Virus record (IMG/VR): IMGVR_UViG_3300050335_000039
Span: 14,811 to 78,810 of that record
Length of the DNA stretch: 64,000 nt
Source: a virus
Lineage: Duplodnaviria > Caudoviricetes
Reading direction: 5' to 3' (one strand)
Positions 1 to 64,000 of this stretch are shown one piece after another. A program made the translations under genes and the position numbers. Positions within the stretch are counted from its first letter, which is position 1; the number at the start of each line of letters is the position of its first letter. The notes under the pieces are model-generated. The model was given only the letters and a program-made list of their open reading frames with translations, had not been told where the DNA came from and did no database searches.

Positions 1-116
1 ATTGCTGGTGTCCATTCTCCAGGTGTCCACGTTCCATCAACATTCTCCACCGGTAGTGACCACTGGAAACCACCATAACTCTTTCCTTCGCTATTCAATA
101 TTTTATATATTGTCAT
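1..116 (-). CDS. Hypothetical phage protein, N-terminal part only (runs off window)
   Basis: ATG at 116, reads MTIYKILNSEGKSYGGFQWSLPVENVDGTWTPGEW with no stop to position 1; translated by hand. Confidence 0.5.
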   Translation of the reverse strand, partial: MTIYKILNSEGKSYGGFQWSLPVENVDGTWTPGEWTPA

Positions 117-122
117 AACTAT

Positions 123-275
123 TTACCCGCAATTTAAAGAAAGTATAATTATAAGTACTCCTATGGCTATACCAATAACTTCTGGGTGACCTTCAATTAT
201 AAGTAATTTTATAAAGAAATAAAGTATAAGTATTATACCGACTAAAATACCTATAACAGCCAATGTTGTTAACAT
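123..275 (-). CDS. Small membrane protein (50 aa, two hydrophobic segments)
   Basis: Hand translation MLTTLAVIGILVGIILILYFFIKLLIIEGHPEVIGIAIGVLIIILSLNCG; start overlaps upstream stop; below ORF-track cutoff. Confidence 0.5.
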   Translation of the reverse strand: MLTTLAVIGILVGIILILYFFIKLLIIEGHPEVIGIAIGVLIIILSLNCG

Positions 276-520
276 TATTCCTCTAATTCTTTAGCAATTA
301 ACATGGCATAATTAGCAACATCAATACAGCATTTAATTGCTTCTTCCTTATTTTTTACATCAAAAAAGTAACAAAGTTTATCAAGATTATAAGTCATTGA
401 AGTATATAAATTCTCAAACCACAAATCTTTTTCATCGTGTACTACAACTTTATCTTTATTGTCTGTTAATACATTTGACATTTTCTTAGTAAATTTTTCT
501 AAAAACTCAAGGTTTTGCAT
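275..520 (-). CDS. Hypothetical protein, possibly MazG-like nucleotide pyrophosphohydrolase fold
   Basis: EEAIKCCIDVANYAMLI resembles the E..DVANxAM helix of small phage MazG-like proteins; weak. Confidence 0.4.
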   Translation of the reverse strand: MQNLEFLEKFTKKMSNVLTDNKDKVVVHDEKDLWFENLYTSMTYNLDKLCYFFDVKNKEEAIKCCIDVANYAMLIAKELEE

Positions 521-679
521 ATTAATTTTCCCTTTCTAATTTATTTTTACGTTCTTTTTTTATTTGTAAACTTCTCTTTTTTTGTTCTTCTTCTAGTATA
601 AAAATATTTCTATTATCTATTAACATTCCGTATTTACGTTTATTTATTTTTCTGTCTCTATTATTAGCTTTATTTATGT

Positions 680-1054
680 TCATATTTTCTCTACTTTAAA
701 ATATGGGTATATGTTTATAGTATAATAAATTTTTTTTACTCCAGCATCCTTAAGTGCTTTTAGACAATCTTCACATGGTCTAGCCATTGCAGGCTTACCA
801 TTTTTGGTTTGCCTATAAATATATGCTACTGATCCTTTCAAATTAGTTTTACCACAATTTATTAGACATCTAATTTCAGCATGACTAGACCTACAAAAAT
901 TTAATTTACTATTTGTTGGCCTGGTCTTTTTAAGATTAAATCCTATTCCAATAGGCTTATGTTTTGCTATTACACAGCCTAATTTCTGTTTATAATCAGA
1001 ATACATGCTTACATTTTTAGCTAATAAAAAATATCCTATATTAAACAGACTCAT
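680..1054 (-). CDS. Zinc-dependent cytidine/dCMP deaminase family protein
   Basis: HAE (SHAEIRCL) and PCxxC (RPCEDC) zinc motifs. Confidence 0.8.
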   Translation of the reverse strand: MSLFNIGYFLLAKNVSMYSDYKQKLGCVIAKHKPIGIGFNLKKTRPTNSKLNFCRSSHAEIRCLINCGKTNLKGSVAYIYRQTKNGKPAMARPCEDCLKALKDAGVKKIYYTINIYPYFKVEKI

Positions 1055-1217
1055 CTTCTATACAATAATTCTCCTCATATTCATCTTCATCTATATCAAA
1101 TATCTCAAATGGTTCGGTATATTTACAGTTTGGATAGTCAGCACAACCATAGAATTTTTCTCCTGTTTTACTGTTTATTCTTACCATCATTGTACTTCCG
1201 CATTTTTTACATATCAT
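1041..1217 (-). CDS. Stand-alone topoisomerase-type C4 zinc-ribbon protein with acidic tail (58 aa)
   Basis: Hand translation MICKKCGSTMMVRINSKTGEKFYGCADYPNCKYTEPFEIFDIDEDEYEENYCIEDESV; CxxCG...FYGCxxYPxC pattern; missed by ORF track. Confidence 0.7.
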   Translation of the reverse strand: MICKKCGSTMMVRINSKTGEKFYGCADYPNCKYTEPFEIFDIDEDEYEENYCIEDESV

Positions 1218-1652
1218 TTAGTATCCTTTATATATATTAATATTATCTGGTAAATATTTAATTATATTATATACACTATCATATTGTAAATGCCCACATC
1301 CAATTCCAGGAAAATTCAACCCAAAAATTAATTCTGGTTTTCTAACAGCAAAATCCCTCAATAATGATGTAGAATATTTTATTAATTCTAAATCAGCATT
1401 ATCCTTAAAATGATATTTTGTTTGAAATATCCCAATATTTTCCATTACGATAACTCCGTATTTACCTAAATTACCACAAGTATTTAGAATTCTTTCTCCA
1501 AATTTTTTTGCTAGAAATGGGTAAATTTTATATAACTCTCCGGCGGCACCTTTACCCATTACTAATTCGTGTTTACTTGTAACAAATGAATTAGTAGTAA
1601 CCAATAAAACATCAACATTAGCGGAAAATAGGTTATCATAAAATAATTTCAT
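1218..1652 (-). CDS. Macro domain (ADP-ribose binding/hydrolase, DarG/Appr-1-p-like) protein
   Basis: TTN..V......VMGKGAA, F.TK.HF, FPGIGCG motifs. Confidence 0.7.
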   Translation of the reverse strand: MKLFYDNLFSANVDVLLVTTNSFVTSKHELVMGKGAAGELYKIYPFLAKKFGERILNTCGNLGKYGVIVMENIGIFQTKYHFKDNADLELIKYSTSLLRDFAVRKPELIFGLNFPGIGCGHLQYDSVYNIIKYLPDNINIYKGY

Positions 1653-1653
1653 T

Positions 1654-1833
1654 TTATATGATTCTTCCTCTCAATTTTACTATTCTATCTAAAATAATTT
1701 TATCTTTAATCTCTTTTATATTTCCATCTAGATCGCTTACATAAATTTTTCTACACAAAGCACAAAATAAATATCTTTTATTATCTATATAAACAATATC
1801 CAAACAACTCTTACAATTTATGCATTTAGCCAT
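1654..1833 (-). CDS. Small zinc-ribbon protein (59 aa)
   Basis: Hand translation MAKCINCKSCLD...FCALCRK; two CxxC pairs. Confidence 0.5.
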   Translation of the reverse strand: MAKCINCKSCLDIVYIDNKRYLFCALCRKIYVSDLDGNIKEIKDKIILDRIVKLRGRII

Positions 1834-1922
1834 TATTCATCACCATAAAAAAAATTTGGATGGCCTGACTCTCACCAGACTGTATTTTATTGTCCATTTA
1901 GAATCAATAATAGCATCCATAG

Positions 1923-1995
1923 TGGGCTAGGTAGGAGTCGAACCTACAACTCACTCCTTATAAGAGAGGCACTCTAACCATTGAGTTACTAGCCC
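1923..1995 (-). tRNA. tRNA-Ile (anticodon UAU), no encoded CCA
   Basis: GGGCTAG/CTAGCCC acceptor, AATGGTTA D-loop, CT-TAT-AA anticodon loop, GTAGG-TTCGACT-CCTAC T-arm. Confidence 0.85.
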
Positions 1996-2058
1996 ATGTA
2001 CTCCGGCAACTAAGTACCGGAGTAAAAAGGAGAAAAATAAAATGTCTTATTAATTATA

Positions 2059-2087
2059 ATTATACTATAGTATCAGCAATGTGTCAA
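2059..2087 (-). promoter_or_regulatory. Sigma70-type promoter upstream of tRNA-Ile
   Basis: TTGACA-17 bp-TATAAT. Confidence 0.8.
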
Positions 2088-2091
2088 GGGT

Positions 2092-2406
2092 TTACTTTGA
2101 TTTAGCAAATTCCTTAATTGGTTTAACCCCAGTATTATAACCTATAAACGATAGTAACGCTCCTAACACGGCTAATACAATATATTTTACTAAATCCAAC
2201 ACACTACCTACAATGGGTACATCAACCGATAATCCCAGCCATAAAAGGGCATAGGGTACAACTGCATTTAAAATTGGAGTTATAACAACATAAAAAATAG
2301 GCATAAATTCTTGACTGGGATTAATCTTCCTAACTAACCATTTAATACCTTCAATAATTAAGATTACAACCCCAGCTGTAGTTACGATTTGTGATAGATC
2401 AACCAT
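2092..2406 (-). CDS. Three-TM membrane protein, holin-like topology
   Basis: 104 aa, three hydrophobic helices, basic C-terminus; distant from the lysis cassette. Confidence 0.5.
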   Translation of the reverse strand: MVDLSQIVTTAGVVILIIEGIKWLVRKINPSQEFMPIFYVVITPILNAVVPYALLWLGLSVDVPIVGSVLDLVKYIVLAVLGALLSFIGYNTGVKPIKEFAKSK

Positions 2407-2408
2407 AT

Positions 2409-2564
2409 TTAATCTCCTAACTCTAAGTATCCTTCTAATTCATAAATAATATCTAAGGCATCACTTATAGCAAATTCTACCTTTGTATTATTTAAATCTG
2501 TAAATGTGCCTTCTAATATTTCTTCTATTTCTTCAAGTTTACTAATAATTTCATCGTTAGACAT
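2409..2564 (-). CDS. Small acidic hypothetical protein (51 aa)
   Basis: Hand translation MSNDEIISKLEEIEKILEG...; upstream AGGAG. Confidence 0.45.
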   Translation of the reverse strand: MSNDEIISKLEEIEEILEGTFTDLNNTKVEFAISDALDIIYELEGYLELGD

Positions 2565-3141
2565 TATTAATCTCCTTATTTAAAATGTTTTCTGCCAAGG
2601 TATTACAATAATCATTTAAATCTTCCATACTACAGTTATTATAAATTACAAAATCGAAATTTTCAAAATATTCAAAATCATCTAGAGACGTTTCACTTAC
2701 ATCATCATAAGCAGGAGTTCCCTTTAATATTTCCCTGTCTGGGGATATAATTTTTACTTTATAAATAGAATAAACTGTATTATTTTTCAAATAGCCATAT
2801 TCATTTGGAAATCGCCAATCGTCTATTATAGCTATTTTAAAACCATTAAAACCTAAATAAGTTTTTTCTAATTTGCTTACCCAAATATCTTTATTATATT
2901 TTCTACCTATTCTACCAACATCCTGTAAAAGAGTTCTTCCTTTTTCATCTTTATTTCCATCCCAACCAAAACCAAAAAAGGCCGCATCTTTTACCCCTTT
3001 AGCAAAGGAATATATATTAGAATCTTTATACCCCTTTTGAATAAAAATATCCCTTAGTAAGTTAGCAACAGTAGTTTTTCCTGTACCAGCTTTTCCAGAA
3101 AGCAAAATACAAATTGGTTTATTAAACATTACTCCTGACAT
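2557..3141 (-). CDS. Deoxynucleoside monophosphate kinase
   Basis: P-loop GKAGTGKTT, SFA..VK, RxLLQxVG, IIDDWRFPNE. Confidence 0.75.
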   Translation of the reverse strand: MSGVMFNKPICILLSGKAGTGKTTVANLLRDIFIQKGYKDSNIYSFAKGVKDAAFFGFGWDGNKDEKGRTLLQDVGRIGRKYNKDIWVSKLEKTYLGFNGFKIAIIDDWRFPNEYGYLKNNTVYSIYKVKIISPDREILKGTPAYDDVSETSLDDFEYFENFDFVIYNNCSMEDLNDYCNTLAENILNKEINNV

Positions 3142-3329
3142 TCCTCCAAGACTCCTTCCAATAACTTTTTATTTATATAATTGTTTGCAACAAGAAACTT
3201 TAAAATAAAGGATAAAGTCGGTATTCCAAATACAATAGAATCTTTTGTAGAAATAAAAAATTCATTATTTGTGTCTTGTCTAATAACTATACAATTAAGA
3301 TTAGGTATTTTCATTACCCTCAGAGACAT
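3129..3329 (-). CDS. Hypothetical protein
   Basis: ORF; ATG at 3329 preceded by AGAGG is preferred over the track start. Confidence 0.5.
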   Translation of the reverse strand: MSLRVMKIPNLNCIVIRQDTNNEFFISTKDSIVFGIPTLSFILKFLVANNYINKKLLEGVLEECQE

Positions 3330-3669
3330 TTTTAACCTCTTCTTCTGCAACATTAAAAAGACTGTAATCATATTTCTGTAAATAATTTGTAGAGTACAAA
3401 TTACAATTATTTATTGCAGAATATAAATCCCTATTAATTACCTTAAATCCCATTGTTTTTTCATCCCATTTCTTTAAATCTTTACTCCTACCTTCACTAA
3501 TATTATATGTAACTGTCCAATAACCATCTTCAAAAACTGCCTTTATTTCTGTATTAAATGTTTTTCCAATAAAGTCATTCTTTTCAATAACTAAATTAAC
3601 GTCTTTATCTTTTTTATTTTTATTAAAAAGTTTCATATCAGACTCCTTTATATACTTGTTCTTACCCAT
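3301..3669 (-). CDS. Hypothetical protein
   Basis: 122-aa ORF in a tightly packed operon. Confidence 0.55.
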   Translation of the reverse strand: MGKNKYIKESDMKLFNKNKKDKDVNLVIEKNDFIGKTFNTEIKAVFEDGYWTVTYNISEGRSKDLKKWDEKTMGFKVINRDLYSAINNCNLYSTNYLQKYDYSLFNVAEEEVKNVSEGNENT

Positions 3670-4328
3670 TTTCTAAACGGCTGTAATTTATTGTGTAATG
3701 ATTCTAAAATTTCTACGTCTGCAATATTATGATATAATACAGAATTTAATGCTTTTTTGTCGCCATATTTAGCAAGATACCATACATTACCATCTAATGG
3801 TGTTTTCCCCTCTATTCCTAAATATTGTGTAGCAACTGCTAAAGATTTTCTGGATAGACATAATTTGCTTTTAACTGTATAATATAAATCAAAATTATAT
3901 ATATCGCCATAAGCTGGAAAATCAAAGTCATAATGTAATGCCTTGGTTCTCAAAAACGGCAAATCAAAACCTGTTCCAAAATATGTAACTATAATTTTAT
4001 ATTTGCACATCTCATTAATACAGCTTTTTATAATCCTTGTATCAAATGTACCATTAAATAATTCTTTTTTATCTATTATATCATAAGCCGTTGTACCGTC
4101 TTTTTCCTTTATAGACCATGATAACATTGTCCCTAAATCTGCTTTTAAATTATCTGTCTCTATGTCTAAATAGCCTATTCTATATTGTGGAATTTGATAC
4201 CACTCTACACCCATTTCTTTAGCTATTTTATTAGCCTGTTTGTCATTTACTAAGCCATTAGCAAAACATGACGGATGAGATTCTATGTCGTGTCTATGTA
4301 CACAAAACAAATCTTTTATACCTAACAT
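3648..4328 (-). CDS. RNase H-like DEDD 3'-5' exonuclease (YprB/PolB-exo-like)
   Basis: YLDIET, TYFGTGFDLPFL, HNIADV motifs. Confidence 0.8.
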   Translation of the reverse strand: MLGIKDLFCVHRHDIESHPSCFANGLVNDKQANKIAKEMGVEWYQIPQYRIGYLDIETDNLKADLGTMLSWSIKEKDGTTAYDIIDKKELFNGTFDTRIIKSCINEMCKYKIIVTYFGTGFDLPFLRTKALHYDFDFPAYGDIYNFDLYYTVKSKLCLSRKSLAVATQYLGIEGKTPLDGNVWYLAKYGDKKALNSVLYHNIADVEILESLHNKLQPFRKWVRTSI

Positions 4329-4714
4329 TGTTTATCCTTATCTAAGCCAATATATTCTGCCATTCGTTTTTGCTGTTCTTCGTTTAATTTATATTTTTTA
4401 GTTATATAATCCATGTAACCCTCGTCCGTAAATTCATAACCTAATGATATAGAAAGTTTATTAATTATATCAGAATAAATTTTTGATACTGTAATTCTAT
4501 TTAAATTTAATTTTGAGCTTAAATCTTTATAGTTTATTCCGTCTATAATATAATTATATACTTTTATTTCCACCGGAGAAAACAATCCCTTCTTATTTAA
4601 GTCTGCAAATTTTTTTTCTATTACAATTAAATCATTATATTCGTCGGAATCTATATCACCTCTTTCTTTTATAAGTTTATTGTTTTCTAATAATTGTCTA
4701 ATTATCCAGCTCAT
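4322..4714 (-). CDS. HTH protein (sigma region 4/LuxR-like)
   Basis: GINYKDLSSKLNLNRITVSK helix-turn-helix pattern. Confidence 0.5.
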   Translation of the reverse strand: MSWIIRQLLENNKLIKERGDIDSDEYNDLIVIEKKFADLNKKGLFSPVEIKVYNYIIDGINYKDLSSKLNLNRITVSKIYSDIINKLSISLGYEFTDEGYMDYITKKYKLNEEQQKRMAEYIGLDKDKQC

Positions 4715-5387
4715 AATCTACTCCTAAACAATCCTTCTTATAATCACATAAAAAACATTTATTATTAAATACTCCATTCCTCATATATATACCAGACTTT
4801 ATACCTTTTACCATACTAGGAATTATATCATTAATTACTAAATTAGTCAAGTCTTTATTATAGTTAAATTTTATTAGTTTTTTATGTGGAATAGAAGCAT
4901 ATAAAACATAATCTGGTTCCTTATTATATAATACCTTATAGGCATAATTATAAATAATAAACTGTATATCTTTATCAATTGATTTAGGAGCTTTTGAAGC
5001 TGTTTTCCAATCTATAATATTATTGTCAACTATTCTATCAATAATTCCAACAAGATATATATCTTTATAAATTTTTAGCTTAAAGAATCTTTCATAATAA
5101 TCAATATTGGCATTGGCAATAATTGGAAAAAATTCCTCATTAAATTTTTTTATATAGTCTAAAACTATAATTTTATCTTCATTACTTAAATTATATTTTA
5201 CAGTTACTTCGTCTATAAGAATGTTAAGATCTTTTTCTTTTATTTTTGCTATAATTTCATGTACAGCGCTACCCCTAATAGCGTATATATTTTTTTCTCC
5301 CAAATCTTTTTTATGTATTCTATAATATGCCTTCATCTGACAATCTAAATAATCTTTTATTAAACTTGCTGAAATTTGTAATGCCAA
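4698..5387 (-). CDS. PD-(D/E)XK nuclease (Cas4/RecB-like exonuclease)
   Basis: SAS.I..Y..C, G...H, GIIDRI, IIDWKT, Q...Y, terminal CxxCxxxxxC. Confidence 0.8.
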   Translation of the reverse strand: MALQISASLIKDYLDCQMKAYYRIHKKDLGEKNIYAIRGSAVHEIIAKIKEKDLNILIDEVTVKYNLSNEDKIIVLDYIKKFNEEFFPIIANANIDYYERFFKLKIYKDIYLVGIIDRIVDNNIIDWKTASKAPKSIDKDIQFIIYNYAYKVLYNKEPDYVLYASIPHKKLIKFNYNKDLTNLVINDIIPSMVKGIKSGIYMRNGVFNNKCFLCDYKKDCLGVDYELDN

Positions 5388-5399
5388 ATTATTACCTTT

Positions 5400-5768
5400 C
5401 TATGTAATAGATATTCTACTATTAGCCGATTCGCTTCTCCAAACATCTATTAACATTTTATAAAAATCAAATTTTAATTTACACTTCTCTAATCTTGAAA
5501 CATACTCAGCTAATTCATTTCTTAATGGAATTAATTCATTATTAAATCCAGAATATTTCCACGTAGAATCTATGTATGCAAACGATGGAGCCTTCCCATT
5601 TTGAAAATATTTTGGATCAGTAGTAGCAATTCTAACTATTTCACTTTCCGCAAATTTTATTTTTATATCTAGTTTACTTTTTTCTATAGAAAGATTTCCT
5701 ATTTCATCTATTAACTTAGATAATTCGTCAAAATCCGGTAATTGAATTTTATTAGATATAATACTCAT
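5400..5768 (-). CDS. Hypothetical coiled-coil protein, possibly UvsY-like recombination mediator
   Basis: C-terminal IDVWRSESANSR pattern and position in the recombination module; weak. Confidence 0.4.
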   Translation of the reverse strand: MSIISNKIQLPDFDELSKLIDEIGNLSIEKSKLDIKIKFAESEIVRIATTDPKYFQNGKAPSFAYIDSTWKYSGFNNELIPLRNELAEYVSRLEKCKLKFDFYKMLIDVWRSESANSRISIT

Positions 5769-6147
5769 TTATTATCCTTTCTATATTAGAAACTTTTTCA
5801 CATATTTTATACGATTTTAAAATATCATCTATACATAATTTATCAGTAATTTTTATTATATAGTCCTTATATTTTTCAAAATTAATTGCGGATAAAAATA
5901 CATTATATAAATTAATTTCTGTGTCGTAATTCCAACCAGGAAAATCTAAATAATTAATAAGTATATCGGAAATCTCTTTTTCTGAGAAATCAAATGTTTC
6001 AGATAAATTCTTATTGCTTATTCCGCAGGCACATCCTTTTATAATTTCAAATATTGATATATAATCTAATACATAATTTGGTATTTTAAAATTATCCCAA
6101 TAATATTTTTTAATATCTTCCCAAATATCATAATTTCTTTTTGTCAT
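5752..6147 (-). CDS. Hypothetical protein
   Basis: 131-aa ORF in operon. Confidence 0.55.
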   Translation of the reverse strand: MTKRNYDIWEDIKKYYWDNFKIPNYVLDYISIFEIIKGCACGISNKNLSETFDFSEKEISDILINYLDFPGWNYDTEINLYNVFLSAINFEKYKDYIIKITDKLCIDDILKSYKICEKVSNIERIINEYYI

Positions 6148-6562
6148 ATATTCTATCTAATTCCTCATATAACTCAGACATTTCTGCTATAAGGTTTGAG
6201 AATGTATCAATATCAAGTACTATAAATTCTTGTACTCCACTTCTTGCACCAGAAAACTTACAAATTAACCCTGGAATAGAATATGTGGATTTGGCTTCTT
6301 CCATTATTTTATCTAACCATTCTTTTTTTATGGATAGTTGCGTAGCACCCCCATATCCAACTTTAGCTTCTAATTTAAATTTTTTTGGTATTCCTGATAC
6401 TTCACCTGTAATATCTCCAGTTAAGGAAGAAATATTCAACCTAGTTCCAATTGATCCACTTGTAGGAATTCTCTTCCATATACTATTTTTAATTTTATTA
6501 TTTAATAATTTTACAGCATCTCTTTCAAATTGAGAGCCCTTCCTTTTTGAATTCAAAACCAT
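6128..6562 (-). CDS. Holliday junction resolvase (Hjc-like PD-(D/E)XK)
   Basis: NSKRKGSQFER, GDI, LEAK motifs. Confidence 0.75.
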   Translation of the reverse strand: MVLNSKRKGSQFERDAVKLLNNKIKNSIWKRIPTSGSIGTRLNISSLTGDITGEVSGIPKKFKLEAKVGYGGATQLSIKKEWLDKIMEEAKSTYSIPGLICKFSGARSGVQEFIVLDIDTFSNLIAEMSELYEELDRIYDKKKL

Positions 6563-7855
6563 TTACTTATCTCCAGTCATAATATTATTTGCTAGATTCA
6601 TTTTTAAAAATATTGTTCCAATTGGGCCATTTCTATTTTTCCTGATAATAAACTCCGTTATTCCGGCTTGATTAGTACTTTTTGGATTATAATAATCATC
6701 CCTATACAAAAAACATACAAAATCTGAATCTTCTTCAATATGTCCAGATTGTCTAATATCTGATAAAACAGGGCGTTTATCGTCACGTAATTCACAAGAC
6801 CTATTAATTTGTGATAACATAATTATAGTTATTTTTAAATCATTTGCTAAAAGTTTCATAGCACGAGAAATTCTTCCTAGCTCTGCTACTGAATCAGAAT
6901 TACGCTCAGCTAATAATCCTATATAATCTATATATACTAAATTAATATCATATAACTTTTTATATTTTCTAATAGTTGATATTATATAATTCAAATCAAC
7001 TGAAAAAGTAGTATCAATAAAAATATCTAAATCTTTAAATCTCTTTAAAGAATTTTCTATATCATTTACCTTATTTTGATCTAATAAACCTAGACGTATA
7101 TCTGTAATAGGTATTCCGGTATCCAAAGCAATAAGTCTATCCATTAAACCAGATTCAGTCATTTCAAGATCAAATACTAAAGATTTAGCTCCTGCTTTAC
7201 TGGCATTTAATAATGAATTACACAAAAAAGCTGTTTTACCAGAAGATGGCCTACCAGCTATTATCCATACTTCACCTTCGCAATAACCTCCAGTAGGAAT
7301 ATCTATTGATTTAAATCCAGTAGTTATTCCAGATATTCCTGGATTTTCTAATCTAGTTTTTATATTCTCAAATGTAATATTAACTGTATCAGAAATTCTA
7401 TGCGTGCCTTCTCCACCAGATGTCAATGTTAAATTATCAATTGTACTTCTTAAATTAGAAATAACAGAATCAACATCTTTTTCTTTTATAAAATTGTCTG
7501 ATAATTTTGAAGTTACTGAAATTAATGTTTTAGCTTTGTAAGAATCAACTATATTTTTTTCAAAGTATTTCAGATTATCCTTATTATAATTTTGTGTTAT
7601 CAGGTGCTTTATATATTCCTGACCACCTACAGAATCCAGTTTATTTTTACTCTTTAGGTAATTTATTACTAAATTGATTTCTGGCACTAAACCATCATTT
7701 ACTAGAATATTTATAGTATCAAATAGAATATTATGTGGTGAGGAGGAAAACATAAATGGTTTTACATTTTTTACGTCATAGATTAAATCTGGATTTAAAA
7801 GTATAATAGACAAAAATGCTTTCTCGGATTCTGTTGAAAATAATTCATCAGTCAT
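6563..7855 (-). CDS. dnaB: Replicative DNA helicase DnaB
   Basis: AGRPSSGKT Walker A, IDYI, LSQINR, RPVLSDIRQSGHIEEDSD, KNRNG. Confidence 0.95.
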   Translation of the reverse strand: MTDELFSTESEKAFLSIILLNPDLIYDVKNVKPFMFSSSPHNILFDTINILVNDGLVPEINLVINYLKSKNKLDSVGGQEYIKHLITQNYNKDNLKYFEKNIVDSYKAKTLISVTSKLSDNFIKEKDVDSVISNLRSTIDNLTLTSGGEGTHRISDTVNITFENIKTRLENPGISGITTGFKSIDIPTGGYCEGEVWIIAGRPSSGKTAFLCNSLLNASKAGAKSLVFDLEMTESGLMDRLIALDTGIPITDIRLGLLDQNKVNDIENSLKRFKDLDIFIDTTFSVDLNYIISTIRKYKKLYDINLVYIDYIGLLAERNSDSVAELGRISRAMKLLANDLKITIIMLSQINRSCELRDDKRPVLSDIRQSGHIEEDSDFVCFLYRDDYYNPKSTNQAGITEFIIRKNRNGPIGTIFLKMNLANNIMTGDK

Positions 7856-8225
7856 TTAAGCTCCCTAGTAAAATATTTTTCTGATATTGCTCGTTAATTC
7901 TTTTATTAGTATTATTTATATATGAAGTTAAATCTATATTTGTAGAAAATTCATTGCCATACTTTTTTTCCATTCTTCTCTTGCATAAATAGGTTATCAA
8001 CGGATAAATTTTATCATGGTTTATATTTTCCATATCATACATATCCATTATAGAAAAAAATATAGTTTCCCTGCCATACATTTTTAATAATTTATTAAAT
8101 GTAATTATTATACTTTTATTTATCTGCAAATCAAAAGCCTCACAATAAAACCTGGCTAATAATAGACCAACATTCTTTTCAGTATATAATTTTTGAAAAT
8201 AAAAATCTGCTAAATTTTCTGACAT
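7848..8225 (-). CDS. Hypothetical protein
   Basis: 125-aa ORF coupled to dnaB. Confidence 0.55.
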   Translation of the reverse strand: MSENLADFYFQKLYTEKNVGLLLARFYCEAFDLQINKSIIITFNKLLKMYGRETIFFSIMDMYDMENINHDKIYPLITYLCKRRMEKKYGNEFSTNIDLTSYINNTNKRINEQYQKNILLGSLND

Positions 8226-8945
8226 TTATCTATTATCTCCATAATACAAACCACACCCTATCCCACATTCAATTTCATATTCACTCTTATATCTACCGGC
8301 ATCTTTAGGCAATTCATCTAGATACACATCTTTAAATATTTTTACTCCCATTTTGCGTTCTTGTTTTGCCATGCGTTCAAATGAATCTGGAAAATCTACT
8401 CTAATTTTATTCCAGTATCCCTTACCCCCTTTAACACATCCAATACAATTATTATTTTTATATCCTAATTTATACATCATAGGTATTTCAATTCCTGCTT
8501 TAATAAGCATATTAAAGCAGTCTTGTTTATTCATATTTAAATATTGTAATGGAAATATACAATATAAATCAGGATTATTTTGTTTAAATCTTTCTATTCT
8601 TTTAGCCTCTTCAACTGTAAAACCAAATATATGTATATCTTCAGGTTTCATATATTGCTCTCTAACTTTTATTTTTAACTCTTGTGTACATTTAGCCATA
8701 CCATTTCCAACAAGCCACCCTGTTTTATTAAAGACATCATATATATCAGTATATTTTTCAGATCGTATTATTTTAATCTCTTGCCCTATCCATTCTGAAA
8801 CATCATGCATAAATCTTTTATTATCTGGATGTTCATAAGCCAATGTGTCGCAGTATAAAACTTCAACGTTTAGATATGATTTGGAAACTAATTTTGCAAC
8901 ACAAGCTGATGTTACTCCACAGGAAAACCATACCAAAGTTCTCAT
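8226..8945 (-). CDS. PAPS-reductase-family (PP-loop) protein
   Basis: WFSCGVTSA PP-loop variant, EHPDN.RF, CT.ELK, GFT.EE..R, NNNCIGCVKGG..YW. Confidence 0.75.
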   Translation of the reverse strand: MRTLVWFSCGVTSACVAKLVSKSYLNVEVLYCDTLAYEHPDNKRFMHDVSEWIGQEIKIIRSEKYTDIYDVFNKTGWLVGNGMAKCTQELKIKVREQYMKPEDIHIFGFTVEEAKRIERFKQNNPDLYCIFPLQYLNMNKQDCFNMLIKAGIEIPMMYKLGYKNNNCIGCVKGGKGYWNKIRVDFPDSFERMAKQERKMGVKIFKDVYLDELPKDAGRYKSEYEIECGIGCGLYYGDNR

Positions 8946-8960
8946 AATTTTCTCTTAATT

Positions 8961-9152
8961 TTATGTCTCATATAAAAGACAAGGTAATTTATTCTGCTCT
9001 ATTAAAACAGCACTTATTCTTCCAGTATATCTATCTCCTAGTTTGGCAATTACTTTATCTATAGCCTCTTTTTCATTTTCGGCAACAGACAAATAATACT
9101 CATCATACCTTCCAGGCCCAGGATGATAAATGTCAACAATATATATGTTCAT
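8961..9152 (-). CDS. Hypothetical protein
   Basis: 63-aa ORF with upstream AGAA purine tract. Confidence 0.5.
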   Translation of the reverse strand: MNIYIVDIYHPGPGRYDEYYLSVAENEKEAIDKVIAKLGDRYTGRISAVLIEQNKLPCLLYET

Positions 9153-9208
9153 ATTAATTCTATTATTTTCCTTTCATAATAATTTCTGTGACCTATAATT
9201 CACAAGTA

Positions 9209-9269
9209 ATGGTGGGTGTAGGAATCGAACCTACGAAAAATATATGAGATACCAATCTCTACCCACCAT
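9209..9269 (-). ncRNA. tRNA-like RNA lacking the anticodon arm
   Basis: ATGGTGGGT/ACCCACCAT stem, GAGAT-TGGT-ATCTC arm, GTAGG-TTCGATT-CCTAC T-arm; only ATATATTTTTC between the arms. Confidence 0.6.
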
Positions 9270-9279
9270 ACAAATTACA

Positions 9280-10119
9280 CTAATTGCCCATTAGAACATT
9301 AATTTGTTTTTCAATATCTTCAATACTATCCTTAAGTTCTGGGCTATCAACACTATCTTCAGCAAGAAAATCATCCTTACTCTTGCGTGCCATATAAATA
9401 TCTTTTAAAAGCACTCCATTTCGTAATTCTACAATCTCTTCTGGAGTTAATGAAATAATACAATTTGATAAATCAAATAAGTCTTCTTTATTTACACTAA
9501 CCTCATCGTTCCTGCTAATGATTGGCATGGTCTTTACTTTCATTTCTCTTCCAGAACCTGAAACTACCAACATAATATCGTATGATGTAATAGGTAGCGG
9601 TTTAGAATCCGGTAAAGTAGGATCAACATCAATAGCATAAACTGATTTAGAAAGTGCTTCTAACTCAGAAAATAGCTCAACACCACGAGATAAAACTTTT
9701 ACCTGATTTAATTGAGTTTCAGCAACATCAACAATAAAATTATTGCATGATGGGCAGGTTTGTGGATAGGCATTAGAGATTTTTTTTACCGCTTCACCAC
9801 AATTAGGGCATACTTTAGCAGGAGTACGGTCAAGAACGTTTACCAAATATGTTTTACGTGAAGGAATATACGAAGGGTCTTTTTTGTATTCCTTTGGGTT
9901 CTTCATAAAAATATTTCTATTATCAGCACAAATTGGACAATCCTCACCCAGACATAATACTGAGATTCCATTAATCCAATGTGTAAAATATAATTTAGCC
10001 TTACTATCTAAAATTCTAATAATATGGTTTCCTGGAGTAAATTTTAAATAGGTCGTCTTTTTATTATCGAATTGTTTTTGTTTAATATCAATATCTGCAA
10101 ACATAGTTTTATTCTCCAT
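9280..10119 (-). CDS. Single-stranded DNA-binding protein (gp32-like) with extra zinc ribbon
   Basis: IRIL...HW...CLGEDCPIC, YLVNVLDR, CPNC/CPSC insert, acidic C-terminus. Confidence 0.7.
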   Translation of the reverse strand: MENKTMFADIDIKQKQFDNKKTTYLKFTPGNHIIRILDSKAKLYFTHWINGISVLCLGEDCPICADNRNIFMKNPKEYKKDPSYIPSRKTYLVNVLDRTPAKVCPNCGEAVKKISNAYPQTCPSCNNFIVDVAETQLNQVKVLSRGVELFSELEALSKSVYAIDVDPTLPDSKPLPITSYDIMLVVSGSGREMKVKTMPIISRNDEVSVNKEDLFDLSNCIISLTPEEIVELRNGVLLKDIYMARKSKDDFLAEDSVDSPELKDSIEDIEKQINVLMGN

Positions 10120-10399
10120 TTTCGTTTAATAAATTTTTAATAAGCTCAGTTGTATTTATTCTTTCTTCTTCTAAATATTTTACGGCTTCTTCTATTGTCA
10201 ATTTGTTTAGTTCATTGCTTAGTTTCAAGTATTTCCTAAATGCTAACTCCATTCCTACCATCTGTAAGTATCTAATTTGATTTATTGATTCTGTATTCAA
10301 AACAATATTTTCTGGAAACTCAGATAATACATCGGTAAATTTAATATTTTGATACTGACCCAATGAATACAAACGTTCAAGACCGATATTCCTAACCAT
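10109..10399 (-). CDS. Hypothetical protein
   Basis: 96-aa ORF, AGGAGG Shine-Dalgarno. Confidence 0.6.
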   Translation of the reverse strand: MVRNIGLERLYSLGQYQNIKFTDVLSEFPENIVLNTESINQIRYLQMVGMELAFRKYLKLSNELNKLTIEEAVKYLEEERINTTELIKNLLNENGE

Positions 10400-10418
10400 A
10401 TAACCTCCTTTCTATTTA

Positions 10419-10447
10419 ATTTTACACCATTATATACTAGCTGTCAA
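10419..10447 (-). promoter_or_regulatory. Sigma70-type promoter for the SSB operon
   Basis: TTGACA-17 bp-TAAAAT. Confidence 0.65.
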
Positions 10448-11471
10448 GGTCTATTTCTTCCAACTCAATATTATCTATATGAATATCATTCGTATTATTT
10501 ATAGCATTTAAACCACTAGTATATATTTCCTTATATAGATCGGGCTTTTCCTGTAAAAGCTCATACATCTTATTAAATCCTTGGGCTAGATTTGTTTCTC
10601 CAAAAACATAATATGGGCCCCTCTTTTTTAGTATTCCTATAGTTTCTGAAAAATGAATTAAATCTTTAATACTATCTATACCTTTACCAAATATAATAGG
10701 TAATATATAACTTCTAAATGGTGGAGCTAATTTATTTTTCTTAATGGTATATTTTGATATACTTCCAACAACTGTTTTACCAGTAGTAATTTGTTGTCCT
10801 TTCGTTAATGAAATCATAATGCTACTAAAATGTTTTAAGGCATGTCCACCTGGAATACTATAACCATGCGTATAACTTCCTACATTATCTCTAACTTGAT
10901 TTAGAAACACAAATGCTATATTATTCTTTCTAATATTAAACATGTTTCTTTTTAGAAATTTAGTAACATCCCTAGAAACAGAAGATACTTGTACATCACC
11001 AAAATCATCTTCTTTTTCTTTCTTTGTTACTATACTTCCTATTGAATCAAATACTATTAATCCAAATTCATTTGAATTAATACCAATTTCTGCTATTTCA
11101 AAGGCATGTTCAGAATCTTCTGGTTGAAATATTTTAATGTTATCCTCAGTAAAAATATTTTTACCTATAACCGCCCTGGCATAGTTATAGTCTAATTGAT
11201 TTTCCATATCAATATATAAAACCTTATCTCCACTTTGAATAGCATTTTTAGCTATACTTAAAGCTAAAGTGGTCTTACCACTAGATTCTGGCCCGTCTAT
11301 ATGTGTTATTCTTCCTTTTGGTATTCCTCCTATACCCAATGAAATATCAAGAGACGGTGTATCTGTAGATATTACATCTAGTTTACTTTTATCTTCTACT
11401 ACTAATAAATCTTCTACAAGATCACCAAATTCTTGTTCTATCATTCCCATAAATGAATTGTCTTTAGGCAT
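10437..11471 (-). CDS. recA: RecA/UvsX recombinase
   Basis: SLDISLGIGGIPKGRI, GPESSGKTT, FDSIGS, NQVR, GGHALK. Confidence 0.95.
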   Translation of the reverse strand: MPKDNSFMGMIEQEFGDLVEDLLVVEDKSKLDVISTDTPSLDISLGIGGIPKGRITHIDGPESSGKTTLALSIAKNAIQSGDKVLYIDMENQLDYNYARAVIGKNIFTEDNIKIFQPEDSEHAFEIAEIGINSNEFGLIVFDSIGSIVTKKEKEDDFGDVQVSSVSRDVTKFLKRNMFNIRKNNIAFVFLNQVRDNVGSYTHGYSIPGGHALKHFSSIMISLTKGQQITTGKTVVGSISKYTIKKNKLAPPFRSYILPIIFGKGIDSIKDLIHFSETIGILKKRGPYYVFGETNLAQGFNKMYELLQEKPDLYKEIYTSGLNAINNTNDIHIDNIELEEIDLDS

Positions 11472-11667
11472 CTGTTTTTCCCTTAGGTTTTTCTATACTA
11501 TCTATAAATTCTTGTTCTGCTTCTTCTGAAGCAAATTTAAATATAGTCAATCCGGCTATGTTATAATCTGTAGTGTAAAATTTAATAATTTCATCGGACA
11601 ATGTATCTATACCGATATAGGTAATAGGTTTTCCATATCTATTATTAAATTCTATCAATGTACGCAT
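11464..11667 (-). CDS. Hypothetical protein
   Basis: 67-aa ORF coupled to neighbours. Confidence 0.45.
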   Translation of the reverse strand: MRTLIEFNNRYGKPITYIGIDTLSDEIIKFYTTDYNIAGLTIFKFASEEAEQEFIDSIEKPKGKTDA

Positions 11668-11933
11668 AGATCGTCCTTCAAGTTTACTTTAGGGATTAAA
11701 GATTCCACATAATCTGTTGCTACGTGCATAGCTTGATCCATATCTTCTATTAAATTTCCATTTAGATCAAGATCACGGTTACTAAATCCCTTTAAATTTT
11801 CATCATTATACCAACCATACCATTTTTCTTCTAGAAATGAAAATCCAATGTGCCCACCAAATAAATTTAAATAATCATTTCTATACTCATCAATAAGAAG
11901 CCTATTTAATTTATTTTTAAACTCAATATTCAT
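11655..11933 (-). CDS. Hypothetical protein
   Basis: 92-aa ORF coupled to polA. Confidence 0.5.
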   Translation of the reverse strand: MNIEFKNKLNRLLIDEYRNDYLNLFGGHIGFSFLEEKWYGWYNDENLKGFSNRDLDLNGNLIEDMDQAMHVATDYVESLIPKVNLKDDLCVH

Positions 11934-11935
11934 AT

Positions 11936-13822
11936 TTATCCTTTACTCCAACAATTATCTATCTTTCCTTCAACTTTAGCTGGTACAATATCTTTTAGAA
12001 AAAATCTTTCTGGCTCTAACATTGAATTTTTTATAAACTCAAATGCCTCATTAGCTATATCTTTTCTAGCCATACAAACTATTTCATCATGTACTTGCAT
12101 TAATATTTTAAGTTTATCGTCTCCAAACGGGTTATTATAAAAAATATTACAAAGTGCTAATTTTGTCATGTCAGCACATCCACCTTGAATAACGTGATTA
12201 AATCCCTTCCTGCATATACTACCTTCTAACATTTGTTTTTCTTTGTAATCTTTATACAAAGTAGGTAAAGAAAAAAATCTCTTTCTTCCTATAGGAGTGG
12301 AAGAATATAGATTATTTAATACAAATTTAGATACAGCATCTTTATATAAAGATAAAGATGGATAGGCTTTTTCATAGAAATTTTTGATATATTTTTTTCC
12401 ATTTTCTAATGGAATTGAAAAATTTTTAAATAGACCCCACTCACTAATTCCATAAACAATACCAAAATTTAATGTTTTTCCTATATGCCTATCATCCTTT
12501 GTAACCCTATCTATATCAACTCCTAAAACAAGTGATGCAGTATTAGTATGAAGATCAATATCATTTACAAATGCTTTAATCATATTACTTTCTTTAAAAT
12601 TAACACATAGAAACCTAAGCTCTTGTTGAGAATAATCAAAAGTAATAATTACGTAGTCATCATCAGCAATAAAACACGTCCTATATTCACTTTCTCTAAC
12701 AATATTTTGTAGATTAGGATCACTAGACGAATATCTACCACTACGTGTACCAAGCTGATTAAAATTACTGTGAATTTTGCCTGTTACAGGATTTACATTC
12801 TCTATAAATTTTTCTCCAAAAGATGTTACTTTTTTAGATATACCTCTATAATTAATTATATCATTTATTAGTTTATTATTTGTAATTTTATTTAAAGTTT
12901 TCTCATTAGTATCTTTTAAATTTAACCCGTATATATTGTTTAGTATAGAAAGAACCTGTTTATTAGAGTTTAAATTTATATGGTCTCTAAGATATAACTC
13001 CATAAATGATGTTTCTTTAATTGATTTTAATAGCTCTTTATCGCTTTTTTTCTGTACAGGAATACACAGAAAATTAAATAAATCTAGTGCATTATCAAAT
13101 TTTTTATAATTAATAATATCTTTTACTATTTTATCCTTTAATTCGTTTGTAGAGGATTCTGTTTCGGAAATAGCTATTTCATCTAATTTTTTCCACGCAT
13201 CAACATCAAGTTTAATGCCATTAAATTCCATACTTGCTGTAACTGGAATTGTTCTATTTTCTAAATCTAAGACATTTAGCATTTTAGTTTCTTCAAATCT
13301 TTTATATTGCTTTTCCTTTATTATTTCAAGGTATTTTATATCATTATCTGAATATTCTAAAATATCCTCTGGTATATCATCTCCAACTTTATGTTCTTTA
13401 TAGAAATATTCTCTAACTTCTTTATCCAATGTAATACCACAATATTTCTCTACAAGTTCTTTTAGTGAATAAAATTGTTTTCCTATTCCGCTATAAGAAA
13501 GTATTTCTGCTATCATTGTGTCATATACATTTTTTAAATAGATTCCTGTAGCGGATTTTATGAATTTTATATCAAATTTTATATTATGACCTATTACAAG
13601 TTTATCTTCTATAAAACTTATATAATATGTTAATAATTTATTTCCTAATTTTTCAGCATTTAATATATAGGAGTTATTATTTATTTTTATTTGCACAAGA
13701 ATTAAAGTATTAGAATGACAATCTAATCCTGTAGTTTCCGTATCAAGAGATACTTGGTTTGCTGTAAAAATATCTTTTTGAAATTGACTAATATATTTTA
13801 AATCAGTAACATAATATCTCAA
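11936..13822 (-). CDS. polA: Family A DNA polymerase with 3'-5' exonuclease domain
   Basis: LDTET, GHNIKFD, SGRYSSSDPNLQNI, DYSQQELR, KTLNFGIVYG, QVHDE; TTG start. Confidence 0.95.
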   Translation of the reverse strand: MRYYVTDLKYISQFQKDIFTANQVSLDTETTGLDCHSNTLILVQIKINNNSYILNAEKLGNKLLTYYISFIEDKLVIGHNIKFDIKFIKSATGIYLKNVYDTMIAEILSYSGIGKQFYSLKELVEKYCGITLDKEVREYFYKEHKVGDDIPEDILEYSDNDIKYLEIIKEKQYKRFEETKMLNVLDLENRTIPVTASMEFNGIKLDVDAWKKLDEIAISETESSTNELKDKIVKDIINYKKFDNALDLFNFLCIPVQKKSDKELLKSIKETSFMELYLRDHINLNSNKQVLSILNNIYGLNLKDTNEKTLNKITNNKLINDIINYRGISKKVTSFGEKFIENVNPVTGKIHSNFNQLGTRSGRYSSSDPNLQNIVRESEYRTCFIADDDYVIITFDYSQQELRFLCVNFKESNMIKAFVNDIDLHTNTASLVLGVDIDRVTKDDRHIGKTLNFGIVYGISEWGLFKNFSIPLENGKKYIKNFYEKAYPSLSLYKDAVSKFVLNNLYSSTPIGRKRFFSLPTLYKDYKEKQMLEGSICRKGFNHVIQGGCADMTKLALCNIFYNNPFGDDKLKILMQVHDEIVCMARKDIANEAFEFIKNSMLEPERFFLKDIVPAKVEGKIDNCWSKG

Positions 13823-13989
13823 TTTATCTCCTCTTCTAACTCCTCAACAAGTAGAGCTAAATCTTCTAAAGCATCTTCATAATCTTTTCCTTCAATTTCT
13901 TCTTTATAATAAAGACTGCAATGAATAAATGCTTTAATCCTATTTAGTATATAGACATCATTATTTACATTTTTAATATCAGTTGCCAT
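13819..13989 (-). CDS. Small acidic hypothetical protein (56 aa)
   Basis: Hand translation MATDIKNVNNDVYILNRIKAF...; AGGAG SD; stop overlaps polA start. Confidence 0.5.
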   Translation of the reverse strand: MATDIKNVNNDVYILNRIKAFIHCSLYYKEEIEGKDYEDALEDLALLVEELEEEIN

Positions 13990-14021
13990 AATATAAATCT
14001 CCTTTTTATTAAAATAAAAAA

Positions 14022-14096
14022 TGGAATAGTCAGGAGTTGAACCTGATTTTTAGCTTGTATTTATATTTAATAGCCAGTGTTCCACAACTCTATTCC
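14022..14096 (-). tRNA. tRNA-like gene with a 16-nt AT-rich loop in place of the anticodon loop (pseudo-tRNA)
   Basis: GGAATAG/CTATTCC acceptor, TCAGG-TTCAACT-CCTGA T-arm, TGGCT/AGCTA stem closing ATTAAATATAAATACA. Confidence 0.5.
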
Positions 14097-14258
14097 ATAA
14101 TACGGTTACACCATCCGTATCGCCGTACGGCTCATGACTCCGAGTACTTATCACGGCGTTGCACTTGACCGATACCCTTCTGGGTATCTTTACTACCTCT
14201 ACACATGGCAGAGAAGCTGATACATCCTACTACCTCAACAAGTGAGACTTCAGATGTG
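14097..14258 (-). ncRNA. Unidentified GC-rich structured RNA between tRNA-like genes
   Basis: Hairpins GATACCC-AGAA-GGGTATC, CCGTA/TACGG, CTCA/TGAG; ends CACATC/GATGGTG can pair; no ORF. Confidence 0.4.
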
Positions 14259-14330
14259 TAGCGGGATATAGGAATTGAACCTACTTTTATGAGCTTATGA
14301 AACTCTCACGATACCAACCGTCCACCCGCT
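14259..14330 (-). tRNA. tRNA-like gene, anticodon CAU (Met or Ile2), imperfect acceptor stem and 4-nt D-loop
   Basis: AGCGGG/CCCGCT, CGGT-TGGT-ATCG, GAGT-TTCATAA-GCTC, GTAGG-TTCAATT-CCTAT. Confidence 0.55.
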
Positions 14331-14381
14331 AAATATCCTATATTAGGTACATATCTTGTTTTTATATAAATGTAAAACTAT

Positions 14382-14453
14382 AGCCGCTACGGAGATTCAA
14401 ACTCCGATCCGTCTTCTCGATTAAAGACATCCTATCAATTGAACGATAGCGGC
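14382..14453 (-). tRNA. tRNA-like gene with 8-nt anticodon loop (Arg UCG-derived?)
   Basis: Perfect GCCGCTA/TAGCGGC, GTCTT-TAATCGAG-AAGAC, CGGAG-TTTGAAT-CTCCG; D-loop lacks GG. Confidence 0.5.
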
Positions 14454-14457
14454 TAAA

Positions 14458-14529
14458 AGTAGGGTAAGGATTTGCACCTATTTTATCTTTATACATTACA
14501 AATGTATATTACGCCTATTACGATCCTAC
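14458..14529 (-). tRNA. tRNA-Thr(UGU)-like gene, weak D- and T-arms
   Basis: ATACA-TTTGTAA-TGTAT anticodon arm, GG-TGCAAAT-CC T-loop, GTAGGAT/ACCCTAC acceptor with one mismatch. Confidence 0.5.
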
Positions 14530-14590
14530 CTAAATTCTTTATTTGCGCTTCCCTATTCAGTTATGAAAGTTCAATCTTGCTTATAATTTA

Positions 14591-14619
14591 ATTATAACAT
14601 ATTTTTATACGTTTGTCAA
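14591..14619 (-). promoter_or_regulatory. Sigma70-type promoter for the tRNA-like cluster
   Basis: TTGACA-17 bp-TATAAT with TG extension. Confidence 0.85.
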
Positions 14620-14699
14620 TAGGTAATTTTAATTAAATTGAATTTATTATTTTATAAATTAATGCTTTTCACCTCTTGACTAATACAGTATTTTAATTT

Positions 14700-15073
14700 C
14701 AAGCTATCAATTTATCAAAGCCTCAGCTATATAAATATAATGAGGCGCAATGCTACCCAGGTACAAGTAACATTGGGTTTATTTATGAGGCGCTACGTGA
14801 TTACGGTAGTAGCATACCAACATCGCTAGCCAACCTTTTTCAAGGAAGCCCAGGTGGTCGAGTTTACCTATAGGCTAGCAACCCACAAGACCGACGGGCG
14901 GGGACTCTCTCGCTAAAAAGCGAGCGTAGCATACCCCTTTCAGCCATCATTATATGATGACAGTCTTACTGTTAAATACAGTAAGAAGTCTGGGATTTTA
15001 TTTGTCGCAATCGCTTACCAAAAATGGTGTACCTGTTAAGCGTTTTAGGGTTATAGAGCGACTATGTTTTATA
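14700..15073 (-). ncRNA. Unidentified ~370-nt multi-hairpin RNA candidate
   Basis: No credible ORF, GC-rich versus flanks, at least 7 stems, a GAAA tetraloop and a G-U pair valid only on the minus strand, directly downstream of a promoter. Confidence 0.5.
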
Positions 15074-15079
15074 TTATAT

Positions 15080-15109
15080 ATTATACCACAAAACACAATT
15101 TCGTGTCAA
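15080..15109 (-). promoter_or_regulatory. Leftward promoter of a divergent pair
   Basis: TTGACA-18 bp-TATAAT, TG extension, spacer CGAAATTGTGTTTTGTGG. Confidence 0.75.
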
Positions 15110-15113
15110 TATA

Positions 15114-15142
15114 TTGACTTTTTTTTCATTTTGTGGTATAAT
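15114..15142 (+). promoter_or_regulatory. Rightward promoter of a divergent pair
   Basis: TTGACT-17 bp-TATAAT, TG extension. Confidence 0.8.
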
Positions 15143-15209
15143 TATATTTATAGAGAGTTAACTGTATATACTCTCTTGTTTAATTATATTATACCACAGA
15201 AAGGTTAAA

Positions 15210-15464
15210 ATGTCAATACATATTGGAGATAAATTATATAAATGTTTATATTGCGGTAAAGTATATTCTAAAGATGTCTTAGCCGATGCCTGTAGAGAGT
15301 CACATAATTTAATTTATATACCAATTAGTTATGATGACCTCCAGAGATTAATACAATATATTTGGGTTGGAGATAAAAATTTATTGACAGCTAGCTTAAT
15401 GAATACATTACAAAAATATAATAGATTAGCTAAGGAGGAAATTAAAGAATTTAAAGATGAATGA
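15210..15464 (+). CDS. Small zinc-finger protein
   Basis: CLYC...CRESH (C2HC/C2H2-like). Confidence 0.55.
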   Translation: MSIHIGDKLYKCLYCGKVYSKDVLADACRESHNLIYIPISYDDLQRLIQYIWVGDKNLLTASLMNTLQKYNRLAKEEIKEFKDE

Positions 15465-15657
15465 TGTATGTTTAGTTTGCGGAAATAATATATTACCAAA
15501 TGATAAAAAATATATGCTGGCGTGTGATAGGCCATTTTTTAATTTGTTTATTCATAGAGAATGTTGGTATAACATAAGAGAAAATTTATTAGACTGGTTA
15601 AAAATAAATATAGAAAAAATTGTTGAAATTACAAATAAATCAGTAAAAATAAGATAA
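15457..15657 (+). CDS. Small zinc-finger protein
   Basis: CLVC...HREC pattern. Confidence 0.55.
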   Translation: MNDVCLVCGNNILPNDKKYMLACDRPFFNLFIHRECWYNIRENLLDWLKINIEKIVEITNKSVKIR

Positions 15658-15660
15658 TTA

Positions 15661-15690
15661 TTTACATAAAACATAAAAATATGTTATAAT
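15661..15690 (+). promoter_or_regulatory. Sigma70-type promoter
   Basis: TTTACA-18 bp-TATAAT with TG extension. Confidence 0.55.
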
Positions 15691-15707
15691 TAATAATAGG
15701 AGGAACA

Positions 15708-15869
15708 ATGACAGATCAAACATTAAATATAAACGAAGAGCAATATTATGAAAGTAAATTTGATGAACCAGAAGAGATAATTTGTCCTGAATGTGGACAA
15801 CCTGCCGTTGAAAAAAATGGACATTGTCTAACTTGTCACGAATGCGGTTGGTCTGCTTGTGTTATGTAA
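15708..15869 (+). CDS. Stand-alone zinc ribbon resembling the C-terminus of class II RNR (53 aa)
   Basis: Hand translation ...ICPECGQPAVEKNGHCLTCHECGWSACVM; AGGAGG SD; missed by ORF track. Confidence 0.6.
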   Translation: MTDQTLNINEEQYYESKFDEPEEIICPECGQPAVEKNGHCLTCHECGWSACVM

Positions 15870-15872
15870 AAT

Positions 15873-16562
15873 ATGGCTGATAGAAGATTAACTTTACCTG
15901 ATAAGAAAAAGATTAGAAATTTAAAGCAATATAAAAATATGAGCGAAGAAGAGTTTGAAGAAATATGGGAGAAAAAAATTACAAACTCTGTTTTTCCTAT
16001 CGAATTTGAGAAAAGAATTGATAGAAAATTAAAAGAGTTTGAAGATGATTATGATCTATCTGACTTAAAAGTAAACGATAAATTAGTATTAAGAGCTCTC
16101 ATACAAAGTATTTTAACTCTGGAAGATTTGGAGAAAGTTGTTTTTGAGATAAGAAAAGAAGGTTTTGATGATATAGATAATGTGTTGAAATTAGAAAAAA
16201 TAAGTACAGTTATGAATAAACTTCGTAACGATATTTCTAATATGCAAACTGATTTAAAAATAACTAGGAAGCACAGAAAAGGAGATAAGGAAACCAGCGT
16301 TATTAATTATCTAGAGGATTTAAAATTAAAAGCTAAACAGTTTTATGAGAGTAAAATGAGTTATGTATTTTGCCCTAAATGCAATATGCTTTTGGGTACT
16401 GTGTGGTTTTTATATCCTTATGGTAAAAATAAATTAATTTTTAATTGTGATAGAATTCTTGAAAATGGAGAAAAATGCGATGGAGTTGTAAATATCTCTA
16501 GTAAGGAATTAATGGAAAATCGTGGTACTAATAATTTAAATATACCGGAGAGTATGAGATAA
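15873..16562 (+). CDS. Hypothetical protein, possible terminase small subunit
   Basis: Helical/coiled-coil N-terminal part plus CPKC zinc ribbon; heads the operon leading to TerL; positional inference only. Confidence 0.35.
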   Translation: MADRRLTLPDKKKIRNLKQYKNMSEEEFEEIWEKKITNSVFPIEFEKRIDRKLKEFEDDYDLSDLKVNDKLVLRALIQSILTLEDLEKVVFEIRKEGFDDIDNVLKLEKISTVMNKLRNDISNMQTDLKITRKHRKGDKETSVINYLEDLKLKAKQFYESKMSYVFCPKCNMLLGTVWFLYPYGKNKLIFNCDRILENGEKCDGVVNISSKELMENRGTNNLNIPESMR

Positions 16563-17485
16563 TGTCTAAATTAAATGTCTTATTTGTAGGTGGAGGAAGA
16601 AGGGTTTCGTTAGCCAAAAAATTTATTGAAAACGGATTTAATATTTATGGATATGAAATTAATAATAGAATGCCGCTATCTTCTGTTGGAAAGATTATTT
16701 GCGGAAAGGATTGGAAAGACCCTGAAATTTATTCAGATATAAAATATATTATTGATAAATATAAAATAAATTTGCTATTACCATTACAAGATGAGGCCGT
16801 AACCGTATGCTCTAAAATACACGTTGACAATTGCGTTACATTAGCATCGGATTTTTACCCTAGTAGTATTTGCTTGGATAAAAAATTATTTGAAGAATTT
16901 TGTTTAAATTATTTTCCTGATATTTATCCAAAAGTATCTGGTTACCCAAAAATAGCTAAACCAAGATTTGGCTTTGGTTCAAGAGGAATTGCTATTCTTA
17001 ATAACGAAGAAGATGAAAAATTTTTATTTAGAACAAATGATAGAGATTCTTATATATTACAAAAATTTGTACAGGGTACTGAATATTCTGTAGATACATA
17101 TTTTGATAATTATTATAATGCAGTAGATTCTGTTTCTAGGAAAAGAGCTAGAGTAGGAAGCGGAGAAGTAATAACAAGTATAACTGAGAGACAAAATAAT
17201 ATAATATATTTAGCAGAAGATTTGGGCCATTCTATCGGTCTTATTGGGCCAGTATGCTCACAGTTTATAGTTACTCCTGATGGGAATCCTTTCGTTTTGG
17301 AAGTAAATTCAAGATTTGGAGGGGGTTCTACGCTTAGTATAGAGGCCGGTTTAGATTTTATTAAATTGATTAAGAGCGAGTATTTTGGCTATAACTTTAA
17401 ATATACCAGAGGAGAATGGAAGAATAATTTGCTAATGGAAAGAAGTTTTGAGGATTTCTTTTATGAAGATAGCCCTAGACCTTGA
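16562..17485 (+). CDS. ATP-grasp ligase (carbamoyl-phosphate-synthase-like, glycan-biosynthesis type)
   Basis: GGGRRVSL, DKKLFEEF, KPRFGFGSRG, QKFVQGTEYSVD, EVNSRFGGG. Confidence 0.8.
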   Translation: MSKLNVLFVGGGRRVSLAKKFIENGFNIYGYEINNRMPLSSVGKIICGKDWKDPEIYSDIKYIIDKYKINLLLPLQDEAVTVCSKIHVDNCVTLASDFYPSSICLDKKLFEEFCLNYFPDIYPKVSGYPKIAKPRFGFGSRGIAILNNEEDEKFLFRTNDRDSYILQKFVQGTEYSVDTYFDNYYNAVDSVSRKRARVGSGEVITSITERQNNIIYLAEDLGHSIGLIGPVCSQFIVTPDGNPFVLEVNSRFGGGSTLSIEAGLDFIKLIKSEYFGYNFKYTRGEWKNNLLMERSFEDFFYEDSPRP

Positions 17486-17846
17486 CGGTACTTGTTGGAA
17501 ACATAAAGAATTTTTCATAAATCTTTGTAAATCTATGAAAAATATGGGACATTCTATTGGAATACTAACGGCACATTTTGAGGAAGAATGTAAAAACAAA
17601 GATTTAGATAAATGGATAAATGATGGATTTCCACAACCAGATTTTTATATAGGTAGAAAAGGAGATGAACATAATATGCTAATAGGAGAATGGAAAAGAA
17701 ATATGTTAGATAAGTATAAAATAGATTATTTGTTTGATGATTTTGGCGGAAATAATTCTGATATAATTAATACGTTTTTTGAGAAAGATACAGATTCGAC
17801 TGTATTTATAGTTATACCCGGAGAAGATAAAAATGCCAAAGTTTAA
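17463..17846 (+). CDS. HAD-superfamily phosphatase
   Basis: MKIALDLDGT motif I, LTA motif II, LFDD motif IV. Confidence 0.7.
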   Translation: MKIALDLDGTCWKHKEFFINLCKSMKNMGHSIGILTAHFEEECKNKDLDKWINDGFPQPDFYIGRKGDEHNMLIGEWKRNMLDKYKIDYLFDDFGGNNSDIINTFFEKDTDSTVFIVIPGEDKNAKV

Positions 17847-18051
17847 ACATATAAGGGATTTTGAATATTCTATCGAATTAGAAGATATGCCAGATGAAAA
17901 TATTCCATTTTCTGAAAAATTAGAAATAACTATGATTAATTTGAAAGAAGCATTAGGTACTATATTATTTGCTCTCATTATTATAGTTAGTATATTATGT
18001 ACAACTTCTTATATTGTTTTATTAATATATGAAAGGTTATTTATGAGATGA
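17833..18051 (+). CDS. Small membrane protein
   Basis: C-terminal hydrophobic helix. Confidence 0.5.
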   Translation: MPKFKHIRDFEYSIELEDMPDENIPFSEKLEITMINLKEALGTILFALIIIVSILCTTSYIVLLIYERLFMR

Positions 18052-18347
18052 GCGATACATTAGGAGGTCTAATAGATAAATTATTTACTGTAGATGAAAA
18101 AATGTTTTTAGCGCAAGAAATATTTTATAGAATAAGGCACATGAATTTTGAGGATTTTAAAAATGAATTTTATTCGGAAGAAGGAATGAAAGAATTATGG
18201 AATCAGTTCAAAAAAGGAATGGATCTTAATTTACAGAGAAACGATCTTATAGATGAAATTGATAGTAAAATAGTTGAAATAATAAAATCCGGTTTAGAAG
18301 GAAAAGATTTAGAATCATTTGTGCAAAGGAAATATAAGACTTATTAA
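18048..18347 (+). CDS. DUF4254-like helical protein
   Basis: LIDKL...DLNLQRNDLIDEID pattern; family usually near glycosyltransferases. Confidence 0.5.
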   Translation: MSDTLGGLIDKLFTVDEKMFLAQEIFYRIRHMNFEDFKNEFYSEEGMKELWNQFKKGMDLNLQRNDLIDEIDSKIVEIIKSGLEGKDLESFVQRKYKTY

Positions 18348-19204
18348 TGATTTCAGATTTAGTTTTTTATAGCTTTTATGGTGCAGGAGATTTATTTAAT
18401 TCTAAAGGAATAATAAAAGATATTATAGATAATGTAGAAGCTGAAAGATATTTCTATTGTCATAATAAAGGCGCTAATGTTTTTAAAGATATTGTAAAAT
18501 TAAAATATTCTACTATTACGTATTTATGTGAAAATAAATTTCAAGCTAGAAAATTAAATAATGATATTTACATAAATACATGGATAGGACTACAGCAAAA
18601 ATATGTTTTGCCAGGAATTGGGATATTCTTAGATAAATATATAGAAATGTTTAATGAGTGTTTAACACAAACAGGTATAGATTATAGATTAGAAAAAAAT
18701 ATAGTAGAGTATATACCTGAAATAGATTATTCATTTTATAATACAAATATAGTAGATTTTATTATAGACAAAAACGAAAAACATGTTCTTATTTGTAACG
18801 GAAAAGTAAATTCTAACCAAGCAAATAATTTTGATTTTGAACCAATTATAAATGAATTAGCTATCAATCATAAAGATATACAATTTTTTATAACGGAGAG
18901 TTTGAGAGATTCAACACACGATAACATAGTATCTACTGAAGATTTATTTACTGGTTTTGATTTAAACGAAATAGCATATATTAGTACATTTTGTGATTTA
19001 ATAGTTGGAAGAGCTTCAGGCCCGTTTGTATTTACACAGACAAAAAGCAATATATTTAATCCTAATAAAAAGTTTTTAGCTTTTACTTATAATAGAGAAA
19101 CAGCATATTTAGTAAGAAATTTAGATATTCCATCTAGAAGATTTTGGAGTAATAAAATAGATAAGGAAGGAGTTTTAAAGGATATAGAATGTCACTTAGT
19201 TTAA
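18347..19204 (+). CDS. Glycosyltransferase, GT9-like GT-B fold
   Basis: N-terminal GAGD, C-terminal CDLIVGRASGP resembling the GT9 DLFIGNDSGP motif. Confidence 0.55.
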   Translation: MISDLVFYSFYGAGDLFNSKGIIKDIIDNVEAERYFYCHNKGANVFKDIVKLKYSTITYLCENKFQARKLNNDIYINTWIGLQQKYVLPGIGIFLDKYIEMFNECLTQTGIDYRLEKNIVEYIPEIDYSFYNTNIVDFIIDKNEKHVLICNGKVNSNQANNFDFEPIINELAINHKDIQFFITESLRDSTHDNIVSTEDLFTGFDLNEIAYISTFCDLIVGRASGPFVFTQTKSNIFNPNKKFLAFTYNRETAYLVRNLDIPSRRFWSNKIDKEGVLKDIECHLV

Positions 19205-19749
19205 ATAAAGATTTACTCGATAAATATAAAACAAAAATTTTTGTAGAAACAGGAACATATATTGGTGGCGGTATTGAAGTAGCATTACAATCAGATTTTA
19301 ATGAAGTTCATAGCATAGAAATACATAAACCATATTATGATGTTGCTTTTTCTTATTATAAAGATAACCCTAAAGTTCATTTACATTTAGGAGATTCAGC
19401 AGAGTTATTATACGATATTATAATAAATATAAAAGAGCCCATTACTTTTTTCTTAGATGGACATTCAATGATAGAGGGCGATACTACAGGAAAATATAAA
19501 GTACCTCTATATAGAGAGTTGGAAGCTATTTATACTAGTATTTTGAAAACAAATATTGTAGATCATATTATTATGATAGATGATAAACGAATGATGAGTC
19601 AAAATAATGATGGATGGAATGGCGAGGTGTGGAATAATGTATTAGAAAGTGAAGTATTTAAATGGTTATTTAAAATAAATCCATATTATAAAATATATCT
19701 TGAAGATAATCCACACGCTAAAAACGATATTATAGTAGCAAAGGTGTAA
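19189..19749 (+). CDS. Class I SAM-dependent methyltransferase-like protein
   Basis: FVETGTYIGGG, SIEI, GDS, FFLDGH, IMIDD. Confidence 0.65.
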   Translation: MSLSLNKDLLDKYKTKIFVETGTYIGGGIEVALQSDFNEVHSIEIHKPYYDVAFSYYKDNPKVHLHLGDSAELLYDIIINIKEPITFFLDGHSMIEGDTTGKYKVPLYRELEAIYTSILKTNIVDHIIMIDDKRMMSQNNDGWNGEVWNNVLESEVFKWLFKINPYYKIYLEDNPHAKNDIIVAKV

Positions 19750-19750
19750 C

Positions 19751-21187
19751 ATGCCAAAAACTCTAATAGGTATGGTTTCTTTTGGAAATCTAGCATTTAC
19801 TAAGCAGTCTGTAAAATCTATAAAAGATACTGTAAAAAATGACTATGATATTTTTCTGGTTATAGGAAAACCAGGGGATTCTGAAACTGGAAAATATGCG
19901 TCGGAAGAAGGATTAAAACATATTTATCACAATGAAAATATGGGATTTCCATATTCAGTAAATGATATATATGATTTTGCATGGAAAACATGTAATTATG
20001 ACTATATAGTAATAATGGGCAATGATGTAATTGCATATCCATACTCTATAGATTCTCTCATAAAGGTAGCAGATACTACAGAAAATGAGTGGATATGCCC
20101 TGTTCAATATTCTGTGCAGGATTTAGTAAGAGATTTTCCAGAGCATAGAAAATTGTTTGGAGATAATTTTAGATTTTCTAATTTTGAATCCAGGTGTTGG
20201 GAATCATTTACAAATTTTACAGATAATATAAATATATCAGATAATGGAATGTCAGAAACACATAATCTGGCTCTTTACAAAAAATCATTTTTTGATAAAC
20301 TTGGTTACATAGATGTTAATTTTTTTCCATGCTTAGTTCCAGAAACTCCAGTATTAACTTCAAAATTAACCTGGGTTAAATTGGAAGACCTAAATATCGG
20401 GGATGAATTAATAGGAGTTGAAGAATATCCAAAATCTAGTAAAAAATTTAGAAAATATAAGAAATCTATAGTTGAAGAAAAAGTATATAAAAAAGCAGAA
20501 TGTTTAAAAATAACACTGGAAGATGGTAGAGAAATAATTTGTTCAAAAAATCATAGGTGGTTATCTAAATACCCAACTACAAAATTTTATCATTGGGTGG
20601 AAACAAATAAATTAAAAGAAGGATATAGAATATGCTCACCCTTTAGTATAAATGAGTATATTAAACAAGATAATAGTGTCCACACGATAGAAAAAGCAGA
20701 TACTATATCTCTATTGAGTAAATTATGCCATTATGATATAAACCAGGAACATTCAGACCTTATAATAACTAAAATAGAAGATGTTGGTATGAAAGATGTT
20801 ATTGATATACAAACTTCAACCAGAACCTTTATAGCAAATGGTTTAGTAACACATAATTGTTATTATGAAGATAATGACTTAGTAAAGAGGGCTTTACTAT
20901 CTGATATAAAATCGTGTACTGTAACTAATTCAGTTTATTTTCATTTTTGGAGTAGAACAGTAAACCAAGAAACAGGCGGTTCTAATAATAAATTTTTTAA
21001 TTTGAACCATAATTTTTATATTACTAAATGGGGAGGAGATTTCTTGCAGGAAAGATACTCACTTCCATTTAATGGACAAAGATATAGATTATATAATGAA
21101 ACTTATTTAGAACCAACAATAAAAATAAATAGCAGAGTAGCAGAAAAATCTATAATTGATTATTGGAAGTATCATGTCAATAAGTGA
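19751..21187 (+). CDS. GT2 glycosyltransferase interrupted by a mini-intein
   Basis: HNENMGFPYSVN, IVIMGND DxD-like motif, GYIDVNFFP|CYYEDND after splicing. Confidence 0.8.
   Translation: MPKTLIGMVSFGNLAFTKQSVKSIKDTVKNDYDIFLVIGKPGDSETGKYASEEGLKHIYHNENMGFPYSVNDIYDFAWKTCNYDYIVIMGNDVIAYPYSIDSLIKVADTTENEWICPVQYSVQDLVRDFPEHRKLFGDNFRFSNFESRCWESFTNFTDNINISDNGMSETHNLALYKKSFFDKLGYIDVNFFPCLVPETPVLTSKLTWVKLEDLNIGDELIGVEEYPKSSKKFRKYKKSIVEEKVYKKAECLKITLEDGREIICSKNHRWLSKYPTTKFYHWVETNKLKEGYRICSPFSINEYIKQDNSVHTIEKADTISLLSKLCHYDINQEHSDLIITKIEDVGMKDVIDIQTSTRTFIANGLVTHNCYYEDNDLVKRALLSDIKSCTVTNSVYFHFWSRTVNQETGGSNNKFFNLNHNFYITKWGGDFLQERYSLPFNGQRYRLYNETYLEPTIKINSRVAEKSIIDYWKYHVNK
20330..20857 (+). mobile_element. 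Mini-intein (176 aa, no homing endonuclease)
   Basis: Starts CLVPETPVLT, block B CSKNHRW, ends DIQTSTRTFIANGLVTHN followed by Cys. Confidence 0.9.
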
Positions 21188-22724
21188 AAAAGTAGAACAA
21201 AGTGATTTAATATTATATGAGATAATAAAGAATCCAGTATTATTTGGAGAATTTGTAAATAATATAGATAAATTGGATTTTGAAGATGAATTTGAATTTA
21301 CAGATTACCAGAAAGAATTTATATGTGATTTTAATAGTTATGAAGAGTTGTGTTGTGGCCGTGCTGTAGGAAAATCACTGTCATTAGTTAATATACTTTT
21401 ATGGGCACTAGTATATAATTTATTTCCAAATGATTATTTACTTTATACAGTACCTAGCAAGGTTCATTTGGAACCAATAATGACAGGTCTTTCTAGGCAA
21501 TTAAGATCTAATTCTTTTTTGAAAAACTTTATAGAGCCTAGAGGTGGAATTAATAACTCAGATTTTACTATAAAGATGTTAAATAATGCTACGCTATTAT
21601 GTCGTATTGCAGGACAAACAGGAACTGGGGCTAATGTAATTGGTTTACATTCACCGTTTGAGATTTTGGATGAAGCTGGATATTATCCTTGGGGTACGTG
21701 GTTAGAATTACAACCAACATTTAATACATGGGTACCTGGGTGTAGAAAAATAGTATCGGGAGTTCCTACAGGATTAAGAGAAAATAATGTTTTATATCAC
21801 GTAGATCAAGAAAATTCAACTTATACAAAGCATAGAATATCTGCCTATAGAAACCCAAGATTTACGGATTCTGATAAGCAAAGAGCTATTGAACAGTATG
21901 GTGGAGAAGATTCTGATGACTATATACATTTCATAATGGGGCAACATGGAAGGCCTGTATTTGCGTTGTTTGACAGATCAAATATGGAAATTTCTAATTA
22001 TCCTGTTTATAAATTAATATTTGATGGCCTAATATCGGAAAATCTAATGGATTATATTAATAAGTTAGCAATATTTCCTGGGCTTCCAGATAAAAGTTAT
22101 AAGAGTTTAATAGGAATAGATTTAGGATATACTGAGCCTACAGCCATATTTATTATGTATATAGATAACATGAATAGAATTAAATTTCATGGAAAAATAA
22201 CTTTAAATAAAGTTTCTTATCCAATACAGGAAAAATTTATAGATATGTTGGATACTAAGTTTGAACCTATTATTATAGGAATAGATAAAGGTAATGTTGG
22301 TATTTCTGTTATTCAACGGCTACAGGAAGATAAGGAATTTTTACATAAAGATTATAAGAATAGATTGATACCAATTGATTTTTCTTCTTCAATTACGTTG
22401 GGCATTGATAATGAAGGTAATGAAATAAAATCTAAAACTAAACCGTTTTCTGTATCAGTGCTTCAAGATTATACTAATAATCATAAGATAGTATATACAT
22501 CAACTGACTTAGAAACCGTAGCAGAATTGGAGAGAATGACTTATTCTAAAAATATAAATGGCGATATAGTATATAAAACACTAACACAGAAGGGCGGAAA
22601 AAAAGGAGAAGATCACTTTACATCTGCTTTACTTTGTGGAGCTTTAGCTTATTATTTAACAAATGAATATATTTTAGTTAAAAGGGAAAAAGTAAAATTA
22701 GCTAAACCAATTTGGCTAATGTAG
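21174..22724 (+). CDS. terL: Terminase large subunit
   Basis: CGRAVGKS Walker A, ILDEAG Walker B, GIDLGYTEPTA and DHFTSA nuclease motifs. Confidence 0.9.
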   Translation: MSISEKVEQSDLILYEIIKNPVLFGEFVNNIDKLDFEDEFEFTDYQKEFICDFNSYEELCCGRAVGKSLSLVNILLWALVYNLFPNDYLLYTVPSKVHLEPIMTGLSRQLRSNSFLKNFIEPRGGINNSDFTIKMLNNATLLCRIAGQTGTGANVIGLHSPFEILDEAGYYPWGTWLELQPTFNTWVPGCRKIVSGVPTGLRENNVLYHVDQENSTYTKHRISAYRNPRFTDSDKQRAIEQYGGEDSDDYIHFIMGQHGRPVFALFDRSNMEISNYPVYKLIFDGLISENLMDYINKLAIFPGLPDKSYKSLIGIDLGYTEPTAIFIMYIDNMNRIKFHGKITLNKVSYPIQEKFIDMLDTKFEPIIIGIDKGNVGISVIQRLQEDKEFLHKDYKNRLIPIDFSSSITLGIDNEGNEIKSKTKPFSVSVLQDYTNNHKIVYTSTDLETVAELERMTYSKNINGDIVYKTLTQKGGKKGEDHFTSALLCGALAYYLTNEYILVKREKVKLAKPIWLM

Positions 22725-22732
22725 GTAAAATT

Positions 22733-24244
22733 ATGACAACAAAAGAAATAAATTCAACCGTAGAGGAACCAAAAAAGATAATGCAAACGGTATCTTCATG
22801 GTTAAATCCCTTATCAAACATAAATAATCCATGGTATTTATCCGAACAGGATGTAGATAAATATGATTATAATAATTTAGATTATAATAAATTAATTAGA
22901 GATTGTAGATTTTTTTACAAAAGAGACCCAATTTCATCTACTACAATAAATAAGATGGTTGATATAGGAATTACTGAAATCTTATTTACCAATAAGGGAA
23001 AGTTAACCGAAAATGAGCTAAGAATTTTTTACGGCATAAAAGATAGTTTACAAGCGTTTGCTGAGAATATGGCGATAGAATTTTTGATTTCTGGTTTGGT
23101 AATACCTGAAATAGAATATGCTGTTGCTAATAAAGATGAATTAGAAAAACTAGGAATAAAAAAATATTCAAGTTTAATTCTACCTGTTTCTATGTGGGTT
23201 CGTGACCCATCAACAATAAAAATAAATTCAACATATTTTTCAGATAAGCCATCATATTTTATAAAAATACCTGAAAAGTTAATCTATTTTATTACTAATA
23301 ATGGCAAGTATCCAGATGGTACATCTGATGAAAAATTATTATCTAAATTTAAAGTTCTATATCCAGAATTTATATCGGAAATACTTTCTGGAAAGAAAGA
23401 AATATTACTAGATAATCCATTAATATTTAGATCAAAATATCTAAGTAATAGTCCATATCCAATACCATATCTTTCATCTGCTTTAGAATCATTAAAGCAC
23501 AAAAGAAATTTAAGAAGAATGGATTATTCAATAGCAAGTAGAGTTATTAGCGCCATTCTATTATTTAGATTGGGGGATAAAGATTTTCCATTAACAGAAG
23601 ATGACCAGGAACAATTTAATGCAATTAAAGAACAAATGTTATGGAGAGAAAATATAGGTAAAAATGCGGAAATAGAAAGAATCTTTCAACTATTCGCAAA
23701 CCATACCTTACAAATTGATTGGATATATCCTCCAGTAGATTCTCTATTGAATTCTGAAAAGTATAAAGATATAAATCAGGATATTGTTTACTCGTTAGGT
23801 TTTCCTAGAATACTTATAACAGGAGAAACTGAAAAGACCGGTACGTCTGATCCAGAATTTGCTTCTTTATCTCCATTAAAAACAATGGAATCAATGAGAA
23901 GAAAGATTTTACCTGTTTTAAGAGATGTTATTAGAAACGTAGCAGAGAGAAATAATATATCTTATATTCCAGATATAAAATTTAAAAATATAAATTTGAA
24001 TGATTTTAAAACCTTTGTTACAGCAATAGGATCACTTTATGAATCTGGTAATTTATCCAGAAATTCGTACGCTGAGGTATTTGGATATGATTGGAATGAT
24101 GAAATTAGAACTAAGGCAGAAGAAAATAATTTACTAAAAGAATTAAATGTAGAAGAGTTTGCTCCAAAACCTTATAGTCCACAGCCAAAGAATCAGCAAA
24201 CTAGCACTAAAAAACGCAATAATAGTGATAAATTAGATCAATAA
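22733..24244 (+). CDS. Portal protein
   Basis: ~500 aa directly after TerL; PYPIPYL and LGFPRIL-type segments; synteny. Confidence 0.75.
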   Translation: MTTKEINSTVEEPKKIMQTVSSWLNPLSNINNPWYLSEQDVDKYDYNNLDYNKLIRDCRFFYKRDPISSTTINKMVDIGITEILFTNKGKLTENELRIFYGIKDSLQAFAENMAIEFLISGLVIPEIEYAVANKDELEKLGIKKYSSLILPVSMWVRDPSTIKINSTYFSDKPSYFIKIPEKLIYFITNNGKYPDGTSDEKLLSKFKVLYPEFISEILSGKKEILLDNPLIFRSKYLSNSPYPIPYLSSALESLKHKRNLRRMDYSIASRVISAILLFRLGDKDFPLTEDDQEQFNAIKEQMLWRENIGKNAEIERIFQLFANHTLQIDWIYPPVDSLLNSEKYKDINQDIVYSLGFPRILITGETEKTGTSDPEFASLSPLKTMESMRRKILPVLRDVIRNVAERNNISYIPDIKFKNINLNDFKTFVTAIGSLYESGNLSRNSYAEVFGYDWNDEIRTKAEENNLLKELNVEEFAPKPYSPQPKNQQTSTKKRNNSDKLDQ

Positions 24245-24274
24245 TTGACACGAAATTGCATTTTGTGTTATAAT
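24245..24274 (+). promoter_or_regulatory. Promoter for head genes
   Basis: TTGACA-18 bp-TATAAT, spacer CGAAATTGCATTTTGTGT. Confidence 0.75.
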
Positions 24275-24320
24275 TAAAATAGAACATAAATTCGCAATAG
24301 TTTGCGAATGAGGGTGACAA

Positions 24321-25346
24321 ATGAAAGATAAACTAATAACAAACTTTTTAAGTAATATTACATTTGAAGATGTTACTGATGACGATGACGATATAAATGA
24401 ATCAATTTCTTCATTAAATTTAAATAAAAATTTTGTTTCATGGATAAAATTTATTTTTACAGATTCTGAACCAAATGCAAATAGGCAAAGAATTCCAGAG
24501 GAAGAATTTGATAATATAATATCAACTGGTTTACACATGCCCATAAAAGCCGCATCTTTATCAAAAAACGGTATTCCAAATGGACATGAAGGAGCTTACC
24601 CAATAGGCGTTATTACCAACTTAAAAAAGGTTGGAGGGCAAATAAAAGGATTAGCGGCCCTATGGAAAAAAGAACGTGAAGAAGATGTAAATTATATTAA
24701 AGAAGCACATAGCAAAGGTATTCCAATTAATCTATCTTGGGAATTAGGCTATGTCAATTCTTCGGTAGATGATAATGGTATAGAAGATTTACACGATGTA
24801 GTTGTAAGAGCTACTACTATAGTAGGGATGCCGGCTTATAAGGGTAGAACACCGGTTCTAGAAATAAGTGCATCAGAACAAAATAAAAACGTGGAGGATA
24901 CTGAGTTGGAAGAATTAGAACTATTAAAACAGAGAGTCTCTGATCTAGAAAATAAAATGCTAGAGAAAGATACTGCTCTTTCAGCTAAAGACGATGAAAT
25001 TAAATCTTTACGAGAAGAAAATGAAAATCTTTTACAATTTAAAGCCGAAGTAGAAGCAAAAGAAGAAAAAGAGCGAAAATTAAAGAAAATGAAAGAAAAA
25101 TGCAAAGAGGCTGGAATTATAAAAGACGATCAATATTTTATTGATAATGCTGAAAAACTTTTAAGCATGACTGAGGAAAGTTTTGAGTTTATGCTACAGG
25201 AAATGGTTGCTTTTTCTAGTGCATATAGAAAAGAATCAACATCATCTTTGGATAAAAATATTCCAAATTTAAATGGCAATAGTGATGATATATCCAAAGA
25301 CCCAAAGGCTTTAGCACAAGCTCTAAGAGAATTAAAAAGTAAATAA
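24321..25346 (+). CDS. Prohead protease/scaffold fusion
   Basis: N-terminal protease-like region (NANRQRIP, H..A, LSWE, PAY) followed by a coiled coil; synteny. Confidence 0.65.
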   Translation: MKDKLITNFLSNITFEDVTDDDDDINESISSLNLNKNFVSWIKFIFTDSEPNANRQRIPEEEFDNIISTGLHMPIKAASLSKNGIPNGHEGAYPIGVITNLKKVGGQIKGLAALWKKEREEDVNYIKEAHSKGIPINLSWELGYVNSSVDDNGIEDLHDVVVRATTIVGMPAYKGRTPVLEISASEQNKNVEDTELEELELLKQRVSDLENKMLEKDTALSAKDDEIKSLREENENLLQFKAEVEAKEEKERKLKKMKEKCKEAGIIKDDQYFIDNAEKLLSMTEESFEFMLQEMVAFSSAYRKESTSSLDKNIPNLNGNSDDISKDPKALAQALRELKSK

Positions 25347-25367
25347 TTATCAAGGAGATAATTAGTA

Positions 25368-25940
25368 ATGGAAATTAATAAATTTTATGATATAAAAGGT
25401 GTTATACCAACAGAAGATATTGTTGAAGGTCGTATGGTGGTTTTAACATCTCATACACATAATTACGATTTTGGAAGTAAAACAGATTTACCTGGTTGCA
25501 AGGTTCCGGCTACTGCTGAAGAAGCCAATGCCGCAATGTTTATTGTAACATGGGCAGTTGATAATAGAGAAACTCCTATTTATCAACCAAATCCAAGTTT
25601 CAATTATGCTTTACGACAGGGTTTTGATAGACCTGCAAATACTCCATTCTCTACTACCGTTTATGTAACACACCCAGGAAACCAAAATGGTTTAACTATA
25701 CCATCTGGTACGCCCTGTCTAGCGTTTGGCGAAGGAACATATACCGTTCCATCCGGCTGTTATATAAACAATGCCGCTATTGTTAATCCAGGTACTCTAT
25801 TACAAGTTGCAAATACAGCAGAAGATTCTACTGATGCTGGCAAACTAAAAGTTGTTTCTACTTGGGGAAACAGAGTAATTGGAGTTGTAGAACATTATAA
25901 TACTTCAAATGGTGATTTAACATTCTCTATAACCAAATAA
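25368..25940 (+). CDS. Head decoration/cement protein
   Basis: Beta-rich 190 aa between scaffold and MCP; synteny. Confidence 0.55.
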   Translation: MEINKFYDIKGVIPTEDIVEGRMVVLTSHTHNYDFGSKTDLPGCKVPATAEEANAAMFIVTWAVDNRETPIYQPNPSFNYALRQGFDRPANTPFSTTVYVTHPGNQNGLTIPSGTPCLAFGEGTYTVPSGCYINNAAIVNPGTLLQVANTAEDSTDAGKLKVVSTWGNRVIGVVEHYNTSNGDLTFSITK

Positions 25941-25965
25941 TTAATTTGGAGGATAAAATAATACA

Positions 25966-26874
25966 ATGGAAGATACAAAAATAAAGGAAGCCATCGCTTC
26001 TGTAATGAAGGATAAAAATCAGCGAGAGGCTCTTGCAGAATTATTAGTTGAGTATATTCAGCCTAATCATATAACAACCGATTTTATTTCATTGTTATTG
26101 AATACCAGAAATCTAAAACCTGGGGATTCTCTAATAAAGAAAATAAGAAAGGGGATTACCGTTCATACTTTAGTACCAGGTTCAGTTAGTCTAAAGAGCG
26201 AAGTAACGGTATCAGATAGAATGAATTACGTTCTAGATGGTGCTATTGTTTCTCTAATGGCTAACTATTGGGAATTAGAATCTGGAGAAATTGGTACTAT
26301 AGAATCACTACGTGCTGAGGCTATGGCGAAACTTCGTGATATGTTCATGAATAAAGTATTTAATGCTCTAGCTTCTGTATGGAATGGAAGTAACACTCCA
26401 GATAACTACGTTTCAGCGGGTGGTGCTATTTCTTCTACCGTTCTAAAGAACGCTATTGACAGAATTAATCAAACTACCTCTGGCGTAAAAGCAGTTATTG
26501 GCGTTCGCTCTGCATTAACTCCAATTACTACTTTCGGTGGTTTTTGGTCTAATGGAGCTACTACTACTGAAGTACCATCAGCAATTAAAGAGATTATGGA
26601 TACCGGCTGGTTGGGTAAATATTATGGCGCTCCTATTATAGCTCTAAATCAAGTATGGGATAATCCAGAAGATCATAATACAATGCTACCCACAGATAAA
26701 GTGTTGGTAGTAGGAGAAAATGTTGGTGAATTTATTACTTATGGTGATGTAAAAACCAAAGAATATGATGAAATGCGCCCAACTCCTCCATATTGGAATC
26801 TTGATATTTATCAACAATTTGGTTTAATGGTTGATAATGCTCAAGGCATTTATGTAATAGGCGGAATTAGTTAA
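25966..26874 (+). CDS. Major capsid protein
   Basis: 302 aa, strong SD (GGAGG), followed by a hairpin; position in head module. Confidence 0.75.
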   Translation: MEDTKIKEAIASVMKDKNQREALAELLVEYIQPNHITTDFISLLLNTRNLKPGDSLIKKIRKGITVHTLVPGSVSLKSEVTVSDRMNYVLDGAIVSLMANYWELESGEIGTIESLRAEAMAKLRDMFMNKVFNALASVWNGSNTPDNYVSAGGAISSTVLKNAIDRINQTTSGVKAVIGVRSALTPITTFGGFWSNGATTTEVPSAIKEIMDTGWLGKYYGAPIIALNQVWDNPEDHNTMLPTDKVLVVGENVGEFITYGDVKTKEYDEMRPTPPYWNLDIYQQFGLMVDNAQGIYVIGGIS

Positions 26875-26888
26875 TATATTGTATATAT

Positions 26889-26916
26889 ATGGGAGAGTTT
26901 TTAAAAACTCTCCCAT
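26889..26916 (+). terminator. Perfect 28-bp palindrome after MCP
   Basis: ATGGGAGAGTTTTT/AAAAACTCTCCCAT. Confidence 0.6.
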
Positions 26917-26954
26917 AATAAATTTACATATAAAGGAAAGGATTTTTATTTTAA

Positions 26955-27443
26955 ATGGAAGATAGTAATTTAGATATTTATTCAAAAATGCAAACTGATG
27001 CTCCTTATAAAACCTATAAAAAGACTATTTTGGGAAAAGTTTATTTAACAGTTATAAATCCATTTTCTGGTGAACCGGAAGGAATAATTGTATCTGGAGA
27101 CCCAAAGAAAAATGAAGGATTAATTGATATTTGGGATATAAAACAAGATATGTTTTTTAGACGGTCAAATAAAAGGCAGTTTGAGATGGGAAATATAATA
27201 GAATATAAAAGGCCTATTGAAGAACAACCAAAAGAAAGGGAAATAGAAAGTTACTCTGATGAAGAATTAAAAGAGGTTATCAATCAAAAATTTATGGCCT
27301 TACAGCATACAGTAAATAAAATTAAGACAGAAACAGTCTTAATAAGAATGATAGATTTAGCTAGAGAAATGGAAAAATCTGAAAAGATTATTAAGGTTTT
27401 TGAGGCTAGACTAGCTGAATTACAACAAGTGGGATTAACATAA
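26955..27443 (+). CDS. Hypothetical protein in the head-neck region
   Basis: 162-aa ORF; synteny. Confidence 0.55.
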   Translation: MEDSNLDIYSKMQTDAPYKTYKKTILGKVYLTVINPFSGEPEGIIVSGDPKKNEGLIDIWDIKQDMFFRRSNKRQFEMGNIIEYKRPIEEQPKEREIESYSDEELKEVINQKFMALQHTVNKIKTETVLIRMIDLAREMEKSEKIIKVFEARLAELQQVGLT

Positions 27444-27444
27444 A

Positions 27445-27954
27445 ATGTCATTAAATACAGCTACTAACTATGATTATTTAATAGATGCTCTAAGATTACA
27501 TTTAGGAGACACAAACCCAGCTAGTTATAGATATTTAGATGAATGGTTAAGAACAGCATTAATGTATTCTATAAAAACTCTACAGCGCTGGTGGAATTAT
27601 AAGTATCTAATAGATTCTAATTATGATATATATAGGAATCCTAATATTTCTTTTCTTTTTCCAGAACCACCAATTATACAAACTGTTGATGAGCGTCCTA
27701 TAGTTTTAATGGCATCTATTATAATAAAACAAGGCGCATTAGAAAACTCATCTTGGGCTACTGGTAGCTGGAAAGATTACGAAATATCATATAGTAATAT
27801 AGAATCTGGAAAAATGAAAGAATTTTCATTAAAATCAGATTGGGATGAATTAACTTCATTAATAAAACAACCTTCTAAAAGATTAGCTTGGACAGAGAAA
27901 GGCCATCTACCTGGATGGACATCTCCTGGGTATGAAAAAGATACTATACCTTAA
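27445..27954 (+). CDS. Head-tail adaptor (neck 1)
   Basis: LIDALRLHLGD helical N-terminus; position. Confidence 0.5.
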   Translation: MSLNTATNYDYLIDALRLHLGDTNPASYRYLDEWLRTALMYSIKTLQRWWNYKYLIDSNYDIYRNPNISFLFPEPPIIQTVDERPIVLMASIIIKQGALENSSWATGSWKDYEISYSNIESGKMKEFSLKSDWDELTSLIKQPSKRLAWTEKGHLPGWTSPGYEKDTIP

Positions 27955-27971
27955 TAAGAAAGGGATAAAGG

Positions 27972-29150
27972 ATGTATAATATTTTATGGATTAGTGATGG
28001 AGTAACTCCAACAGGATTTAGTAGGGTGGCACATTCTATAATAAAATATTTACCAAGAGATAAATATAATATAGAAATGTTAGCCATTAATTACCATGGT
28101 GATCCACATGAATACAATTACAATATTTACCCAGCAGGAAGTAAAGGAATTCTCTATGGGTTTAATAGAATACAGGATTTAGCTAAAGATGATATAGACC
28201 TTATTTTTATATTAAATGATGTTTGGATTATAAATGAATATTTAAAAGTAATTAAAGAAGTTTGGTCTAAAATCAATAAGAAACCTGAAATAGTGGTATA
28301 TTTTCCCGTTGATGCAGAGGAACATGATCCAGATTGGTATGTTAATTTCGATATAGTAAGTAAAGCTGTTGTATATACAGAATTTGGCAAGAACGTAGTT
28401 AAAAAAGCATGTCCAAATCTTGAAACTATTATAATTCCACATGGGGTTGATTTAGATGATTTTTATAAAATAAATAAACCAACTAAAGAACTAAAGGAAA
28501 CATTATTTCCAAAAGATAGAACTGATTTAATAGATTCATTTATAGTATTAAATGCAGGACGGAATCAACCAAGAAAAAAACTGGATATAGCTTTAGAAGG
28601 ATTTTCAATATTTGCAAAAAATAAACCAGAAAATGTTAAATTTTATTCTCATTGTGGAATAGTTGATTCTTATATAGATATTTCAAAAATAGCTAAAAGA
28701 TTTAATATAGGAAATAGATTAATAATATCAAATGCTTCTTCTGGTGTACAAACCGTTCCCGTACAAAAATTAAATTTAATTTATAACTGTTGTGAAGTAG
28801 GGATAAATACATCTATTGGTGAAGGATGGAGCCTTTGTAATGCCGAACACGCTGCAACAGGGGCCCCACAAATAGTACCTGCACATAGTGCATGTAAAGA
28901 ATTATTTAGTGATTGTGGAATTTTATTGCCGGTTGTATCTAAAATAATGCAAATAGACATTATGACTGTTGGTGGATTAGTAAGAGCTGAAGACGTTGCT
29001 AATAGTTTAGAATTATTATATTCAAATAAAGAATTATATAATAAAAAGAAGAACGCATGTTTAGAAAAATTTACATCTGACAAGTATTTGTGGAAAAATA
29101 TTAGTAAGCAATGGGATAATTTATTTACAGAGGTATTAAAATGGACATAA
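27972..29150 (+). CDS. GT4 family glycosyltransferase
   Basis: TGFSRVA, IPHGVD, NAGRNQPRKK, EGWSLCNAE (Ex7E) motifs. Confidence 0.85.
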   Translation: MYNILWISDGVTPTGFSRVAHSIIKYLPRDKYNIEMLAINYHGDPHEYNYNIYPAGSKGILYGFNRIQDLAKDDIDLIFILNDVWIINEYLKVIKEVWSKINKKPEIVVYFPVDAEEHDPDWYVNFDIVSKAVVYTEFGKNVVKKACPNLETIIIPHGVDLDDFYKINKPTKELKETLFPKDRTDLIDSFIVLNAGRNQPRKKLDIALEGFSIFAKNKPENVKFYSHCGIVDSYIDISKIAKRFNIGNRLIISNASSGVQTVPVQKLNLIYNCCEVGINTSIGEGWSLCNAEHAATGAPQIVPAHSACKELFSDCGILLPVVSKIMQIDIMTVGGLVRAEDVANSLELLYSNKELYNKKKNACLEKFTSDKYLWKNISKQWDNLFTEVLKWT

Positions 29151-29584
29151 TTTTTCCAGACACAACAGATATAATTGACAAAATAAGGTCTGTTATAGGA
29201 AGAAATGTGGTTTTTATATATACAATATCTTCTGAACCATGCCCATTTTGTAATTTAGACCCTATTACTAATACTTCTACAGATTCTTTTTGTACAACAT
29301 GTAGTGGTAAATATTGGATACCAGTCACTAATAGAACTACAGTTTCAGCGCATATAACTTGGGGACATTCAGAAGATTTAAATTGGGTAACAGGAGGCCA
29401 ATATTTTGAGGGAGACTGTAGAATCCAAATTAAATTAACTGATGAAAATATAACATTAGCTAATTTAGCGGATAGTGTTGAAGTTGATGGAAAATTAATG
29501 ACAATAAAGAAAAAGATTTTGCGTGGAGCACAAAATTTGAATAGAATTCTATTGGATTTGGTTGAGAAAGAGGATAAGATTTAA
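29141..29584 (+). CDS. Head closure protein (neck 2) with zinc-binding insert
   Basis: CPFC..CTTC, beta-rich, VEVDGK; synteny. Confidence 0.5.
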   Translation: MDIIFPDTTDIIDKIRSVIGRNVVFIYTISSEPCPFCNLDPITNTSTDSFCTTCSGKYWIPVTNRTTVSAHITWGHSEDLNWVTGGQYFEGDCRIQIKLTDENITLANLADSVEVDGKLMTIKKKILRGAQNLNRILLDLVEKEDKI

Positions 29585-29586
29585 AT

Positions 29587-29817
29587 ATGGAAGGAAATAA
29601 AATAATAAAACAAATAGATTTATTTGAAATTATTAGATTTATAGGCAAACGGAATAAAGTTTTTCAAGCTATGATTCTACAAGAAATTGAATCTATTATA
29701 AATAAGGATTCTGATGAATATAAGCAAATTAGAAAACTTATTTTAGATGGATTTAATAATTATACTAGAAATATTATGAAAATAATATTTGGTGATGTGG
29801 AATATTTAATAAAATAA
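29587..29817 (+). CDS. Hypothetical protein
   Basis: 76-aa ORF in operon. Confidence 0.5.
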   Translation: MEGNKIIKQIDLFEIIRFIGKRNKVFQAMILQEIESIINKDSDEYKQIRKLILDGFNNYTRNIMKIIFGDVEYLIK

Positions 29818-29818
29818 A

Positions 29819-30889
29819 ATGTTAGAGAGCACTGTAAATTATTATACTAAATATACAGAACAACTAATAAATGAAACAGATGAATTTCGTGAAAAATTAA
29901 AGATCATTAGTAAAAGAATATTAGAGTTAAATGAAATAAAAAATAAAGAAAAAGATATAATATCTGACATAAAAACTGCTAATAATATACAGTGTATAAG
30001 TTCATATAAAGATTTTGCTACAAAATTATTGAAAAGAGAAGCAATTTTAGCGGCAGAGATTACAAAGGAATTTAGTGTAGGTATATTTACAGAAAGATTA
30101 AATATGGCTATAGATGACCCAAATACTATAGAATTAATTCCTATAGAAGGTACCAGTAATATAAATGTAATAATAGACTTAAGTACAACCGCCGGAACTA
30201 TAGAAGATTGGGCCAATGCCGTAGATGTCGCTAGACGTGAATTAAACATAAGTATATATTCAAGGCATCCAGTATCAGCAAGAGAAAGGTCTGAGAGATG
30301 GGTAAATTACTACGATGCTGGTAGAAATAATAAAGATATTATAAATAAAAAAGGAAAAGATGTAACATATACCTATTATACTAGATACTGGGATACTATA
30401 TATAAAAGATTAGATAGTTGTACTTCATTAGCTCCATGGTGGGAAATACTTCAATTTGGAACTATAAAATTTCCAGAAGATACTAGTGGTACAGCATATC
30501 CAATAATACAACCTACTCGTTTTGTTGATATAGCTATTACTAAAATAAAAAATAATTATTATGGTTATTGTAATAAAAGATTAAATAAATTAAATATTTA
30601 TATCGAAAGTAAAAGAAATATAAAAAATATTAATAAAGCCATAGAAGATGCTAAATTAATAAAAAGAGAAATTATTGAAAATTTAAAATCAAAAAAATCA
30701 TTGGAAGAGAGCACTAGAAAATTAAGAGAAATAACCGATGATTATATAAATACAAATATAGAAAGAAATTTTCCAGATACTAAAGAATTCTTAAATGAAG
30801 TGTATAGTTTTGTTAATAAACAAGTTTCAGGAGTTACATCTAAAATAAAATTAGGTATTTCAAAAATAGTTAATATAATAGGTAAATAA
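29819..30889 (+). CDS. Hypothetical neck-region protein
   Basis: 356 aa with coiled-coil termini; synteny. Confidence 0.5.
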   Translation: MLESTVNYYTKYTEQLINETDEFREKLKIISKRILELNEIKNKEKDIISDIKTANNIQCISSYKDFATKLLKREAILAAEITKEFSVGIFTERLNMAIDDPNTIELIPIEGTSNINVIIDLSTTAGTIEDWANAVDVARRELNISIYSRHPVSARERSERWVNYYDAGRNNKDIINKKGKDVTYTYYTRYWDTIYKRLDSCTSLAPWWEILQFGTIKFPEDTSGTAYPIIQPTRFVDIAITKIKNNYYGYCNKRLNKLNIYIESKRNIKNINKAIEDAKLIKREIIENLKSKKSLEESTRKLREITDDYINTNIERNFPDTKEFLNEVYSFVNKQVSGVTSKIKLGISKIVNIIGK

Positions 30890-31339
30890 ATGTATTTAGA
30901 AAGAAAAGAAGATTTAAGTATAGTATATTGGTTAAAAGATAAATTCTCATCTGTTGATTTTGTAAATATACAGGATGGATTTCCAAACTCGGAATTAGTA
31001 TTGCCAACCATTTCTTCAGAACAAAAAACTTTAACTGCTGTGGATATTGAATTAGGAAATAAAAAGGGGGCAAGAGATAGGCTATATAATATAGATGTAT
31101 TTGCAATAAATAAAGCACAGCGAGATGAGTTTGCTTATAAGATTTATAACGAATTAGCAGAGGGTATTCCTGTATATGATTATGATGAAGGTTTTCCTCC
31201 AGATGTAGTTCCTACTAAAATAGGATGTTTAATTCCAAAAGAAAGAAGGATTGATTTTATAAAGGTAATACCCGAATTAGTAGATAAACTATATTATAGA
31301 GCTTCTATAGTTTTTATAGTTTATAACAATAAATTATAA
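30890..31339 (+). CDS. Tail terminator/completion protein
   Basis: 149 aa, LPTIS...YNIDVFA...QRD pattern, precedes tail tube. Confidence 0.6.
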   Translation: MYLERKEDLSIVYWLKDKFSSVDFVNIQDGFPNSELVLPTISSEQKTLTAVDIELGNKKGARDRLYNIDVFAINKAQRDEFAYKIYNELAEGIPVYDYDEGFPPDVVPTKIGCLIPKERRIDFIKVIPELVDKLYYRASIVFIVYNNKL

Positions 31340-31354
31340 GGAGATATTATTATT

Positions 31355-32548
31355 ATGGCAGAGAGATTAGCCATTCCCTCAAAAGAGTTACAATTACAGA
31401 TAGTTGGGGCTAAACAGGTTTTTGCCGTACCTAGAGCTCAAAGGATTAATCTTACATCTGATATTCCTTCAACTATAACAGATGAAATTGGTAATCCTGA
31501 GCATGCAGGAGAAGCAAAAGATATTCCAAATGTAACACTAACCTTTTCGTGTTTTGATACCGGTATAAGAACTTACTCTGTTTTAACTGGTGTAGATTAT
31601 GATTCATACCCATCAGCCGGAGTTGACATATCAAATCTCGGAGAAATAGATGCTATTATTTATGTAAAAGACCCAGACGTAGCAGATTATGTAAAATCTG
31701 CATCTGTAAGAAGATTACAGATTAGAGATTTTACTTTTAGTTATTCTGTTGATGGAGAATCTACAGAAGATTATACAGCAATTGGCTCAGAATATAGATG
31801 GTTTAGAAATGATGTAGTAGTGGATAAATTTACTTCTGGTTCAACCGTATTTACTTTAACACAAACTCCAATTCAGTTACGAAATGGTAGATATGCTGTT
31901 TCTGTAATACTAGATGGAAAATATCTAGAAGAGACATCAGGCATGCCATCTACTGGACAATATAGAATAGTTGGAACAACCCTAACAACCGGAGATAGTA
32001 GAACATCTCAAGTATTGGTTGTTTACCATGCCTCTCCAACAGGTAATAACTGGTCTGATGTTTCCGATAATACTATGCCAGCCGCCATTCGTGGTAGAGA
32101 TGTTTCAGTTGAAATATTAGCTAATAGTATTAATAGAGTACAATCAGTAACTATTAACGGCTCATTAAATGTACAAGAAGTAAGAGAAATGGGTAATAAA
32201 TCTGTAGTTGGTTATCAAAGACAGGTTCCAACAATAGATGGATCAATTACTGTATTAGATACAGATTTAGATTTAATAGACTTATTTACTTATGGTACAG
32301 TATCTTCAGGAGACGTAGAATTTCAACCTGGGGTAGGTTGTGCTGATAATACAATTGATTTGGAAATTATTTTACATGATCCTTGCGATGATTCTAGCCC
32401 ATATACTGTATTAAAGACCGTTTACTTGCCTAGCATAACTCCAGTTGGAGATGCGTATTCAGTTAATGTGAATGGTAATGCTGGACATACATTTAACTTT
32501 AGAAGTCTTGATGCACGATGTTATGTATATAGTGGAGAAAGATCGTAA
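31355..32548 (+). CDS. Major tail (tube) protein
   Basis: Beta-rich 397 aa followed by terminator, chaperones and tape measure. Confidence 0.7.
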   Translation: MAERLAIPSKELQLQIVGAKQVFAVPRAQRINLTSDIPSTITDEIGNPEHAGEAKDIPNVTLTFSCFDTGIRTYSVLTGVDYDSYPSAGVDISNLGEIDAIIYVKDPDVADYVKSASVRRLQIRDFTFSYSVDGESTEDYTAIGSEYRWFRNDVVVDKFTSGSTVFTLTQTPIQLRNGRYAVSVILDGKYLEETSGMPSTGQYRIVGTTLTTGDSRTSQVLVVYHASPTGNNWSDVSDNTMPAAIRGRDVSVEILANSINRVQSVTINGSLNVQEVREMGNKSVVGYQRQVPTIDGSITVLDTDLDLIDLFTYGTVSSGDVEFQPGVGCADNTIDLEIILHDPCDDSSPYTVLKTVYLPSITPVGDAYSVNVNGNAGHTFNFRSLDARCYVYSGERS

Positions 32549-32576
32549 GTGGCATTGAAATTGGTTTTATAAAAGG

Positions 32577-32612
32577 AAGCCATATAGATTAAATTCTATA
32601 TGGCTTTTATTT
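32577..32612 (+). terminator. Intrinsic terminator after the tail tube gene
   Basis: AAGCCATATAGA-TTAAAT-TCTATATGGCTT then TTATTT. Confidence 0.75.
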
Positions 32613-32635
32613 AATTTAGGAAAGGATTTTTAGGA

Positions 32636-33364
32636 ATGAATGCAGAAAAGAATGATGTTGACATTAGTAAATTATTTAATTGGGGAAAAGAATTTGAAAT
32701 AACAGACAATGTAGGAAAAGTGATCGCAAAGGTTTATATAAGATTAGTTGGAGACGCTGAATTAAATCAAAGTAGAGTAAAAGCACTAAGAAATTCAGCA
32801 CAATTGAGGAAATCCTTAAGAACACAAGGATCAGATGAAAATTTGGCTTATATTCCAGATTTGGATTCTATAGATTCACATAATATAATAGAAGTAATTT
32901 TGAATAATGAGGTATCTAGTATTACTAGGGAAGTAATGTACTCATTAGACATACCGTTACCAAAAGAACCGAGGTCTGATTCATCTATTGAAGAGCAGGA
33001 AAAATACCAAGAAGAAGTAGATAAATATCCTGCAAAAAGAAATAAAATCTTACTAGATAGGGTTAACAAACAATTAGATAAGAAAAGAAAAGAATATTCT
33101 ACTAAAACAAAAGAAGAATTATATAAAATACTAACAAATATTATAATAGATAAATTATGTGAAGAACACATGATGAAGAGTTTCAAAGAGTGGTGTACTT
33201 ATTTTGGTACATATAAGGACAAAGACTTTAAATATAGATTATGCAAAACTTTTGATGAGTTTAGTAATCTAGCTCCTGAATTTAAAGAGCAATTAATTAA
33301 TGGATATGATTCTTTGGATTTGGTGTCTGATGACCTAAAAAAATTGCCGGAAGCAACGCAATAG
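32636..33364 (+). CDS. Tail assembly chaperone (gpG-like)
   Basis: Between tube and tape measure; slippery site near the 3' end. Confidence 0.7.
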   Translation: MNAEKNDVDISKLFNWGKEFEITDNVGKVIAKVYIRLVGDAELNQSRVKALRNSAQLRKSLRTQGSDENLAYIPDLDSIDSHNIIEVILNNEVSSITREVMYSLDIPLPKEPRSDSSIEEQEKYQEEVDKYPAKRNKILLDRVNKQLDKKRKEYSTKTKEELYKILTNIIIDKLCEEHMMKSFKEWCTYFGTYKDKDFKYRLCKTFDEFSNLAPEFKEQLINGYDSLDLVSDDLKKLPEATQ

Positions 33365-33636
33365 CTGGTTTATGGATAACAGCAAAGGCGTTGCAGATTC
33401 CATTAGACTCTAAAATAAAGGAAATTAAAGATTTGCCATATACAATTTCTTATGTAATTAGAAAAAGAACACAAATAGATAATTTAAATGAATTACCTAA
33501 AGAAAAAAGACCTCCTGAAATATATTTATGGGATAAATCTACTGAAGATTTAGAGATGTGGTTAGATGGAGTACTAGGTAAGAATAAAACAAAAGAAAAA
33601 GAAATGACAATATCATTAAGAGATATTGAAGGATAA
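33337..33636 (+). CDS. Tail assembly chaperone extension (gpT-like) reached by -1 frameshift
   Basis: A AAA AAA at 33337-33343; the -1 frame is open to 33636 and contains track ORF 33391..33636. Confidence 0.7.
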   Translation, partial: KKIAGSNAIAGLWITAKALQIPLDSKIKEIKDLPYTISYVIRKRTQIDNLNELPKEKRPPEIYLWDKSTEDLEMWLDGVLGKNKTKEKEMTISLRDIEG

Positions 33637-33639
33637 TCT

Positions 33640-36600
33640 ATGGCAGATGATTTACAACATTTACAAAATATAAGAAATGAATATGATAAACTTTTATCTT
33701 CTGTTTCTAATTCAAGAGTAGCATTAGAACAGGTAAGCAAACTTATATCTGATATTGATGCTAAAATATCAAAGGCTTCTCAACATACTGGCAATATTGC
33801 AGGTGCTACTACTCCTGTTACTACTAGCGTAGCCTATAATGAACCAGTAAGTATAGAAGAAGCATTAATGAAAGCTAAAAAACTAAATGAAGAGCGTAAT
33901 AGATTAGAAAGAATAGAGAAAGAGAAAGAAAAGGAAATAGCAAGAATAGAGAGAGAGGCTATTAGAAGAGAAATAAATGCCCCATCTATTAGATCGAAGG
34001 AAGCGTTTTCATTTAGATTTGGCGAAACCGCCGCTAAAAATGTAGAAAAATACTTTAATCAAGTTAATATTACAAGAGGACTTTATAATAAAGGAGAGGA
34101 TGAATTTTTTGATTTCTCTAAACTTACTAGTGCTTATGGTACTGGGGCAGGCTATACTAACTTAACCTATAGATTTAGAGATTCAGATAAAGTATTACAA
34201 AAGTTAAATATAACCCTAGATAAACACGGTAGAGTTATAAATGATACCCAAAAAAGATACCGGTCTTTTGGCGACGCAATAAGAAGAGATATTGTTGAAG
34301 TAGCTAAATGGTCAACCGCTGTAGCCCTTGTTTATATGCCAGCTAGAAAACTAGAGGAAGTATTACAAAATACAATAGAGAACGAAGCTAAAATGGCCGA
34401 TGTAAGCATTGCATTAGGCTCTTCTACTAAACAATTAAGTAATGTATTTTCTGAAGTAGCAGATATAGCTAATATAATGGGAGAGGAAATAAATACAGTT
34501 ATAGATGCTTATGTATTGGCATATAGAGCTACTGGAGATATTACAGATCAAAATGAGAGATTAGCTGTTACATCCAAATTATTAGCCGATGCCTTAACTT
34601 TATCCAAATTATCAGGTATGGAAGAGGCAGAAGCTATGGATTCTTTAACAGCCTCATTGCGACAAATGAATATGCCATTAACTGACGGTACCACTTTATT
34701 AGATACTTGGGTAAAAACTACAAGAATTGCTAACGTAGATTTGGAAACACTTGCCGCTGGATTTGCTACATTGGGAGATGCGTCAGAATCAGCAGGAATG
34801 AGCGCAGAAGAATTTAATGCTGTTATTGCTACAGTAGCAGAAACAGGGTTGGCTTCTGGAAGAGAGGCCGCTAATGCCGCAAGAGCTTTAGTAGCCGGAT
34901 TTCAATCAGATAAAGCAAGGGAAGAATTACAAAAGTTAGGAATTTCTATTACTGATGAAACAGGTAAAATAAAAGGATTCCTAGATATAATGAAAGAAGT
35001 AGCCGCACTAAGAGTTCCAGGTAAAGAATTAATCTCTGAGGGCCAATTTTCTGAATTAACGTTGGCTCTAGGAGGCGGAACAAGAAGACAGGCTTTATTT
35101 TCAACATTTATTTCCAGTTTGTCTAGAGTATATGAAATTATGGAAGGACAAACAAATTCAGCAGGATCAGCCCAGGAAGCATTAGGTAAAAAACTTGATA
35201 CTGTTCAAACACATATTGTTAAACTAAATAATGCTTTTATGGAATTATCTAATACATTGGGTACTAAGGGCGGTGTGCTTGAATTAATGAAAGACATATT
35301 AGGGGTTGCCACATCTCTCGTTGATGTTATTAATAAACTTACCGGAGGATTTGGTAAAGCAAGTATGCTTTTAGCATTAACAGGAGTAGCCTCATTAGCT
35401 TTGGGAGGAGATAAAAATGAGCAATTAAGGGAAAACTTAAGAGGAAGATTTATATATGGAGCAATATCGGGAGGTGTTCCTACTAATATTGCATCTACTA
35501 TAGGTACATATTTTGGAAAATCTGGTATAGAAGGTATGGGAGTACAAAGAAATTTGGGATACGGTTTAGGAACACAACTTGGTTTCGGCTCTAAAGTAGC
35601 CGCACTAAGTAGTGTTGGTAGTTTACTTCCAGCTATATATAACTTTAGAGAAGGTAAAATAGCTTCCGGTATTGCGGATATAGCCGGTGGATTTGCAGGA
35701 GCTTTTATAGGCGGGCCTCTAGGAGCGGCAGTAGGCTCCGCAATAGCTGAAGCATTTGTTAGTGCAACTATAGATCATAAACCAGATTTACAAGACATGC
35801 TAAAGGATGTTACTTATGAAGCTACTAAATCTAGTATAGAATCGCAAGATCAAACATTAGAATCCCTCTATGAAACTGCACAAAGAAGGGCAGGCGGAGG
35901 AAATATATTTTTAGGTCAAACAAGAATTGCATTAGAAGCGGCTGGAACGGCTATATTAGCCCCCATAGCTAATTTAGCTTTATCTTTAAATGGAATTAAT
36001 AAAAGAATGCAAGGAATGACTGTTAATCAGGTAACACGATCTTATCTAACACAGCAAGAAATAGCTCCAGTTCAAGCAACGTATGAAACTAAAGCAGGAT
36101 TTCAGGGTACATATTTTTCTGATTTAATGTCAAAACAATTATCAGCAAATGCTCCCATACTAAATGATATTATAGCTAGACAAAGTGAAAAACTTAGACA
36201 GCAATTGATACAAAAAACTATTACATCCTCTCAGTTTCAAGAGATGTATGAAAATATAGGAACGGCTTCTGAAGTTGCTACAAGATATTTAGTAGCTTTT
36301 GGTGAACAGTATGACGCTATATCTGATAAAGTATCCGGCACTAATGAAGTATTGGAGGATTTCGTAGAATTAATTGTTAGAAGTTCTCCAGAAGAAATAT
36401 CTACTATTACTCAATTATCTTCTAGTATTGCCAGTTTAATGGGAGAAATAGAAGCATTAAAATCAGCAGGACAAGATGCATCCGAACAACAAGTAAAACT
36501 AAATAAATTGACTAAAGATGCGGCTACTTACTATAATCAATTAAGAAATTCTTTTGATAAAAGTAAGGGATTTAATCTACCGTCAATTATAGACTTATCA

Positions 36601-37587
36601 GATGTTGATTATACTTCAGTAATAGCCAAGGCATTTGAACTACAACATGCTTATATACAAGGAATAATAGCTGAGGGATTAGTTCCAGATGGAACTACAG
36701 AGGAACAAATAATATCTACATTTGAAGATTTATTTATACAAATAGGAGAAAAATCATTTAAAAAACAAACAGGACTAGGAGCACAGTTTTTACAAGATGC
36801 TGCAAAACAAATGCAAAAAGATTTTAATATAGTTAATTTTAATGCTACCTCATTACAGTTACAGCAGGCCTATGCCCAATATAAAAATAGAGTAGCCGAA
36901 ATGACCCAAATATTTGGGCCATACGGTTGGAAAGAAAATCCAGAAGTATTTGGTTATACAACAACAGACGATCAAAAAGGAGTTACTAAATTAGATTTGA
37001 AAGTATTCCAATTATTACTAGAAGAAATAGCAGATAATACTGAAAAAACAGTAGATGGTATATATAATTTACCTGAAGGGGCAGAATTTTATGCTCCAAT
37101 TACAGCTTTGTATTATAGACCTAAGAATCCTTTATTACCAGATAATACTGTACCTGGAATAGGATTACCATTACCAACTCCAGATGTAGAAACATCAAAA
37201 GCTGTTACAGCTACTGTATATCCTCAATCTACTAGAGACCCAAATGCAAGATTTAAGTATAGATTTAATTATGGTTATACTAATCCTGTTACAATTGGTA
37301 CTACAGGAATGCAGGGTTCTACAAATTATGCGGCTTTTCTGAAAGAAGAGAATAAGCCCTATGAAACTTGGTCTAACACTAATTCATTATTATCTCAATT
37401 AACGGCTTTATTCTCTAATTTAAAATTTACCCCACAGATAACTATGGGAGCATTAGGAAATTTAAATATAGAGCTTTCATTAATTGCTGATGGAGTTAAA
37501 TTATGGGAAGTAATAAAACCAGTTGCCTTAAAAGATTTAATAAGATTTGAAGGCGTAGCTGGTTCATTGTCTAGGAATGTAATGTAG
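33640..37587 (+). CDS. Tape measure protein
   Basis: 1315 aa, helical Ala/Gly-rich, TP901-like core (AANAARAL, LGISITDETGKIK). Confidence 0.9.
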   Translation: MADDLQHLQNIRNEYDKLLSSVSNSRVALEQVSKLISDIDAKISKASQHTGNIAGATTPVTTSVAYNEPVSIEEALMKAKKLNEERNRLERIEKEKEKEIARIEREAIRREINAPSIRSKEAFSFRFGETAAKNVEKYFNQVNITRGLYNKGEDEFFDFSKLTSAYGTGAGYTNLTYRFRDSDKVLQKLNITLDKHGRVINDTQKRYRSFGDAIRRDIVEVAKWSTAVALVYMPARKLEEVLQNTIENEAKMADVSIALGSSTKQLSNVFSEVADIANIMGEEINTVIDAYVLAYRATGDITDQNERLAVTSKLLADALTLSKLSGMEEAEAMDSLTASLRQMNMPLTDGTTLLDTWVKTTRIANVDLETLAAGFATLGDASESAGMSAEEFNAVIATVAETGLASGREAANAARALVAGFQSDKAREELQKLGISITDETGKIKGFLDIMKEVAALRVPGKELISEGQFSELTLALGGGTRRQALFSTFISSLSRVYEIMEGQTNSAGSAQEALGKKLDTVQTHIVKLNNAFMELSNTLGTKGGVLELMKDILGVATSLVDVINKLTGGFGKASMLLALTGVASLALGGDKNEQLRENLRGRFIYGAISGGVPTNIASTIGTYFGKSGIEGMGVQRNLGYGLGTQLGFGSKVAALSSVGSLLPAIYNFREGKIASGIADIAGGFAGAFIGGPLGAAVGSAIAEAFVSATIDHKPDLQDMLKDVTYEATKSSIESQDQTLESLYETAQRRAGGGNIFLGQTRIALEAAGTAILAPIANLALSLNGINKRMQGMTVNQVTRSYLTQQEIAPVQATYETKAGFQGTYFSDLMSKQLSANAPILNDIIARQSEKLRQQLIQKTITSSQFQEMYENIGTASEVATRYLVAFGEQYDAISDKVSGTNEVLEDFVELIVRSSPEEISTITQLSSSIASLMGEIEALKSAGQDASEQQVKLNKLTKDAATYYNQLRNSFDKSKGFNLPSIIDLSDVDYTSVIAKAFELQHAYIQGIIAEGLVPDGTTEEQIISTFEDLFIQIGEKSFKKQTGLGAQFLQDAAKQMQKDFNIVNFNATSLQLQQAYAQYKNRVAEMTQIFGPYGWKENPEVFGYTTTDDQKGVTKLDLKVFQLLLEEIADNTEKTVDGIYNLPEGAEFYAPITALYYRPKNPLLPDNTVPGIGLPLPTPDVETSKAVTATVYPQSTRDPNARFKYRFNYGYTNPVTIGTTGMQGSTNYAAFLKEENKPYETWSNTNSLLSQLTALFSNLKFTPQITMGALGNLNIELSLIADGVKLWEVIKPVALKDLIRFEGVAGSLSRNVM

Positions 37588-37595
37588 GTGAAATT

Positions 37596-37964
37596 ATGGC
37601 ATGGACTTTTAATAATATAAGAATATTTCCTCAAGATATTCCAGAGAATATTAAAAACATTATGGCTAGATTACAACCATTAAACGGCGGTACTGTTCTA
37701 CAACATTTCGGATATGAATCTAATATTGTTAATTTGAGGGCTGTTGTAGTAGGAAAATCAAATGCAGATTCATTACTGGAATTAGCAAAAACAAATTCAT
37801 CTTATGCTTTAGTTGGCCCAAGTCCGTGGAATTCTGCCGTATATTTTTACGTATCTAATGTAACTATAAAACCAAGAATAGGTTGTTATCAAACATTGAT
37901 TCCTAGTTTAGGTTGTGATGCGCCGGTTTATGATGTTGATATGGAGTTATATATAGATGAATAA
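37596..37964 (+). CDS. Distal tail (Dit-like) protein
   Basis: Follows tape measure; synteny. Confidence 0.5.
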   Translation: MAWTFNNIRIFPQDIPENIKNIMARLQPLNGGTVLQHFGYESNIVNLRAVVVGKSNADSLLELAKTNSSYALVGPSPWNSAVYFYVSNVTIKPRIGCYQTLIPSLGCDAPVYDVDMELYIDE

Positions 37965-38919
37965 TTTATATTGCGAGATAAGTAATGTTACAGGAATAGA
38001 AAGCGTTTCTGTTAGTACTAGCCATACATCTAGTATGTCAACTGCTACATTTATTTGTAGAGAGCATACTTTAAATATAGGAAATATAATAACAATAGAC
38101 TTGGGTTACATTGATAATCATTCTATAGTATTTACTGGATATGTAAAAAATATAGAATATAATGTACCAAATAATGTTTATACTATAACGGCTAACGATG
38201 TAATTACTAGGGCTGTAGAGTTTTTTGTAGCCCCAAGTGATCCAACAGAGATTTTAAAATGGCACGATATAGCGGCTGAAGATTTAGTTTCAGAAGTTAT
38301 GTCATTAGCAGGTATTTCTGTTACCACTATAGGGGCTACTACATTTACATTTGCGGTAAGTGAAGATGTATATGCAGAAGTAAATTTAGTCTCTTCGTAT
38401 GATTATTCTAAAAATATAGCTGATATTATAGCCTGGCATATTTACGCTGACGAGAATGGAACAGTATATTTTTTAGATAGAAAACCTTATGTAATGGATG
38501 GAGATCATTCAATATTTACTATAACTGATAGTAATATATTAAAATTTACATATAAAAAATCTGATAGGGACTTAAGAAATAGAATAGTAGTATATGGATA
38601 TAACAATCTACATTCTGAAGCATCAGCATCATCACCATATCTACCTACTGGTTTTTATAAAACAGTAGTAGTATCTGCCGCAGATGTTATAGATACACAA
38701 GATATGGCAGATAAGGCATGCGCATATAACCTAGAAAAATTAAATAGATTAACAGAACAAATCTCTGTCTCAGTTATAGGCGATCCTACATTATTAGCCA
38801 GAAAAGTAATAACAGTTAATGAGGCGTATTCAGGAATAAATGAAAATTGGTATATATACACAGCAGACCATACTTGGGGAAAAGATGGTTATACTGTTGA
38901 TATGGAATTGAGGAAATAA
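37957..38919 (+). CDS. Baseplate hub/tail tip protein
   Basis: YADENGTVYF, RNRIVVYG, GDPTL motifs of the gp27/Tal fold. Confidence 0.65.
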   Translation: MNNLYCEISNVTGIESVSVSTSHTSSMSTATFICREHTLNIGNIITIDLGYIDNHSIVFTGYVKNIEYNVPNNVYTITANDVITRAVEFFVAPSDPTEILKWHDIAAEDLVSEVMSLAGISVTTIGATTFTFAVSEDVYAEVNLVSSYDYSKNIADIIAWHIYADENGTVYFLDRKPYVMDGDHSIFTITDSNILKFTYKKSDRDLRNRIVVYGYNNLHSEASASSPYLPTGFYKTVVVSAADVIDTQDMADKACAYNLEKLNRLTEQISVSVIGDPTLLARKVITVNEAYSGINENWYIYTADHTWGKDGYTVDMELRK

Positions 38920-38921
38920 TA

Positions 38922-41900
38922 ATGGATGTACAGGTTTTACTTAATTCAATAGATATTACAAATAATTTAATTTCTTATGTAAGAAATAATGATATTTGTA
39001 CAGGCATTTGTACTATTACTATAGTTACAACTAATAAAATAAATATTTCAATTAATCCCTATGATATTATAGATGTGTATGAAGAATCAATAAAAAAGGG
39101 TACATATTATGTTTCATCTATATCCCAAAATATAGATAACGGAACTATAGAAATAGAAGCACAAGATGGAACAAAATTATTACAAGATAATTTTATTGAA
39201 ACAGTCTATACATTAGATGGTACTACTACAACCAAATATTGGATAGAAACGTATTTAAATCTTACTGGTATAAACTATATTTTTGATACAACAGAAGAGG
39301 GCAATTATCTTCTAGAAAATAGCACATTAGGGCCAGGAACTGCGTATGAAATAATACAACCGCTTTTATATAAAAGTGGCTGGTACATGTATTTTGATGA
39401 AAATAATTATTGCCACATAGCTAATTTATTAGCAGACGCTTCTAATGTATCTGCTATATTTGATGATAATTCAATTATTAAATTAAGTAGAACACAGAAT
39501 GATTCTAAACTTAGAAATAGAGCCGTTGTTTGGGGTAATGGTAGTGAAAGTGAAGGATGGATATTTGCTGAAGAATTAACATATACCCCATATAATTATG
39601 ATACAAATGATAAGAGAACTATAGTATATAGTGATTCAAATATAAAAACGCAATTACAGGCTAAACTAATAGCAAAACAACTATTAGAATCGTTTGCTTA
39701 TTTGGATGATACCAAAACAATAGAATTAGCCGGAGTATATAATATAAGAACTGGTAATACTGTTTTTGTAGATTCCGAGTATTATAATGGCATAGGTCTT
39801 ATTACTAGTATTACGGTTAATATGTCATCTTCCGGTTTAATAACTACTGTTGTTTTGGATGAAAGATGTCCGAGATTAATAGCGGCTTTTTATGGAGATG
39901 TTTTTATATCAACATGGGGAAATGGTATATGGAAGAAAAGTTTGTATGGCAATTCGTGGACTGATTATAGTACAGGATTAGAGGATTTACATATTAAAGA
40001 TTTATTTGTATGGAATGGAGTACTTGTTTGTACGGCAAATGACGGATATACTTGGTATAGGACTATTGCTGATTCTTCGTGGACTAAATTTTCTCATGGT
40101 ATATTAACAACATCTACAGGTTCTTTTTCAGAAAATGAAACAATGGCAGTAGCTTGCATGATAGACAAAGTTTCCGGTAATATATATTCTTTATATAATA
40201 CGAAGTCTATGTCTAATTCTAAACAAACCTGGGTTGTAATATTTAATAATCAGGGCAAAGTTTTAAACTATATTTGGTTAGAAACAGCAAGCAGTTCTAA
40301 TACTTTATTTGGTATAGATATAGAAAGAAGTGGTGAAAATACAATAATATCAACGGCATCAAATTATCTTTATAAGATAGTAAAGGATTTAACCAAAGGC
40401 AATAGAAAATATTATCCACATGAAGTATTAGATTTTGAGCAAAAAATAATGTCTATTGCACCTAATATACCTGCAAATACTACTACAAATTCATATTCCG
40501 CATATAGGGATTGTAAATACGGGTATCCTGCTTATGGATATATATCACAATTTGTAGTAATTAATGATGGATATATGTATAAAGATGCTATAATTAATGG
40601 AAATACATTATATTGGAAAGATAGATATGGATCAAAAACATTTACATTAAGTTTTCCATCTGCTCCAACTAGCGGATCATTAATTACTATATTAGATGTA
40701 GATTATTCGGATAGCATAAAATTTAGAGTATTCAAAGCAAGTTCAACCAATGGTGACTGGGTATTATATTATTTTGATAATCTATATGAGGGAGTAACAA
40801 AAACCGGTGAAATAGTGGCCTCCGGTAATATTTATACTGGAAGTACAGCATTATCTTATACTTTATATGGCCCAATTTTTAGAATGATTAATGGAATAGT
40901 TTATGTTCAATGGGGAGGATATACTGCAACTTCACGTATAGGATATTGCTTATCAATAGATATGGAGGATGGTTCATACTCATTAGCAAAGCCTATAGAT
41001 TTGGCAGATAGTAGTGGATATATATGGTATCCAACAACTACATATACTACAGTTGGATTGCCAAATGGAGTAGGTTTTTGTTCTCCATATTTAAAATATG
41101 ATTCGACCTCTTTACAATTTTCATTAAATATAGTAACGTATGAATGTAGAGATGCTGTTTGTAGTGAAGCAAAACACTTTACTTTCTATACGTCACAATC
41201 AAACTTAAATGGATATTCATATAAGGGATGCTATAATTTTGAACTAGGAAGTGGTACAGAAGGAATAGTAATAAGAGGTACTATGCATGGATGGGAAAGA
41301 ACTTTTCCATGTCATTTACTATATCCTACTATAGATACGTATGTATTTTATACTTTAGCTTTTGGCCATTCTGAAGGAATATTTATAAACCATTACTATT
41401 ATTATGGTACAGGTTATACAGCAGATTGTGTAAATAATACCTATATACCATACTATGGTGAATATGGTGAGTGGAAAGAATATTGCACTACTTCGTTTTC
41501 TACTGCCGATAGAGTATTATATTCAAATAAACATAAACTTATATATCTACAAACCAAATATATTATGGATATATATGGTAATAAACTAGGAGAAATATCA
41601 ACAATCACTATAGATTCTAATACTTTTATAAGCCCATTTATAGATGATCTAGATGGCAGTATATATATATTTAGTACAGGAGGAATGTACGGTTTTTCCA
41701 GAGAGGGAAATTTTGTAAAATACCTAAAAGGCCCAACCGGAGCTTTTGGAAATACATTTACATACTCTGGAGGATTCTTAATATTTACACAGAAAAATGG
41801 AGCTAACGGCATAAGTGGCTGTAATGTTCTAAAATTGACTGATGAAGTATTTTTAGACAAAGTATGGGGTTATTATGTAGTAAGAATAGAGGGAAACAAT

Positions 41901-42626
41901 AAATTTAATCTTGTTGATTTCCATTGGAAACCACTTAGACTAGAAAATTCTAGAGCATTTCCACTGGTATCTTATACTGTAGATACAGATGTTTTTTCTG
42001 GAACACCTAATAAATATGTATTTCCTTATACATATAGTGGTTTTCTATTTGGAGCGGATTTAGTAAATATTTATTCAAGTACTACTTTATCTGGTTATTC
42101 TGGGGTAGTTGTCTCAGGAGGAATAACTAATTCTGGTATATTTGGTATTACAAAGAAGGTTATTTTTGGTGATTATGATGATGTAAGAATTTTTGATGTA
42201 TATGGAAGTTCAATAACTACAGCAGGAGAGATATTAAATAATTATAACGGATATAGGTATTTTGGTGCCGTTTCTTCTAGCGGACAATTAAAAATAGGCG
42301 ATATAAATACCATTAGTGGTTATTATGATATTTATCAGGAGTTAGACCCACTAAGTGCTTATCAACCAAATTCCTATTTTTATGATATAGGTTCTGGACT
42401 AATGTATAATCCACCTGGATTATATACTGTATTTACTATGAGCGGAAGTAAATTTAGGATGGAAACCACTAATAGTTATGATATACCATTTTTATTTGCA
42501 TCAGAAACAACACAATCTGGAAATAATTTTCACCAAAGAGATAGCAATAGTGATATTTTTACTGAAAGAAATGTTAATTTACCAGGTAGTGAAATTACTA
42601 TGATTAGGGCAGATGATATAATATAG
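38922..42626 (+). CDS. Large tail tip protein: hub domain plus beta-propeller-like receptor-binding region
   Basis: N-terminal hub similar to the previous gene (YFDENN, RNRAVVWG); STWGNGIWK and WTDYSTGL propeller-like repeats; Y/S/T/G-rich. Confidence 0.65.
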   Translation: MDVQVLLNSIDITNNLISYVRNNDICTGICTITIVTTNKINISINPYDIIDVYEESIKKGTYYVSSISQNIDNGTIEIEAQDGTKLLQDNFIETVYTLDGTTTTKYWIETYLNLTGINYIFDTTEEGNYLLENSTLGPGTAYEIIQPLLYKSGWYMYFDENNYCHIANLLADASNVSAIFDDNSIIKLSRTQNDSKLRNRAVVWGNGSESEGWIFAEELTYTPYNYDTNDKRTIVYSDSNIKTQLQAKLIAKQLLESFAYLDDTKTIELAGVYNIRTGNTVFVDSEYYNGIGLITSITVNMSSSGLITTVVLDERCPRLIAAFYGDVFISTWGNGIWKKSLYGNSWTDYSTGLEDLHIKDLFVWNGVLVCTANDGYTWYRTIADSSWTKFSHGILTTSTGSFSENETMAVACMIDKVSGNIYSLYNTKSMSNSKQTWVVIFNNQGKVLNYIWLETASSSNTLFGIDIERSGENTIISTASNYLYKIVKDLTKGNRKYYPHEVLDFEQKIMSIAPNIPANTTTNSYSAYRDCKYGYPAYGYISQFVVINDGYMYKDAIINGNTLYWKDRYGSKTFTLSFPSAPTSGSLITILDVDYSDSIKFRVFKASSTNGDWVLYYFDNLYEGVTKTGEIVASGNIYTGSTALSYTLYGPIFRMINGIVYVQWGGYTATSRIGYCLSIDMEDGSYSLAKPIDLADSSGYIWYPTTTYTTVGLPNGVGFCSPYLKYDSTSLQFSLNIVTYECRDAVCSEAKHFTFYTSQSNLNGYSYKGCYNFELGSGTEGIVIRGTMHGWERTFPCHLLYPTIDTYVFYTLAFGHSEGIFINHYYYYGTGYTADCVNNTYIPYYGEYGEWKEYCTTSFSTADRVLYSNKHKLIYLQTKYIMDIYGNKLGEISTITIDSNTFISPFIDDLDGSIYIFSTGGMYGFSREGNFVKYLKGPTGAFGNTFTYSGGFLIFTQKNGANGISGCNVLKLTDEVFLDKVWGYYVVRIEGNNKFNLVDFHWKPLRLENSRAFPLVSYTVDTDVFSGTPNKYVFPYTYSGFLFGADLVNIYSSTTLSGYSGVVVSGGITNSGIFGITKKVIFGDYDDVRIFDVYGSSITTAGEILNNYNGYRYFGAVSSSGQLKIGDINTISGYYDIYQELDPLSAYQPNSYFYDIGSGLMYNPPGLYTVFTMSGSKFRMETTNSYDIPFLFASETTQSGNNFHQRDSNSDIFTERNVNLPGSEITMIRADDII

Positions 42627-42633
42627 AGGAAAC

Positions 42634-45423
42634 ATGTCAAGTTTTGAAATAAAATTTTTTGAGTATTTGAATACATTAAAAAGTTATTGGAAAACAATGC
42701 CATTAAATCTAGGTGGTACCGGAGGAGATGGGGGAGGTACCGGAGGGCCACCTGGCGGTTTTGTTGGTCAATTACCACAAACAAGGGTTTGTTATGATGT
42801 AACAGAATCTGCTACAAATTTAACAACATCAAGCGGAAGATCATTATTAGATAATTTAAATCATATAAGATATAGATTAAGAGCATTAGAAACTGGTAGT
42901 GGAATATCGGTTAGTGGTGGTGGACATACCATAGCCTATAATGATGTAGTAATGCCACAAAGGACAACATTAAATTTCACTGGAACAGGTGTTACTGTAA
43001 TAGATGATTCTATAAATAATTCTACTGATATTAATATAATTGCAGGAAGCGGAGGAGGTGGCGGTACTCCTGGTGGGTCAGATACACAAGTACAATTCAA
43101 TGACGGAGGATCGTTTGGAGGAGACAGCGGGTTTATTTATAATAAAAATACAGATACAGCTACATTAGCTGGAGAGCTTCATATTTCAGGTTTAACTGGT
43201 AATATATTAAGTTCAACAGCAGTAAAATCTGGTATTATGGAATTAGACCAATCACAGTACTATGAATATAATACTGGGTTTGTAACTTTTAATTATCCAG
43301 GTACATATTATACTATTACTGGAGGAGCTCTAAGACTTGATATACCAGGTTACGGATATATAAAAGGTAAAAAAGTTTCTTGGTCTGCTCCACAAACTAC
43401 ATCTGTTTTTAGTGCTAATACCTGTAATTATGTTTATATAAATTCTAATGGAACTATAGGTAGCACATCCACTTTATCTGATAGCTTATATCAAGATTAT
43501 ATAGTTTTATTTGAAGTATTATACGATGGTACTAATTATATAGCAGTTAAAGAAAATCATCAATACTCATCTAATGCTTTATCTAGAAGAAATTTACATA
43601 GAGAAGTTGGCCCAGTAATAAGAAATGACAATAGGGGAGCTATTGTAGAAAAATTAGGCACAGGATATGGGTCTAATGCTAACGACAGAAGAATAAAAAT
43701 AACTGGTACAGATTATTTAGATGACGAAGATTTAACTACAGTAGTATCTGATAGTGGGGGCTCTGCTGTTACTTTAAATAACTATTATAGAAGTATGACA
43801 GACGGTAAATGGTATTTATATTCACAAGATACAGAATTACCGATGAGATATAGCGGAGCCGGAGGTACGGCAGATGCAATTACTTTAAATAGATTTGCCA
43901 CCTTTAGAATATATGTCGCAAAGGATAATTTAAATTCATCCAGTCCTATTTATTTTTCAGTAATGGGTGAAGGCGATTATGCATCAGATTCTTTAGCTAG
44001 AACAGCCATAATAAATGGAACAGTTAGAGCTACTAACGAATTAGCTGGATTAGAATTAGTACAATTAGCCATAGTTATAGTAAAATATAATACATACGGT
44101 GGATATATATATGAAGTAATAGTGGATAAAGACGTATCAAAAGGAAAACCAACAGGAACAGGAGCCACTACACAGGCTTTATTAGTTTCTACAAATACCA
44201 CATATTTTAATGGAATTCTATCTGGAAGTAATACTAGCGTACAGGATGCTTTAGATACTATAGATAATTATGTACCAAGAGTAAACTACAGCTCTACTTT
44301 TCCATCCTCACCTACAGAAGGAGAATTATTTATACATACTCCAACTGGTAGAGCTATATTATATGTATATAAAGGATCGGCATGGAATGCTATCCAATCT
44401 TTAGGTACTATGACTATGTATGTAGATGGAACTAATGGAACAGATAGTGTTTCTCATGGTACTGCTTCTGGGACTAGTGCATTTGCCACATTACAATATG
44501 CTATAAATATGATACCACCGGTAGTAAACGGAAATGTAGTAATTTATGTACTAAATCAAACGGCAGAAGATGTAGTTATTATGGGAAAAACATTTGGTGG
44601 AAACTATTCTATAGATATTTATGGGGCTTTAACTACTGGAACCGCCGTAACAGATAGTGGTGCTGGGGTACAAGGGGCAGGATCAACCAGAGCTACAGTA
44701 GTAAGAAGTTCAGGAACTTGGACGACAAACCAAATACAACACCAATTGTTAAGGGGGACTAGTGGCGGAAATAATGGAGTATATAGACTGGTAGATAGTA
44801 ATACTACTACAACAGCTACGTTAGTAGGAACGTGGATTGCTGATCCAGCAGCAGGAGAATCGTTTTGCCCTTATTATTGGGGTGGTACAGCATTAAATTC
44901 TATTACTGTAACCAACGGACAAAAAGGAGTAAATATATATGATATAAATATAGGAACTTTAACGTCATCAAATGGATCAGTATGTTCAGCTACTAGATGT
45001 AGTATTGTATATACTCTTTCTACTGTTCAATCACTAATAGATTTAGATACGTGTTTTTGTAACAGGACTACTGGAACAGTAATTATAGCTAGTACAAGTT
45101 CCAGGGTAAAAACGGATAGATGTAAAGTTCTTGGGGTTAGTGGTACTACTATAGGAATGGAATCTGCTTACTCCTCAATTTTACTCGTACGATACGGAAC
45201 AGTTATCGCATCTCATATATACGGAGCAAGGGCTACAACTAATGGAGTTATAGAATGTATTAATACTGCATCTGAAAATTATTTGTTTATTTCATCTTAT
45301 TCATCTTACGGCATCACATCAACTACTGGCGGACAAGTATTAGGTACTTCTAACAACCAGTATGGCGGTGGTGGCTCTGGAACAGAGTTACCTGTAGCGG
45401 CAAGTTATGGATATATTGATTAA
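42634..45423 (+). CDS. Tail fibre protein
   Basis: Gly-rich linkers, PGGSDTQVQFNDGGSFGG motif, MYVDGTNGTD and C-terminal beta-helix-like region. Confidence 0.75.
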   Translation: MSSFEIKFFEYLNTLKSYWKTMPLNLGGTGGDGGGTGGPPGGFVGQLPQTRVCYDVTESATNLTTSSGRSLLDNLNHIRYRLRALETGSGISVSGGGHTIAYNDVVMPQRTTLNFTGTGVTVIDDSINNSTDINIIAGSGGGGGTPGGSDTQVQFNDGGSFGGDSGFIYNKNTDTATLAGELHISGLTGNILSSTAVKSGIMELDQSQYYEYNTGFVTFNYPGTYYTITGGALRLDIPGYGYIKGKKVSWSAPQTTSVFSANTCNYVYINSNGTIGSTSTLSDSLYQDYIVLFEVLYDGTNYIAVKENHQYSSNALSRRNLHREVGPVIRNDNRGAIVEKLGTGYGSNANDRRIKITGTDYLDDEDLTTVVSDSGGSAVTLNNYYRSMTDGKWYLYSQDTELPMRYSGAGGTADAITLNRFATFRIYVAKDNLNSSSPIYFSVMGEGDYASDSLARTAIINGTVRATNELAGLELVQLAIVIVKYNTYGGYIYEVIVDKDVSKGKPTGTGATTQALLVSTNTTYFNGILSGSNTSVQDALDTIDNYVPRVNYSSTFPSSPTEGELFIHTPTGRAILYVYKGSAWNAIQSLGTMTMYVDGTNGTDSVSHGTASGTSAFATLQYAINMIPPVVNGNVVIYVLNQTAEDVVIMGKTFGGNYSIDIYGALTTGTAVTDSGAGVQGAGSTRATVVRSSGTWTTNQIQHQLLRGTSGGNNGVYRLVDSNTTTTATLVGTWIADPAAGESFCPYYWGGTALNSITVTNGQKGVNIYDINIGTLTSSNGSVCSATRCSIVYTLSTVQSLIDLDTCFCNRTTGTVIIASTSSRVKTDRCKVLGVSGTTIGMESAYSSILLVRYGTVIASHIYGARATTNGVIECINTASENYLFISSYSSYGITSTTGGQVLGTSNNQYGGGGSGTELPVAASYGYID

Positions 45424-45905
45424 TGAACATCTGGCCTTTCTTACTTTTTATACCTATTATAATAAATAATTTATATTCTTGTCCTATAAATAACAATAGT
45501 TGGTTATGTAATTCTTTATGGTCTGATAATCCAGCTATTGTAAGAGAACAATTAAATCCATATTGGGTTAGTAGTGAAAATCATACTGTTACTTTATATA
45601 ATCTTACTAGTAACTCAATATGGTTACTTTCTCATAATACTCTGTGGCCTGGAATAGTATGGAAGAATTTAAAAATAGGCGACGAATTAAAATATAGTTC
45701 TAATGAAATAGTTAGAGTATTTTATGTAAAAGAGATATATAATTTTACATTAGAAAATCCAAACGACCCTTTTTCTAATTGGGTAGATGAAAATGGAACT
45801 ACCTATAATACTTTTGAGATTATAAAAAGATTTGATAAACAAAATAATTTAATCTTACAAACTTGTACTAGCAAAGGAAGATTAATTTTAATATCAAAGG
45901 AGTAA
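45423..45905 (+). CDS. Sortase-like protein with signal/anchor peptide
   Basis: SHN (His), LKIGDE, LILQTC (Cys), GRL (Arg) in sortase order. Confidence 0.6.
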   Translation: MNIWPFLLFIPIIINNLYSCPINNNSWLCNSLWSDNPAIVREQLNPYWVSSENHTVTLYNLTSNSIWLLSHNTLWPGIVWKNLKIGDELKYSSNEIVRVFYVKEIYNFTLENPNDPFSNWVDENGTTYNTFEIIKRFDKQNNLILQTCTSKGRLILISKE

Positions 45906-45906
45906 A

Positions 45907-46170
45907 ATGTTAGTATATTATGATGCTGTTACAGGATATACAGCATACGCTGTATATGATTATCAAAAATTTAATGATATTCAAATGAACACGATGAAAA
46001 ATCCTGCTTATATCTTAGTAGATGAGATTGAAGAAAATAGAGGATTATGTAGAGAATTATATGAAACGGCTGGAAAAACGGATAAAAATGGTAACCATAA
46101 ATATACAGTAATTAGCGGAGAAATTTATAAAAACAATGAGTATGACGAAACTTATTATAGCATCGAATAA
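45907..46170 (+). CDS. Hypothetical protein, possible tail fibre chaperone
   Basis: 87 aa downstream of fibre; positional inference. Confidence 0.45.
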   Translation: MLVYYDAVTGYTAYAVYDYQKFNDIQMNTMKNPAYILVDEIEENRGLCRELYETAGKTDKNGNHKYTVISGEIYKNNEYDETYYSIE

Positions 46171-46330
46171 ATATAAGAATGGAATTCTTTCTTCTTTCAA
46201 TGAAAAGAAATATAAATCCTGGAAAAAATTATCAATTGACGAAAAATTGGATTTAATTGCCTATATATTAAATATAGTAGATTCTAATGGAAATGTAATA
46301 ATTAACACTAAAACCGATAAAGTAGTATAA
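46136..46330 (+). CDS. Hypothetical protein
   Basis: Short ORF filling the operon gap. Confidence 0.4.
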   Translation: MSMTKLIIASNKYKNGILSSFNEKKYKSWKKLSIDEKLDLIAYILNIVDSNGNVIINTKTDKVV

Positions 46331-46351
46331 TTAAAATAAAAAGGAGTTATT

Positions 46352-46714
46352 ATGCCAACTAATTATTCAGCAACAAGGGGAACTTTTGTAATACCAATTG
46401 ATCCTTTAATTATGAATGGTAGCATTCCTGTTATGTATGGTTATGGTAATGATTTATTACCACAAAGAAATGCAAAGGGTGTTATTATTATGAAAGCCGC
46501 TAGAACAGGTGTTTTTGAGAAACTACGTACCTGCAAAAAAGTAGCTTATGTGCAGGGAGGATTAACTAGTGGGGTTGGTAAATTTTACAAACTACATAGC
46601 CAATATACATTGGATAAAGGGAAAAAATTCAATCCAACAGTAGAAGGATTATATTTAATCCTAAGGTGGGAAGAAACTGGCACATTAGAAATATTTAGAT
46701 TTACACAAATATAA
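46352..46714 (+). CDS. Hypothetical protein
   Basis: 120 aa, AGGAG SD. Confidence 0.55.
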   Translation: MPTNYSATRGTFVIPIDPLIMNGSIPVMYGYGNDLLPQRNAKGVIIMKAARTGVFEKLRTCKKVAYVQGGLTSGVGKFYKLHSQYTLDKGKKFNPTVEGLYLILRWEETGTLEIFRFTQI

Positions 46715-46725
46715 AGGAGATTTAT

Positions 46726-47613
46726 ATGGAAAAAGCAATAGGGGTAGATGTAAGTTATTATCAGCAAATAATAGATTGGAATCAGGTAGAAGTAGATTTT
46801 GCTATAATTAGATGTTTATACGGTAACTATGAAATTGATCCAAAATTTATTGAACATTTTGACGGAGCTAACAATAAAGTTCCTGTAGTTGGTGTATATG
46901 TTTGGTGGGATGCTACATTAAATCCACAAAAACAAGCAGCAAAAACTTTAGAGATATTAGCAGATAGAAAACCTGATTTTATAGCTATAGATGCAGAACA
47001 GTGGTGGTCTGATTGGAATAAATGGAGAGAATGGAGAAGGGGCGATATTACTAGGGATGAAGTTCCTAGATTTAGTGACGGGCAGTTATCTTCCAGTTTA
47101 AAGATGCTATTTACAAAATTAGCAGAAAGCGGAATTCCAATAATAATTTATACATCCAAAGGATTTATAGATAGTTATATGCCATCTATAACTACATGGC
47201 TAAAAGACAAAATTTTATGGCTAGCCCAGTATCTTACGGTAGTACAGAAATTCGATGTAAAAAAAGCGGCAACATGGAAAGACTTTAAAACAAATGTACT
47301 TCCTCTATTAAGTGAAAATCCAGCTGTTCCTAATGGAATGGATAAAACTTATTGGCATATTTGGCAAATAACCGGAGACCATTTTACTTTACCAGGTATG
47401 TGGTCAACCGTATATAAAAATAGACTTTCTGGTACAGATGTTAATATATTCAATGGTACTCTAGACGATATGAAAAAATTATTCAAAGTAAATAATGTAA
47501 TTACTACTCCCCCAACAGAAGAAGTAAATGTAGTTACATTAGATGAGTGGGCAAAAGAAGTTGATTCTTTTTTAAGAGATAGATTAAATTATGCGGGGTC
47601 AAAGTTAAAATAA
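46726..47613 (+). CDS. GH25 muramidase endolysin
   Basis: GVDVSYYQ..IDW, AIDAE (DxE), IIYT, LWLAQY, WQ, DVNIFNG. Confidence 0.85.
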   Translation: MEKAIGVDVSYYQQIIDWNQVEVDFAIIRCLYGNYEIDPKFIEHFDGANNKVPVVGVYVWWDATLNPQKQAAKTLEILADRKPDFIAIDAEQWWSDWNKWREWRRGDITRDEVPRFSDGQLSSSLKMLFTKLAESGIPIIIYTSKGFIDSYMPSITTWLKDKILWLAQYLTVVQKFDVKKAATWKDFKTNVLPLLSENPAVPNGMDKTYWHIWQITGDHFTLPGMWSTVYKNRLSGTDVNIFNGTLDDMKKLFKVNNVITTPPTEEVNVVTLDEWAKEVDSFLRDRLNYAGSKLK

Positions 47614-47614
47614 A

Positions 47615-48223
47615 ATGTTATTAGAGTTAGTAATAGTTCTATCTATAGCAGTATTTTTATATAAACTAGTATTAAATAAAGATTTAAGTTTAATGGGTTC
47701 TATATTATTAAGAATATATTTACTAGCTATAGTTATCGGTATATTAAATGACACAATAGAATTTGGTTTATTATTAATGTTAACAGCAGACCTTATATCT
47801 AGTTTTGTCTATTTTTTTACTATAGGTTTTCGTGAAAAAACAAAACAAAGGGAGTTATTAGATGCAATTGATTCCTTAAATAGAAAGTACCATGTAATAA
47901 CAAATTCCTCTTTTATGGCAGTATATGTTTTAGATAGGAAAGGGAATTTTATCTCCGTTAATAAAAGAGCTGAAGAAATTACAGGCTACACAAAAGAAGA
48001 ATTAGAAAAAATGAAATGTTATGATATAATAGTTAAATCACAGCAAGATAAAATAAAAGATAGTATATCTTATAGAATAAAAAATGGTATAGTTGATTCC
48101 ATTACTACTGTAGTAGATTTAGTAAGGAAGGATGGTAATATAGTTACCGTTGAATGCGTAAGTGCAGTCACAAAGAACGGGCAAATAACCATAACAGGTA
48201 TAGCTAGACCATTAAAGGAGTAA
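47615..48223 (+). CDS. Membrane protein with C-terminal PAS domain
   Basis: Three TM helices then VYVLDRKGNFISVNKRAEEITGYTKEEL...RKDG. Confidence 0.8.
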   Translation: MLLELVIVLSIAVFLYKLVLNKDLSLMGSILLRIYLLAIVIGILNDTIEFGLLLMLTADLISSFVYFFTIGFREKTKQRELLDAIDSLNRKYHVITNSSFMAVYVLDRKGNFISVNKRAEEITGYTKEELEKMKCYDIIVKSQQDKIKDSISYRIKNGIVDSITTVVDLVRKDGNIVTVECVSAVTKNGQITITGIARPLKE

Positions 48224-48224
48224 T

Positions 48225-48581
48225 ATGTCTTTTAGCGAAATATTAGGTTATGCCACAGCTATAGTTACTATTATATTAACAATATTTCAATTTAGAAAAA
48301 TTAAAGGTGAGGCCAAACTATCTGAATCTAGCGCAATTGAAAGTATATCTAGAGCCGCTGAGAATTTAGTAGAACAATATAGAAAGGAATCCGATTCATT
48401 AAGATTACGCAACAAGGAGCTAGAAGAAATAGTGGAGCTACTTCAAAATAAATTAAAAGAATTGACAGAAGAAATAGAAAAATTAAAAAAAGATTCTGAA
48501 ATAAAAAGAGAAAGAATAGAAAAATTAGATAAACAAGTAAAGGAGTTAAATAACTCATTAGAGTCTTGTTTAAAAAGTTAG
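48225..48581 (+). CDS. Single-TM coiled-coil protein (holin/lysis accessory-like)
   Basis: N-terminal TM, long heptad region, in lysis cassette. Confidence 0.55.
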   Translation: MSFSEILGYATAIVTIILTIFQFRKIKGEAKLSESSAIESISRAAENLVEQYRKESDSLRLRNKELEEIVELLQNKLKELTEEIEKLKKDSEIKRERIEKLDKQVKELNNSLESCLKS

Positions 48582-48593
48582 GAGGAAAATAAA

Positions 48594-48821
48594 ATGCCTT
48601 ACGGTATTCCAAAAGATATTGGAGGAGATTCTCCAGAAAACATAGAGTGGATGGAAAATTGTGTAGAAAAAGTTGAACCAAAAATGAAGGGAAGAAAAGA
48701 CCCAAAAGGTTCAGCCATAGCTATTTGTAAAACAGCATTAATGAAATCTAAAGGAAAAAACAAAGAAGCATCTACATTAATAAATTTAGTATTCGATTTA
48801 CCATTTGACGATAAAGAATAA
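48594..48821 (+). CDS. Hypothetical protein
   Basis: 75 aa, AGGAGG SD. Confidence 0.6.
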   Translation: MPYGIPKDIGGDSPENIEWMENCVEKVEPKMKGRKDPKGSAIAICKTALMKSKGKNKEASTLINLVFDLPFDDKE

Positions 48822-48839
48822 ATACTAGTGGAGGTTAAT

Positions 48840-49332
48840 ATGTGGTGCTTAGATGATAACACAGGTTTATTAATAGATGTGTTAGATTTAGAAGAGGGAG
48901 GAGCATCAATCAGAGTTACAATTACACTAGATAGATATTATACACAAATTGGTAAAATGGCAAACACGAGTGTAATAATGTCATAATCAAAGCGTTGTAA
49001 TGTTATACTCTACTGGAGGTAAACAACTACACATTATAAGTGAAATTTCCGCAGAAGGTACTTGCTATACAGTAACAAAAGAAGGGGTAATAACGGAACA
49101 GAAATAAATATAAAATGTCTAAATAGAGAATATACATACCAAGGAGAAAGTAAAGTATATCACACAAATGAGAACAGCTTTATTACCAGGAGGTACAGGC
49201 CCTAAATCTGGCGGAGGAGTTGCTAGAGAGGGGTTAGAGTGGATTCTAAAACCAAATACGAAATATTCTCTAACAAATATAAGTGGAAACACAATAAATA
49301 TAGGAATAATAAACAGCTTTTATGAAGTATAA
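48840..49332 (+). pseudogene. Frameshifted remnant of a phage gene
   Basis: GGAGG SD plus ATG; protein-like segments in successive frames ending LLPGGTGPKSGGGVAREGLEWILKPNTKY...FYEV-stop. Confidence 0.5.
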
Positions 49333-49364
49333 AAAAGAGAGATAAAAACTCTCTCTTTTTTATT
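49331..49364 (+). terminator. Intrinsic terminator ending the late operon
   Basis: AAAAAAGAGAGA-TAAAAAC-TCTCTCTTTTTT. Confidence 0.7.
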
Positions 49365-49368
49365 TAAT

Positions 49369-49499
49369 CCGATAAGGAAACCAAAAAAAATTTTTATAGT
49401 TAAATTAGAAAATGAATAGTAAAAACTGATAGGGAAACCGAAAATTAAGTTTAGAGCCTACAAATATACCTATAGACTAGAAATACCGATAAGGAATTC
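49369..49499 (+). repeat. Three spaced copies of CYGATARGGAAWYC
   Basis: CCGATAAGGAAACC 49369, CTGATAGGGAAACC 49426, CCGATAAGGAATTC 49486, each followed by an A/T tract. Confidence 0.65.
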
Positions 49500-49565
49500 A
49501 AAATTTAATTATAGAGTCTTTAGGGTACACACCGGCGGCAAATCGGACAAAAAGGGTCAGATTTG

Positions 49566-49664
49566 TGGCAGAAAGGGGGGGGGCTGGAGCAAAAAAAAGT
49601 CGCTCCCCTCACGGGGGGCGTGGATTGAAACTGGCAGAAAGGGGGGGGGCTGGAGCAAAAAAAA
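49566..49664 (+). repeat. 33-bp exact direct repeat flanking the CRISPR repeat
   Basis: TGGCAGAAAGGGGGGGGGCTGGAGCAAAAAAAA at 49566-49598 and 49632-49664. Confidence 0.9.
49599..49631 (+). CRISPR. Solitary type I-C-like CRISPR repeat (no array, no cas genes in window)
   Basis: GTCGCTCCCCTCACGGGGGGCGTGGATTGAAAC: GTCGC start, 8-bp stem CGCTCCCC/GGGGGGCG, TGGATTGAAAC end. Confidence 0.85.
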
Positions 49665-49695
49665 AGACCCTACGCTTACAGCATGGCGTAGGGTC
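49657..49695 (-). terminator. Intrinsic terminator of the minus-strand cassette
   Basis: GACCCTACGC/GCGTAGGGTC 10-bp stem followed by T9 on the minus strand. Confidence 0.85.
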
Positions 49696-49718
49696 ATCAG
49701 TGTATCCTGGCGAGGCGG

Positions 49719-49790
49719 CTACTCCGTTGCCTTGCCAAGGACTAGCAGAACAGCAGATGCAAGCAACAGAATAATTGGTATGACGTCCAT
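49719..49790 (-). CDS. 23-aa hydrophobic peptide
   Basis: MDVIPIILLLASAVLLVLGKATE; ATG overlaps the TAA of the upstream gene. Confidence 0.5.
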   Translation of the reverse strand: MDVIPIILLLASAVLLVLGKATE

Positions 49791-50149
49791 TACTGCTCCA
49801 AAATGCCGTCAACACTGACCACAGGCGATGACTGCGGGTACTGTATCTTGTTAACGATCAAATCACAGTACTCTAGCAGTACGGGCAGAGTCATGGTGCG
49901 TAATAAAACTTGCCCGTCGTACACGTTAGCTACATAGTCAATATCCGATGCCTTGCCGTCAGACAAAAGGTCGCAGTACGTCTGTACTATCTTAAAGCTC
50001 TCCAGCACGCTCTGGCCGAATGGATTACTCTGTGTTACTGTCTGGAGCGCAGACTTAAAGTTTGCGTACTCTCCATCCAGTCTAACCTCTGATATTTTTT
50101 TATCGCTACTTACCTTCATTAGTTTTGTAGTTTTAGTTTTTTCTGACAT
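49790..50149 (-). CDS. Hypothetical protein (119 aa), atypically GC-rich codons
   Basis: ORF with GAGG SD, own promoter and terminator. Confidence 0.65.
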   Translation of the reverse strand: MSEKTKTTKLMKVSSDKKISEVRLDGEYANFKSALQTVTQSNPFGQSVLESFKIVQTYCDLLSDGKASDIDYVANVYDGQVLLRTMTLPVLLEYCDLIVNKIQYPQSSPVVSVDGILEQ

Positions 50150-50253
50150 TTTTGATCCTCTTTCTCTCATTTAAGGGATGAGTCCCGTATGGTTTTTTTT
50201 AATCTATGTGTTTCCGGTAAATAATATTTCATTTTAATTTACCTCACTTTTTT

Positions 50254-50282
50254 AAAATAGCATACTCCATTGATTTTGTCAA
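50254..50282 (-). promoter_or_regulatory. Leftward promoter flanking the repeat array
   Basis: TTGACA-17 bp-TATTTT with TG extension. Confidence 0.7.
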
Positions 50283-50331
50283 TAGTTTTTTCGTTTTAAT
50301 TTAATTTTTTTCTTTTTTTTCGGATTCCGTG

Positions 50332-51229
50332 AGCCTGGATGGATAGCCTGGATAGCCCGGATGGATAGCCTGGATAGCCTGGATGGATAGCCTGGATGGA
50401 TAGCCTGGATAGCCCGGATGGATAGCCTGGATGGATGGCCTGGATGGATAGCCTGGATAGCCCGGATGGATAGCCTGGATAGCCCGGATGGATGGCCTGG
50501 ATAGCCTGGATGGATAGCCTGGATAGCCCGGATGGATAGCCTGGATGGATAGCCTGGATGGATAGCCTGGATAGCCCGGATGGATAGCCCGGATGGATAG
50601 CCCGGATAGCCCGGATGGATAGCCTGGATGGATGGCCTGGATGGATAGCCTGGATGGATAGCCTGGATAGCCCGGATGGATAGCCTGGATGGATAGCCTG
50701 GATAGCCCGGATGGATAGCCCGGATGGATAGCCCGGATGGATAGCCTGGATAGCCTGGATGGATAGCCTGGATGGATAGCCTGGATAGCCCGGATGGATA
50801 GCCCGGATGGATAGCCTGGATAGCCCGGATGGATGGCCTGGATGGCCTGGATGGATAGCCTGGATAGCCCGGATGGATAGCCTGGATAGCCCGGATGGAT
50901 AGCCTGGATGGATAGCCTGGATAGCCCGGATGGATGGCCTGGATAGCCTGGATAGCCCGGATGGATAGCCTGGATGGATAGCCTGGATAGCCCGGATGGA
51001 TGGCCTGGATAGCCTGGATGGATAGCCTGGATAGCCCGGATGGATAGCCTGGATAGCCCGGATGGATAGCCTGGATGGATAGCCTGGATAGCCCGGATGG
51101 ATGGCCTGGATGGATAGCCTGGATAGCCCGGATGGATAGCCTGGATAGCCCGGATGGATAGCCCGGATGGATAGCCTGGATGGATAGCCTGGATAGCCTG
51201 GATGGATAGCCTGGATGGATAGCCTGGAT
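50332..51229. repeat. Irregular tandem array of about 78 RGCCYGGAT(GGAT) units
   Basis: Entire stretch parses into GGAT, AGCCT, AGCCC and GGCCT blocks; count by hand. Confidence 0.95.
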
Positions 51230-51271
51230 ATATATTAAATGAAGAAACTGTGAACATACATAGTACCATAA

Positions 51272-51300
51272 TTGACATAGGATAGACTATGTGATATACT
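51272..51300 (+). promoter_or_regulatory. Rightward promoter flanking the repeat array
   Basis: TTGACA-17 bp-TATACT with TG extension. Confidence 0.8.
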
Positions 51301-51341
51301 TAACATTATGTCTACCTATCTGCCTATCTACTTATCTCTTT

Positions 51342-51390
51342 CTCTCACGAGACAATTAAGGCAAGACATGTCTCGTGAGAGTTTTTTTTT
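51342..51390 (+). terminator. Strong promoter-proximal intrinsic terminator
   Basis: 13-bp stem CTCTCACGAGACA/TGTCTCGTGAGAG followed by T9. Confidence 0.85.
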
Positions 51391-51412
51391 AAAAAAAATC
51401 GGAGTAAAGAAA

Positions 51413-51907
51413 ATGAAAAAAGATTTGGAATATTACCAGAGCAAGTGCAAAGAAACGGAATCATTATGTATCGAGGGCAGGAAAGTTTTCAAATTAAATT
51501 ATGGCAGAACGCAGAAAATTTTTCTTGGTCATCTAGAGGATGATTCAATCAAATCCAATTGGCTAAAACCAATTGGACACAGGGTTAAATCCAATGCTTT
51601 TAATGGTAATCATTACGGCAAAAAGCGAAGTAAAATTAAAAAATATTTATCTAGCGAATATCAGTATTATCATTGGATTAAATTCTGTAAAGAATTAAAT
51701 GGTAATACTAGTGATATTTACTATGACCTTGTAGGGGGATGTAGCTTTAAAATAGACCACATTTTAGAATTAGGTGAAATAAGAAAAATATCCGGCGGGG
51801 TATTTTTATCATTCATAGGGGATCATAAATTAGAGATTAGAATCTTGCGTGAAAGTGGAAGCAAGATTTTATACAAAACAGTATATAAATACGAATTATC
51901 AAGATAA
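51413..51907 (+). CDS. Hypothetical early protein
   Basis: ATG 51413 with GGAG SD; the longer track start lies inside the terminator leader. Confidence 0.6.
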   Translation: MKKDLEYYQSKCKETESLCIEGRKVFKLNYGRTQKIFLGHLEDDSIKSNWLKPIGHRVKSNAFNGNHYGKKRSKIKKYLSSEYQYYHWIKFCKELNGNTSDIYYDLVGGCSFKIDHILELGEIRKISGGVFLSFIGDHKLEIRILRESGSKILYKTVYKYELSR

Positions 51908-51925
51908 TTAAACGAGATTAACCTT

Positions 51926-51962
51926 AAGCGCTCTATTCTACAGAATAGAGCGCTTTTATTTT
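51926..51962 (+). terminator. Intrinsic terminator
   Basis: AAGCGCTCTATTCT/AGAATAGAGCGCTT then T-rich tail. Confidence 0.8.
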
Positions 51963-52142
51963 AATTTTATTTAATCTCTTTACTCGTTTTAAAAAATAAA
52001 ATTCCTTATATAGTAAAGGCAAATTTTTGAAATTGAAAAAAATTGGAGGAAAAAATGGAAGATGATAGAATTTGAAGAGACCACATTATCAGGAATTTTA
52101 TTTAAAATAATTGAAGAATAAAAAATAAAAAGGAGATTCAAA

Positions 52143-52340
52143 ATGTTTACTCCAGAAGTTAACACAAAAAACCAGATAAACTGGATAGCAGGTAATATCC
52201 AGAAAAATCTTGTCCTATTAAGGCAGAAATATTCACATCCTCTGTACGAAGATACTTTATATTATATTAACCAAATCTTTAACCAGAAATTAAAAGAGAA
52301 ATTTTTGAAAGATTTGGAGGATGCAAGCAATGGAAAATAA
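52143..52340 (+). CDS. Hypothetical early protein
   Basis: 65 aa, AGGAG SD. Confidence 0.55.
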   Translation: MFTPEVNTKNQINWIAGNIQKNLVLLRQKYSHPLYEDTLYYINQIFNQKLKEKFLKDLEDASNGK

Positions 52341-52518
52341 ACTTTTTTACGATTTTCATGTAAAAAAAATAAAAAGGTCAAGAGCCGAAGGAAAGTATAT
52401 TTATCGGTTAAATGTAGTACCGGTAAAATTGAAAAGTTTTTCTCTCTTTGTAGAAAGGGGAAAGGGAGATAAAACTTTTAGAAAAATGTTAGCAGACATT
52501 TTATTCTACCTTAATTAG
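52321..52518 (+). CDS. Hypothetical early protein
   Basis: 65 aa, GGAGG SD. Confidence 0.5.
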   Translation: MQAMENKLFYDFHVKKIKRSRAEGKYIYRLNVVPVKLKSFSLFVERGKGDKTFRKMLADILFYLN

Positions 52519-52530
52519 AAGAGGGTAAAA

Positions 52531-52818
52531 ATGAACATATATATTACTGATGAGGTATATTTCGGTAATATTACCGGAGATATTACAATTAAGCGTCTTT
52601 CTGAAGATGAAGTAATGAAATACATTAATTATATTGATAAATCAAAAATAATCGGGGCTGTACATGATTTAGATACCTCGAAAGAATTTGAAAAGACTTT
52701 CGGAATTAATCCAAGAGGGAAAAATATTTATAATTTCCCAAAAGGGAAATCCGACGAAATATTGCTTGTTTTAATGTACAGCATTCCACATGAATATTTT
52801 CTAATTTATTATCCATAA
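52531..52818 (+). CDS. Hypothetical early protein
   Basis: 95 aa, GAGG SD. Confidence 0.55.
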   Translation: MNIYITDEVYFGNITGDITIKRLSEDEVMKYINYIDKSKIIGAVHDLDTSKEFEKTFGINPRGKNIYNFPKGKSDEILLVLMYSIPHEYFLIYYP

Positions 52819-53303
52819 GGAGAAAGTAAAAATGAAAAAAAATTAATGGTAGTTACTTATACAACGCCATAAAGAGAATATAGTATTAATTCTTTTCGGA
52901 GGAAAATAAAATGAAAACAGCAATTGAAGTTAGAATTGATGAAAAGAGGGCTTTGTTGATTGTGTTTTATTCTGATGGGAGCAGTAAATCTTTTAATCCT
53001 GAATATTTTGGTATAACTTTGTGGGAGGCTGTTAAAATGTCTCACGAAGAATTATTAGAGGTAGTAAATATATGAAATATTTAATTAGTATTTTAGGTTA
53101 TTTATTAACTGCTATTGCAGTAATTTCTTTTGCTACAATAGTATATGATAACTTTAAATTTACTGTAATGATTTAAAATTGTTTAATCCATATAATGAAC
53201 AAATTACTCTTTTAGAATTAATTGGATCATATAAAGAATCTGTTATTAAACACCTCGAATACAGGAAAGAAGTAATAGATGGTTTTTATTTCATGGAGAA
53301 AAT

Positions 53304-53618
53304 ATGAGAAAATCTTTTGCAAAGAAAGTTCCTTTTCGTCTTGAAAAAGTAGAATTTAGAGGAAATAAAAGTGCCGTTTATATTAAATATTCTTGGTGGG
53401 ATTGCATTATCACGCAAGAAATGTTTAATGCTATGGTACATGAAAAACCAATTAATTTAAAGGAAATTAAAGACGAAAAAGAATTATTCGATGTAATGTT
53501 TGAATTTCTTTTCCCTGGATTAATAAGGACAGAAAAAAGATTTGAAGAAAAAATGAAAAACAAACCAAAACCGTATTGTATAATTAAAATAAATGGCATG
53601 GAAGTTAGAATAGAATAA
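53304..53618 (+). CDS. Hypothetical early protein
   Basis: 104 aa, GGAG SD. Confidence 0.55.
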   Translation: MRKSFAKKVPFRLEKVEFRGNKSAVYIKYSWWDCIITQEMFNAMVHEKPINLKEIKDEKELFDVMFEFLFPGLIRTEKRFEEKMKNKPKPYCIIKINGMEVRIE

Positions 53619-53696
53619 AAGTAGTAAAGTTCCTATTGGGCGATGCTTTATTTTCTGATAAACTTTAAATAAAAATAAATAAAAGGAGAAAATGAA

Positions 53697-54479
53697 ATGT
53701 GTGAACTAATTTTTGTAGATACAAAAGATAATTTAGTAAATATATTAACAACTTATGCGTTATTATTAACAGATGGCGCTAAAAATCCAGATGGTTTTGG
53801 AATTTTTACAGAGAAAAGTGGTCTGTTTAAAACAGAAATTCAGCCAAATAATATTGATTCACTTTCAACTTTAATTAAATATAAATGTAACTCTGATATT
53901 ATTTTGGCTCATGTAAGATATGCATCTGACAAAAAAACTGTAAATAATGAAAAAGCCCATCCATTTGAAACAGAAAAATTAATTTTTTCACATAATGGGG
54001 GATTAGAATTTAATAATCCAGATAAATATAAAAATCGTAATTTAATTGACTCTGAAGTATTTTTATCGGAACTTAATGAAAATTATGGCAGGTATCTTCC
54101 AGAGGCTTTAATAGATACAATGAAAAATTTTACTGGTAAATTTGCATTTTTAATTTATTCTAAAGTGGAAAATATGTATTATATTGTTAGAGGATTAACT
54201 GCTAAATTATACATGTCTAGAATTTCTGTAAACGGGATTGATATAGGTTTTGTTGTAAATACTGACGATGTGGACTTAGAGAAATCACTATCTGTTGTTA
54301 AAGATTTTATTTTTCTTATTAATGGAGATAGGTTAGAATATACAAATCCCCTTTTATTGCACAGTGAGAAGATTTATTATGTTAATAATAAACAATTAAT
54401 AGAGTCTGGACATAAAGTAAAAGAAAATAAGAAACATTTTAGTCCTATTAATTGGTTCAAGTTAAATGTTAAAAAATAA
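53697..54479 (+). CDS. Class II (Ntn) glutamine amidotransferase, copy 1
   Basis: Met-Cys start, NPDGFG, LAHVRYAS, HPF, HNG, DSE. Confidence 0.85.
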   Translation: MCELIFVDTKDNLVNILTTYALLLTDGAKNPDGFGIFTEKSGLFKTEIQPNNIDSLSTLIKYKCNSDIILAHVRYASDKKTVNNEKAHPFETEKLIFSHNGGLEFNNPDKYKNRNLIDSEVFLSELNENYGRYLPEALIDTMKNFTGKFAFLIYSKVENMYYIVRGLTAKLYMSRISVNGIDIGFVVNTDDVDLEKSLSVVKDFIFLINGDRLEYTNPLLLHSEKIYYVNNKQLIESGHKVKENKKHFSPINWFKLNVKK

Positions 54480-54741
54480 CATAGGACGTTTATTTTTATA
54501 AAAAAAGTTCATGTTTAAAAAGGAAAATGAAAATGAATATTTTTAGAGCAGTTGTAATTTGTTATATTTCAAGGATTTTAGAAAATGTTTTAGATTATAT
54601 TACTATTGTCTATTTAACTTTTATTCCAATATACCTCTTATTTTTCTTTAAGGGAAAATAAAATGCTAATTGAAATTTTTCAATTTATAATTTCTTTAGT
54701 ATTAATTCTATCGGTTATATTCTTTTTAGGATTAAGAAGGG

Positions 54742-54957
54742 ATGGATAAAATGTTAACCTGGCTGGAGATTTTGGATTATATACTGGAGGAAAGGAATTC
54801 CTTGAAGGAGGCAAAAGAATTTATTAAGACTCTTCCACAGGAAATCCAGGAATCCAATTTAGGACAACTGATTTTAAATGGAAATGAAAATTTTGAAGAA
54901 CAAGTTAAATCCATGTATTTCATGGAGAGATTAGAATCTATGGAGATGGAGGAATAA
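54742..54957 (+). CDS. Small acidic hypothetical protein
   Basis: 71 aa, Glu-rich. Confidence 0.5.
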   Translation: MDKMLTWLEILDYILEERNSLKEAKEFIKTLPQEIQESNLGQLILNGNENFEEQVKSMYFMERLESMEMEE

Positions 54958-55338
54958 AATGAATAATAATAAAGAATTTGAATTAGAACTGGAAAAATTT
55001 AAAACAGATATAAAAATTTTTAAAGATAATATTTATTTACTTTAGTATTTGATTGTTGCTCGGATGAAATGATAAATCTTATTTATCTATATATACGGAG
55101 AAGATTTTTATAAAAACATGTTTAGCTAAATCAATTGATGGTTTAAATTATTTATTAGATAAAGGAAAAAAAGCAAAATGATACTAAATCTTTTTATTAA
55201 ATTAGTTATATGTGCCGTTGCTTTTTATTTTACAACTTTAGTTCTTTTTGTAATTGTAGAGAGAACAGCAAAGGAAGAACCTTCGGAAGAAGATAATTCC
55301 ATCTATAATTTTCATAAAAATAATTAAGGAATTTTAAA

Positions 55339-55722
55339 ATGGTTACTACAAATTATTCATCAAATAAACCCAAAACTTTTTTATTGTTAGTATTTGTAGT
55401 AAGTATTTTATTATTGTTATTTGCATTACCAAAGATAGATTTATCCTTTTCTCATGGGGCATCAAAGCACGGACTTTCTGTAAATGAAAAAATTATTAGA
55501 TGCACAGAAAATAATCCTAATCAACTTTTTTATAAATTAAATAATGGAAATATTGCCATGCCATGCTTTGATGACGAATTAGGATGGACTGTAAGAATTG
55601 TTTTTAAAGATAAAAACGGAATTCATGAAATTACAACTTATCCAAAAGAGGGGATTAAAACTTGGGGGGAAATGGAAAAATATTTATTAAAATACGGTAC
55701 TAGAATTAATAAACCTTGGTAA
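55339..55722 (+). CDS. Membrane-anchored protein with HxxxKH motif
   Basis: N-terminal TM, SHGASKHG, two Cys, ITTYP. Confidence 0.55.
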   Translation: MVTTNYSSNKPKTFLLLVFVVSILLLLFALPKIDLSFSHGASKHGLSVNEKIIRCTENNPNQLFYKLNNGNIAMPCFDDELGWTVRIVFKDKNGIHEITTYPKEGIKTWGEMEKYLLKYGTRINKPW

Positions 55723-56006
55723 TAAAGGAGAAAAAAATGGAATTTGATGGAAATACTTATTTTTTAATTGCAACAGCATTTTTTCCTATCCTTTTTATTT
55801 TTGGGTTTGTAGAATATAAAATGTACAAAGCAAGTTGTTTTCTTGACTTTATACTAAAAACATTTGTATTAATACTTTTTGCTACGGCTTTTTCCATAGT
55901 TTGGCCTTTAATTGCTTTTGTAGTTGTTTTATCTATAATTATGTTTCCTATCTGGTTAATTATTAAATTAATTGAAAAATTAAAAAGCATTTATAGGATA
56001 AATTAA
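55716..56006 (+). CDS. Membrane protein
   Basis: Multiple hydrophobic helices. Confidence 0.55.
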   Translation: MVIKEKKMEFDGNTYFLIATAFFPILFIFGFVEYKMYKASCFLDFILKTFVLILFATAFSIVWPLIAFVVVLSIIMFPIWLIIKLIEKLKSIYRIN

Positions 56007-56007
56007 A

Positions 56008-56535
56008 ATGAATCTGTTTGTCTATTATTCTATAATAATTCTTGTAATTATTATTGCAATAATAATTCAAGGATCGAATCTAAATATTAAACTACATTTA
56101 AAATTAAAGGGCAAGAATGTTATGTATAAAATTTTTAAAATAGCGGAACAAAATGGTATTTCTATAGATAGACACGAAGAAATTAAAATAGAAAAGAATT
56201 TTATAAGTGCAAAGGAGATTAAAAATACTTTTTATACATTTACTTTAGATAATTATTCCGGCTGTTGTCCGATTATAAAATTTACAACTGATGAGCTTAA
56301 GGAATTTGTTATAGAATTGGAAAGACTATATGAGATTTTGATTTCTTCCTGTGTAAATGATGAATTCACTTTTTATGATTTAATTACTACAAATAAAAAA
56401 GAAAATGTAAATTTAAAGGTAAAAATAGATAGTTCCTGTAGAAAAATTAAATTTGAAGTACTTGATTGGTTTGATTATCTTTATCCAGATAATATATTAG
56501 ATTTTATTGTCAACCTAGAAAGGGAATTAAAATGA
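56008..56535 (+). CDS. Hypothetical protein
   Basis: ORF in operon; true start uncertain. Confidence 0.5.
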   Translation: MNLFVYYSIIILVIIIAIIIQGSNLNIKLHLKLKGKNVMYKIFKIAEQNGISIDRHEEIKIEKNFISAKEIKNTFYTFTLDNYSGCCPIIKFTTDELKEFVIELERLYEILISSCVNDEFTFYDLITTNKKENVNLKVKIDSSCRKIKFEVLDWFDYLYPDNILDFIVNLERELK

Positions 56536-56924
56536 AAAAAATAGTAAAAAAAATTCTTTTCCAAGTTGACGGTTTAAATTTTACACAGGTAGAGGAAAAT
56601 GATAGAATTTATTATACTTTTTTTGATACTTTAATATTTAATAATAAGAAAGAAATAATGCATGTAATTGAACTATCGCACGAGTGTTATAAAGACTTTG
56701 TTTCTAATTTAAATAGAGATGTCATCCATTATAACAACGACTATAAAATTTCTATAAAAAATTGCAAAAACTATGATAATACTATAGTTAAATTATTAAT
56801 CAAAGATGTAAAAGAGAACGTTTATGTATCAAGTAAATTAGAACAATACATGGAATTTTTTAATAAAATTATTAATTACTTTAATGGAGAAAAAAATAAT
56901 AATGGAAAAAAAGATAATAGGTAA
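56532..56924 (+). CDS. Hypothetical protein
   Basis: ATGA overlap with previous gene. Confidence 0.55.
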   Translation: MKKIVKKILFQVDGLNFTQVEENDRIYYTFFDTLIFNNKKEIMHVIELSHECYKDFVSNLNRDVIHYNNDYKISIKNCKNYDNTIVKLLIKDVKENVYVSSKLEQYMEFFNKIINYFNGEKNNNGKKDNR

Positions 56925-57237
56925 TATTAAAATTTTAAAATTTGATACAAAGTGCATATATATATTTCTAGATAAAAATATGTATATAACGCTTGATTTT
57001 AAAAAAAATAAAGAAATTATTGTTTACGATAAAGGTAAAACTGTAAATATACATAAAAATAGTATTGATGTATTAAATGATATTGACGACAAGATTTTAA
57101 GTAAGGAGTTTGTATATAACGGGATAATTAATATTACTGGAAATAACTCAAAAATTACTTTTGATTTAAAAAATGGTACTGTATTTAGTTTTTCCGTTAG
57201 TATATTGAAAGACTTTCTAAATTATTTAAAATATTAA
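56884..57237 (+). CDS. Hypothetical protein
   Basis: 117-aa ORF, GGAG SD. Confidence 0.55.
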   Translation: MEKKIIMEKKIIGNIKILKFDTKCIYIFLDKNMYITLDFKKNKEIIVYDKGKTVNIHKNSIDVLNDIDDKILSKEFVYNGIINITGNNSKITFDLKNGTVFSFSVSILKDFLNYLKY

Positions 57238-57254
57238 CAAAGGAGAAAAATAAA

Positions 57255-57608
57255 ATGTTTTTACACAAAAAATGTAAGTCGAATGTATTTCTAGATTTAA
57301 CCGACAATTTGAAAATTACGGCTAATTTTTCAGTAACTGATGAAGGGATTTCTATATCAGTTGCTGATATAGAATCCGTAGAAAATCCAGAAATTATTTT
57401 TATGTGTAAAGAATGTGATTCGGAAGTGAGTTTAGATGAAATTGAAGTAAATTGTGACGAATGTTGGAATAAATTTAATATTGAAGATTTGTTTGTTCTC
57501 AGAAATTCTTCTGGAATTTTTTGTAAAGACTGCCTTGATAAATTAAATATTCCAGAAAAAAATAGAAAATTACTTAAAGAATCAATGAGTTCATTCTATA
57601 ATATTTAA
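57255..57608 (+). CDS. Zinc-finger hypothetical protein
   Basis: HKKC, CKEC, CDEC, CKDC motifs; AGGAG SD. Confidence 0.6.
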   Translation: MFLHKKCKSNVFLDLTDNLKITANFSVTDEGISISVADIESVENPEIIFMCKECDSEVSLDEIEVNCDECWNKFNIEDLFVLRNSSGIFCKDCLDKLNIPEKNRKLLKESMSSFYNI

Positions 57609-57628
57609 AATAAAAGGAGAAAAATAAA

Positions 57629-58492
57629 ATGTTAACATTAGGTAGTGATCCAGAAAGTTTTTTAATGGAAAAGGATGGAAGTACGCTTGTCCCGCCAATT
57701 TATTTACAAAACAATTGTGGTTTGTCGTCTATTGGTGGAACAAAAAAACATCCAATATTTTTACAAACAAAAAATGTAAATATTATCGCTGATGGGGCGG
57801 CATTTGAATTTAATCCACGTCCTTCTACAACTCCAGAAGAATTTTATTCACGTATTGGTGAAATGAAAGATGGATTAAATGAATTAGGAAATAAATTTAA
57901 TTTAATTCCAGCATTTCTACCGACCGTTAATTTCAATGTAGAAAGATTCTTTTTAAATGATAAATTAACTAAAGAAGAAAAAATGGCAGTAATTTTTGGA
58001 TGTGATCCAGATCGTCGTGCTTTTAATAGTTACTATGTATCAGAAATTTTAGATGTTTATGAACATAAATTTAGATATGGCGGGGGGCATATTCATATAT
58101 CTTATCCAGAAAAAAATGAATTAATTAAAGATGAACCTGTACCAATTGTTTTATCTTTAATGTTATATTTAGGCACATATTGTGTTATTAATTCTCCATT
58201 TTTAAAGGAAGATAGGCAAAGATGTTTTTATTATGGAATTCCTGACCGTTATCGTATTCAAAAATATTCTGATGAAATTAATGGAATTGAATTCAGACCT
58301 CCATCAAACAGCTGGATGAGTTGGAGTAAAGAAAAATTTAATGATCTATTTTTTGTGATTGAAAAGGCAATTGAATCCGTAGAAAATAAAAAAATAGGTA
58401 AATTAATTAAGAAATATGGCGACCATGCTTATAATTCTATCTCTAATTATGATGTAGAATCTTGTAAAGATATTTTAAATAATATAATTTAG
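57629..58492 (+). CDS. phiEco32-like COOH-NH2 ligase type 2
   Basis: LGSDPE.FL, DGAAFEFN, GCDPD, RYGGGHIHI, IEFRPPSN. Confidence 0.8.
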   Translation: MLTLGSDPESFLMEKDGSTLVPPIYLQNNCGLSSIGGTKKHPIFLQTKNVNIIADGAAFEFNPRPSTTPEEFYSRIGEMKDGLNELGNKFNLIPAFLPTVNFNVERFFLNDKLTKEEKMAVIFGCDPDRRAFNSYYVSEILDVYEHKFRYGGGHIHISYPEKNELIKDEPVPIVLSLMLYLGTYCVINSPFLKEDRQRCFYYGIPDRYRIQKYSDEINGIEFRPPSNSWMSWSKEKFNDLFFVIEKAIESVENKKIGKLIKKYGDHAYNSISNYDVESCKDILNNII

Positions 58493-58499
58493 AGGTAAT

Positions 58500-59582
58500 A
58501 TGAAAGAATTAATAAATACTATAGGCGTAGAATTTGAAACGGAAAATATTCTACAGTCTAGGATTAGAGACAATTCTAGACTATTTCAATTAAAAACGGA
58601 TGCATCAATAGAATCTGATGCAAATACTATTACCGGAAATAATTTAATATACAAATTAAATGGAAATACTGCTATTTTAAATTGTCTAAGAAACAATGTA
58701 GTAGTTGGTACTGAAATAGTTACTAATCCGCTAGATTCTACAGACAATTTATTTGATAAAATAAGAGAAATTTTATATATGATTTCTTTAGCGGGGGAAA
58801 CACCGTATGGCGAAAGAAGCGGTTATCACTATCACATTAATATTGGTATAAATTTGCAAATTTTAAAAAATATTATAAGACTTGGAAAACATTTAGAGGA
58901 TGTATTTTATTTAATTGGGTGCAACGGATATGAATTTAGAGGAATGAAAAATGATTTTACTTACTGTAGGCCAATAACTTATTTTGGCCCACAATGTGTT
59001 TCCGTAAAAGGCTGCTATTATAGCCAATTATATAATATAAAAGATTTATTATCGGCGGAAACTTCATATAGTTTTTGGGAAATGTACGGCCAAAATCAGA
59101 ATGGGTATTCAACTAGATACCATCCAGTAAGGTACACATGGTTAAATTTATATTCTATTTTAGCTCATTCTACACTAGAATTTAGATTATTTAATAAAAC
59201 ATTAAACCCGTATTATGTTTTAGCTGAAATAGAATTATGTAAAAAATTTGTTTCATTTGTTATTGAAACGTCTTTTAAGGATTTTAAAAATGAAGATTTA
59301 TTAAGAACAAATTCAATATTTGATTGTAGAAGTAAAGAAGATATTATTAAAACATTTATAAGATTTGCTGAAATATCTGAGTTAGATAAAGAATATGTAG
59401 AAATTCTACTTGACATAATGGAGTCTTCACCGTTACCTGTATGTGAAAATTATTATATTTTTTCTCATAAAAGAACCGATAGCTTTTGGTGCAGATCGGA
59501 TTATTATCCAAAAAAAATTCCGGTAGAATCTATAAAAGTACCAAAATATGTTGACATTCATGTATTAAGAGGTGAAAACTAA
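58500..59582 (+). CDS. Putative amidoligase
   Basis: IGVEFE, KTDASI, TEIVT, GYHYHIN, RY..LN, TLEFRLFNKT. Confidence 0.8.
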   Translation: MKELINTIGVEFETENILQSRIRDNSRLFQLKTDASIESDANTITGNNLIYKLNGNTAILNCLRNNVVVGTEIVTNPLDSTDNLFDKIREILYMISLAGETPYGERSGYHYHINIGINLQILKNIIRLGKHLEDVFYLIGCNGYEFRGMKNDFTYCRPITYFGPQCVSVKGCYYSQLYNIKDLLSAETSYSFWEMYGQNQNGYSTRYHPVRYTWLNLYSILAHSTLEFRLFNKTLNPYYVLAEIELCKKFVSFVIETSFKDFKNEDLLRTNSIFDCRSKEDIIKTFIRFAEISELDKEYVEILLDIMESSPLPVCENYYIFSHKRTDSFWCRSDYYPKKIPVESIKVPKYVDIHVLRGEN

Positions 59583-60763
59583 TGTGTGAACTAATGCTAA
59601 TAAATACAAACAATAGAAGAATAAATAAAACTATCTTGTACTTTTTATCCAAAGTAGATAGTATAAAGAATCAAGATGGATTTGGATTTTTTACGAAAAA
59701 TGGAGGAATATTCAAAACAAAACAAGCACCAAATAAAATATCAAATCTTTCAGATATAATTGATAAAAACTATTCGTCTGGAATAATTTTGGCGCATGTA
59801 AGAGCGGCAAGTGCTACAAATGGTAGTAAGATTATTTCCGATGATAAAGCACATCCATTTAGTACAAAAAAATTAATATTAGCTCATAACGGGGCTTTAA
59901 ATTTTACTGGTAATGGTGACGAATATAAAGACAGGGGACTAATAGATTCTGAAGAATTTTTATTAGAGTTAGATAAAGAGTATGATGGCAAAAATTTTCC
60001 TAGTGCTATTAATAAAACTATGGAAAGATTTAAAGGTAAATTTGCATTTTTAATCTACTCCATTCCAGAAAATAAATTCTATGTCATAAGAGGTAAAACA
60101 GCAAAACTGTATAAATCAACAATTAAAATTAATGGGGAAGTTTGTGGAATAGTAATAAATACATCTGATTCTGATTTAAATGAAGCATTAATGTACGTAA
60201 AAGATGTTATGTATATTACATCTAAAATTAATATTGAATTTTCTTCACCGGAATTTATTCCAAATGAGACAATTAATGTTTTGGAAGGATTTAATATTGT
60301 CGAAGTAGCAAAAATAAAAGAAGATGAACCTGTAAGCACGTATAATTATTTTCTATATAACGATTATCCATGCTCAAAAAGTTATGGATATATTAATAAT
60401 AATACTAGTACAAATAAAAAAGATGTAAGAGTTAATAGATTTACAGAATTATTGTATAGTTTTATACTTGTATCGGCATCAGATTTTACAGATGCTGATA
60501 TGGTATGTAAATGTATTACAGGTAAATACCTACTGGATTTAAATTCAAAAGATATTTTGCTATCTCATATAAATACGGCTAATAAATTAATTAATCTAGC
60601 AAAGGGAAATGCTAAACTAGTTAGATCATGGAAAACTATATGTTCTTTTAGTAAAACACCATACACTGACTATAAAATACAATTTCCTTATGTGCTAGAA
60701 AAACCAGATAAAATTTATAGTATTGCAGAAAAACTTATGCCAAGCCAAAATAAGGAAAAATAA
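59582..60763 (+). CDS. Class II (Ntn) glutamine amidotransferase, copy 2, with C-terminal extension
   Basis: Met-Cys start, NQDGFG, LAHVRAAS, HPF, HNG, DSE. Confidence 0.85.
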   Translation: MCELMLINTNNRRINKTILYFLSKVDSIKNQDGFGFFTKNGGIFKTKQAPNKISNLSDIIDKNYSSGIILAHVRAASATNGSKIISDDKAHPFSTKKLILAHNGALNFTGNGDEYKDRGLIDSEEFLLELDKEYDGKNFPSAINKTMERFKGKFAFLIYSIPENKFYVIRGKTAKLYKSTIKINGEVCGIVINTSDSDLNEALMYVKDVMYITSKINIEFSSPEFIPNETINVLEGFNIVEVAKIKEDEPVSTYNYFLYNDYPCSKSYGYINNNTSTNKKDVRVNRFTELLYSFILVSASDFTDADMVCKCITGKYLLDLNSKDILLSHINTANKLINLAKGNAKLVRSWKTICSFSKTPYTDYKIQFPYVLEKPDKIYSIAEKLMPSQNKEK

Positions 60764-60764
60764 A

Positions 60765-61508
60765 ATGTATATACTCACAAATAAATATTCGTTTCCTTCG
60801 GCTAGAATTCTAGCTGAATATTTAAGTAATAAAACAAAAACCAAAATAAAACTAACATCTAATCCAGAAAAAATTAATAATGATTTTTTTATCAGATATG
60901 GTAATTCTTTTAATTTGGATTCAAATAATGATCTTGGACTAAACAATAAAAGTTTTATCAAACTTGTTAGCAATAAACTAAATTTTTCAAAATTGTTAAT
61001 AGAAAATGATATTCTAACGCCTCATTTTGTAGGTAGTGAAGAAAAACCATTATTATTTCCTGTATTAATTAGAAAAACGCTAACATCTAGCGGAGGAAGA
61101 GGAATTGTTTTATGTAGAAACGAAGATGAATTTAATATTAACTGGAAAGACGGGTACTATTGGACTCCATTTTTTAATACATCTTGGGAAGGTAGAGCGC
61201 ACGTATTAAATGGAGAAATTATAAAATTATTTATAAAAGTATTTAATGGAGAAACTGAGGATGAATTCCCAATTAGAAATTTACATAATGGCTACCATTT
61301 TTCATTAAGAAATACTGAAGGTAAATTTTCTAAACTTAAAGATATAGTACATAGATTAAATGATTTAATAAATGGGGAATATTACGCTCTCGATGTTGGA
61401 TTTAGTGAGGGATTTTATATTATTTTTGAGGCCAATTCTGCTCCAGGATTAAATTATAATACAGCAAATCTATATGCTGATTATATCAGTAAAAGATTAA
61501 ATTTATAG
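60765..61508 (+). CDS. ATP-grasp ligase (RimK/phiEco32-like)
   Basis: IRYG, NKL, GGRGI, EGRAHV, YALDV, FEANSAPG. Confidence 0.8.
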   Translation: MYILTNKYSFPSARILAEYLSNKTKTKIKLTSNPEKINNDFFIRYGNSFNLDSNNDLGLNNKSFIKLVSNKLNFSKLLIENDILTPHFVGSEEKPLLFPVLIRKTLTSSGGRGIVLCRNEDEFNINWKDGYYWTPFFNTSWEGRAHVLNGEIIKLFIKVFNGETEDEFPIRNLHNGYHFSLRNTEGKFSKLKDIVHRLNDLINGEYYALDVGFSEGFYIIFEANSAPGLNYNTANLYADYISKRLNL

Positions 61509-61516
61509 GTATATAT

Positions 61517-62305
61517 ATGTTTGTCGGACAAACAAAAATAATGGAGGAATTAAATATTATATATAATAGAATGAAAGGTGGTGATGATTTTAATATATTA
61601 TTTAGGGCCCCATCTGGATATGGAAAAACTGATTTGGGATTAAGAATTATTGCAGGATTTCCTAATGAATATTTATATTATATACCAGATGATGCTGGAA
61701 AAATAAATTTGGTTCTATCATATAGAATACATTTTATAGATGAGGTGCATACACTAAAACAACCTGAATTATTATACCCTCACATGGATTCAAAATTATT
61801 TACTTTTTTATTGGCAAGTAATGAATCTGGTGAATTAAAAGAACCTTTAGTAAATAGGTGTATTCAGTTCATCTTTGAAGAATACACGAAAGAGGAATTA
61901 TCTCTATATGTAAATAATATTTTTAATAATTTTGGTATAAAATTATCTAGTAAACAAATAGAAATAATAACAGAAAATGGAATAGGAAATCCTAGAATTA
62001 TAAAACAAATATGTCAAAGATTGATTAATATTTTTAGGATATACGGTATTCCAAAAGATGAGAATGAATTAGTAAATTATATTATAAATATTTTAAGGAT
62101 AGATAATGGATTAACAGAATACCATATTAGGTATCTAAACTATTTAAAGGAAGTTAAAAGAAGTTCTTTAGTAAATATATCTAATTGTACGCATATAGAT
62201 AAAGCAACTATTGTAAGAGATATTGAACCCGTATTATTATATAAAAAATTAATTAAAATAACCCCAAAAGGAAGGGAGATAGGTGATGCAGACTTATTAC
62301 ACTAA
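61517..62305 (+). CDS. ruvB: RuvB-like Holliday junction branch-migration ATPase
   Basis: FVGQ, APSGYGKT, FIDEVH, GNPRI, IEP.L...LI..TPKGR winged-helix tail. Confidence 0.8.
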   Translation: MFVGQTKIMEELNIIYNRMKGGDDFNILFRAPSGYGKTDLGLRIIAGFPNEYLYYIPDDAGKINLVLSYRIHFIDEVHTLKQPELLYPHMDSKLFTFLLASNESGELKEPLVNRCIQFIFEEYTKEELSLYVNNIFNNFGIKLSSKQIEIITENGIGNPRIIKQICQRLINIFRIYGIPKDENELVNYIINILRIDNGLTEYHIRYLNYLKEVKRSSLVNISNCTHIDKATIVRDIEPVLLYKKLIKITPKGREIGDADLLH

Positions 62306-63143
62306 TTCAGTTACTAGCCCATTATTAATTTCTTTAGCAAGGGAAATTGAAGAAAATTTAATTTCATATTATATAAAACCAAAAGAAGATAGTATAATAG
62401 CCTACGTAGAGAATTTATATGGAAATATAAAAATACAAATACCAAGCATTGAAAATGCTGCAAGTATATTTCCAGAAAGTAAAATAAAAAAGTTCTTAGA
62501 AGTTTCAAACAATAAAGAGGGTAGATTTTTATATGATGTTTCCAAGGATATTATAGTATATTCAGAAAAAGATGGAATAAATACATCTTATATTTTATTT
62601 GTCCCCAGTAAAAATGTTATTAATGAAAATAATTGTACAGTTTTTTCTATAACTAGTGAAGGTAAAATTGTATGGTTTAAATCTTTAAATCACTTATTAG
62701 GGGCATTTATACATTCCAATAGTAAATTTTATAGAAAAGATAAATTAACAGATAAATATAGTGAATCATTTATTTCATTTATTAAATGTACATTTTTATT
62801 AGATGAAAGTGTTGATGTATCACATTTATTACATAACGTGAAACCATGTTGCAATGAAAAAGAAGATTTTCCAGATGACTTATTAACTAATTTTAAAAAC
62901 ATGGTAACAAAAAATTGTGGAAATGTACATTCAAGCGGTAAAGTAAATTTATCAGATATTATTAAAAATAAAAAAATACCCGAAAATGATCGTGGTGTTC
63001 AAGTGAATATAGATGTAAATATTCCTGGAATTAGGTATTGTTATATATCAGGAAAACATTTGATTATATCGGTTTCTGATAAATTTGACTACAATTTTGG
63101 TATGTTAGGTATTGAAAATATTATAATACTAAAGGATCAGTAA
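62283..63143 (+). CDS. Hypothetical protein
   Basis: 286-aa ORF. Confidence 0.6.
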   Translation: MMQTYYTNSVTSPLLISLAREIEENLISYYIKPKEDSIIAYVENLYGNIKIQIPSIENAASIFPESKIKKFLEVSNNKEGRFLYDVSKDIIVYSEKDGINTSYILFVPSKNVINENNCTVFSITSEGKIVWFKSLNHLLGAFIHSNSKFYRKDKLTDKYSESFISFIKCTFLLDESVDVSHLLHNVKPCCNEKEDFPDDLLTNFKNMVTKNCGNVHSSGKVNLSDIIKNKKIPENDRGVQVNIDVNIPGIRYCYISGKHLIISVSDKFDYNFGMLGIENIIILKDQ

Positions 63144-63144
63144 T

Positions 63145-63693
63145 ATGGCATATATATATAATCTAATTATTAACACTCGTAGTAGTCAAAGAATTTTTAC
63201 ATTAATTAGTTGTAGAGAATTATTAATAGACAGTTTAAGTGCATCTTACTATGATTCGGCAATAATAGAATTAGAATCAGATGATCCAAAAAATATATAT
63301 AAAGTATTTTCCAAAATAGATGGAGTAGAAATATATGATAAAACTATTTCATATAAAGGTGATTGTATTTTATATAGTAATTTACCTTTGTTATCGTTAT
63401 TGTTATTTTTAACACGTCATGGATTAGATTTAGATGAATCAAGCATAAAAAAGATCGTAGATATGAGTAAAAAAACGGATGAAGAGAGTGAATACAATGA
63501 TGATCCATATTATATGAGGTCTGAAGATTTAATATATACAGCATTTGGATTATATCTTTATCTAAATAGAAATAAAACCTTTATTAATATATTTGATAAT
63601 ATAAATACTAACTATAATGGAATAGTTACGTATATACATAGACATTTATCATTCTATGCTAGTGATTTTATTAAATTTATTAGAAAATATTAA
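63145..63693 (+). CDS. Hypothetical protein (paralog A)
   Basis: Shares IELESDDPxNIxKVFSKIxGV with the next gene. Confidence 0.6.
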   Translation: MAYIYNLIINTRSSQRIFTLISCRELLIDSLSASYYDSAIIELESDDPKNIYKVFSKIDGVEIYDKTISYKGDCILYSNLPLLSLLLFLTRHGLDLDESSIKKIVDMSKKTDEESEYNDDPYYMRSEDLIYTAFGLYLYLNRNKTFINIFDNINTNYNGIVTYIHRHLSFYASDFIKFIRKY

Positions 63694-63707
63694 GGAGATA
63701 TAATAAA

Positions 63708-64000
63708 ATGATACCTGTTTACAATTTAACTCTGCTTGATAATAACAACAATATACTTGGTATTGTAGATTGTATAGTGTGTAGAGAAATTTTATTGTAT
63801 AACATAAAAAATAAACTTAAAGAAATAGCTATAAAATTTGGTACAGATAAAAAATGTGAAACAATTAAAATAGAATTAGAATCTGATGACCCAGATAATA
63901 TACATAAAGTATTTTCTAAAATAAATGGAGTATTAATTGATAATAACACCATATCGTATAAAACTGACAATATATTACATTTAAATAAACCATTAATGTC
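63708..64000 (+). CDS. Hypothetical protein (paralog B), truncated by window end
   Basis: Hand translation MIPVYNLTLL...IELESDDPDNIHKVFSKINGV...; AGGAG SD. Confidence 0.6.
   Translation, partial: MIPVYNLTLLDNNNNILGIVDCIVCREILLYNIKNKLKEIAIKFGTDKKCETIKIELESDDPDNIHKVFSKINGVLIDNNTISYKTDNILHLNKPLM

Follow-up and report, generated by a model that had tools for sequence, protein, structure and literature searches.

A phage membrane protein with a PAS domain, encoded beside an endolysin, as a candidate lysis-timing component

Introduction

In the holin–endolysin paradigm, an endolysin that resides in the cytoplasm needs a membrane-permeabilizing partner, and the moment at which lysis occurs sets the burst size and the fitness of the phage. 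Known timing controls are holin concentration, membrane potential, dual-start antiholins and the lysis inhibition of T4 and ICP1, which senses superinfection from outside the cell. We know of no studied phage that times bursting by means of a PAS membrane protein, and full-text searches of the literature returned no publication that describes a PAS domain in a holin, an antiholin or a lysis cassette.

Three described lysis systems are among the closest points of comparison for the locus reported here. In cluster F1 mycobacteriophages, LysF1a and LysF1b (gp34/gp35 in Girr and gp32/gp33 in NormanBulbieJr) form a holin-like pair, and both are genetically required for efficient lysis (PMC13056207). 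LysF1b-like genes are present in about 80% of M. smegmatis phages and encode N-out/C-in proteins of 92–150 aa that are basic after the transmembrane domain (TMD) and have a helical tail in which 30–50% of the residues are charged (PMC13056207). Phages with lysF1b alone lyse, and can be triggered by an energy poison, while the multi-TMD LysF1a tunes timing (PMC13056207). In the lambda holin S105, which has three TMDs and an N-out/C-in topology, the cytoplasmic C-terminal region controls timing (PMC6116005). In T4, holin T is controlled through the antiholins RI and RIII, by way of a globular signal-receiving domain (PMC11413866).

Here we describe a phage gene that lies directly after a GH25 endolysin gene and whose product combines three predicted transmembrane helices with a single PAS domain (hereafter 3TM-PAS). 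We regard it as a real gene with this architecture and as a plausible candidate for a lysis-timing component. Judged from sequence and modelled structure, 3TM-PAS probably helps to decide when the host cell bursts.

The phage and its genome

The window analysed in this work is the whole 64,000-nt stretch at positions 14811–78810 of a 78,810-bp IMG/VR contig (IMGVR_UViG_3300050335_000039). The contig has an estimated completeness of 87% (CheckV) and a GC content of about 28%, and its genes include those for terminase, portal, head and tail proteins. Known phages are distant relatives only; the terminase, for example, has one distant match, which comes from a mangrove-soil phage, and a search for close phage relatives of the endolysin and of the 7-kb region found none. 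The sequencing runs listed as containing the lysis region comprise one DNA run, from an anaerobic digester metagenome that may be the sample from which this uncultured phage was assembled, and no RNA runs. Logan contigs give no usable coverage of the lysis genes.

Several other features of the window are recorded for completeness. A GC-rich island (49520–51300; 43% versus 28% GC) separates the terminator of the late operon from the right arm and carries a type I-C CRISPR repeat, a 126-aa gene on the minus strand and a short-unit repeat array of ~900 bp. Separate Logan contigs over 49569–50357 have depths of 170–310, against about 10–13 for the other Logan pieces that were aligned, and the island may have been inserted or may mark a chimeric join. 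The repeat is solitary (49599–49631) and identical to those in arrays of Chloroflexota metagenome-assembled genomes (Caldilineaceae, Litorilinea and Anaerolineales). A Chloroflexota host was considered on this basis and rejected, because the only matching arrays are high-GC and the phage has 28% GC. In the right arm, genes for glutamine-amidotransferase-like proteins, COOH-NH2 ligases and amidoligases are clustered (53697–60763; PHROGs 4736, 3815 and 2443). The sole tRNA call in the window is a tRNA-Tyr with the unusual anticodon ATA (1922–1995, minus strand; ARAGORN). A 160-aa ORF with a hydrophobic N-terminus lies 3′ of the tail fibre gene (45423–45905), where Pfam gives no match and the best PHROG match is at 0.071.

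The PAS gene lies between an endolysin gene and a one-TMD gene

The genes and signals of the lysis region are as follows.

46302–46331, plus strand: promoter-like site (TTAACA, 18 nt, TATAAT; 11/12, a consensus match only) ahead of a 120-aa ORF and the endolysin gene
46726–47613, plus strand: GH25 muramidase endolysin, 295 aa (Pfam PF01183, 2.4e-14; PHROG 291 endolysin, 6.6e-17)
47615–48223, plus strand: 3TM-PAS protein (P0001), ATG to TAA, 202 aa
48225–48581, plus strand: partner gene, 118 aa, one TMD (phrog_2658 'hol-like', 1.5e-6)
48594–48821, plus strand: p75, a 75-aa conserved small phage protein, also found near the homolog of 3TM-PAS
49336–49363, plus strand: terminator-like hairpin and T run ending the late operon

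Single bases separate the endolysin stop codon from the PAS start codon (TAA-A-ATG) and the PAS stop codon from the start of the partner gene (TAA-T-ATG), a tight packing without overlap. The initial annotation had placed the PAS gene between a GH25 endolysin and a gene for a membrane-anchored coiled-coil protein, and this order is confirmed, with a one-base gap on either side. The GC3 of the PAS gene (0.17) matches that of its neighbours, which indicates that it is a resident phage gene. Together with the existence of a full-length homolog of 35% identity (below), this match identifies it as a genuine gene rather than a chance ORF.

The endolysin lacks a hydrophobic N-terminal segment of the signal or SAR type (maximum 17-residue hydropathy 1.24), and a recognized wall-binding domain was not found in it. 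Because it has neither signal nor SAR segment, it requires a membrane lesion or a partner to reach the wall. The only membrane proteins encoded adjacent to it are 3TM-PAS and the 118-aa partner. Elsewhere in the 78.8-kb record, the small TM ORFs (2092–2406 and 123–275, both on the minus strand, and 55716–56006) lie at a distance and match no holin family. The ORF at 2092–2406 encodes 104 aa with three predicted TMDs, lies in the nucleotide-metabolism arm by the genes for a dNMP kinase and a dCMP deaminase, and is a distant alternative holin candidate with no family match.

The partner protein has its TMD at about residues 6–23, followed immediately by RKIK and by a 95-residue, coiled-coil-like helical tail that is 46% charged (DEKRH). 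It is predicted to be N-out/C-in, which would put its helical tail, like the PAS domain, in the cytoplasm.

Among the five neighbouring genes, the PAS gene is the sole one without an AGGAG-type ribosome-binding site, which fits a dependence on translational coupling. The missing site also suggests low protein levels, as would be expected of a regulator more readily than of a bulk hole-former. The partner gene has a strong AAGGAG site, located within the 3′ end of the PAS gene. A promoter-like site inside the PAS gene (48003–48030; TAGAAA, 16 nt, TG-TATAAT) lies about 200 nt before the partner gene and is a consensus match only.

The distribution of ribosome-binding sites, with none for the PAS gene and a strong one for the partner in both this phage and a second one described below, would suit a rival reading in which 3TM-PAS is purely an antiholin or timing regulator and the 118-aa protein is the actual holin, held or released by small amounts of 3TM-PAS depending on the PAS state, as T4 RI and RIII act on holin T. 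This reading also gains from the predicted location of the cytoplasmic PAS domain and the helical tail of the partner on one side of the membrane, and from the F1 mycobacteriophages, in which LysF1b alone is lysis-competent and LysF1a modulates timing (PMC13056207). Against it, the conserved buried charges in a domain of three TMDs, described in the next section, suggest that 3TM-PAS has an active role in the membrane. The observations otherwise fit this reading as they fit the model proposed below, and we consider a pure antiholin the next most likely reading, though a rather unlikely one.

The pair is followed by p75 and by the window counterpart of a 155-aa protein that is encoded near the homolog (p155; PHROG 5335, unknown function). 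Relatives of both are found in the head modules of unrelated phages and are uninformative about lysis, and p75 is probably not a lysis gene. The p155 counterpart (48982–49332) is broken. Its frame shifts at about 49085–49095 and returns at about 49160–49170, with stop codons in each frame, and it is either a pseudogene or the product of assembly errors.

Three predicted membrane helices, the last continuous with a linker helix

The 3TM-PAS protein divides into three parts.

47618–47830, plus strand: membrane domain, with TM1 at residues 2–20, TM2 at 25–44 and TM3 at 48–72 (hydropathy, AlphaFold2 helices, charges)
47831–47905, plus strand: linker helix, residues 73–97, continuous with TM3 (single AlphaFold2 helix at 48–97)
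47906–48211, plus strand: PAS core, residues about 98–199, five strands plus helices (Pfam, AlphaFold2, Foldseek)

Kyte–Doolittle analysis places hydrophobic segments at about residues 2–20, 25–44 and 48–72. An AlphaFold2 model of the protein, built from a 13-row alignment and with a mean pLDDT of 87, has helices at residues 2–20 and 25–44 and an uninterrupted helix at 48–97. The N-terminus and loop 2 carry acidic residues as their only charges, and loop 1 and the segment following TM3 are net basic, a membrane charge pattern that is also kept in the homolog (P0095). From this distribution the positive-inside rule predicts an N-out/C-in protein with a cytoplasmic PAS domain, a topology based on hydropathy and charge rules.

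The alignment of 3TM-PAS with its homolog, at 33–35% overall identity, preserves two buried charges, R33 (TM2) and D59 (TM3). The retention of both residues at such divergence suggests that the membrane domain is more than an anchor or tether. In the linker, the hydrophobic residues L81, I85, L88, Y92 and I95 follow a 4-3-4-3 spacing, as read from the sequence, which suggests that the protein would form a parallel dimer. A continuous helix that runs from a transmembrane segment into a PAS domain with such spacing is the geometry for signal transmission and dimerization in membrane sensors.

With three predicted TMDs and a predicted N-out/C-in topology, 3TM-PAS resembles class I holins such as lambda S105 and P2 Y. 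Its gene lies beside that of a cytoplasmic endolysin in the window, as holin genes do, but such a neighbour is not seen on the 3.5-kb contig of the homolog. At 202 aa, 3TM-PAS is twice as long as these holins, a PAS domain stands in place of the short charged tail, its gene lies 3′ rather than 5′ of the endolysin gene, and it has no dual-start motif. Such a motif was considered and rejected, because Met27 is not conserved and the Met1/Met6 pair of the homolog adds negative rather than positive charge. No Pfam or PHROG holin family was matched, even when the N-terminal part alone was searched at E values up to 10.

The C-terminal domain is a PAS fold without an output domain

Residues 92–197 match three Pfam PAS families: PAS_9 (PF13426; 5e-10, 40 bits against a gathering cut-off of 27), PAS_3 (5.1e-10, 39.9 bits against 25.6) and PAS (3.6e-07, 30.6 bits against 22.6). 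In a profile search of the phage's own genome, PF13426 scored 41.1 bits. The model has a pLDDT of 90–98 over the PAS domain (residues 90–200), which forms an antiparallel, five-stranded core with flanking helices, and Foldseek comparison with the PDB returns solved PAS domains (3bwl, 2r78, 3olo, FixL and NifL) with E values of 2e-9 to 1e-8 and target TM scores of 0.80–0.89. Thus, both the AlphaFold2 model and the matches to solved structures identify the C-terminal domain as PAS. The protein ends about 3–5 residues past the last PAS strand and therefore has no output domain. The initial description of the protein, as three transmembrane helices plus one PAS domain lacking an output domain, accordingly agrees with hydropathy, Pfam, AlphaFold2 and Foldseek.

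In profile searches of the 78.8-kb phage record, this was the sole PAS domain, and HATPase_c, Response_reg (receiver) and GGDEF domains were not found, which leaves the membrane domain and the partner protein as the only plausible outputs that are visible. 3TM-PAS shares with FixL-type membrane PAS kinases and cyclases the PAS fold and a continuous helix that runs from the last TMD to the PAS N-cap. Unlike these sensors, it has no kinase, GGDEF, HAMP or other output, either in the protein or elsewhere in the phage record. With no output domain, the PAS domain would have to signal to the membrane domain or to the partner.

LOV domains carry an NCRFLQ flavin motif with a reactive Cys, and the heme-binding domains of FixL and DOS carry a proximal His on the F-alpha helix. 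When the sequence is read against these motifs, no His is present in the F-alpha helix of 3TM-PAS (141–157). Cys135 occupies the LOV position but is flanked as K-C-Y-D-I-I, and it is Val in the homolog. The domain may bind another ligand or may act only as a dimerizer.

A full-length homolog is followed by a similar one-TMD protein

A word-index search with the whole 3TM-PAS protein returned the query alone. A phmmer search over 1.84 billion representatives gave 30,328 PAS matches, of which the best 150 are mostly multi-PAS proteins, and P0095 (216 aa, 35% identity over residues 7–197) is the only full-length relative among these best 150 of 30,328. No further 3TM-PAS protein was found by a similar-length profile search, by a search with the TM part, by viral-contig scans or by a metagenome scan in which 66 PAS loci were inspected. 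Likewise, tblastn against 50,697 phage records found none at 1e-3 and noise only at an E value of 10. The family thus has two members among the matches listed, which makes synteny statistics impossible.

P0095 is encoded on a 3.5-kb Logan contig (L002; run ERR14964769), for which exact-sequence look-ups gave no longer contig. Aligned with 3TM-PAS, the protein is conserved across both the membrane part and the PAS domain. The homolog is followed by a one-TMD protein of 129 aa with a tail that is 42% charged, whose gene overlaps the PAS gene by 7 nt. The two partner proteins are weakly similar (E value 0.003), and the charges flanking the TMD predict an N-out/C-in topology for both. In each phage, the PAS gene abuts the preceding stop codon and has no Shine–Dalgarno sequence, the strong site of the partner gene lies within the end of the PAS gene, and the other neighbours of the PAS gene have AGGAG.

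The gene upstream of the homolog encodes an S/T/N-rich, beta-rich protein. This protein has no Pfam or PHROG match, returns only unnamed viral clusters from the ESM Atlas and has a pLDDT of 34 when modelled from its single sequence with AlphaFold. No recognizable endolysin is present on the 3.5-kb contig, either upstream of the pair or after it. The linkage of homologs to lysis genes, by which the initial annotation could be judged, is therefore partial: the one-TMD partner is linked to the PAS gene in the one homolog found, but a recognizable endolysin is not.

The position of the homolog away from any recognizable endolysin on its contig bears on a rival reading in which 3TM-PAS has a role other than lysis, as a membrane-tethered PAS domain that acts on the host, for example as a decoy that heterodimerizes with a host membrane kinase by way of the kinase's PAS domain, in superinfection exclusion or in defence. 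Its place at the end of the late operon would then be incidental. A decoy for a host sensor kinase had also been suggested in the initial annotation. PAS domains commonly heterodimerize, and stand-alone PAS proteins of about 200 aa, whether membrane-bound or soluble, are widespread in bacteria, which counts against a lysis function. The p75 and p155 genes that follow the pair are probably not lysis genes, which makes the region a mixed one. Nevertheless, the PAS gene lies one base from the endolysin gene in the same operon, its charged one-TMD partner is conserved, and there is otherwise no holin candidate near the endolysin. Late expression, moreover, would suit neither host takeover nor exclusion well. 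On balance, we judge a non-lysis role unlikely.

The conserved partner could also be read as an i-spanin of a phage with a diderm host, in which case 3TM-PAS would lie between endolysin and spanins, as LysA does in P2, and the true holin would be encoded elsewhere. Both partners combine an N-terminal TMD with a coiled coil, the endolysin is a single-domain enzyme, and the partner on L002 weakly matches PHROG 89, 'Rz-like spanin' (4e-4). This match, like the 'hol-like' match of the partner in the window, probably reflects coiled-coil composition. In addition, the charges in both partners predict N-out/C-in, the opposite of the N-in/C-out arrangement of i-spanins, and no o-spanin lipoprotein ORF was found embedded, overlapping or downstream in either locus. 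A spanin identity is accordingly very improbable.

In layout and description, with no sequence similarity expected and a mycobacterium as the host there, the locus is most readily compared with LysF1a/LysF1b, as in both cases the lysin gene or genes are followed by a multi-TMD gene and an abutting one-TMD gene. The partner resembles LysF1b in having one N-terminal TMD, a length of 118 aa, the RKIK segment and 46% charged residues in its tail, and the partner on L002 does so with 129 aa and 42%. The multi-TMD proteins differ. LysF1a has 77–88 aa, two TMDs, an N-in/C-in topology and short charged ends, whereas 3TM-PAS has three TMDs, a predicted N-out/C-in topology and a 110-residue PAS domain.

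Other phage PAS proteins and fold matches

The PAS relatives found in the viral-contig scan were limited to two loci (L003 and L004), which encode a soluble receiver-PAS protein (PAS_9, 8e-19; Response_reg, 7e-15). On the second of these, an unrelated 72-kb contig (IMGVR_UViG_3300035661_000053; region 3590–7887), the receiver-PAS protein (413 aa; 4611–5852) is encoded among genes for TM and coiled-coil proteins, 1.3 kb ahead of a gene for a holin-like TM protein and of the following enzyme.

7189–7887 of that contig: N-acetylmuramidase (PF11860, 1.7e-39)

A search of BFVD with the 3TM-PAS model gave fold matches to several phage proteins of 170–240 aa that aligned over the whole length. One match, S0A2B2, is a 172-aa entry from the cultured Cellulophaga phage phi18:3 and, going by protein length, is probably gp090 of that phage. 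The phi18:3 cassette (KC821620, 38612–41452; L085, 613–3453) encodes the small TM proteins gp088 and gp089, gp090, the multi-TM protein gp091, the GH108 endolysin gp092 and the spanin-like proteins gp094 and gp095. The gp090 protein (172 aa) has a basic N-terminus and one helix. It gives no PAS signal at the sequence level, and hhalign comparison with the PAS alignment found no similarity.

A proposed model for lysis control by 3TM-PAS and its partner

The observed anatomy, fold, gene order and conservation of the pair, and the lack of classical output partners, lead us to propose that 3TM-PAS may supply the multi-TMD component of a holin-type module for lysis control that consists of two proteins, with the PAS domain as a cytoplasmic gate or dimerizer. 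We hold this reading tentatively, with a probability of roughly 0.45.

If this model is correct, the GH25 endolysin, which has no export signal, would accumulate in the cytoplasm late in infection. 3TM-PAS would probably be made at a low level, through re-initiation after the endolysin stop codon, and would insert with its N-terminus out and its C-terminus in, probably forming parallel dimers by way of the PAS domain and the TM3–linker helix. It would act with the abundant, charged, helical one-TMD protein to control or form the lesion that releases the endolysin. In ordinary class I holins, timing is tuned by a short charged tail in the cytoplasm. The PAS domain would stand in its place and might link the membrane bundle and its state to a condition inside the cell, such as a ligand, redox state or energy state, or simply to dimerization.

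In a more specific version of this model, 3TM-PAS would be a sensor-gated holin whose PAS domain reads a ligand, redox or energy signal and, through the rigid TM3–linker helix, times permeabilization together with the one-TMD partner. We consider this version quite unlikely. The initial annotation had likewise proposed a holin or antiholin gated by a cytoplasmic signal. The lysis-control part of that proposal is favoured by the signal-less endolysin, by the class I-like predicted topology and by the LysF1a/LysF1b-like gene order. The gating part stays conjectural, because no cofactor or ligand signature was found.

T4 lysis inhibition is a precedent for the triggering of a holin under the control of a globular domain and a dedicated partner. 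The T4 sensory domain, however, is periplasmic, has another fold and receives a superinfection signal, whereas the PAS domain of 3TM-PAS is predicted to be cytoplasmic, and there is no homology between the two.

The system is small, comprising two genes and one enzyme. If the proposed function is true, the phage would read the interior of the cell, through a metabolite, redox state or energy state, directly at the lysis step, and 3TM-PAS would represent a natural, compact membrane switch that is controlled by a ligand or by the state of the cell.

Follow-up and report, generated by a model that had tools for sequence, protein, structure and literature searches.

In a phage genome, one solitary CRISPR repeat of type I-C lies exactly between two identical copies of a 33-bp sequence: on the best reading of this arrangement, a 66-bp insertion consisting of one I-C repeat-plus-spacer unit was joined into the phage at the matching protospacer. 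The phage is represented by an IMG/VR virus record of 78,810 bp from an anaerobic-digester metagenome, and the window – the whole stretch of DNA that was analysed – comprises the right 64 kb of that record (~28% GC). Throughout, P denotes the duplicated 33-mer, R the 33-nt CRISPR repeat, and X and Y the phage flanks, the locus having the form X-P-R-P-Y. We put at about one half the probability that P-R-P is a scar from the joining of a PAM-flanked protospacer with its own spacer-repeat unit, an event that would have left the phage with a unit resembling those of Racrs and crlRNAs.

Solitary repeats in phages, and recombination between spacers and protospacers, are of known kinds. The solitary repeats of phages are known as decoys (Racrs) and as regulators (crlRNAs); to our knowledge, their origin in phages is not known. 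A phrase search of the literature for a natural unit of spacer-repeat-spacer form came back empty, and neither the footprint (PAM, protospacer, repeat, protospacer) nor its recurrence appears to have been described. A repeat placed exactly between two copies of a phage sequence that is PAM-flanked and of spacer length can be read as a fossil of acquisition, pointing to a spacer-repeat unit that was joined with its own target. If the process is general, then anti-CRISPR RNAs would derive their raw material from CRISPR targeting itself, the host's memory of the phage would be wiped at each event, and the signature – TTN, duplication, repeat, duplication – would let past phage-host encounters be read with nothing but phage genomes. 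Existing I-C model systems would allow a direct test of the idea.

Organization of the P-R-P locus

On the plus strand the locus reads TTG (49563-49565), P (49566-49598), R (49599-49631), P again (49632-49664), a single A, and a 10-bp GC-rich hairpin. The 33 nt of P are protospacer-like (55% GC, with runs of nine G and eight A) and are the same in both copies. TTG abuts the 5' side of copy 1, which is the PAM position, and is one base off TTC, the PAM of type I-C systems (10.1101/2022.06.15.496202, PMC8406640); copy 2 is preceded by AAC, the end of R. The sequence-only reading had described an exact 33-bp direct repeat abutting both ends of R, preceded by these two triplets: inspection of the sequence and shuffling bear this out, coordinates included. 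Exact copies number two for P and one for R, whether the 64-kb window or the whole 78.8-kb record is considered; in the record there is no second copy of R when up to three mismatches are allowed, and no other full or seed match of P. A match arose in 0 of 100 dinucleotide shuffles: the exactness of P-R-P is not due to chance. No degenerate second repeat is present within 120 bp on either side of R, where local alignments of R and of its reverse complement are no better than those of shuffles. Camara-Wilpert et al. treat a repeat as solitary when a further copy, whole or partial, is missing from the ~100 bp around it, and R is a solitary repeat unit (SRU) in this sense. A phage mini-array (repeat-spacer-repeat) was considered and rejected, since it needs at least two repeats and the 78.8-kb record has only one. 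Rfam models matched a single tRNA in the window and nothing else.

R is a genuine type I-C CRISPR repeat. It has the form of such repeats (32-33 nt, a GTCGC start, a GC stem-loop and an end in GTGGATTGAAAC/T, giving an 11-nt 5' handle by sequence and fold); its stem has 7 bp and its loop 4 nt, and it ends in ATTGAAAC. It had been argued that a lack of this repeat family in cellular arrays would weaken the idea of capture; such arrays exist. R is identical at 33 of 33 positions to the repeats of arrays in three Chloroflexota MAGs of 54-61% GC – a Caldilineaceae MAG (58 copies), a Litorilinea MAG and an Anaerolineales MAG – and exact R also forms arrays in 53 metagenome stretches. In stretch L004 the R array follows Cas8c/Csd1, Cas7/Csd2 and Cas1c (all above NCBIfam cut-offs), plus Cas4 and Cas2; because R has the same sense as these cas genes, crRNA sense in the window corresponds to the plus strand.

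In length and GC content P is like the spacers of such arrays. Among 1523 spacers in R arrays the modal length is 34 nt (518 spacers), with 394 of 33 nt and 326 of 35 nt, so that the length of P is a common one; its GC content (55%) is close to the mean of R-array spacers (54.6%). Adjacent identical spacers, in the conformation R-S-R-S-R, occur 11 times in R arrays (in L123, L142, L145, L147, L149 and L172), and repeat-spacer units have thus been duplicated in those hosts.

Upstream of the locus, on the plus strand, are a tail gene, genes for a GH25 endolysin and a PAS membrane protein, and a holin-like gene; an intrinsic terminator (49336-49363, plus strand) closes this late/lysis transcription unit, and RNA running through R would therefore need a promoter of its own. 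Three AT-rich repeats of ~58 bp (49369-49545, plus strand; core CYGATARGGAAWYC), unique to this spot, stand directly upstream of P-R-P and could be iterons, operator repeats or promoter repeats. The switch from AT-rich to GC-rich DNA falls inside the third of these units. From 49520 to 51280 the GC content is 50-60%, and this GC-rich island holds P-R-P, a minus-strand cassette with an ORF of 126 aa, an AT-rich gap and a 900-bp array.

The orphan 126-aa ORF (49790-50170 on the minus strand in the ORF list) probably starts at its second ATG, behind the ribosome-binding site AAAGAGGA, and has a strong sigma-70-like promoter at 50254-50282 on the same strand (TTGACA, 17 nt, TG-TATTTT; 10 of 12 matches, with an extended -10). 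Folding of both strands shows that the hairpin beside P-R-P (49666-49695; 10-bp GC-rich stem, GACCCTACGC / GCGTAGGGTC) is followed on the minus strand by T9 and is the intrinsic terminator of this ORF, with the A-run of P copy 2 plus A49665 serving as its U-tract. With its own promoter and terminator, and with GC above that of the phage, the ORF resembles a moron cassette. It has no Pfam, PHROG or homologue match, an Atlas search gave nothing usable, and its AF2 model is poor (pLDDT 41). Two further features emerge from the predicted folds: on the plus strand the same hairpin occupies the place of a 3' handle hairpin after R and P copy 2, and a second terminator-like hairpin appears on the minus strand, where the reverse complement of R runs into the T8 of P copy 1.

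Read support for the repeat and both flanking copies

If P-R-P were created by an assembler, then the junctions between P and R should be confined to rare molecules. The one sequencing run that holds the phage, and may be its source (run X1), was inspected as a Logan re-assembly at k=31. In this assembly the left arm (63.7 kb, depth 132) stops 30 nt into P, and the right flank (723 bp, GC-richer) has a depth of 310, a 2.3-fold difference between flanks that is possibly GC bias. P alone forms a 33-nt contig of depth 363, and a 93-nt contig of depth 170 spans P-R-P without branching through R. The depth of P is about twice that of P-R-P, as expected for a single R between two copies of P, at a word length that cannot reveal an admixture of single-P genomes. 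Nearly all paths into and out of R lead via P. A host-type fragment (R-spacer-R) is present at a depth of only 3.7: against 170 for P-R-P this indicates that the P-R and R-P junctions belong to abundant molecules, with the caveats that Logan's averaging of shared words is not transparent and that the array fragment and the P-R-P contig have R words in common. A second assembly agrees: positions 74270-77883 of the JGI contig Ga0531114_000529 (77,883 bp) are identical to 46790-50403 of the window, P-R-P included.

These data bear on the possibility that the phage has a single P and that the assembler looped through the collapsed repeat of a host array carrying spacer P, as the sequence-only reading had entertained. 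Several circumstances lend it some credit: all evidence comes from metagenome data, with both full-length cases found on metagenome contigs; R arrays are present in the same digester runs (two further runs, X2 and X3, have R arrays and lack the phage); P and R are about as long as the smallest assembly words; and the duplications are either perfect or absent, with nothing between. The depths (170 as opposed to 3.7), the unbranched path through R and the twofold depth of P nevertheless speak against a loop, as do the exact agreement over P-R-P of two contigs of unequal length, the failure to find a contig with spacer P inside an array, and the fact that the second full-length case (L040, below) lies in an IS copy that is a unique decayed pseudogene. 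An artefact of this kind is very unlikely, and the looping proposal is largely refuted by the depths and the second contig.

Two observations concern the population and the form of the genome. The depths of 132, 170 and 310 across 48900-50280 may reflect GC or homopolymer bias, or a population that is mixed for the 66-bp unit. Contig Ga0531114_000529 begins 12,670 bp before the start of the record and ends inside the tandem array, and the right arm of the record past that array measures ~12,770 bp; from these offsets the two may be circular permutations of one genome of ~78.8 kb.

Duplications flanking other solitary I-C repeats

A survey was made of 120 solitary, non-terminal repeats, drawn from IMG/VR stretches with I-C-type repeats and from metagenome stretches with R, in which the bases abutting both ends of the repeat were compared for identity. 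Exact duplications abut both ends in six of these 120 repeats in mobile-element contigs: their lengths are 34 bp (L040), 33 bp (the window), 15 bp (L024), 9 bp (L081) and 7 bp (L114 and L066). Control sites (55,800 random positions of 32 bp within these loci) had duplications of 7-16 bp at a frequency of 0.165%, which corresponds to 0.2 expected per 120. A search for further repeats between identical sequences of 30-37 bp, which had been proposed as a check on the capture of a spacer unit, thus yielded one additional case, the 34-bp duplication of L040.

The triplet preceding the left copy is TTN in all six cases (TTC, TTG, TTT, TTT, TTT and TTC), canonical TTC being present in two. Upstream of solitary repeats the background frequency is 9.2% for TTN and 2.1% for TTC, and among control duplications TTN was present at 11 of 186; at the mirror position, after the right copy, TTN was seen in one of the six, by eye, on the printed flanks. 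With TTN on the PAM side in every case, the duplicated segment behaves as a PAM-proximal I-C protospacer in the orientation that is right for the repeat. Among the shorter cases, L024 (IMGVR_UViG_3300036951_000305) has a solitary I-C repeat at ~3630-3661 on the minus strand, with the 15-mer AATATTGAACCTTTA on both sides and TTT before it.

The second full-length case, L040 (IMGVR_UViG_3300032053_000217), has the order TTC, a 34-nt segment (P'), a 32-nt repeat, one G, and P' again. The insertion lies inside an IS3-family transposase gene, which it frameshifts; in such a place a regulatory design is implausible and a scar is natural. Independent of the window and situated in a decayed transposase gene, L040 argues for P-R-P being a scar. 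The orfB of this element (L040:8250-9500) carries three lesions: the 67-bp insertion of repeat plus spacer, a TAG in place of a Trp of the family, and a further frameshift. The IS3 element is a GC-rich segment within a low-GC viral contig. An empty-site copy of it was not found in IMG/VR, and plasmids hold only distant IS3 relatives.

The lengths of the duplications, and the triplets beside them, also bear on a different mechanism: off-target integration by Cas1-Cas2(-Cas4), in which a 33-bp fragment of repeat sequence would be inserted at cuts staggered by 33 bp, with gap filling then duplicating the target. This would be the inverse of 'neo-CRISPR' formation, which Nivala et al. in 2018 reportedly attributed to non-canonical integration by Cas1-Cas2 and in which the duplicated part is said to be a pseudo-repeat and the insert a foreign spacer. 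The two have in common an insert the size of a CRISPR unit, an exact duplication of similar size and a position outside an array; they differ in what was inserted, which here is the repeat, and in the PAM-like flank of the duplicated part. At the P-R-P locus the insert and the duplication both measure 33 bp, the length of the repeat that sets the integrase ruler, as such a mechanism would predict. It would, however, require a prespacer cut exactly at both borders of the repeat, and the related cases (duplications of 34, 15, 9 and 7 bp around 32-nt repeats) show no ruler of repeat length: L040 has a duplication of 34 bp and a repeat of 32 bp, and the others have duplications of 7-15 bp. The TTN flank moreover marks the duplicated part as a protospacer and not as a pseudo-repeat. 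We regard off-target integration as quite unlikely.

Taken at their broadest, the six cases might reflect a general process, linked to targeting by I-C systems, that writes a repeat into the invader at a targeted, PAM-proximal protospacer, with TTN in front and duplications of 7-34 bp on both sides. On this view the phage genome, instead of the array, would at times receive intermediates of interference or adaptation, and the spacer would be deleted from the host; the solitary repeats seeded in this way would come to act as anti-CRISPR RNAs or as regulators resembling crRNAs. We offer this as a tentative proposal and incline to doubt it.

Origin, host and possible function of the P-R-P unit

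If P-R-P is a recombination scar, then two crossovers suffice to produce it. A circular phage genome would first recombine with an array through the 33 bp shared by spacer and protospacer, giving L-R-[P-Y...X-P]-R-next spacer; excision between the two flanking repeats, instead of between the two copies of P, would then release X-P-R-P-Y and leave an array minus that spacer. The same product would arise from a double crossover with an array holding the spacer twice. In a Cas-dependent variant, Cas1-Cas2 would link a 3' end within the PAM-attached protospacer to the repeat at its 5' end, much as it does with the end of a prespacer, and the other side would be resolved by homology through the spacer, a course that would cover the shorter duplications too. 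The phage would in each case acquire a solitary repeat equal to those of the array, followed by a guide of spacer length and a hairpin – the layout of Racrs and crlRNAs. We infer the recombination route, as we infer the host and any RNA function. Copy 1 being preceded by TTG and not by TTC, the phage would escape self-targeting, and this change of one base may be what lets P-R-P persist.

The sequence-only reading had already proposed that a repeat and spacer were joined to the matching protospacer, by way of a circle excised from a host array. The outcome that it described is the one that fits best, being favoured by the length of P, by the TTC of L040 and by the TTN found in six of six cases; its route fares less well. 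A free circle of 66 bp is physically implausible, and integration of the whole genome via P followed by excision via the repeats is accordingly the simpler course. An array with spacer P, which either course presupposes, was not encountered: as a spacer, P is absent from the three MAGs, from the JGI metagenome contigs and from the 945 unique spacers of R arrays, none of which it resembles. Related phages lacking the 66 bp, which might have shown the site before insertion, likewise did not appear among phages (megablast of 5 kb), in IMG/VR (no match to exact P or exact R) or among JGI metagenome contigs (no match to the core of P); the 126-aa ORF, the endolysin and a 199-aa ORF, used as queries, retrieved no related viral loci. 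The scar reading thus has against it the missing spacer-P array and empty-site relative, the TTG where TTC is expected, and the difference in GC content between phage and R-carrying genomes; plain homologous recombination, in addition, does not account for duplications of 7-15 bp or for the extra G in L040.

Recombination between spacer and protospacer promotes the transduction of CRISPR loci (10.1101/2020.10.09.333658, on Varble et al. 2019 and Watson et al. 2018). In those systems, as in the proposed route, an identity of 30-35 bp joins phage and array; the outcome given for them there is CRISPR-locus transduction, in contrast to the one proposed here, in which the phage keeps one repeat and a second protospacer. 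Phage PhiAP1.1, which integrates into type II-A repeats, provides a precedent for the second step: its aberrant excision through a "wrong" repeat leaves arrays with spacer-repeat units taken along (10.1101/2020.10.09.333658). That process is driven by an integrase and attP and gives repeat-spacer-repeat, whereas the present locus is spacer-repeat-spacer and no integrase was found. These differences bear on whether R might itself be an attachment site, through which the phage integrates into host CRISPR repeats as PhiAP1.1 does, with P-R-P resulting from aberrant excision. A position just past the lysis cassette is typical for attP, and PhiAP1.1 both uses repeat identity as attP and takes spacer-repeat units along (10.1101/2020.10.09.333658). 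Yet the 78.8-kb record, estimated to be 87% complete, encodes no tyrosine or serine integrase (no match to PF00589 or PF00239, with positive controls working), and excision in the manner of PhiAP1.1 yields repeat-spacer-repeat. We consider it highly improbable that R is an attachment site.

The recombination reading implies that phage and array met in one cell. All named carriers of R are Chloroflexota of 54-61% GC, compared with 28% for the phage. R (up to two mismatches) is present in three of 401 Chloroflexota genomes; among these 401, TerL of the phage finds no close relative and one weak match, and isolated phages offer no more than remote relatives of TerL and the endolysin. Protospacers in the phage were found neither for the 58+ MAG spacers nor for the 945 unique metagenome spacers, the best match (15 nt, in the tandem array) being at the level of chance. 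Spacers of at most 30% GC make up about 1% of those in R arrays, so that a few very AT-rich ones are present. DNA of the GC-rich island is absent from the three R-carrying genomes, and P has one match in them, with two mismatches, which equals the control level. Chloroflexota are monoderm, and the GH25 endolysin and a sortase-like gene are compatible with a host of that kind. Given the GC gap, the scarcity of AT-rich spacers and the lack of close TerL relatives in Chloroflexota, an encounter of this phage with a Chloroflexota-type R host is unproven.

A further explanation treats P-R-P as a selected RNA gene. R, P copy 2 and the hairpin would be transcribed and cut by Cas5c to a crRNA-like RNA (11-nt handle, 33-nt guide), which would load the host's I-C Cascade, either as a decoy or as a self-regulator acting on P copy 1; the duplication would be kept because it is the target. 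There are precedents: RacrIC1 demonstrates inhibition of I-C systems by solitary I-C repeats of prophages (Camara-Wilpert et al. 2023, PMC10651486), and I-C SRUs give crlRNAs of 49-50 nt with an 11-nt handle that bind targets flanked by TTC or TTA (10.1101/2024.12.27.630466). With RacrIC1 the locus shares a single I-C repeat with hairpin and handle intact, in a phage, outside an array and beside a small orphan gene; it differs in its exact 33-bp duplications at both ends, in having no recognised plus-strand promoter, and in that its repeat matches Chloroflexota arrays and its phage is very AT-rich. With I-C SRU crlRNAs (10.1101/2024.12.27.630466) and viral crlRNAs (10.1101/2024.10.29.618823) it shares a repeat, a spacer-like part and a 3' hairpin; their targets are promoters, matched over ~16 nt beside TTC or TTA, whereas the only target here is the adjacent identical 33-mer beside TTG.

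The layout of the locus (R, 33 nt, 10-bp hairpin), the PAM-like TTN with upstream seed identity at six solitary repeats and the adjoining moron-like orphan gene are all in keeping with such an RNA. Against it, a scan between the upstream terminator (49336-49363) and R returned no sigma-70-like promoter on the plus strand, for a consensus that may not be that of the host. Known regulators match over ~16 nt, and a match of 33/33 would be self-destructive with a working PAM; the left copy always abuts R exactly, for which the RNA has no functional need; L040 lies within a dead transposase gene; and a search for further targets of P gave none in the phage and, in the three R genomes, nothing above chance. 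An RNA function of R, the 33 nt and the hairpin is possible by analogy with these systems; that selection for such an RNA accounts for the arrangement is, in our estimation, unlikely.

Among isolated phages, R-like repeats are confined to two fragmentary faecal records. Exact R stands alone in a mobile-element-like contig of 46% GC (L122:628-700, JACKQG010027348.1), upstream of a frame that we take, on our own reading, to be primase-like. The bases right after R in this contig, AAGACCCTAC, recur right after P copy 2 in the window (9-10 bases shared), and CCGATAAGG is found upstream in both; the remaining sequence is not alignable, and the shared bases may be due to chance. In a contig of 29% GC (L173, RCND010080564.1) exact R falls within the last 40 bases, with the contig ending 6 bases after it. 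This contig has no similarity to the phage; from its GC content it is a second very AT-rich element with this Chloroflexota-type repeat.

Elsewhere in the window, the 900-bp array of the GC-rich island (50332-51230, 58% GC) consists of units of 9 and 13 nt (GGATAGCCY and GGATGGATAGCCY) repeated in tandem without a fixed period; it is placed between the promoter of the moron-like cassette and that of the 199-aa ORF, and an ORF of 325 aa that runs across it is probably not a gene. The right arm (57629-62305) carries an unusual set of early genes, encoding two class-II glutamine amidotransferase-like proteins, an amidoligase-like protein and a RuvB-like protein.

Follow-up and report, generated by a model that had tools for sequence, protein, structure and literature searches.

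The element described here lies in a 78.8-kb virus record of about 28% GC (IMG/VR record IMGVR_UViG_3300050335_000039), in which the window, that is, the whole stretch of DNA that was analysed, spans 64,000 nucleotides (positions 14,811 to 78,810 of the record). The record encodes terminase, capsid-like, polymerase and endolysin genes, and its phage traits are Firmicutes-like, with an endolysin of the GH25 type and a Clostridium phage as the best match of the capsid-like protein. A gene for a UvsX/RecA-like recombinase (10437-11471, minus strand) adjoins those for a DnaB helicase, SSB and DNA polymerase, and together they make up a recombination-replication module of the phage's own. Its single tRNA gene (1922-1995, minus strand) was called as tRNA-Tyr, with the unusual anticodon ATA. 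Relatives of the phage with an empty site were not found by blastn against cultured phages and plasmids or by exact scans of viral contigs for the junctions and the repeat. Nor did relatives emerge when the PAS protein nearby served as query for a search of loci at the protein level, and identity look-ups of three neighbouring proteins gave matches from the same sample only.

The element stands in an intergenic space on which two transcription units converge (Table 1). One is a plus-strand late operon containing the GH25 endolysin, the PAS protein and small ORFs, and the other is a short cassette on the opposite strand. The AT-rich direct repeats to the left of the element share a core motif that recurs at 16284 and could be binding sites or iterons; a role as a phage promoter motif was rejected because the core is not enriched elsewhere in the window. 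From approximately 49518 to 50050 the DNA is compositionally foreign to the phage, with a GC fraction of about 0.5, and codons 41-126 of ORF126, the larger gene of the cassette, have a GC3 of 0.61, against 0.14-0.22 in ten other phage genes. Over the first 40 codons GC3 is 0.28, so that the gene looks chimeric, and this suggests a recombination joint inside ORF126 at approximately 50050. Searches with ORF126 yielded no family, no homologue and no usable structural neighbour, and its sole weak match, P0002, was discarded as a repetitive translation. Between the cassette and an early promoter lie some 900 bp of tandem 9/13-nt units with 58% GC (50332-51230), which interrupt both a second JGI contig and a Logan contig; an apparent 325-aa ORF at 50301-51278 was rejected as a gene, being part of this tandem repeat.

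Table 1. Features in and around the solitary repeat (positions in the window)
Feature	Position	Strand	Description
Intrinsic terminator of the late (lysis) operon	49329..49363	+	Upstream of the X-R-X unit; 14-bp perfect inverted repeat followed by a T-run; -14.7 kcal/mol
Three AT-rich direct repeats	49366..49516	+	About 34 nt each, 57-60 nt apart; fill the intergenic space upstream of X1
X1, left copy of the duplicated 33-mer	49566..49598	+	Presumed original protospacer; 100% identity to 49632-49664
R, exactly one type I-C CRISPR repeat unit	49599..49631	+	Single exact copy
Stem-loop of R	49601-49620	+	Part of the type I-C repeat
11-nt handle of R	49621-49631	+	Part of the type I-C repeat
X2, right copy of the 33-mer	49632..49664	+	Its A-run and A49665 form the U-tract of the minus-strand terminator
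Terminator hairpin of the cassette	49666..49695	-	10-bp stem, 10-nt loop; -18.3 kcal/mol, then U9
Counter-oriented cassette	49719..50282	-	Promoter, orphan ORF and 23-aa hydrophobic ORF
23-aa hydrophobic ORF	49790-49719	-	ORF call
Orphan ORF (ORF126)	50170-49790	-	126 aa; start probably at the second ATG (119 aa)
Sigma-70-like promoter of the cassette	50282-50254	-	Predicted

At the centre of the unit is a CRISPR repeat (R) made up of a 5' stem-loop and an 11-nt tail ending ATTGAAAC. Folding of R by itself gives a stem of 8 bp closed by a 4-nt loop (-15.8 kcal/mol), and its match to the Rfam family CRISPR-DR9 is sub-threshold (22.1 against 45 bits). The first-pass annotation of this DNA had reported a lone repeat of type I-C and no cas genes, and both points are borne out. 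A second copy of R is absent at up to 3 mismatches from the window and from the 78.8-kb record, the string of R matched in 0 of 100 shuffled sequences, and genes for Cas5d, Cas1 and Cas7 were not found in the whole record, which is estimated to be 87% complete. Solitary CRISPR repeats are known from viruses, where some of them are RNA anti-CRISPRs (Racrs), and R, which is solitary, virus-borne and not accompanied by cas genes, is a member of this class of viral solitary repeat units (SRUs).

Comparison with other genomes sustained the assignment to type I-C and, as the annotation had proposed to check, located arrays that share the repeat. Three Chloroflexota MAGs, those of a Caldilineaceae bacterium, Litorilinea and an Anaerolineales bacterium, have arrays whose repeats are the same as R letter for letter, and exact matches were also found at 53 metagenome loci. 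At L028, an array with R comes immediately after genes for Cas3, Cas5d, Csd1 (Cas8c), Cas7, Cas4 and Cas1, and because this array adjoins a I-C cas operon R is a genuine repeat of type I-C. The digester study that contains the phage also contains arrays with the identical repeat. The bases that flank R in arrays vary freely, which means that the phage insert corresponds to one repeat unit, no more and no less. Most of the spacers in these arrays have a length of 33-35 nt (407 of 1592 measure 33 nt and 544 measure 34 nt). The contigs that carry R have 46-55% GC and come from Chloroflexota, against the 28% GC of the phage.

Several arrays with R (L008, L027, L030, L032, L034 and L057) contain adjacent identical spacers, 12 cases of which about 6 are unique, and these show repeat-mediated duplication of units inside arrays. 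Solitary exact copies of R also occur elsewhere. One of them (L044:931-963), on a metagenome contig of 55% GC, follows a TATAAT at a distance of about 45 nt and overlaps the start of a DUF4007 reading frame; this repeat may be a crRNA-like regulatory RNA that belongs to a defence locus. Another (L007:628-660) stands about 85 nt upstream of the gene for an 883-aa protein with a DUF6371 match and has no duplication in its flanks.

The first-pass annotation overlooked that R is bordered on both sides by the same sequence. A perfect 33-bp direct duplication abuts both ends of the repeat, and the unit therefore reads X(33)-R(33)-X(33). Beyond this block the bases differ between left and right, so the duplication is exactly 33 nt long; in arrays with R, spacers of this length and of 34 nt are the most frequent. 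Before the left copy stands TTG (49563-49565), which departs from the I-C PAM TTC in one base. Since the A-run of the right copy serves as the U-tract of the neighbouring terminator, we consider X to be native phage or cassette sequence and not imported array DNA.

The same layout recurs in other viral contigs. Our census applied degenerate I-C repeat patterns to viral contigs and kept 99 non-redundant, internal and truly solitary copies. In L085, a perfect 34-nt duplication abuts the repeat, and the left copy comes directly after TTC, the canonical I-C PAM. This copy lies inside an IS3-family transposase ORF that the insertion truncates, which looks like the work of a scar and not of a designed gene. 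Downstream of the insertion, the IS3-type transposase (7901-8728 of L085, minus strand) has in-frame stops and a frameshift, as in a decaying copy. In L207 the duplication measures 35 nt and has diverged (25/35 identity); it lies at the 3' end of a 444-aa ORF, with the left copy after TTT. A fourth case is L116, where the duplication, of about 34 nt, has likewise diverged (24/34). In this phage, L085, L207 and L116 the duplications are 33, 34, 35 and about 34 nt long and the repeats 33, 32, 33 and 32 nt, so that the length of the duplication tracks that of spacers and not that of the repeat. In the three unambiguous cases (this phage, L085 and L207) the left copy has TT at -3 and -2, which is the PAM side in the I-C orientation, and the product of the background TT frequencies is about 8e-4. 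Chimeric-flank controls, in which left and right flanks were drawn from two different loci, gave 0 scores above zero in 1760 pairings when the duplication was to be at least 20 nt. In a second round that admitted duplications of at least 12 nt, a score of 4 was attained by 0.35% of 1980 controls, and the few scores above it most likely come from a locus paired with its own right flank.

The two copies in L207 (11552-11654) encode nearly the same eleven C-terminal residues through different codons, with 10 differences in 35 nt that include a switch of Ser from AGT to TCG, and the stop codon of the left copy takes its last letter from the start of the repeat. Such recoding could reflect evasion of a guide aimed at the carrier itself, or the copies could stem from two relatives that had diverged. 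The census also returned two short abutting duplications, of 15/15 nt in L072 (repeat at 3296 on the minus strand) and 13/14 nt in L130 (1651-1682), the footprint of which is unlike the spacer-length one and recalls in size the target duplications of casposons.

Judging from these sequences, the element is best read as a young solitary repeat unit, the putative scar of a DNA exchange between the phage (or a cassette borne by it) and a host I-C array, and we would give this reading a probability of roughly 0.55. X would be a protospacer that some I-C host had acquired as a spacer. As the only phage homology in the cell, the spacer could then have paired with phage DNA, either in a crossover (a Campbell-type entry through X) or by invasion of an end broken by CRISPR. 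The intermediate could have been resolved through the two identical repeats that flank a spacer, by inter-repeat crossover, or alternatively by two-ended repair synthesis in which the extended ends anneal within the repeat. Either route would leave the left flank of the phage, X, one whole repeat, X and the right flank of the phage, and both would thus yield, with no extra assumptions, an insert of one exact repeat together with a duplication of spacer length. We infer the existence of the matching spacer, the route of recombination and the time and place of the event.

Several findings argue for such an exchange. The duplication abuts exactly one repeat unit and has TT on its 5' side, the third base being G here and not C, the layout recurs in other viral contigs, arrays with the identical repeat occur in the same study, and the phage encodes a UvsX-like recombinase. 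Spacer-protospacer recombination has a laboratory precedent (Varble et al. 2019, summarised in PMC8616872), and excision through alternative repeats takes repeat-spacer units into phage DNA (10.1101/2020.10.09.333658). Against the scar reading, the TTG before X1 calls for a PAM-escape mutation or a non-canonical acquisition, and the evidence for the structure comes from one sample, with no relatives in the collections that would allow an empty-site comparison. X was not found as a spacer among 986 unique spacers (1592 in total) from 56 loci with R, in a single metagenome scan or in the 401 genomes of the phylum that were searched, and the spacers of these arrays contained no convincing phage matches. 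Productive infection of a Chloroflexota host by a phage of 28% GC is doubtful. Given the GC mismatch between the phage and the carriers of R, we also consider an earlier event, which may have taken place in another element of higher GC before the 530-bp block entered the phage.

The first-pass annotation had proposed a candidate RNA anti-CRISPR instead, laid out as a complete crRNA mimic that could sequester host Cascade subunits. On this view Cas5c would cut a plus-strand transcript at the base of the stem, and the handle, the 33 or 34 nt that follow and the hairpin would bind up Cas5c, Cas7 and Cas8c. Its geometry was described correctly, with the handle, the next 34 nt and a hairpin of 10 bp (49666-49675/49686-49695) all in place, although what these parts are turns out differently. 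The supposed spacer is a second copy of a 33-mer of the phage itself, and the supposed 3' hairpin is the terminator of the convergent cassette, which speaks against a mimic by design. In favour of an active RNA, the repeat is a genuine I-C one, identical to those of co-occurring arrays, a G-U wobble in the stem is consistent with an RNA of plus-strand sequence, and the small orphan cassette nearby could be an anti-defence locus. Some viral solitary repeats are Racrs, RacrIC1 of type I-C among them (PMC10651486). Racr candidates in that work were chosen for a promoter within 250 bp (PMC10651486), whereas here, in agreement with the annotation, no plus-strand sigma-70-like promoter was found in 49000-50400, that is, within 600 nt, in a search for sites from which phage-specific promoters may differ. 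The unit is placed past the terminator of the late operon and faces a convergent one. For the canonical stem of R, thermodynamic prediction gives a pair probability of 0-0.02 in all the transcript windows examined, whereas for the same repeat in 60 array contexts it gives a mean of 0.83 and a median of 0.92; in the phage, the G9 runs of both X copies are predicted to pair with the C-rich arm of R. Because the spacer part equals X1, a processed RNA would be a guide directed at the phage itself and not an inert decoy. Identical repeats do occur in the same study, yet their carriers are Chloroflexota and the phage is Firmicutes-like with a mismatching GC content, and in L085 the same layout disrupts a gene. 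On these predictions the unit is probably not an active RNA anti-CRISPR in its present context, and we regard a functional Racr as unlikely.

A different source of a direct duplication is off-target integration by Cas1-Cas2(-Cas4), in which X would have served as a pseudo-repeat, cut with a stagger of 33 bp around a 33-bp insert, and would now stand as a target-site duplication. Such integration is documented in the literature, and in this phage the duplication does equal the repeat in length (33 and 33) and the insert is spacer-sized. There is also a weak resemblance between the 3' halves of X and R (p of about 0.003-0.03 for the local score), and an AT-rich, leader-like stretch lies upstream. 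However, the insert must be exactly one CRISPR repeat, whereas PAM-guided capture inside an array would be offset, and we know of no prespacer pathway that yields exactly one repeat from end to end. The equality of lengths does not extend to L085 and L207, where duplications of 34 and 35 nt accompany repeats of 32 and 33 nt, and the TT on the PAM side of the left copies would be unexpected for a pseudo-repeat. An integrase origin thus seems to us quite improbable.

It is very unlikely, in our estimation, that the unit is a hijacking guide, in which R and X2 would form a one-repeat crRNA gene that arms the I-C Cascade of the host against rivals that keep TTC before X, the carrier being spared by its TTG. 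The handle and the following 33 nt have the geometry of a guide, the PAM position of the carrier is off-consensus, and virus-borne mini-arrays are known in interviral conflict (PMC8616872). The left and right copies in L207 differ almost solely at synonymous sites, as escape from a guide predicts. Yet a guide meets the same obstacles of expression and folding as an anti-CRISPR RNA, and the left copy in L085 has retained a perfect TTC and matches perfectly, a combination that would be suicidal were the guide active. The search for relatives of the phage, among which such rivals might be sought, returned none.

Two further arrangements were considered. That X is the repeat of a phage mini-array and R its spacer was rejected, as the borders of the insert coincide with those of the host repeat unit. 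It is unlikely that the whole of X-R-X came from an array with a duplicated spacer, since X holds the U-tract of a terminator and remnants of outer repeats are absent.

The data on the sample itself, which are assembled contigs from one sample rather than raw reads, indicate that the X-R-X structure is probably real. The identical unit is present in a second JGI contig of the same sample. Among the Logan k=31 contigs of the source run, a 93-nt unitig that covers X-R-X has a depth of 170, the 33-nt unitig of X has 363, and the phage flanks have 132 and 310; the contigs break at X, as they should at a repeat. The depth ratio of X to X-R-X is 2.1, which fits one loop per phage genome. True repeat-spacer-repeat contigs with R have a depth of 3.7 in the source run and 3-12 in sister runs, and the words across the X/R junctions are about 45 times deeper than the sole true array contig with R in the source run (3.7). 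It is therefore highly improbable that the unit is an assembly chimera, in which a loop of the de Bruijn graph would have joined the phage protospacer X to a host repeat-X-repeat sharing the 33-mer: X and R are each 33 nt long, near common k-mer sizes, host arrays with R occur in the same sample and all data come from that sample, but both junctions, X to R and R to X, run at the depth of the phage (170x) and not at that of true arrays (about 4x), in a ratio that fits one loop in every phage genome, and the layout recurs in two JGI contigs and in the unrelated contig L085.

If the scar reading is taken one step further, units of the form protospacer-repeat-protospacer may represent the birth stage of viral solitary repeat units, a tentative generalization for which we would give slightly less than an even chance. 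An element targeted by CRISPR would recombine with the spacer that targets it, or repair itself from it, and leave with one host repeat. The newborn unit would encode a guide against its own carrier, and selection would then erode the PAM or the left copy, as the TTG in this phage and the near-saturated synonymous recoding in L207 might illustrate. The right copy would decay too, and the bare repeats that remain would be open to co-option as Racrs or regulatory RNAs.

To our knowledge, no earlier work documents the route by which a virus comes by an exact copy of a host repeat, and the element described here, together with its sister cases, preserves the junctions of such an acquisition event. 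These junctions point to spacer-protospacer recombination, with the CRISPR memory itself as the homology that moves array DNA into phages, and they offer a testable route of origin for Racrs and for the mini-arrays of phages. They also define a signature that can be searched for in all CRISPR types: a duplication of spacer length, a PAM on its left and one repeat. If the birth-stage reading holds, natural phage genomes contain datable records of physical recombination between phages and arrays. A caution also follows from the case, namely that a perfect crRNA-like geometry can stem from history and not from design.

With the viral SRUs and Racrs described so far, RacrIC1 included (Camara-Wilpert et al. 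2023, PMC10651486; Faure et al. 2019, cited in PMC8616872), the element shares a lone I-C repeat in a virus that lacks cas genes, near identity to the repeats of real arrays and an adjacent cassette of small uncharacterised genes. It differs from them in that no promoter was found, terminators converge on it from both sides, its hairpin is predicted not to form in context, and a perfect duplication of the carrier's own DNA, of spacer length, flanks the repeat. In the literature searched, we did not find a spacer-length self-duplication around SRUs, its recurrence with a PAM-side signal or its implication for their origin. The solitary I-C repeat is thus of a known kind, and the spacer-length self-duplication with its PAM-side signal appears, from the sequences compared, to be the new aspect. 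The mini-CRISPR arrays of viruses (Medvedeva et al. 2019, cited in PMC8616872) are likewise host-type CRISPR material in a virus, unaccompanied by cas genes. Those arrays are built as repeat-spacer-repeat; the phage unit has the reverse arrangement, spacer-repeat-spacer, with a single repeat and with 'spacers' that match its own carrier.

Nivala et al. are said to have described, in 2018, non-canonical (off-target) integration by Cas1-Cas2 that gives rise to 'neo-CRISPR' units. Like these, our element is a CRISPR-sized insert within a CRISPR-sized direct duplication outside an array. In neo-CRISPR units, however, the duplicated part is a pseudo-repeat and the insert a foreign spacer, whereas here the insert is a true repeat and the duplicated part is spacer-like in its length and in its PAM side.

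The closest parallel in mechanism is spacer-protospacer recombination (Varble et al. 2019, as summarised in PMC8616872; 10.1101/2020.10.09.333658), where CRISPR homologies of about 30-35 bp likewise act as crossover sites between phage and array. In the second of these studies the pieces move by aberrant excision of a prophage that integrates at repeats and carries spacer-repeat units (10.1101/2020.10.09.333658). Taken together with such excision, the likeness lies in entry through one repeated element and exit through another, which moves pieces of the array. Those systems (PMC8616872; 10.1101/2020.10.09.333658) are laboratory ones of types II and III in staphylococci and streptococci, and involve transducing particles or attP-linked spacer-repeat units; what we describe here is, instead, a natural I-C unit of protospacer, repeat and protospacer that is fixed in an uncultured phage.

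Follow-up and report, generated by a model that had tools for sequence, protein, structure and literature searches.

The direct repeats of iteron origins titrate or load a protein and, in the lambda ori, P1 incA/incC and P4 ori/crr, consist of units of 17–22 bp, present in 3–10 copies, which are helically phased and lie beside an initiator gene. The heptads of the pSM19035 omega system, the 11 bp iterons of R1 parC and the 6 bp iterons of pB171 parC are bound by small ribbon–helix–helix proteins. Such operator and centromere arrays act as double-stranded DNA, comprise 4–18 head-to-tail, spacerless, non-coding units and have a recognizable binder, usually together with a ParA, ParM or TubZ motor; arrays of the operator or centromere type usually lie just ahead of a small gene's promoter. 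In the lytic phages of the T7 group, terminal clusters of short, oriented, non-coding units are located where the last late genes meet the first early ones, and arrays of this type are reportedly 5–10 times shorter than the one described here. The ends of several lytic phage types fall between the late operon and a host-type promoter. Blocks of tandem repeats near the genome termini are mentioned for poxviruses (PMC5977245), non-coding satellites have been described in prokaryotes, where they are rare (PMC6749651), and the tandem repeats of Borgs are perfect, lineage-specific and recently formed (PMC9879509).

The array described here is set apart from these satellites and arrays by its two-length grammar, its size and its GC contrast. 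It occupies positions 50332–51229 (+ strand) of the window, the whole stretch of 64 000 nucleotides that was analysed, which corresponds to bases 14811–78810 of a 78 810 bp IMG/VR virus record. A regular-expression parse accounts for every one of its 898 bp as 78 head-to-tail units, in which AGCCT, AGCCC or GGCCT is followed by GGAT: 43 are AGCCTGGAT, 27 are AGCCCGGAT and eight are GGCCTGGAT, while GGCCC is absent. An extra GGAT is present in 49 of the 78 units, giving unit lengths of 9 or 13 bp. The sequence-only reading, which had proposed about 78 units at this place and only these three variants, is thereby borne out to the base. Its further claims were equally accurate: AGCCC has an almost fixed successor (the extra GGAT comes next in 26 of 27 such units), a 22 bp block, AGCCTGGAT+AGCCCGGATGGAT, recurs in 20 copies, every unit contains a CCNGG site (51 CCTGG and 27 CCCGG) and the GC content is far above that of the genome (58.2% versus 29.0% in the remainder of the window).

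The order of the units is non-random and hierarchical, following a grammar built from 22 bp blocks. With T denoting the 9 bp AGCCT unit, A the 13 bp AGCCT unit and B the 13 bp AGCCC unit, B comes after T in 20 of 23 instances and T after A in 13 of 19, the triplet ATB occurs 11 times and (A)TB almost invariably comes after the uncommon GGCC units. The longest exact internal duplication is 100 bp, and TRF, with scores of 594–873 at periods of 13, 22 and 35, finds no other large tandem repeat in the 78.8 kb genome, of which the array makes up 1.1%. Its orientation is uniform, as a 22-mer pattern was matched 38 times in the forward direction, never in reverse and never by a reversed-pattern control, and the G-rich strand is the plus strand. 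The edges are sharp, with neither decayed copies outside nor a single off-grammar base within the 898 bp. The head-to-tail non-coding copies, the higher-order blocks and the restriction to one lineage are those of a minisatellite. The array is a genuine non-coding satellite of unproven function, a curiosity rather than a conserved phage element, and a single unreplicated instance.

With iteron origins the array shares direct repeats, here with a putative role in titrating or loading a protein, and AT-rich DNA on both sides. It differs from them in its 78 units of 9 or 13 bp and in the lack of helical phasing of the unit starts (vector strength 0.09 at 10.5 bp and 0.17 at 11 bp), and its neighbourhood contains no initiator gene, the DnaB-like helicase, DNA polymerase and recombinase being encoded at 6.5–13.8 kb of the window, more than 35 kb away. 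With ribbon–helix–helix operator and centromere arrays it has in common the head-to-tail, spacerless and non-coding arrangement, the location just ahead of a small gene's promoter, with 50 bp between the array and the −35 element of an ORFan cassette, and the proposed action as double-stranded DNA. However, those arrays have 4–18 units rather than 78, and in place of a recognizable binder and motor there is an ORFan without a DNA-binding signature in a lytic-looking phage. In searches of the genome for a partition NTPase, the only CbiA matches were sub-threshold and fell in the genes for the recombinase and the helicase, tubulin was absent, and the outcome for ParM carries no weight, as the control of that search was silent; an integrase was likewise not found; neither a partner NTPase nor signs of a plasmid or lysogenic lifestyle were found. 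The lack of helical phasing and of an initiator or partition gene, together with the unit size and a unit number about tenfold above that of known iteron or centromere arrays, weakens the origin and segregation readings of the array.

The clusters of the T7 group are likewise non-coding, composed of short oriented units and placed at a late/early border in a lytic virus, but they are much shorter and belong to a different type of genome. The parallel with T7-like phages drawn in the earlier reading does not hold for this phage, which encodes a tape-measure protein and siphovirus-type tail proteins. The poxvirus terminal blocks resemble the array in their short, oriented, non-coding units. Borg repeats and prokaryotic satellites are, like the array, perfect, recent, independently arisen and missing from relatives. 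However, each region of Borg repeats keeps to a single unit length, and a genome has many of them, whereas the array is single and has two unit lengths (9 and 13 bp), and its grammar and its strong GC richness within an AT-rich genome are further differences. Several motif resemblances were considered and set aside. That to the DnaA box is confined to a TGGATA core (6/9) without CACA; alignment with the E. coli Chi sequence (GCTGGTGG versus GCCTGGATGG) requires two insertions; filling in the overhang left by FokI (GGATG, 9/13 cut) gives duplications of GATR and not of the observed GGAT; Noc and LytTR sites were dropped as numerology; and, with regard to G-quadruplexes, the array contains GG runs only.

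The phage is siphovirus-like, with genes for terminase, portal, capsid, tape-measure and tail proteins, and its replication genes encode DNA polymerase I, a DnaB-like helicase and a UvsX-like recombinase. No integrase was found and, judging from its gene content, the phage looks lytic. Its terminase is 25% identical to that of the nearest cultured phage. A single N6/N4 methyltransferase is encoded far from the array (contig positions 12314–12886), and neither a reverse transcriptase nor a C5-methyltransferase was found in the genome. In IMG/VR the record is listed as linear and as lacking end repeats. The last 127 nucleotides of the contig are an exact copy of contig positions 75–201 (G000:C1, 1–201 versus 78684–78810), an identity that points to assembly with a k = 127 graph and to a circular-like map. 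The record is therefore probably a closed circular-like map of about 78.6 kb with a 74-nucleotide alternative branch, and not an 87%-complete fragment.

This mode of assembly bears on the array itself. A graph with k = 127 loses internal duplications of at least 127 bp, so that 898 bp is a minimum length, and the longest internal repeat, at 100 bp, lies just below that limit. The locus could thus be real while its length or unit order is wrong, the array having been collapsed or mis-threaded in the short-read graph. All of its 127-mers are unique, however, and the path through it is consequently unambiguous; moreover, an artefact would not be expected to yield a clean three-variant grammar with sharp borders, and both flanks belong to one genome, which makes such a distortion quite unlikely. 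Evidence for the last point comes from six palindromic words (GATATC, GTATAC, CATATG, TGATCA, GGWCC and CGCG) that are absent from the late arm, from the minus arm and from the module to the right of the array, although about 20 copies of the six together would be expected in the right module alone. This common avoidance signature indicates one coherent phage genome and rules out a chimeric join at the array. Across the genome, the observed and expected counts are 0/26 for GATATC, 0/20 for GTATAC, 0/18 for GGWCC, 0/17 for CATATG, 0/14.5 for CGCG, 0/14 for TGATCA, 0/8.5 for TCCGGA, 8/36 for GCWGC and 93/187 for GATC; GANTC and CCWGG are not avoided.

To the left of the array, the plus-strand structural operon ends with genes for a GH25 endolysin, a PAS protein and a coiled-coil protein, and is closed by a terminator hairpin at 49329–49363 (+), which also forms the left limit of an island. 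Between this late terminator and a CRISPR repeat, and nowhere else in the genome, are three 32-nucleotide repeats led by YGATARGGAA (49369–49517, +), spaced by 57 and 60 bp. A solitary type I-C CRISPR repeat (GTCGC..stem..GTGGATTGAAAC; 49599–49631, +) and a counter-oriented ORFan gene occupy a GC-rich part of the island at about 49.5–50.1 kb. The repeat is located about 700 bp to the left of the array and is flanked by identical 33-mers (49566–49598 and 49632–49664) and followed by a hairpin; the hairpins beside it double as T-run terminators of the minus-strand ORFan gene. Its type was confirmed against 27 viral contigs, 17 of which carry the repeat as a single copy.

The ORFan (49790–50170, − strand, 126 amino acids, GC content about 47%) probably starts at 50149, behind AGAGGA, which would give a protein of 119 amino acids. 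Its cassette is self-contained, with its own promoter, a ribosome site and two terminators. The promoter, of the σ70 type (50254–50282, −), matches the consensus with TTGACA-17-TATTTT and an extended −10 TG, and it is from its −35 element that the left edge of the array is separated by 50 bp. At a distance of 245 bp from the array, the ORFan gene contains a single array-like word in inverted orientation, GGTTAGACTGGATGGAGAG (50069–50087, −), which matches GGATAGCCTGGATGGATAG at 16 of 19 positions. It is the best match to an array 19-mer outside the array in the entire genome, on either strand, with 0.05 such matches expected per genome.

On the other side, 43 bp past the right edge, lies a strong promoter (51272–51300, +; TTGACA-17-TATACT, extended −10 TG, 11 of 12 consensus positions), whose own spacer contains one GGATAGAC word. 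It is followed by an 84-nucleotide leader, or small RNA or attenuator (51307–51390, +), by a first gene at 51413–51907, with a product of 164 amino acids, and then by a module of small uncharacterized genes. The leader contains three CYTATCT words at 51311–51337, the complement of GATAG-type words, and a 12 bp stem (51342–51353/51370–51381) that precedes a run of nine Ts and is terminator-like. The ORFan mRNA has, around its ribosome site, the complement of a 12-nucleotide word of the leader, CTCTTTCTCTCA; the link was dropped, as it is not significant for a CT-rich word. Both promoters fire away from the array, as had been claimed. The main cluster of perfect consensus promoters is found elsewhere, at about 14.6–15.7 kb and 35 kb from the array; in place of a late/early boundary, the site is therefore better described as one where the late operon adjoins a module with a promoter of its own.

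An ATG-to-stop frame runs across the entire array on the minus strand (50301–51278), from which a repetitive protein of 325 amino acids might be read. All three minus-strand frames are open, however, as a consequence of a unit without stop triplets, and the 13 bp units shift the frame 49 times. The frame has no ribosome site, its ATG falls inside the opposing promoter and its GC content is 58%, against 29% in real genes; the best Pfam match scores 18.7 bits, below the curated cut-off of 24.3, and the exact sequence is missing from a collection of 15 billion proteins. The array accordingly lacks the unit length in multiples of three, the ribosome site and the family or homologues of protein-coding tandem repeats, and a gene here is extremely improbable. 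A structured RNA was also rejected: 300 nucleotides of the array fold 8.3 (plus strand) and 7.0 (minus strand) standard deviations worse than dinucleotide shuffles, no Rfam family matches the array, and no consensus promoter reading into it was found. The roles put forward in the sequence-only reading were a platform for protein loading in packaging, origin function, segregation or DNA entry, a sink for methylation or restriction, and a spacer of variable length; what these results support is only the premise common to them, a non-coding feature at the DNA level. The only Rfam match in the window is a tRNA. A tRNA-Tyr with the unusual anticodon ATA was called at 1922–1995.

Among the three public collections searched, the array appears to be unique to this genome. 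The exact unit 22-mer has no match in IMG/VR (records very near this genome being outside the search), a degenerate 22-mer was matched once in JGI metagenomes and once among 185 579 species genomes, both times as an isolated chance occurrence outside any array, and a blastn search of the 49–53 kb region against 50 697 phage records found nothing. No relatives were reached through the ORFan, the first right-hand gene, the endolysin, a 1234-amino-acid tail protein or a 260-amino-acid amidotransferase; the endolysin sequence is also present in a second contig or Logan assembly. Terminase kin were identified at 59–66% identity, of which a single genome, at 60%, reaches the junction. This relative is collinear with the phage from the terminase to the tail fibre, but where its lysis genes give way to the following module it has no tandem array and instead carries a promoter and a cluster of tRNA genes. 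Read by eye, its junction (L023, 13650–15480) consists of a consensus promoter followed by about ten tRNA-like genes. For a conserved position of the array among relatives, which the earlier reading had named as a test, the outcome is thus negative but thin, as it comes from a single junction-spanning relative. The tRNA cargo indicates that the site tolerates arbitrary inserts.

The growth of the array by replication slippage or unequal exchange is well supported by its internal order. It may then be a recent minisatellite without function, in which a slippage-prone seed at a plastic intergenic spot expanded to about 900 bp and has not been purged. The 20 copies of the TB block, the 11 ATB triplets and the duplications of up to 100 bp are what unequal exchange would produce, the array is found in this genome alone, the relative carries tRNA genes at the same junction, and fast, lineage-specific growth of perfect tandem repeats is documented in Borgs (PMC9879509). 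The word CCSGG adds to this, with one copy observed outside the array against 12.2 expected, whereas the array contains 27 of the 28 sites of the genome, all as CCCGG. Such a load of an otherwise avoided word is more in keeping with a recent feature free of selection than with an old one under selection. On the other hand, phage genomes are compact, so that 1.1% of junk would be unusual, no other large tandem repeat exists in this genome, and drift alone leaves the inverted word in the ORFan gene and the position between two promoters unexplained. Since the array is unique, its site plastic and its CCSGG load high, a functionless expansion, though doubtful by itself, is nearly as likely as the reading that we rank first.

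That reading, which is tentative, predicts that the array is a young, DNA-level, multi-site platform or sink for a protein. It is ranked first on the basis of the perfect units, the single orientation, the site upstream of the cassette promoter and the inverted site within the cassette. The array would have grown recently through slippage or unequal exchange of 22–100 bp blocks, leaving about 78 identical sites in the same orientation, with the core GGAT(A/G)GCCYGGAT, that would act as double-stranded DNA. A sequence-specific DNA-binding protein, for which the adjacent ORFan is the first candidate, would coat them to form a nucleoprotein block or sink of about 900 bp, filling the gap between the outward promoters where the structural/lysis operon borders on the next module. 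The putative role of the complex may be promoter control by looping, insulation of the modules or titration of a host factor. Protein binding, the identity of the binder and the role of the complex are all matters of inference.

The start of the array 50 bp upstream of the −35 element of a self-contained cassette favours such a platform, and the inverted GGTTAGACTGGATGGAGAG in the ORFan gene is as would be expected of a second operator or a looping site. The absence of any off-grammar substitution in 898 bp implies either a very young array or a constraint on each position; the perfect homogeneity is equally explained by youth. Against a platform stand the lack of helical phasing, the absence of the array from the relative and from all collections searched, and a number of units that exceeds about tenfold what is known from iteron, operator or centromere arrays. 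Nor was a binding protein identified among the ORFan and the neighbouring small genes, the latter having neither a recognizable DNA-binding domain nor a family match. For the ORFan, a word-indexed search and a full HMMER search over 1.84 billion representatives retrieved only the ORFan itself, the sole other match (P0002) being a spurious tandem-repeat protein, and there was no match in Pfam (E up to 10), PHROGs or the ESM Atlas and no DNA-binding family. Its single-sequence AlphaFold2 model is unusable (pLDDT 40), and its language-model recognition score is low. RNA structure in the ORFan region is not significant on either strand (z of −1.8 and −1.5).

The strict orientation of the array, with one G-rich strand, its position precisely in the gap that separates the last of the late (lysis) genes from a strong promoter of the host type, and an assembly that is circular-like, as in terminally redundant or permuted genomes, would also be compatible with a physical end of the genome beside the array. 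Its units might then serve in end formation, in DNA entry or in a Chi-like protection of the end, the last being read along the G-rich strand, starting at the right end. The phage, however, is not T7-like, T7-type arrays are far shorter, and the main cluster of perfect promoters is 35 kb off, and a role in packaging or at a terminus is unlikely.

The idea of a restriction sink put forward by the sequence-only reading gains one new fact, as CCSGG is avoided outside the array and is present 27 times inside it. The array could also be the third part of an anti-defence island, together with the solitary I-C repeat and the ORFan cassette. At the DNA level, clustered CCSGG sites would engage or stall a site-specific host nuclease or methylase. 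At the RNA level, a plus-strand transcript would mimic the 5′ handle of type I-C crRNA some 50–78 times and soak up Cascade subunits. Between the I-C 3′ handle, TGGATTGAAAC, and the array word TGGATGGATAG, 8 of 11 positions agree on the same strand (p about 0.04), and 11 of 14 agree for the GGCC variant, a likeness that is suggestive only. The solitary repeat lies 700 bp leftward, RNA from the array would be unstructured and handle-like, and nearly all CCSGG sites of the genome are within the array. Yet no plus-strand promoter was found upstream of the array, a counter-oriented gene separates it from the repeat, the conserved GAAAC end of the handle is unmatched, a p value of 0.04 is weak, and cleavable sites in cis would harm the phage. 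With units of 9 or 13 bp and neither spacers nor a stem, the array also departs from CRISPR arrays and solitary repeats (23–50 bp, with a stem, and with spacers or alone). We know of no precedent for a decoy of this type, nucleic-acid sponge arrays of this kind being, to our knowledge, undescribed in phages. The established action of solitary CRISPR repeats as RNA anti-CRISPRs (PMC10651486) speaks for a decoy, which on balance is nonetheless very unlikely.

Should a protein or a defence complex prove to bind the units, no larger array of sequence-specific binding sites would be known from a phage. The array would then help to show how, in an uncultured phage, the boundary of the late genes with the module that follows is controlled or protected, and its two-length grammar would be a natural case of tolerated spacing variation in a cooperative DNA–protein filament. 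If, instead, it is only a young product of slippage, a compact lytic phage can bear about 1% of satellite DNA, including 27 copies of an avoided restriction-type word, and the array would be a useful marker of strain turnover and a caution for short-read assembly.

A link between short-unit arrays and solitary I-C repeats was considered and set aside, as only one of the 27 contigs with this repeat type (L045) has such arrays, and these are of a different, dispersed kind. The contig (positions 1–4074; record G005, 86 114 bp with direct terminal repeats, CheckV completeness 100%, GC content of the locus 57%) is from an unrelated GC-rich phage with a mini type I-C array, in which one repeat is identical to the solitary repeat of the window over 32 nucleotides. 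It has 48 matches of combinatorial heptamer arrays (GACGATG/GACGATA), which are distributed over several intergenic regions in both orientations, often as inverted pairs.
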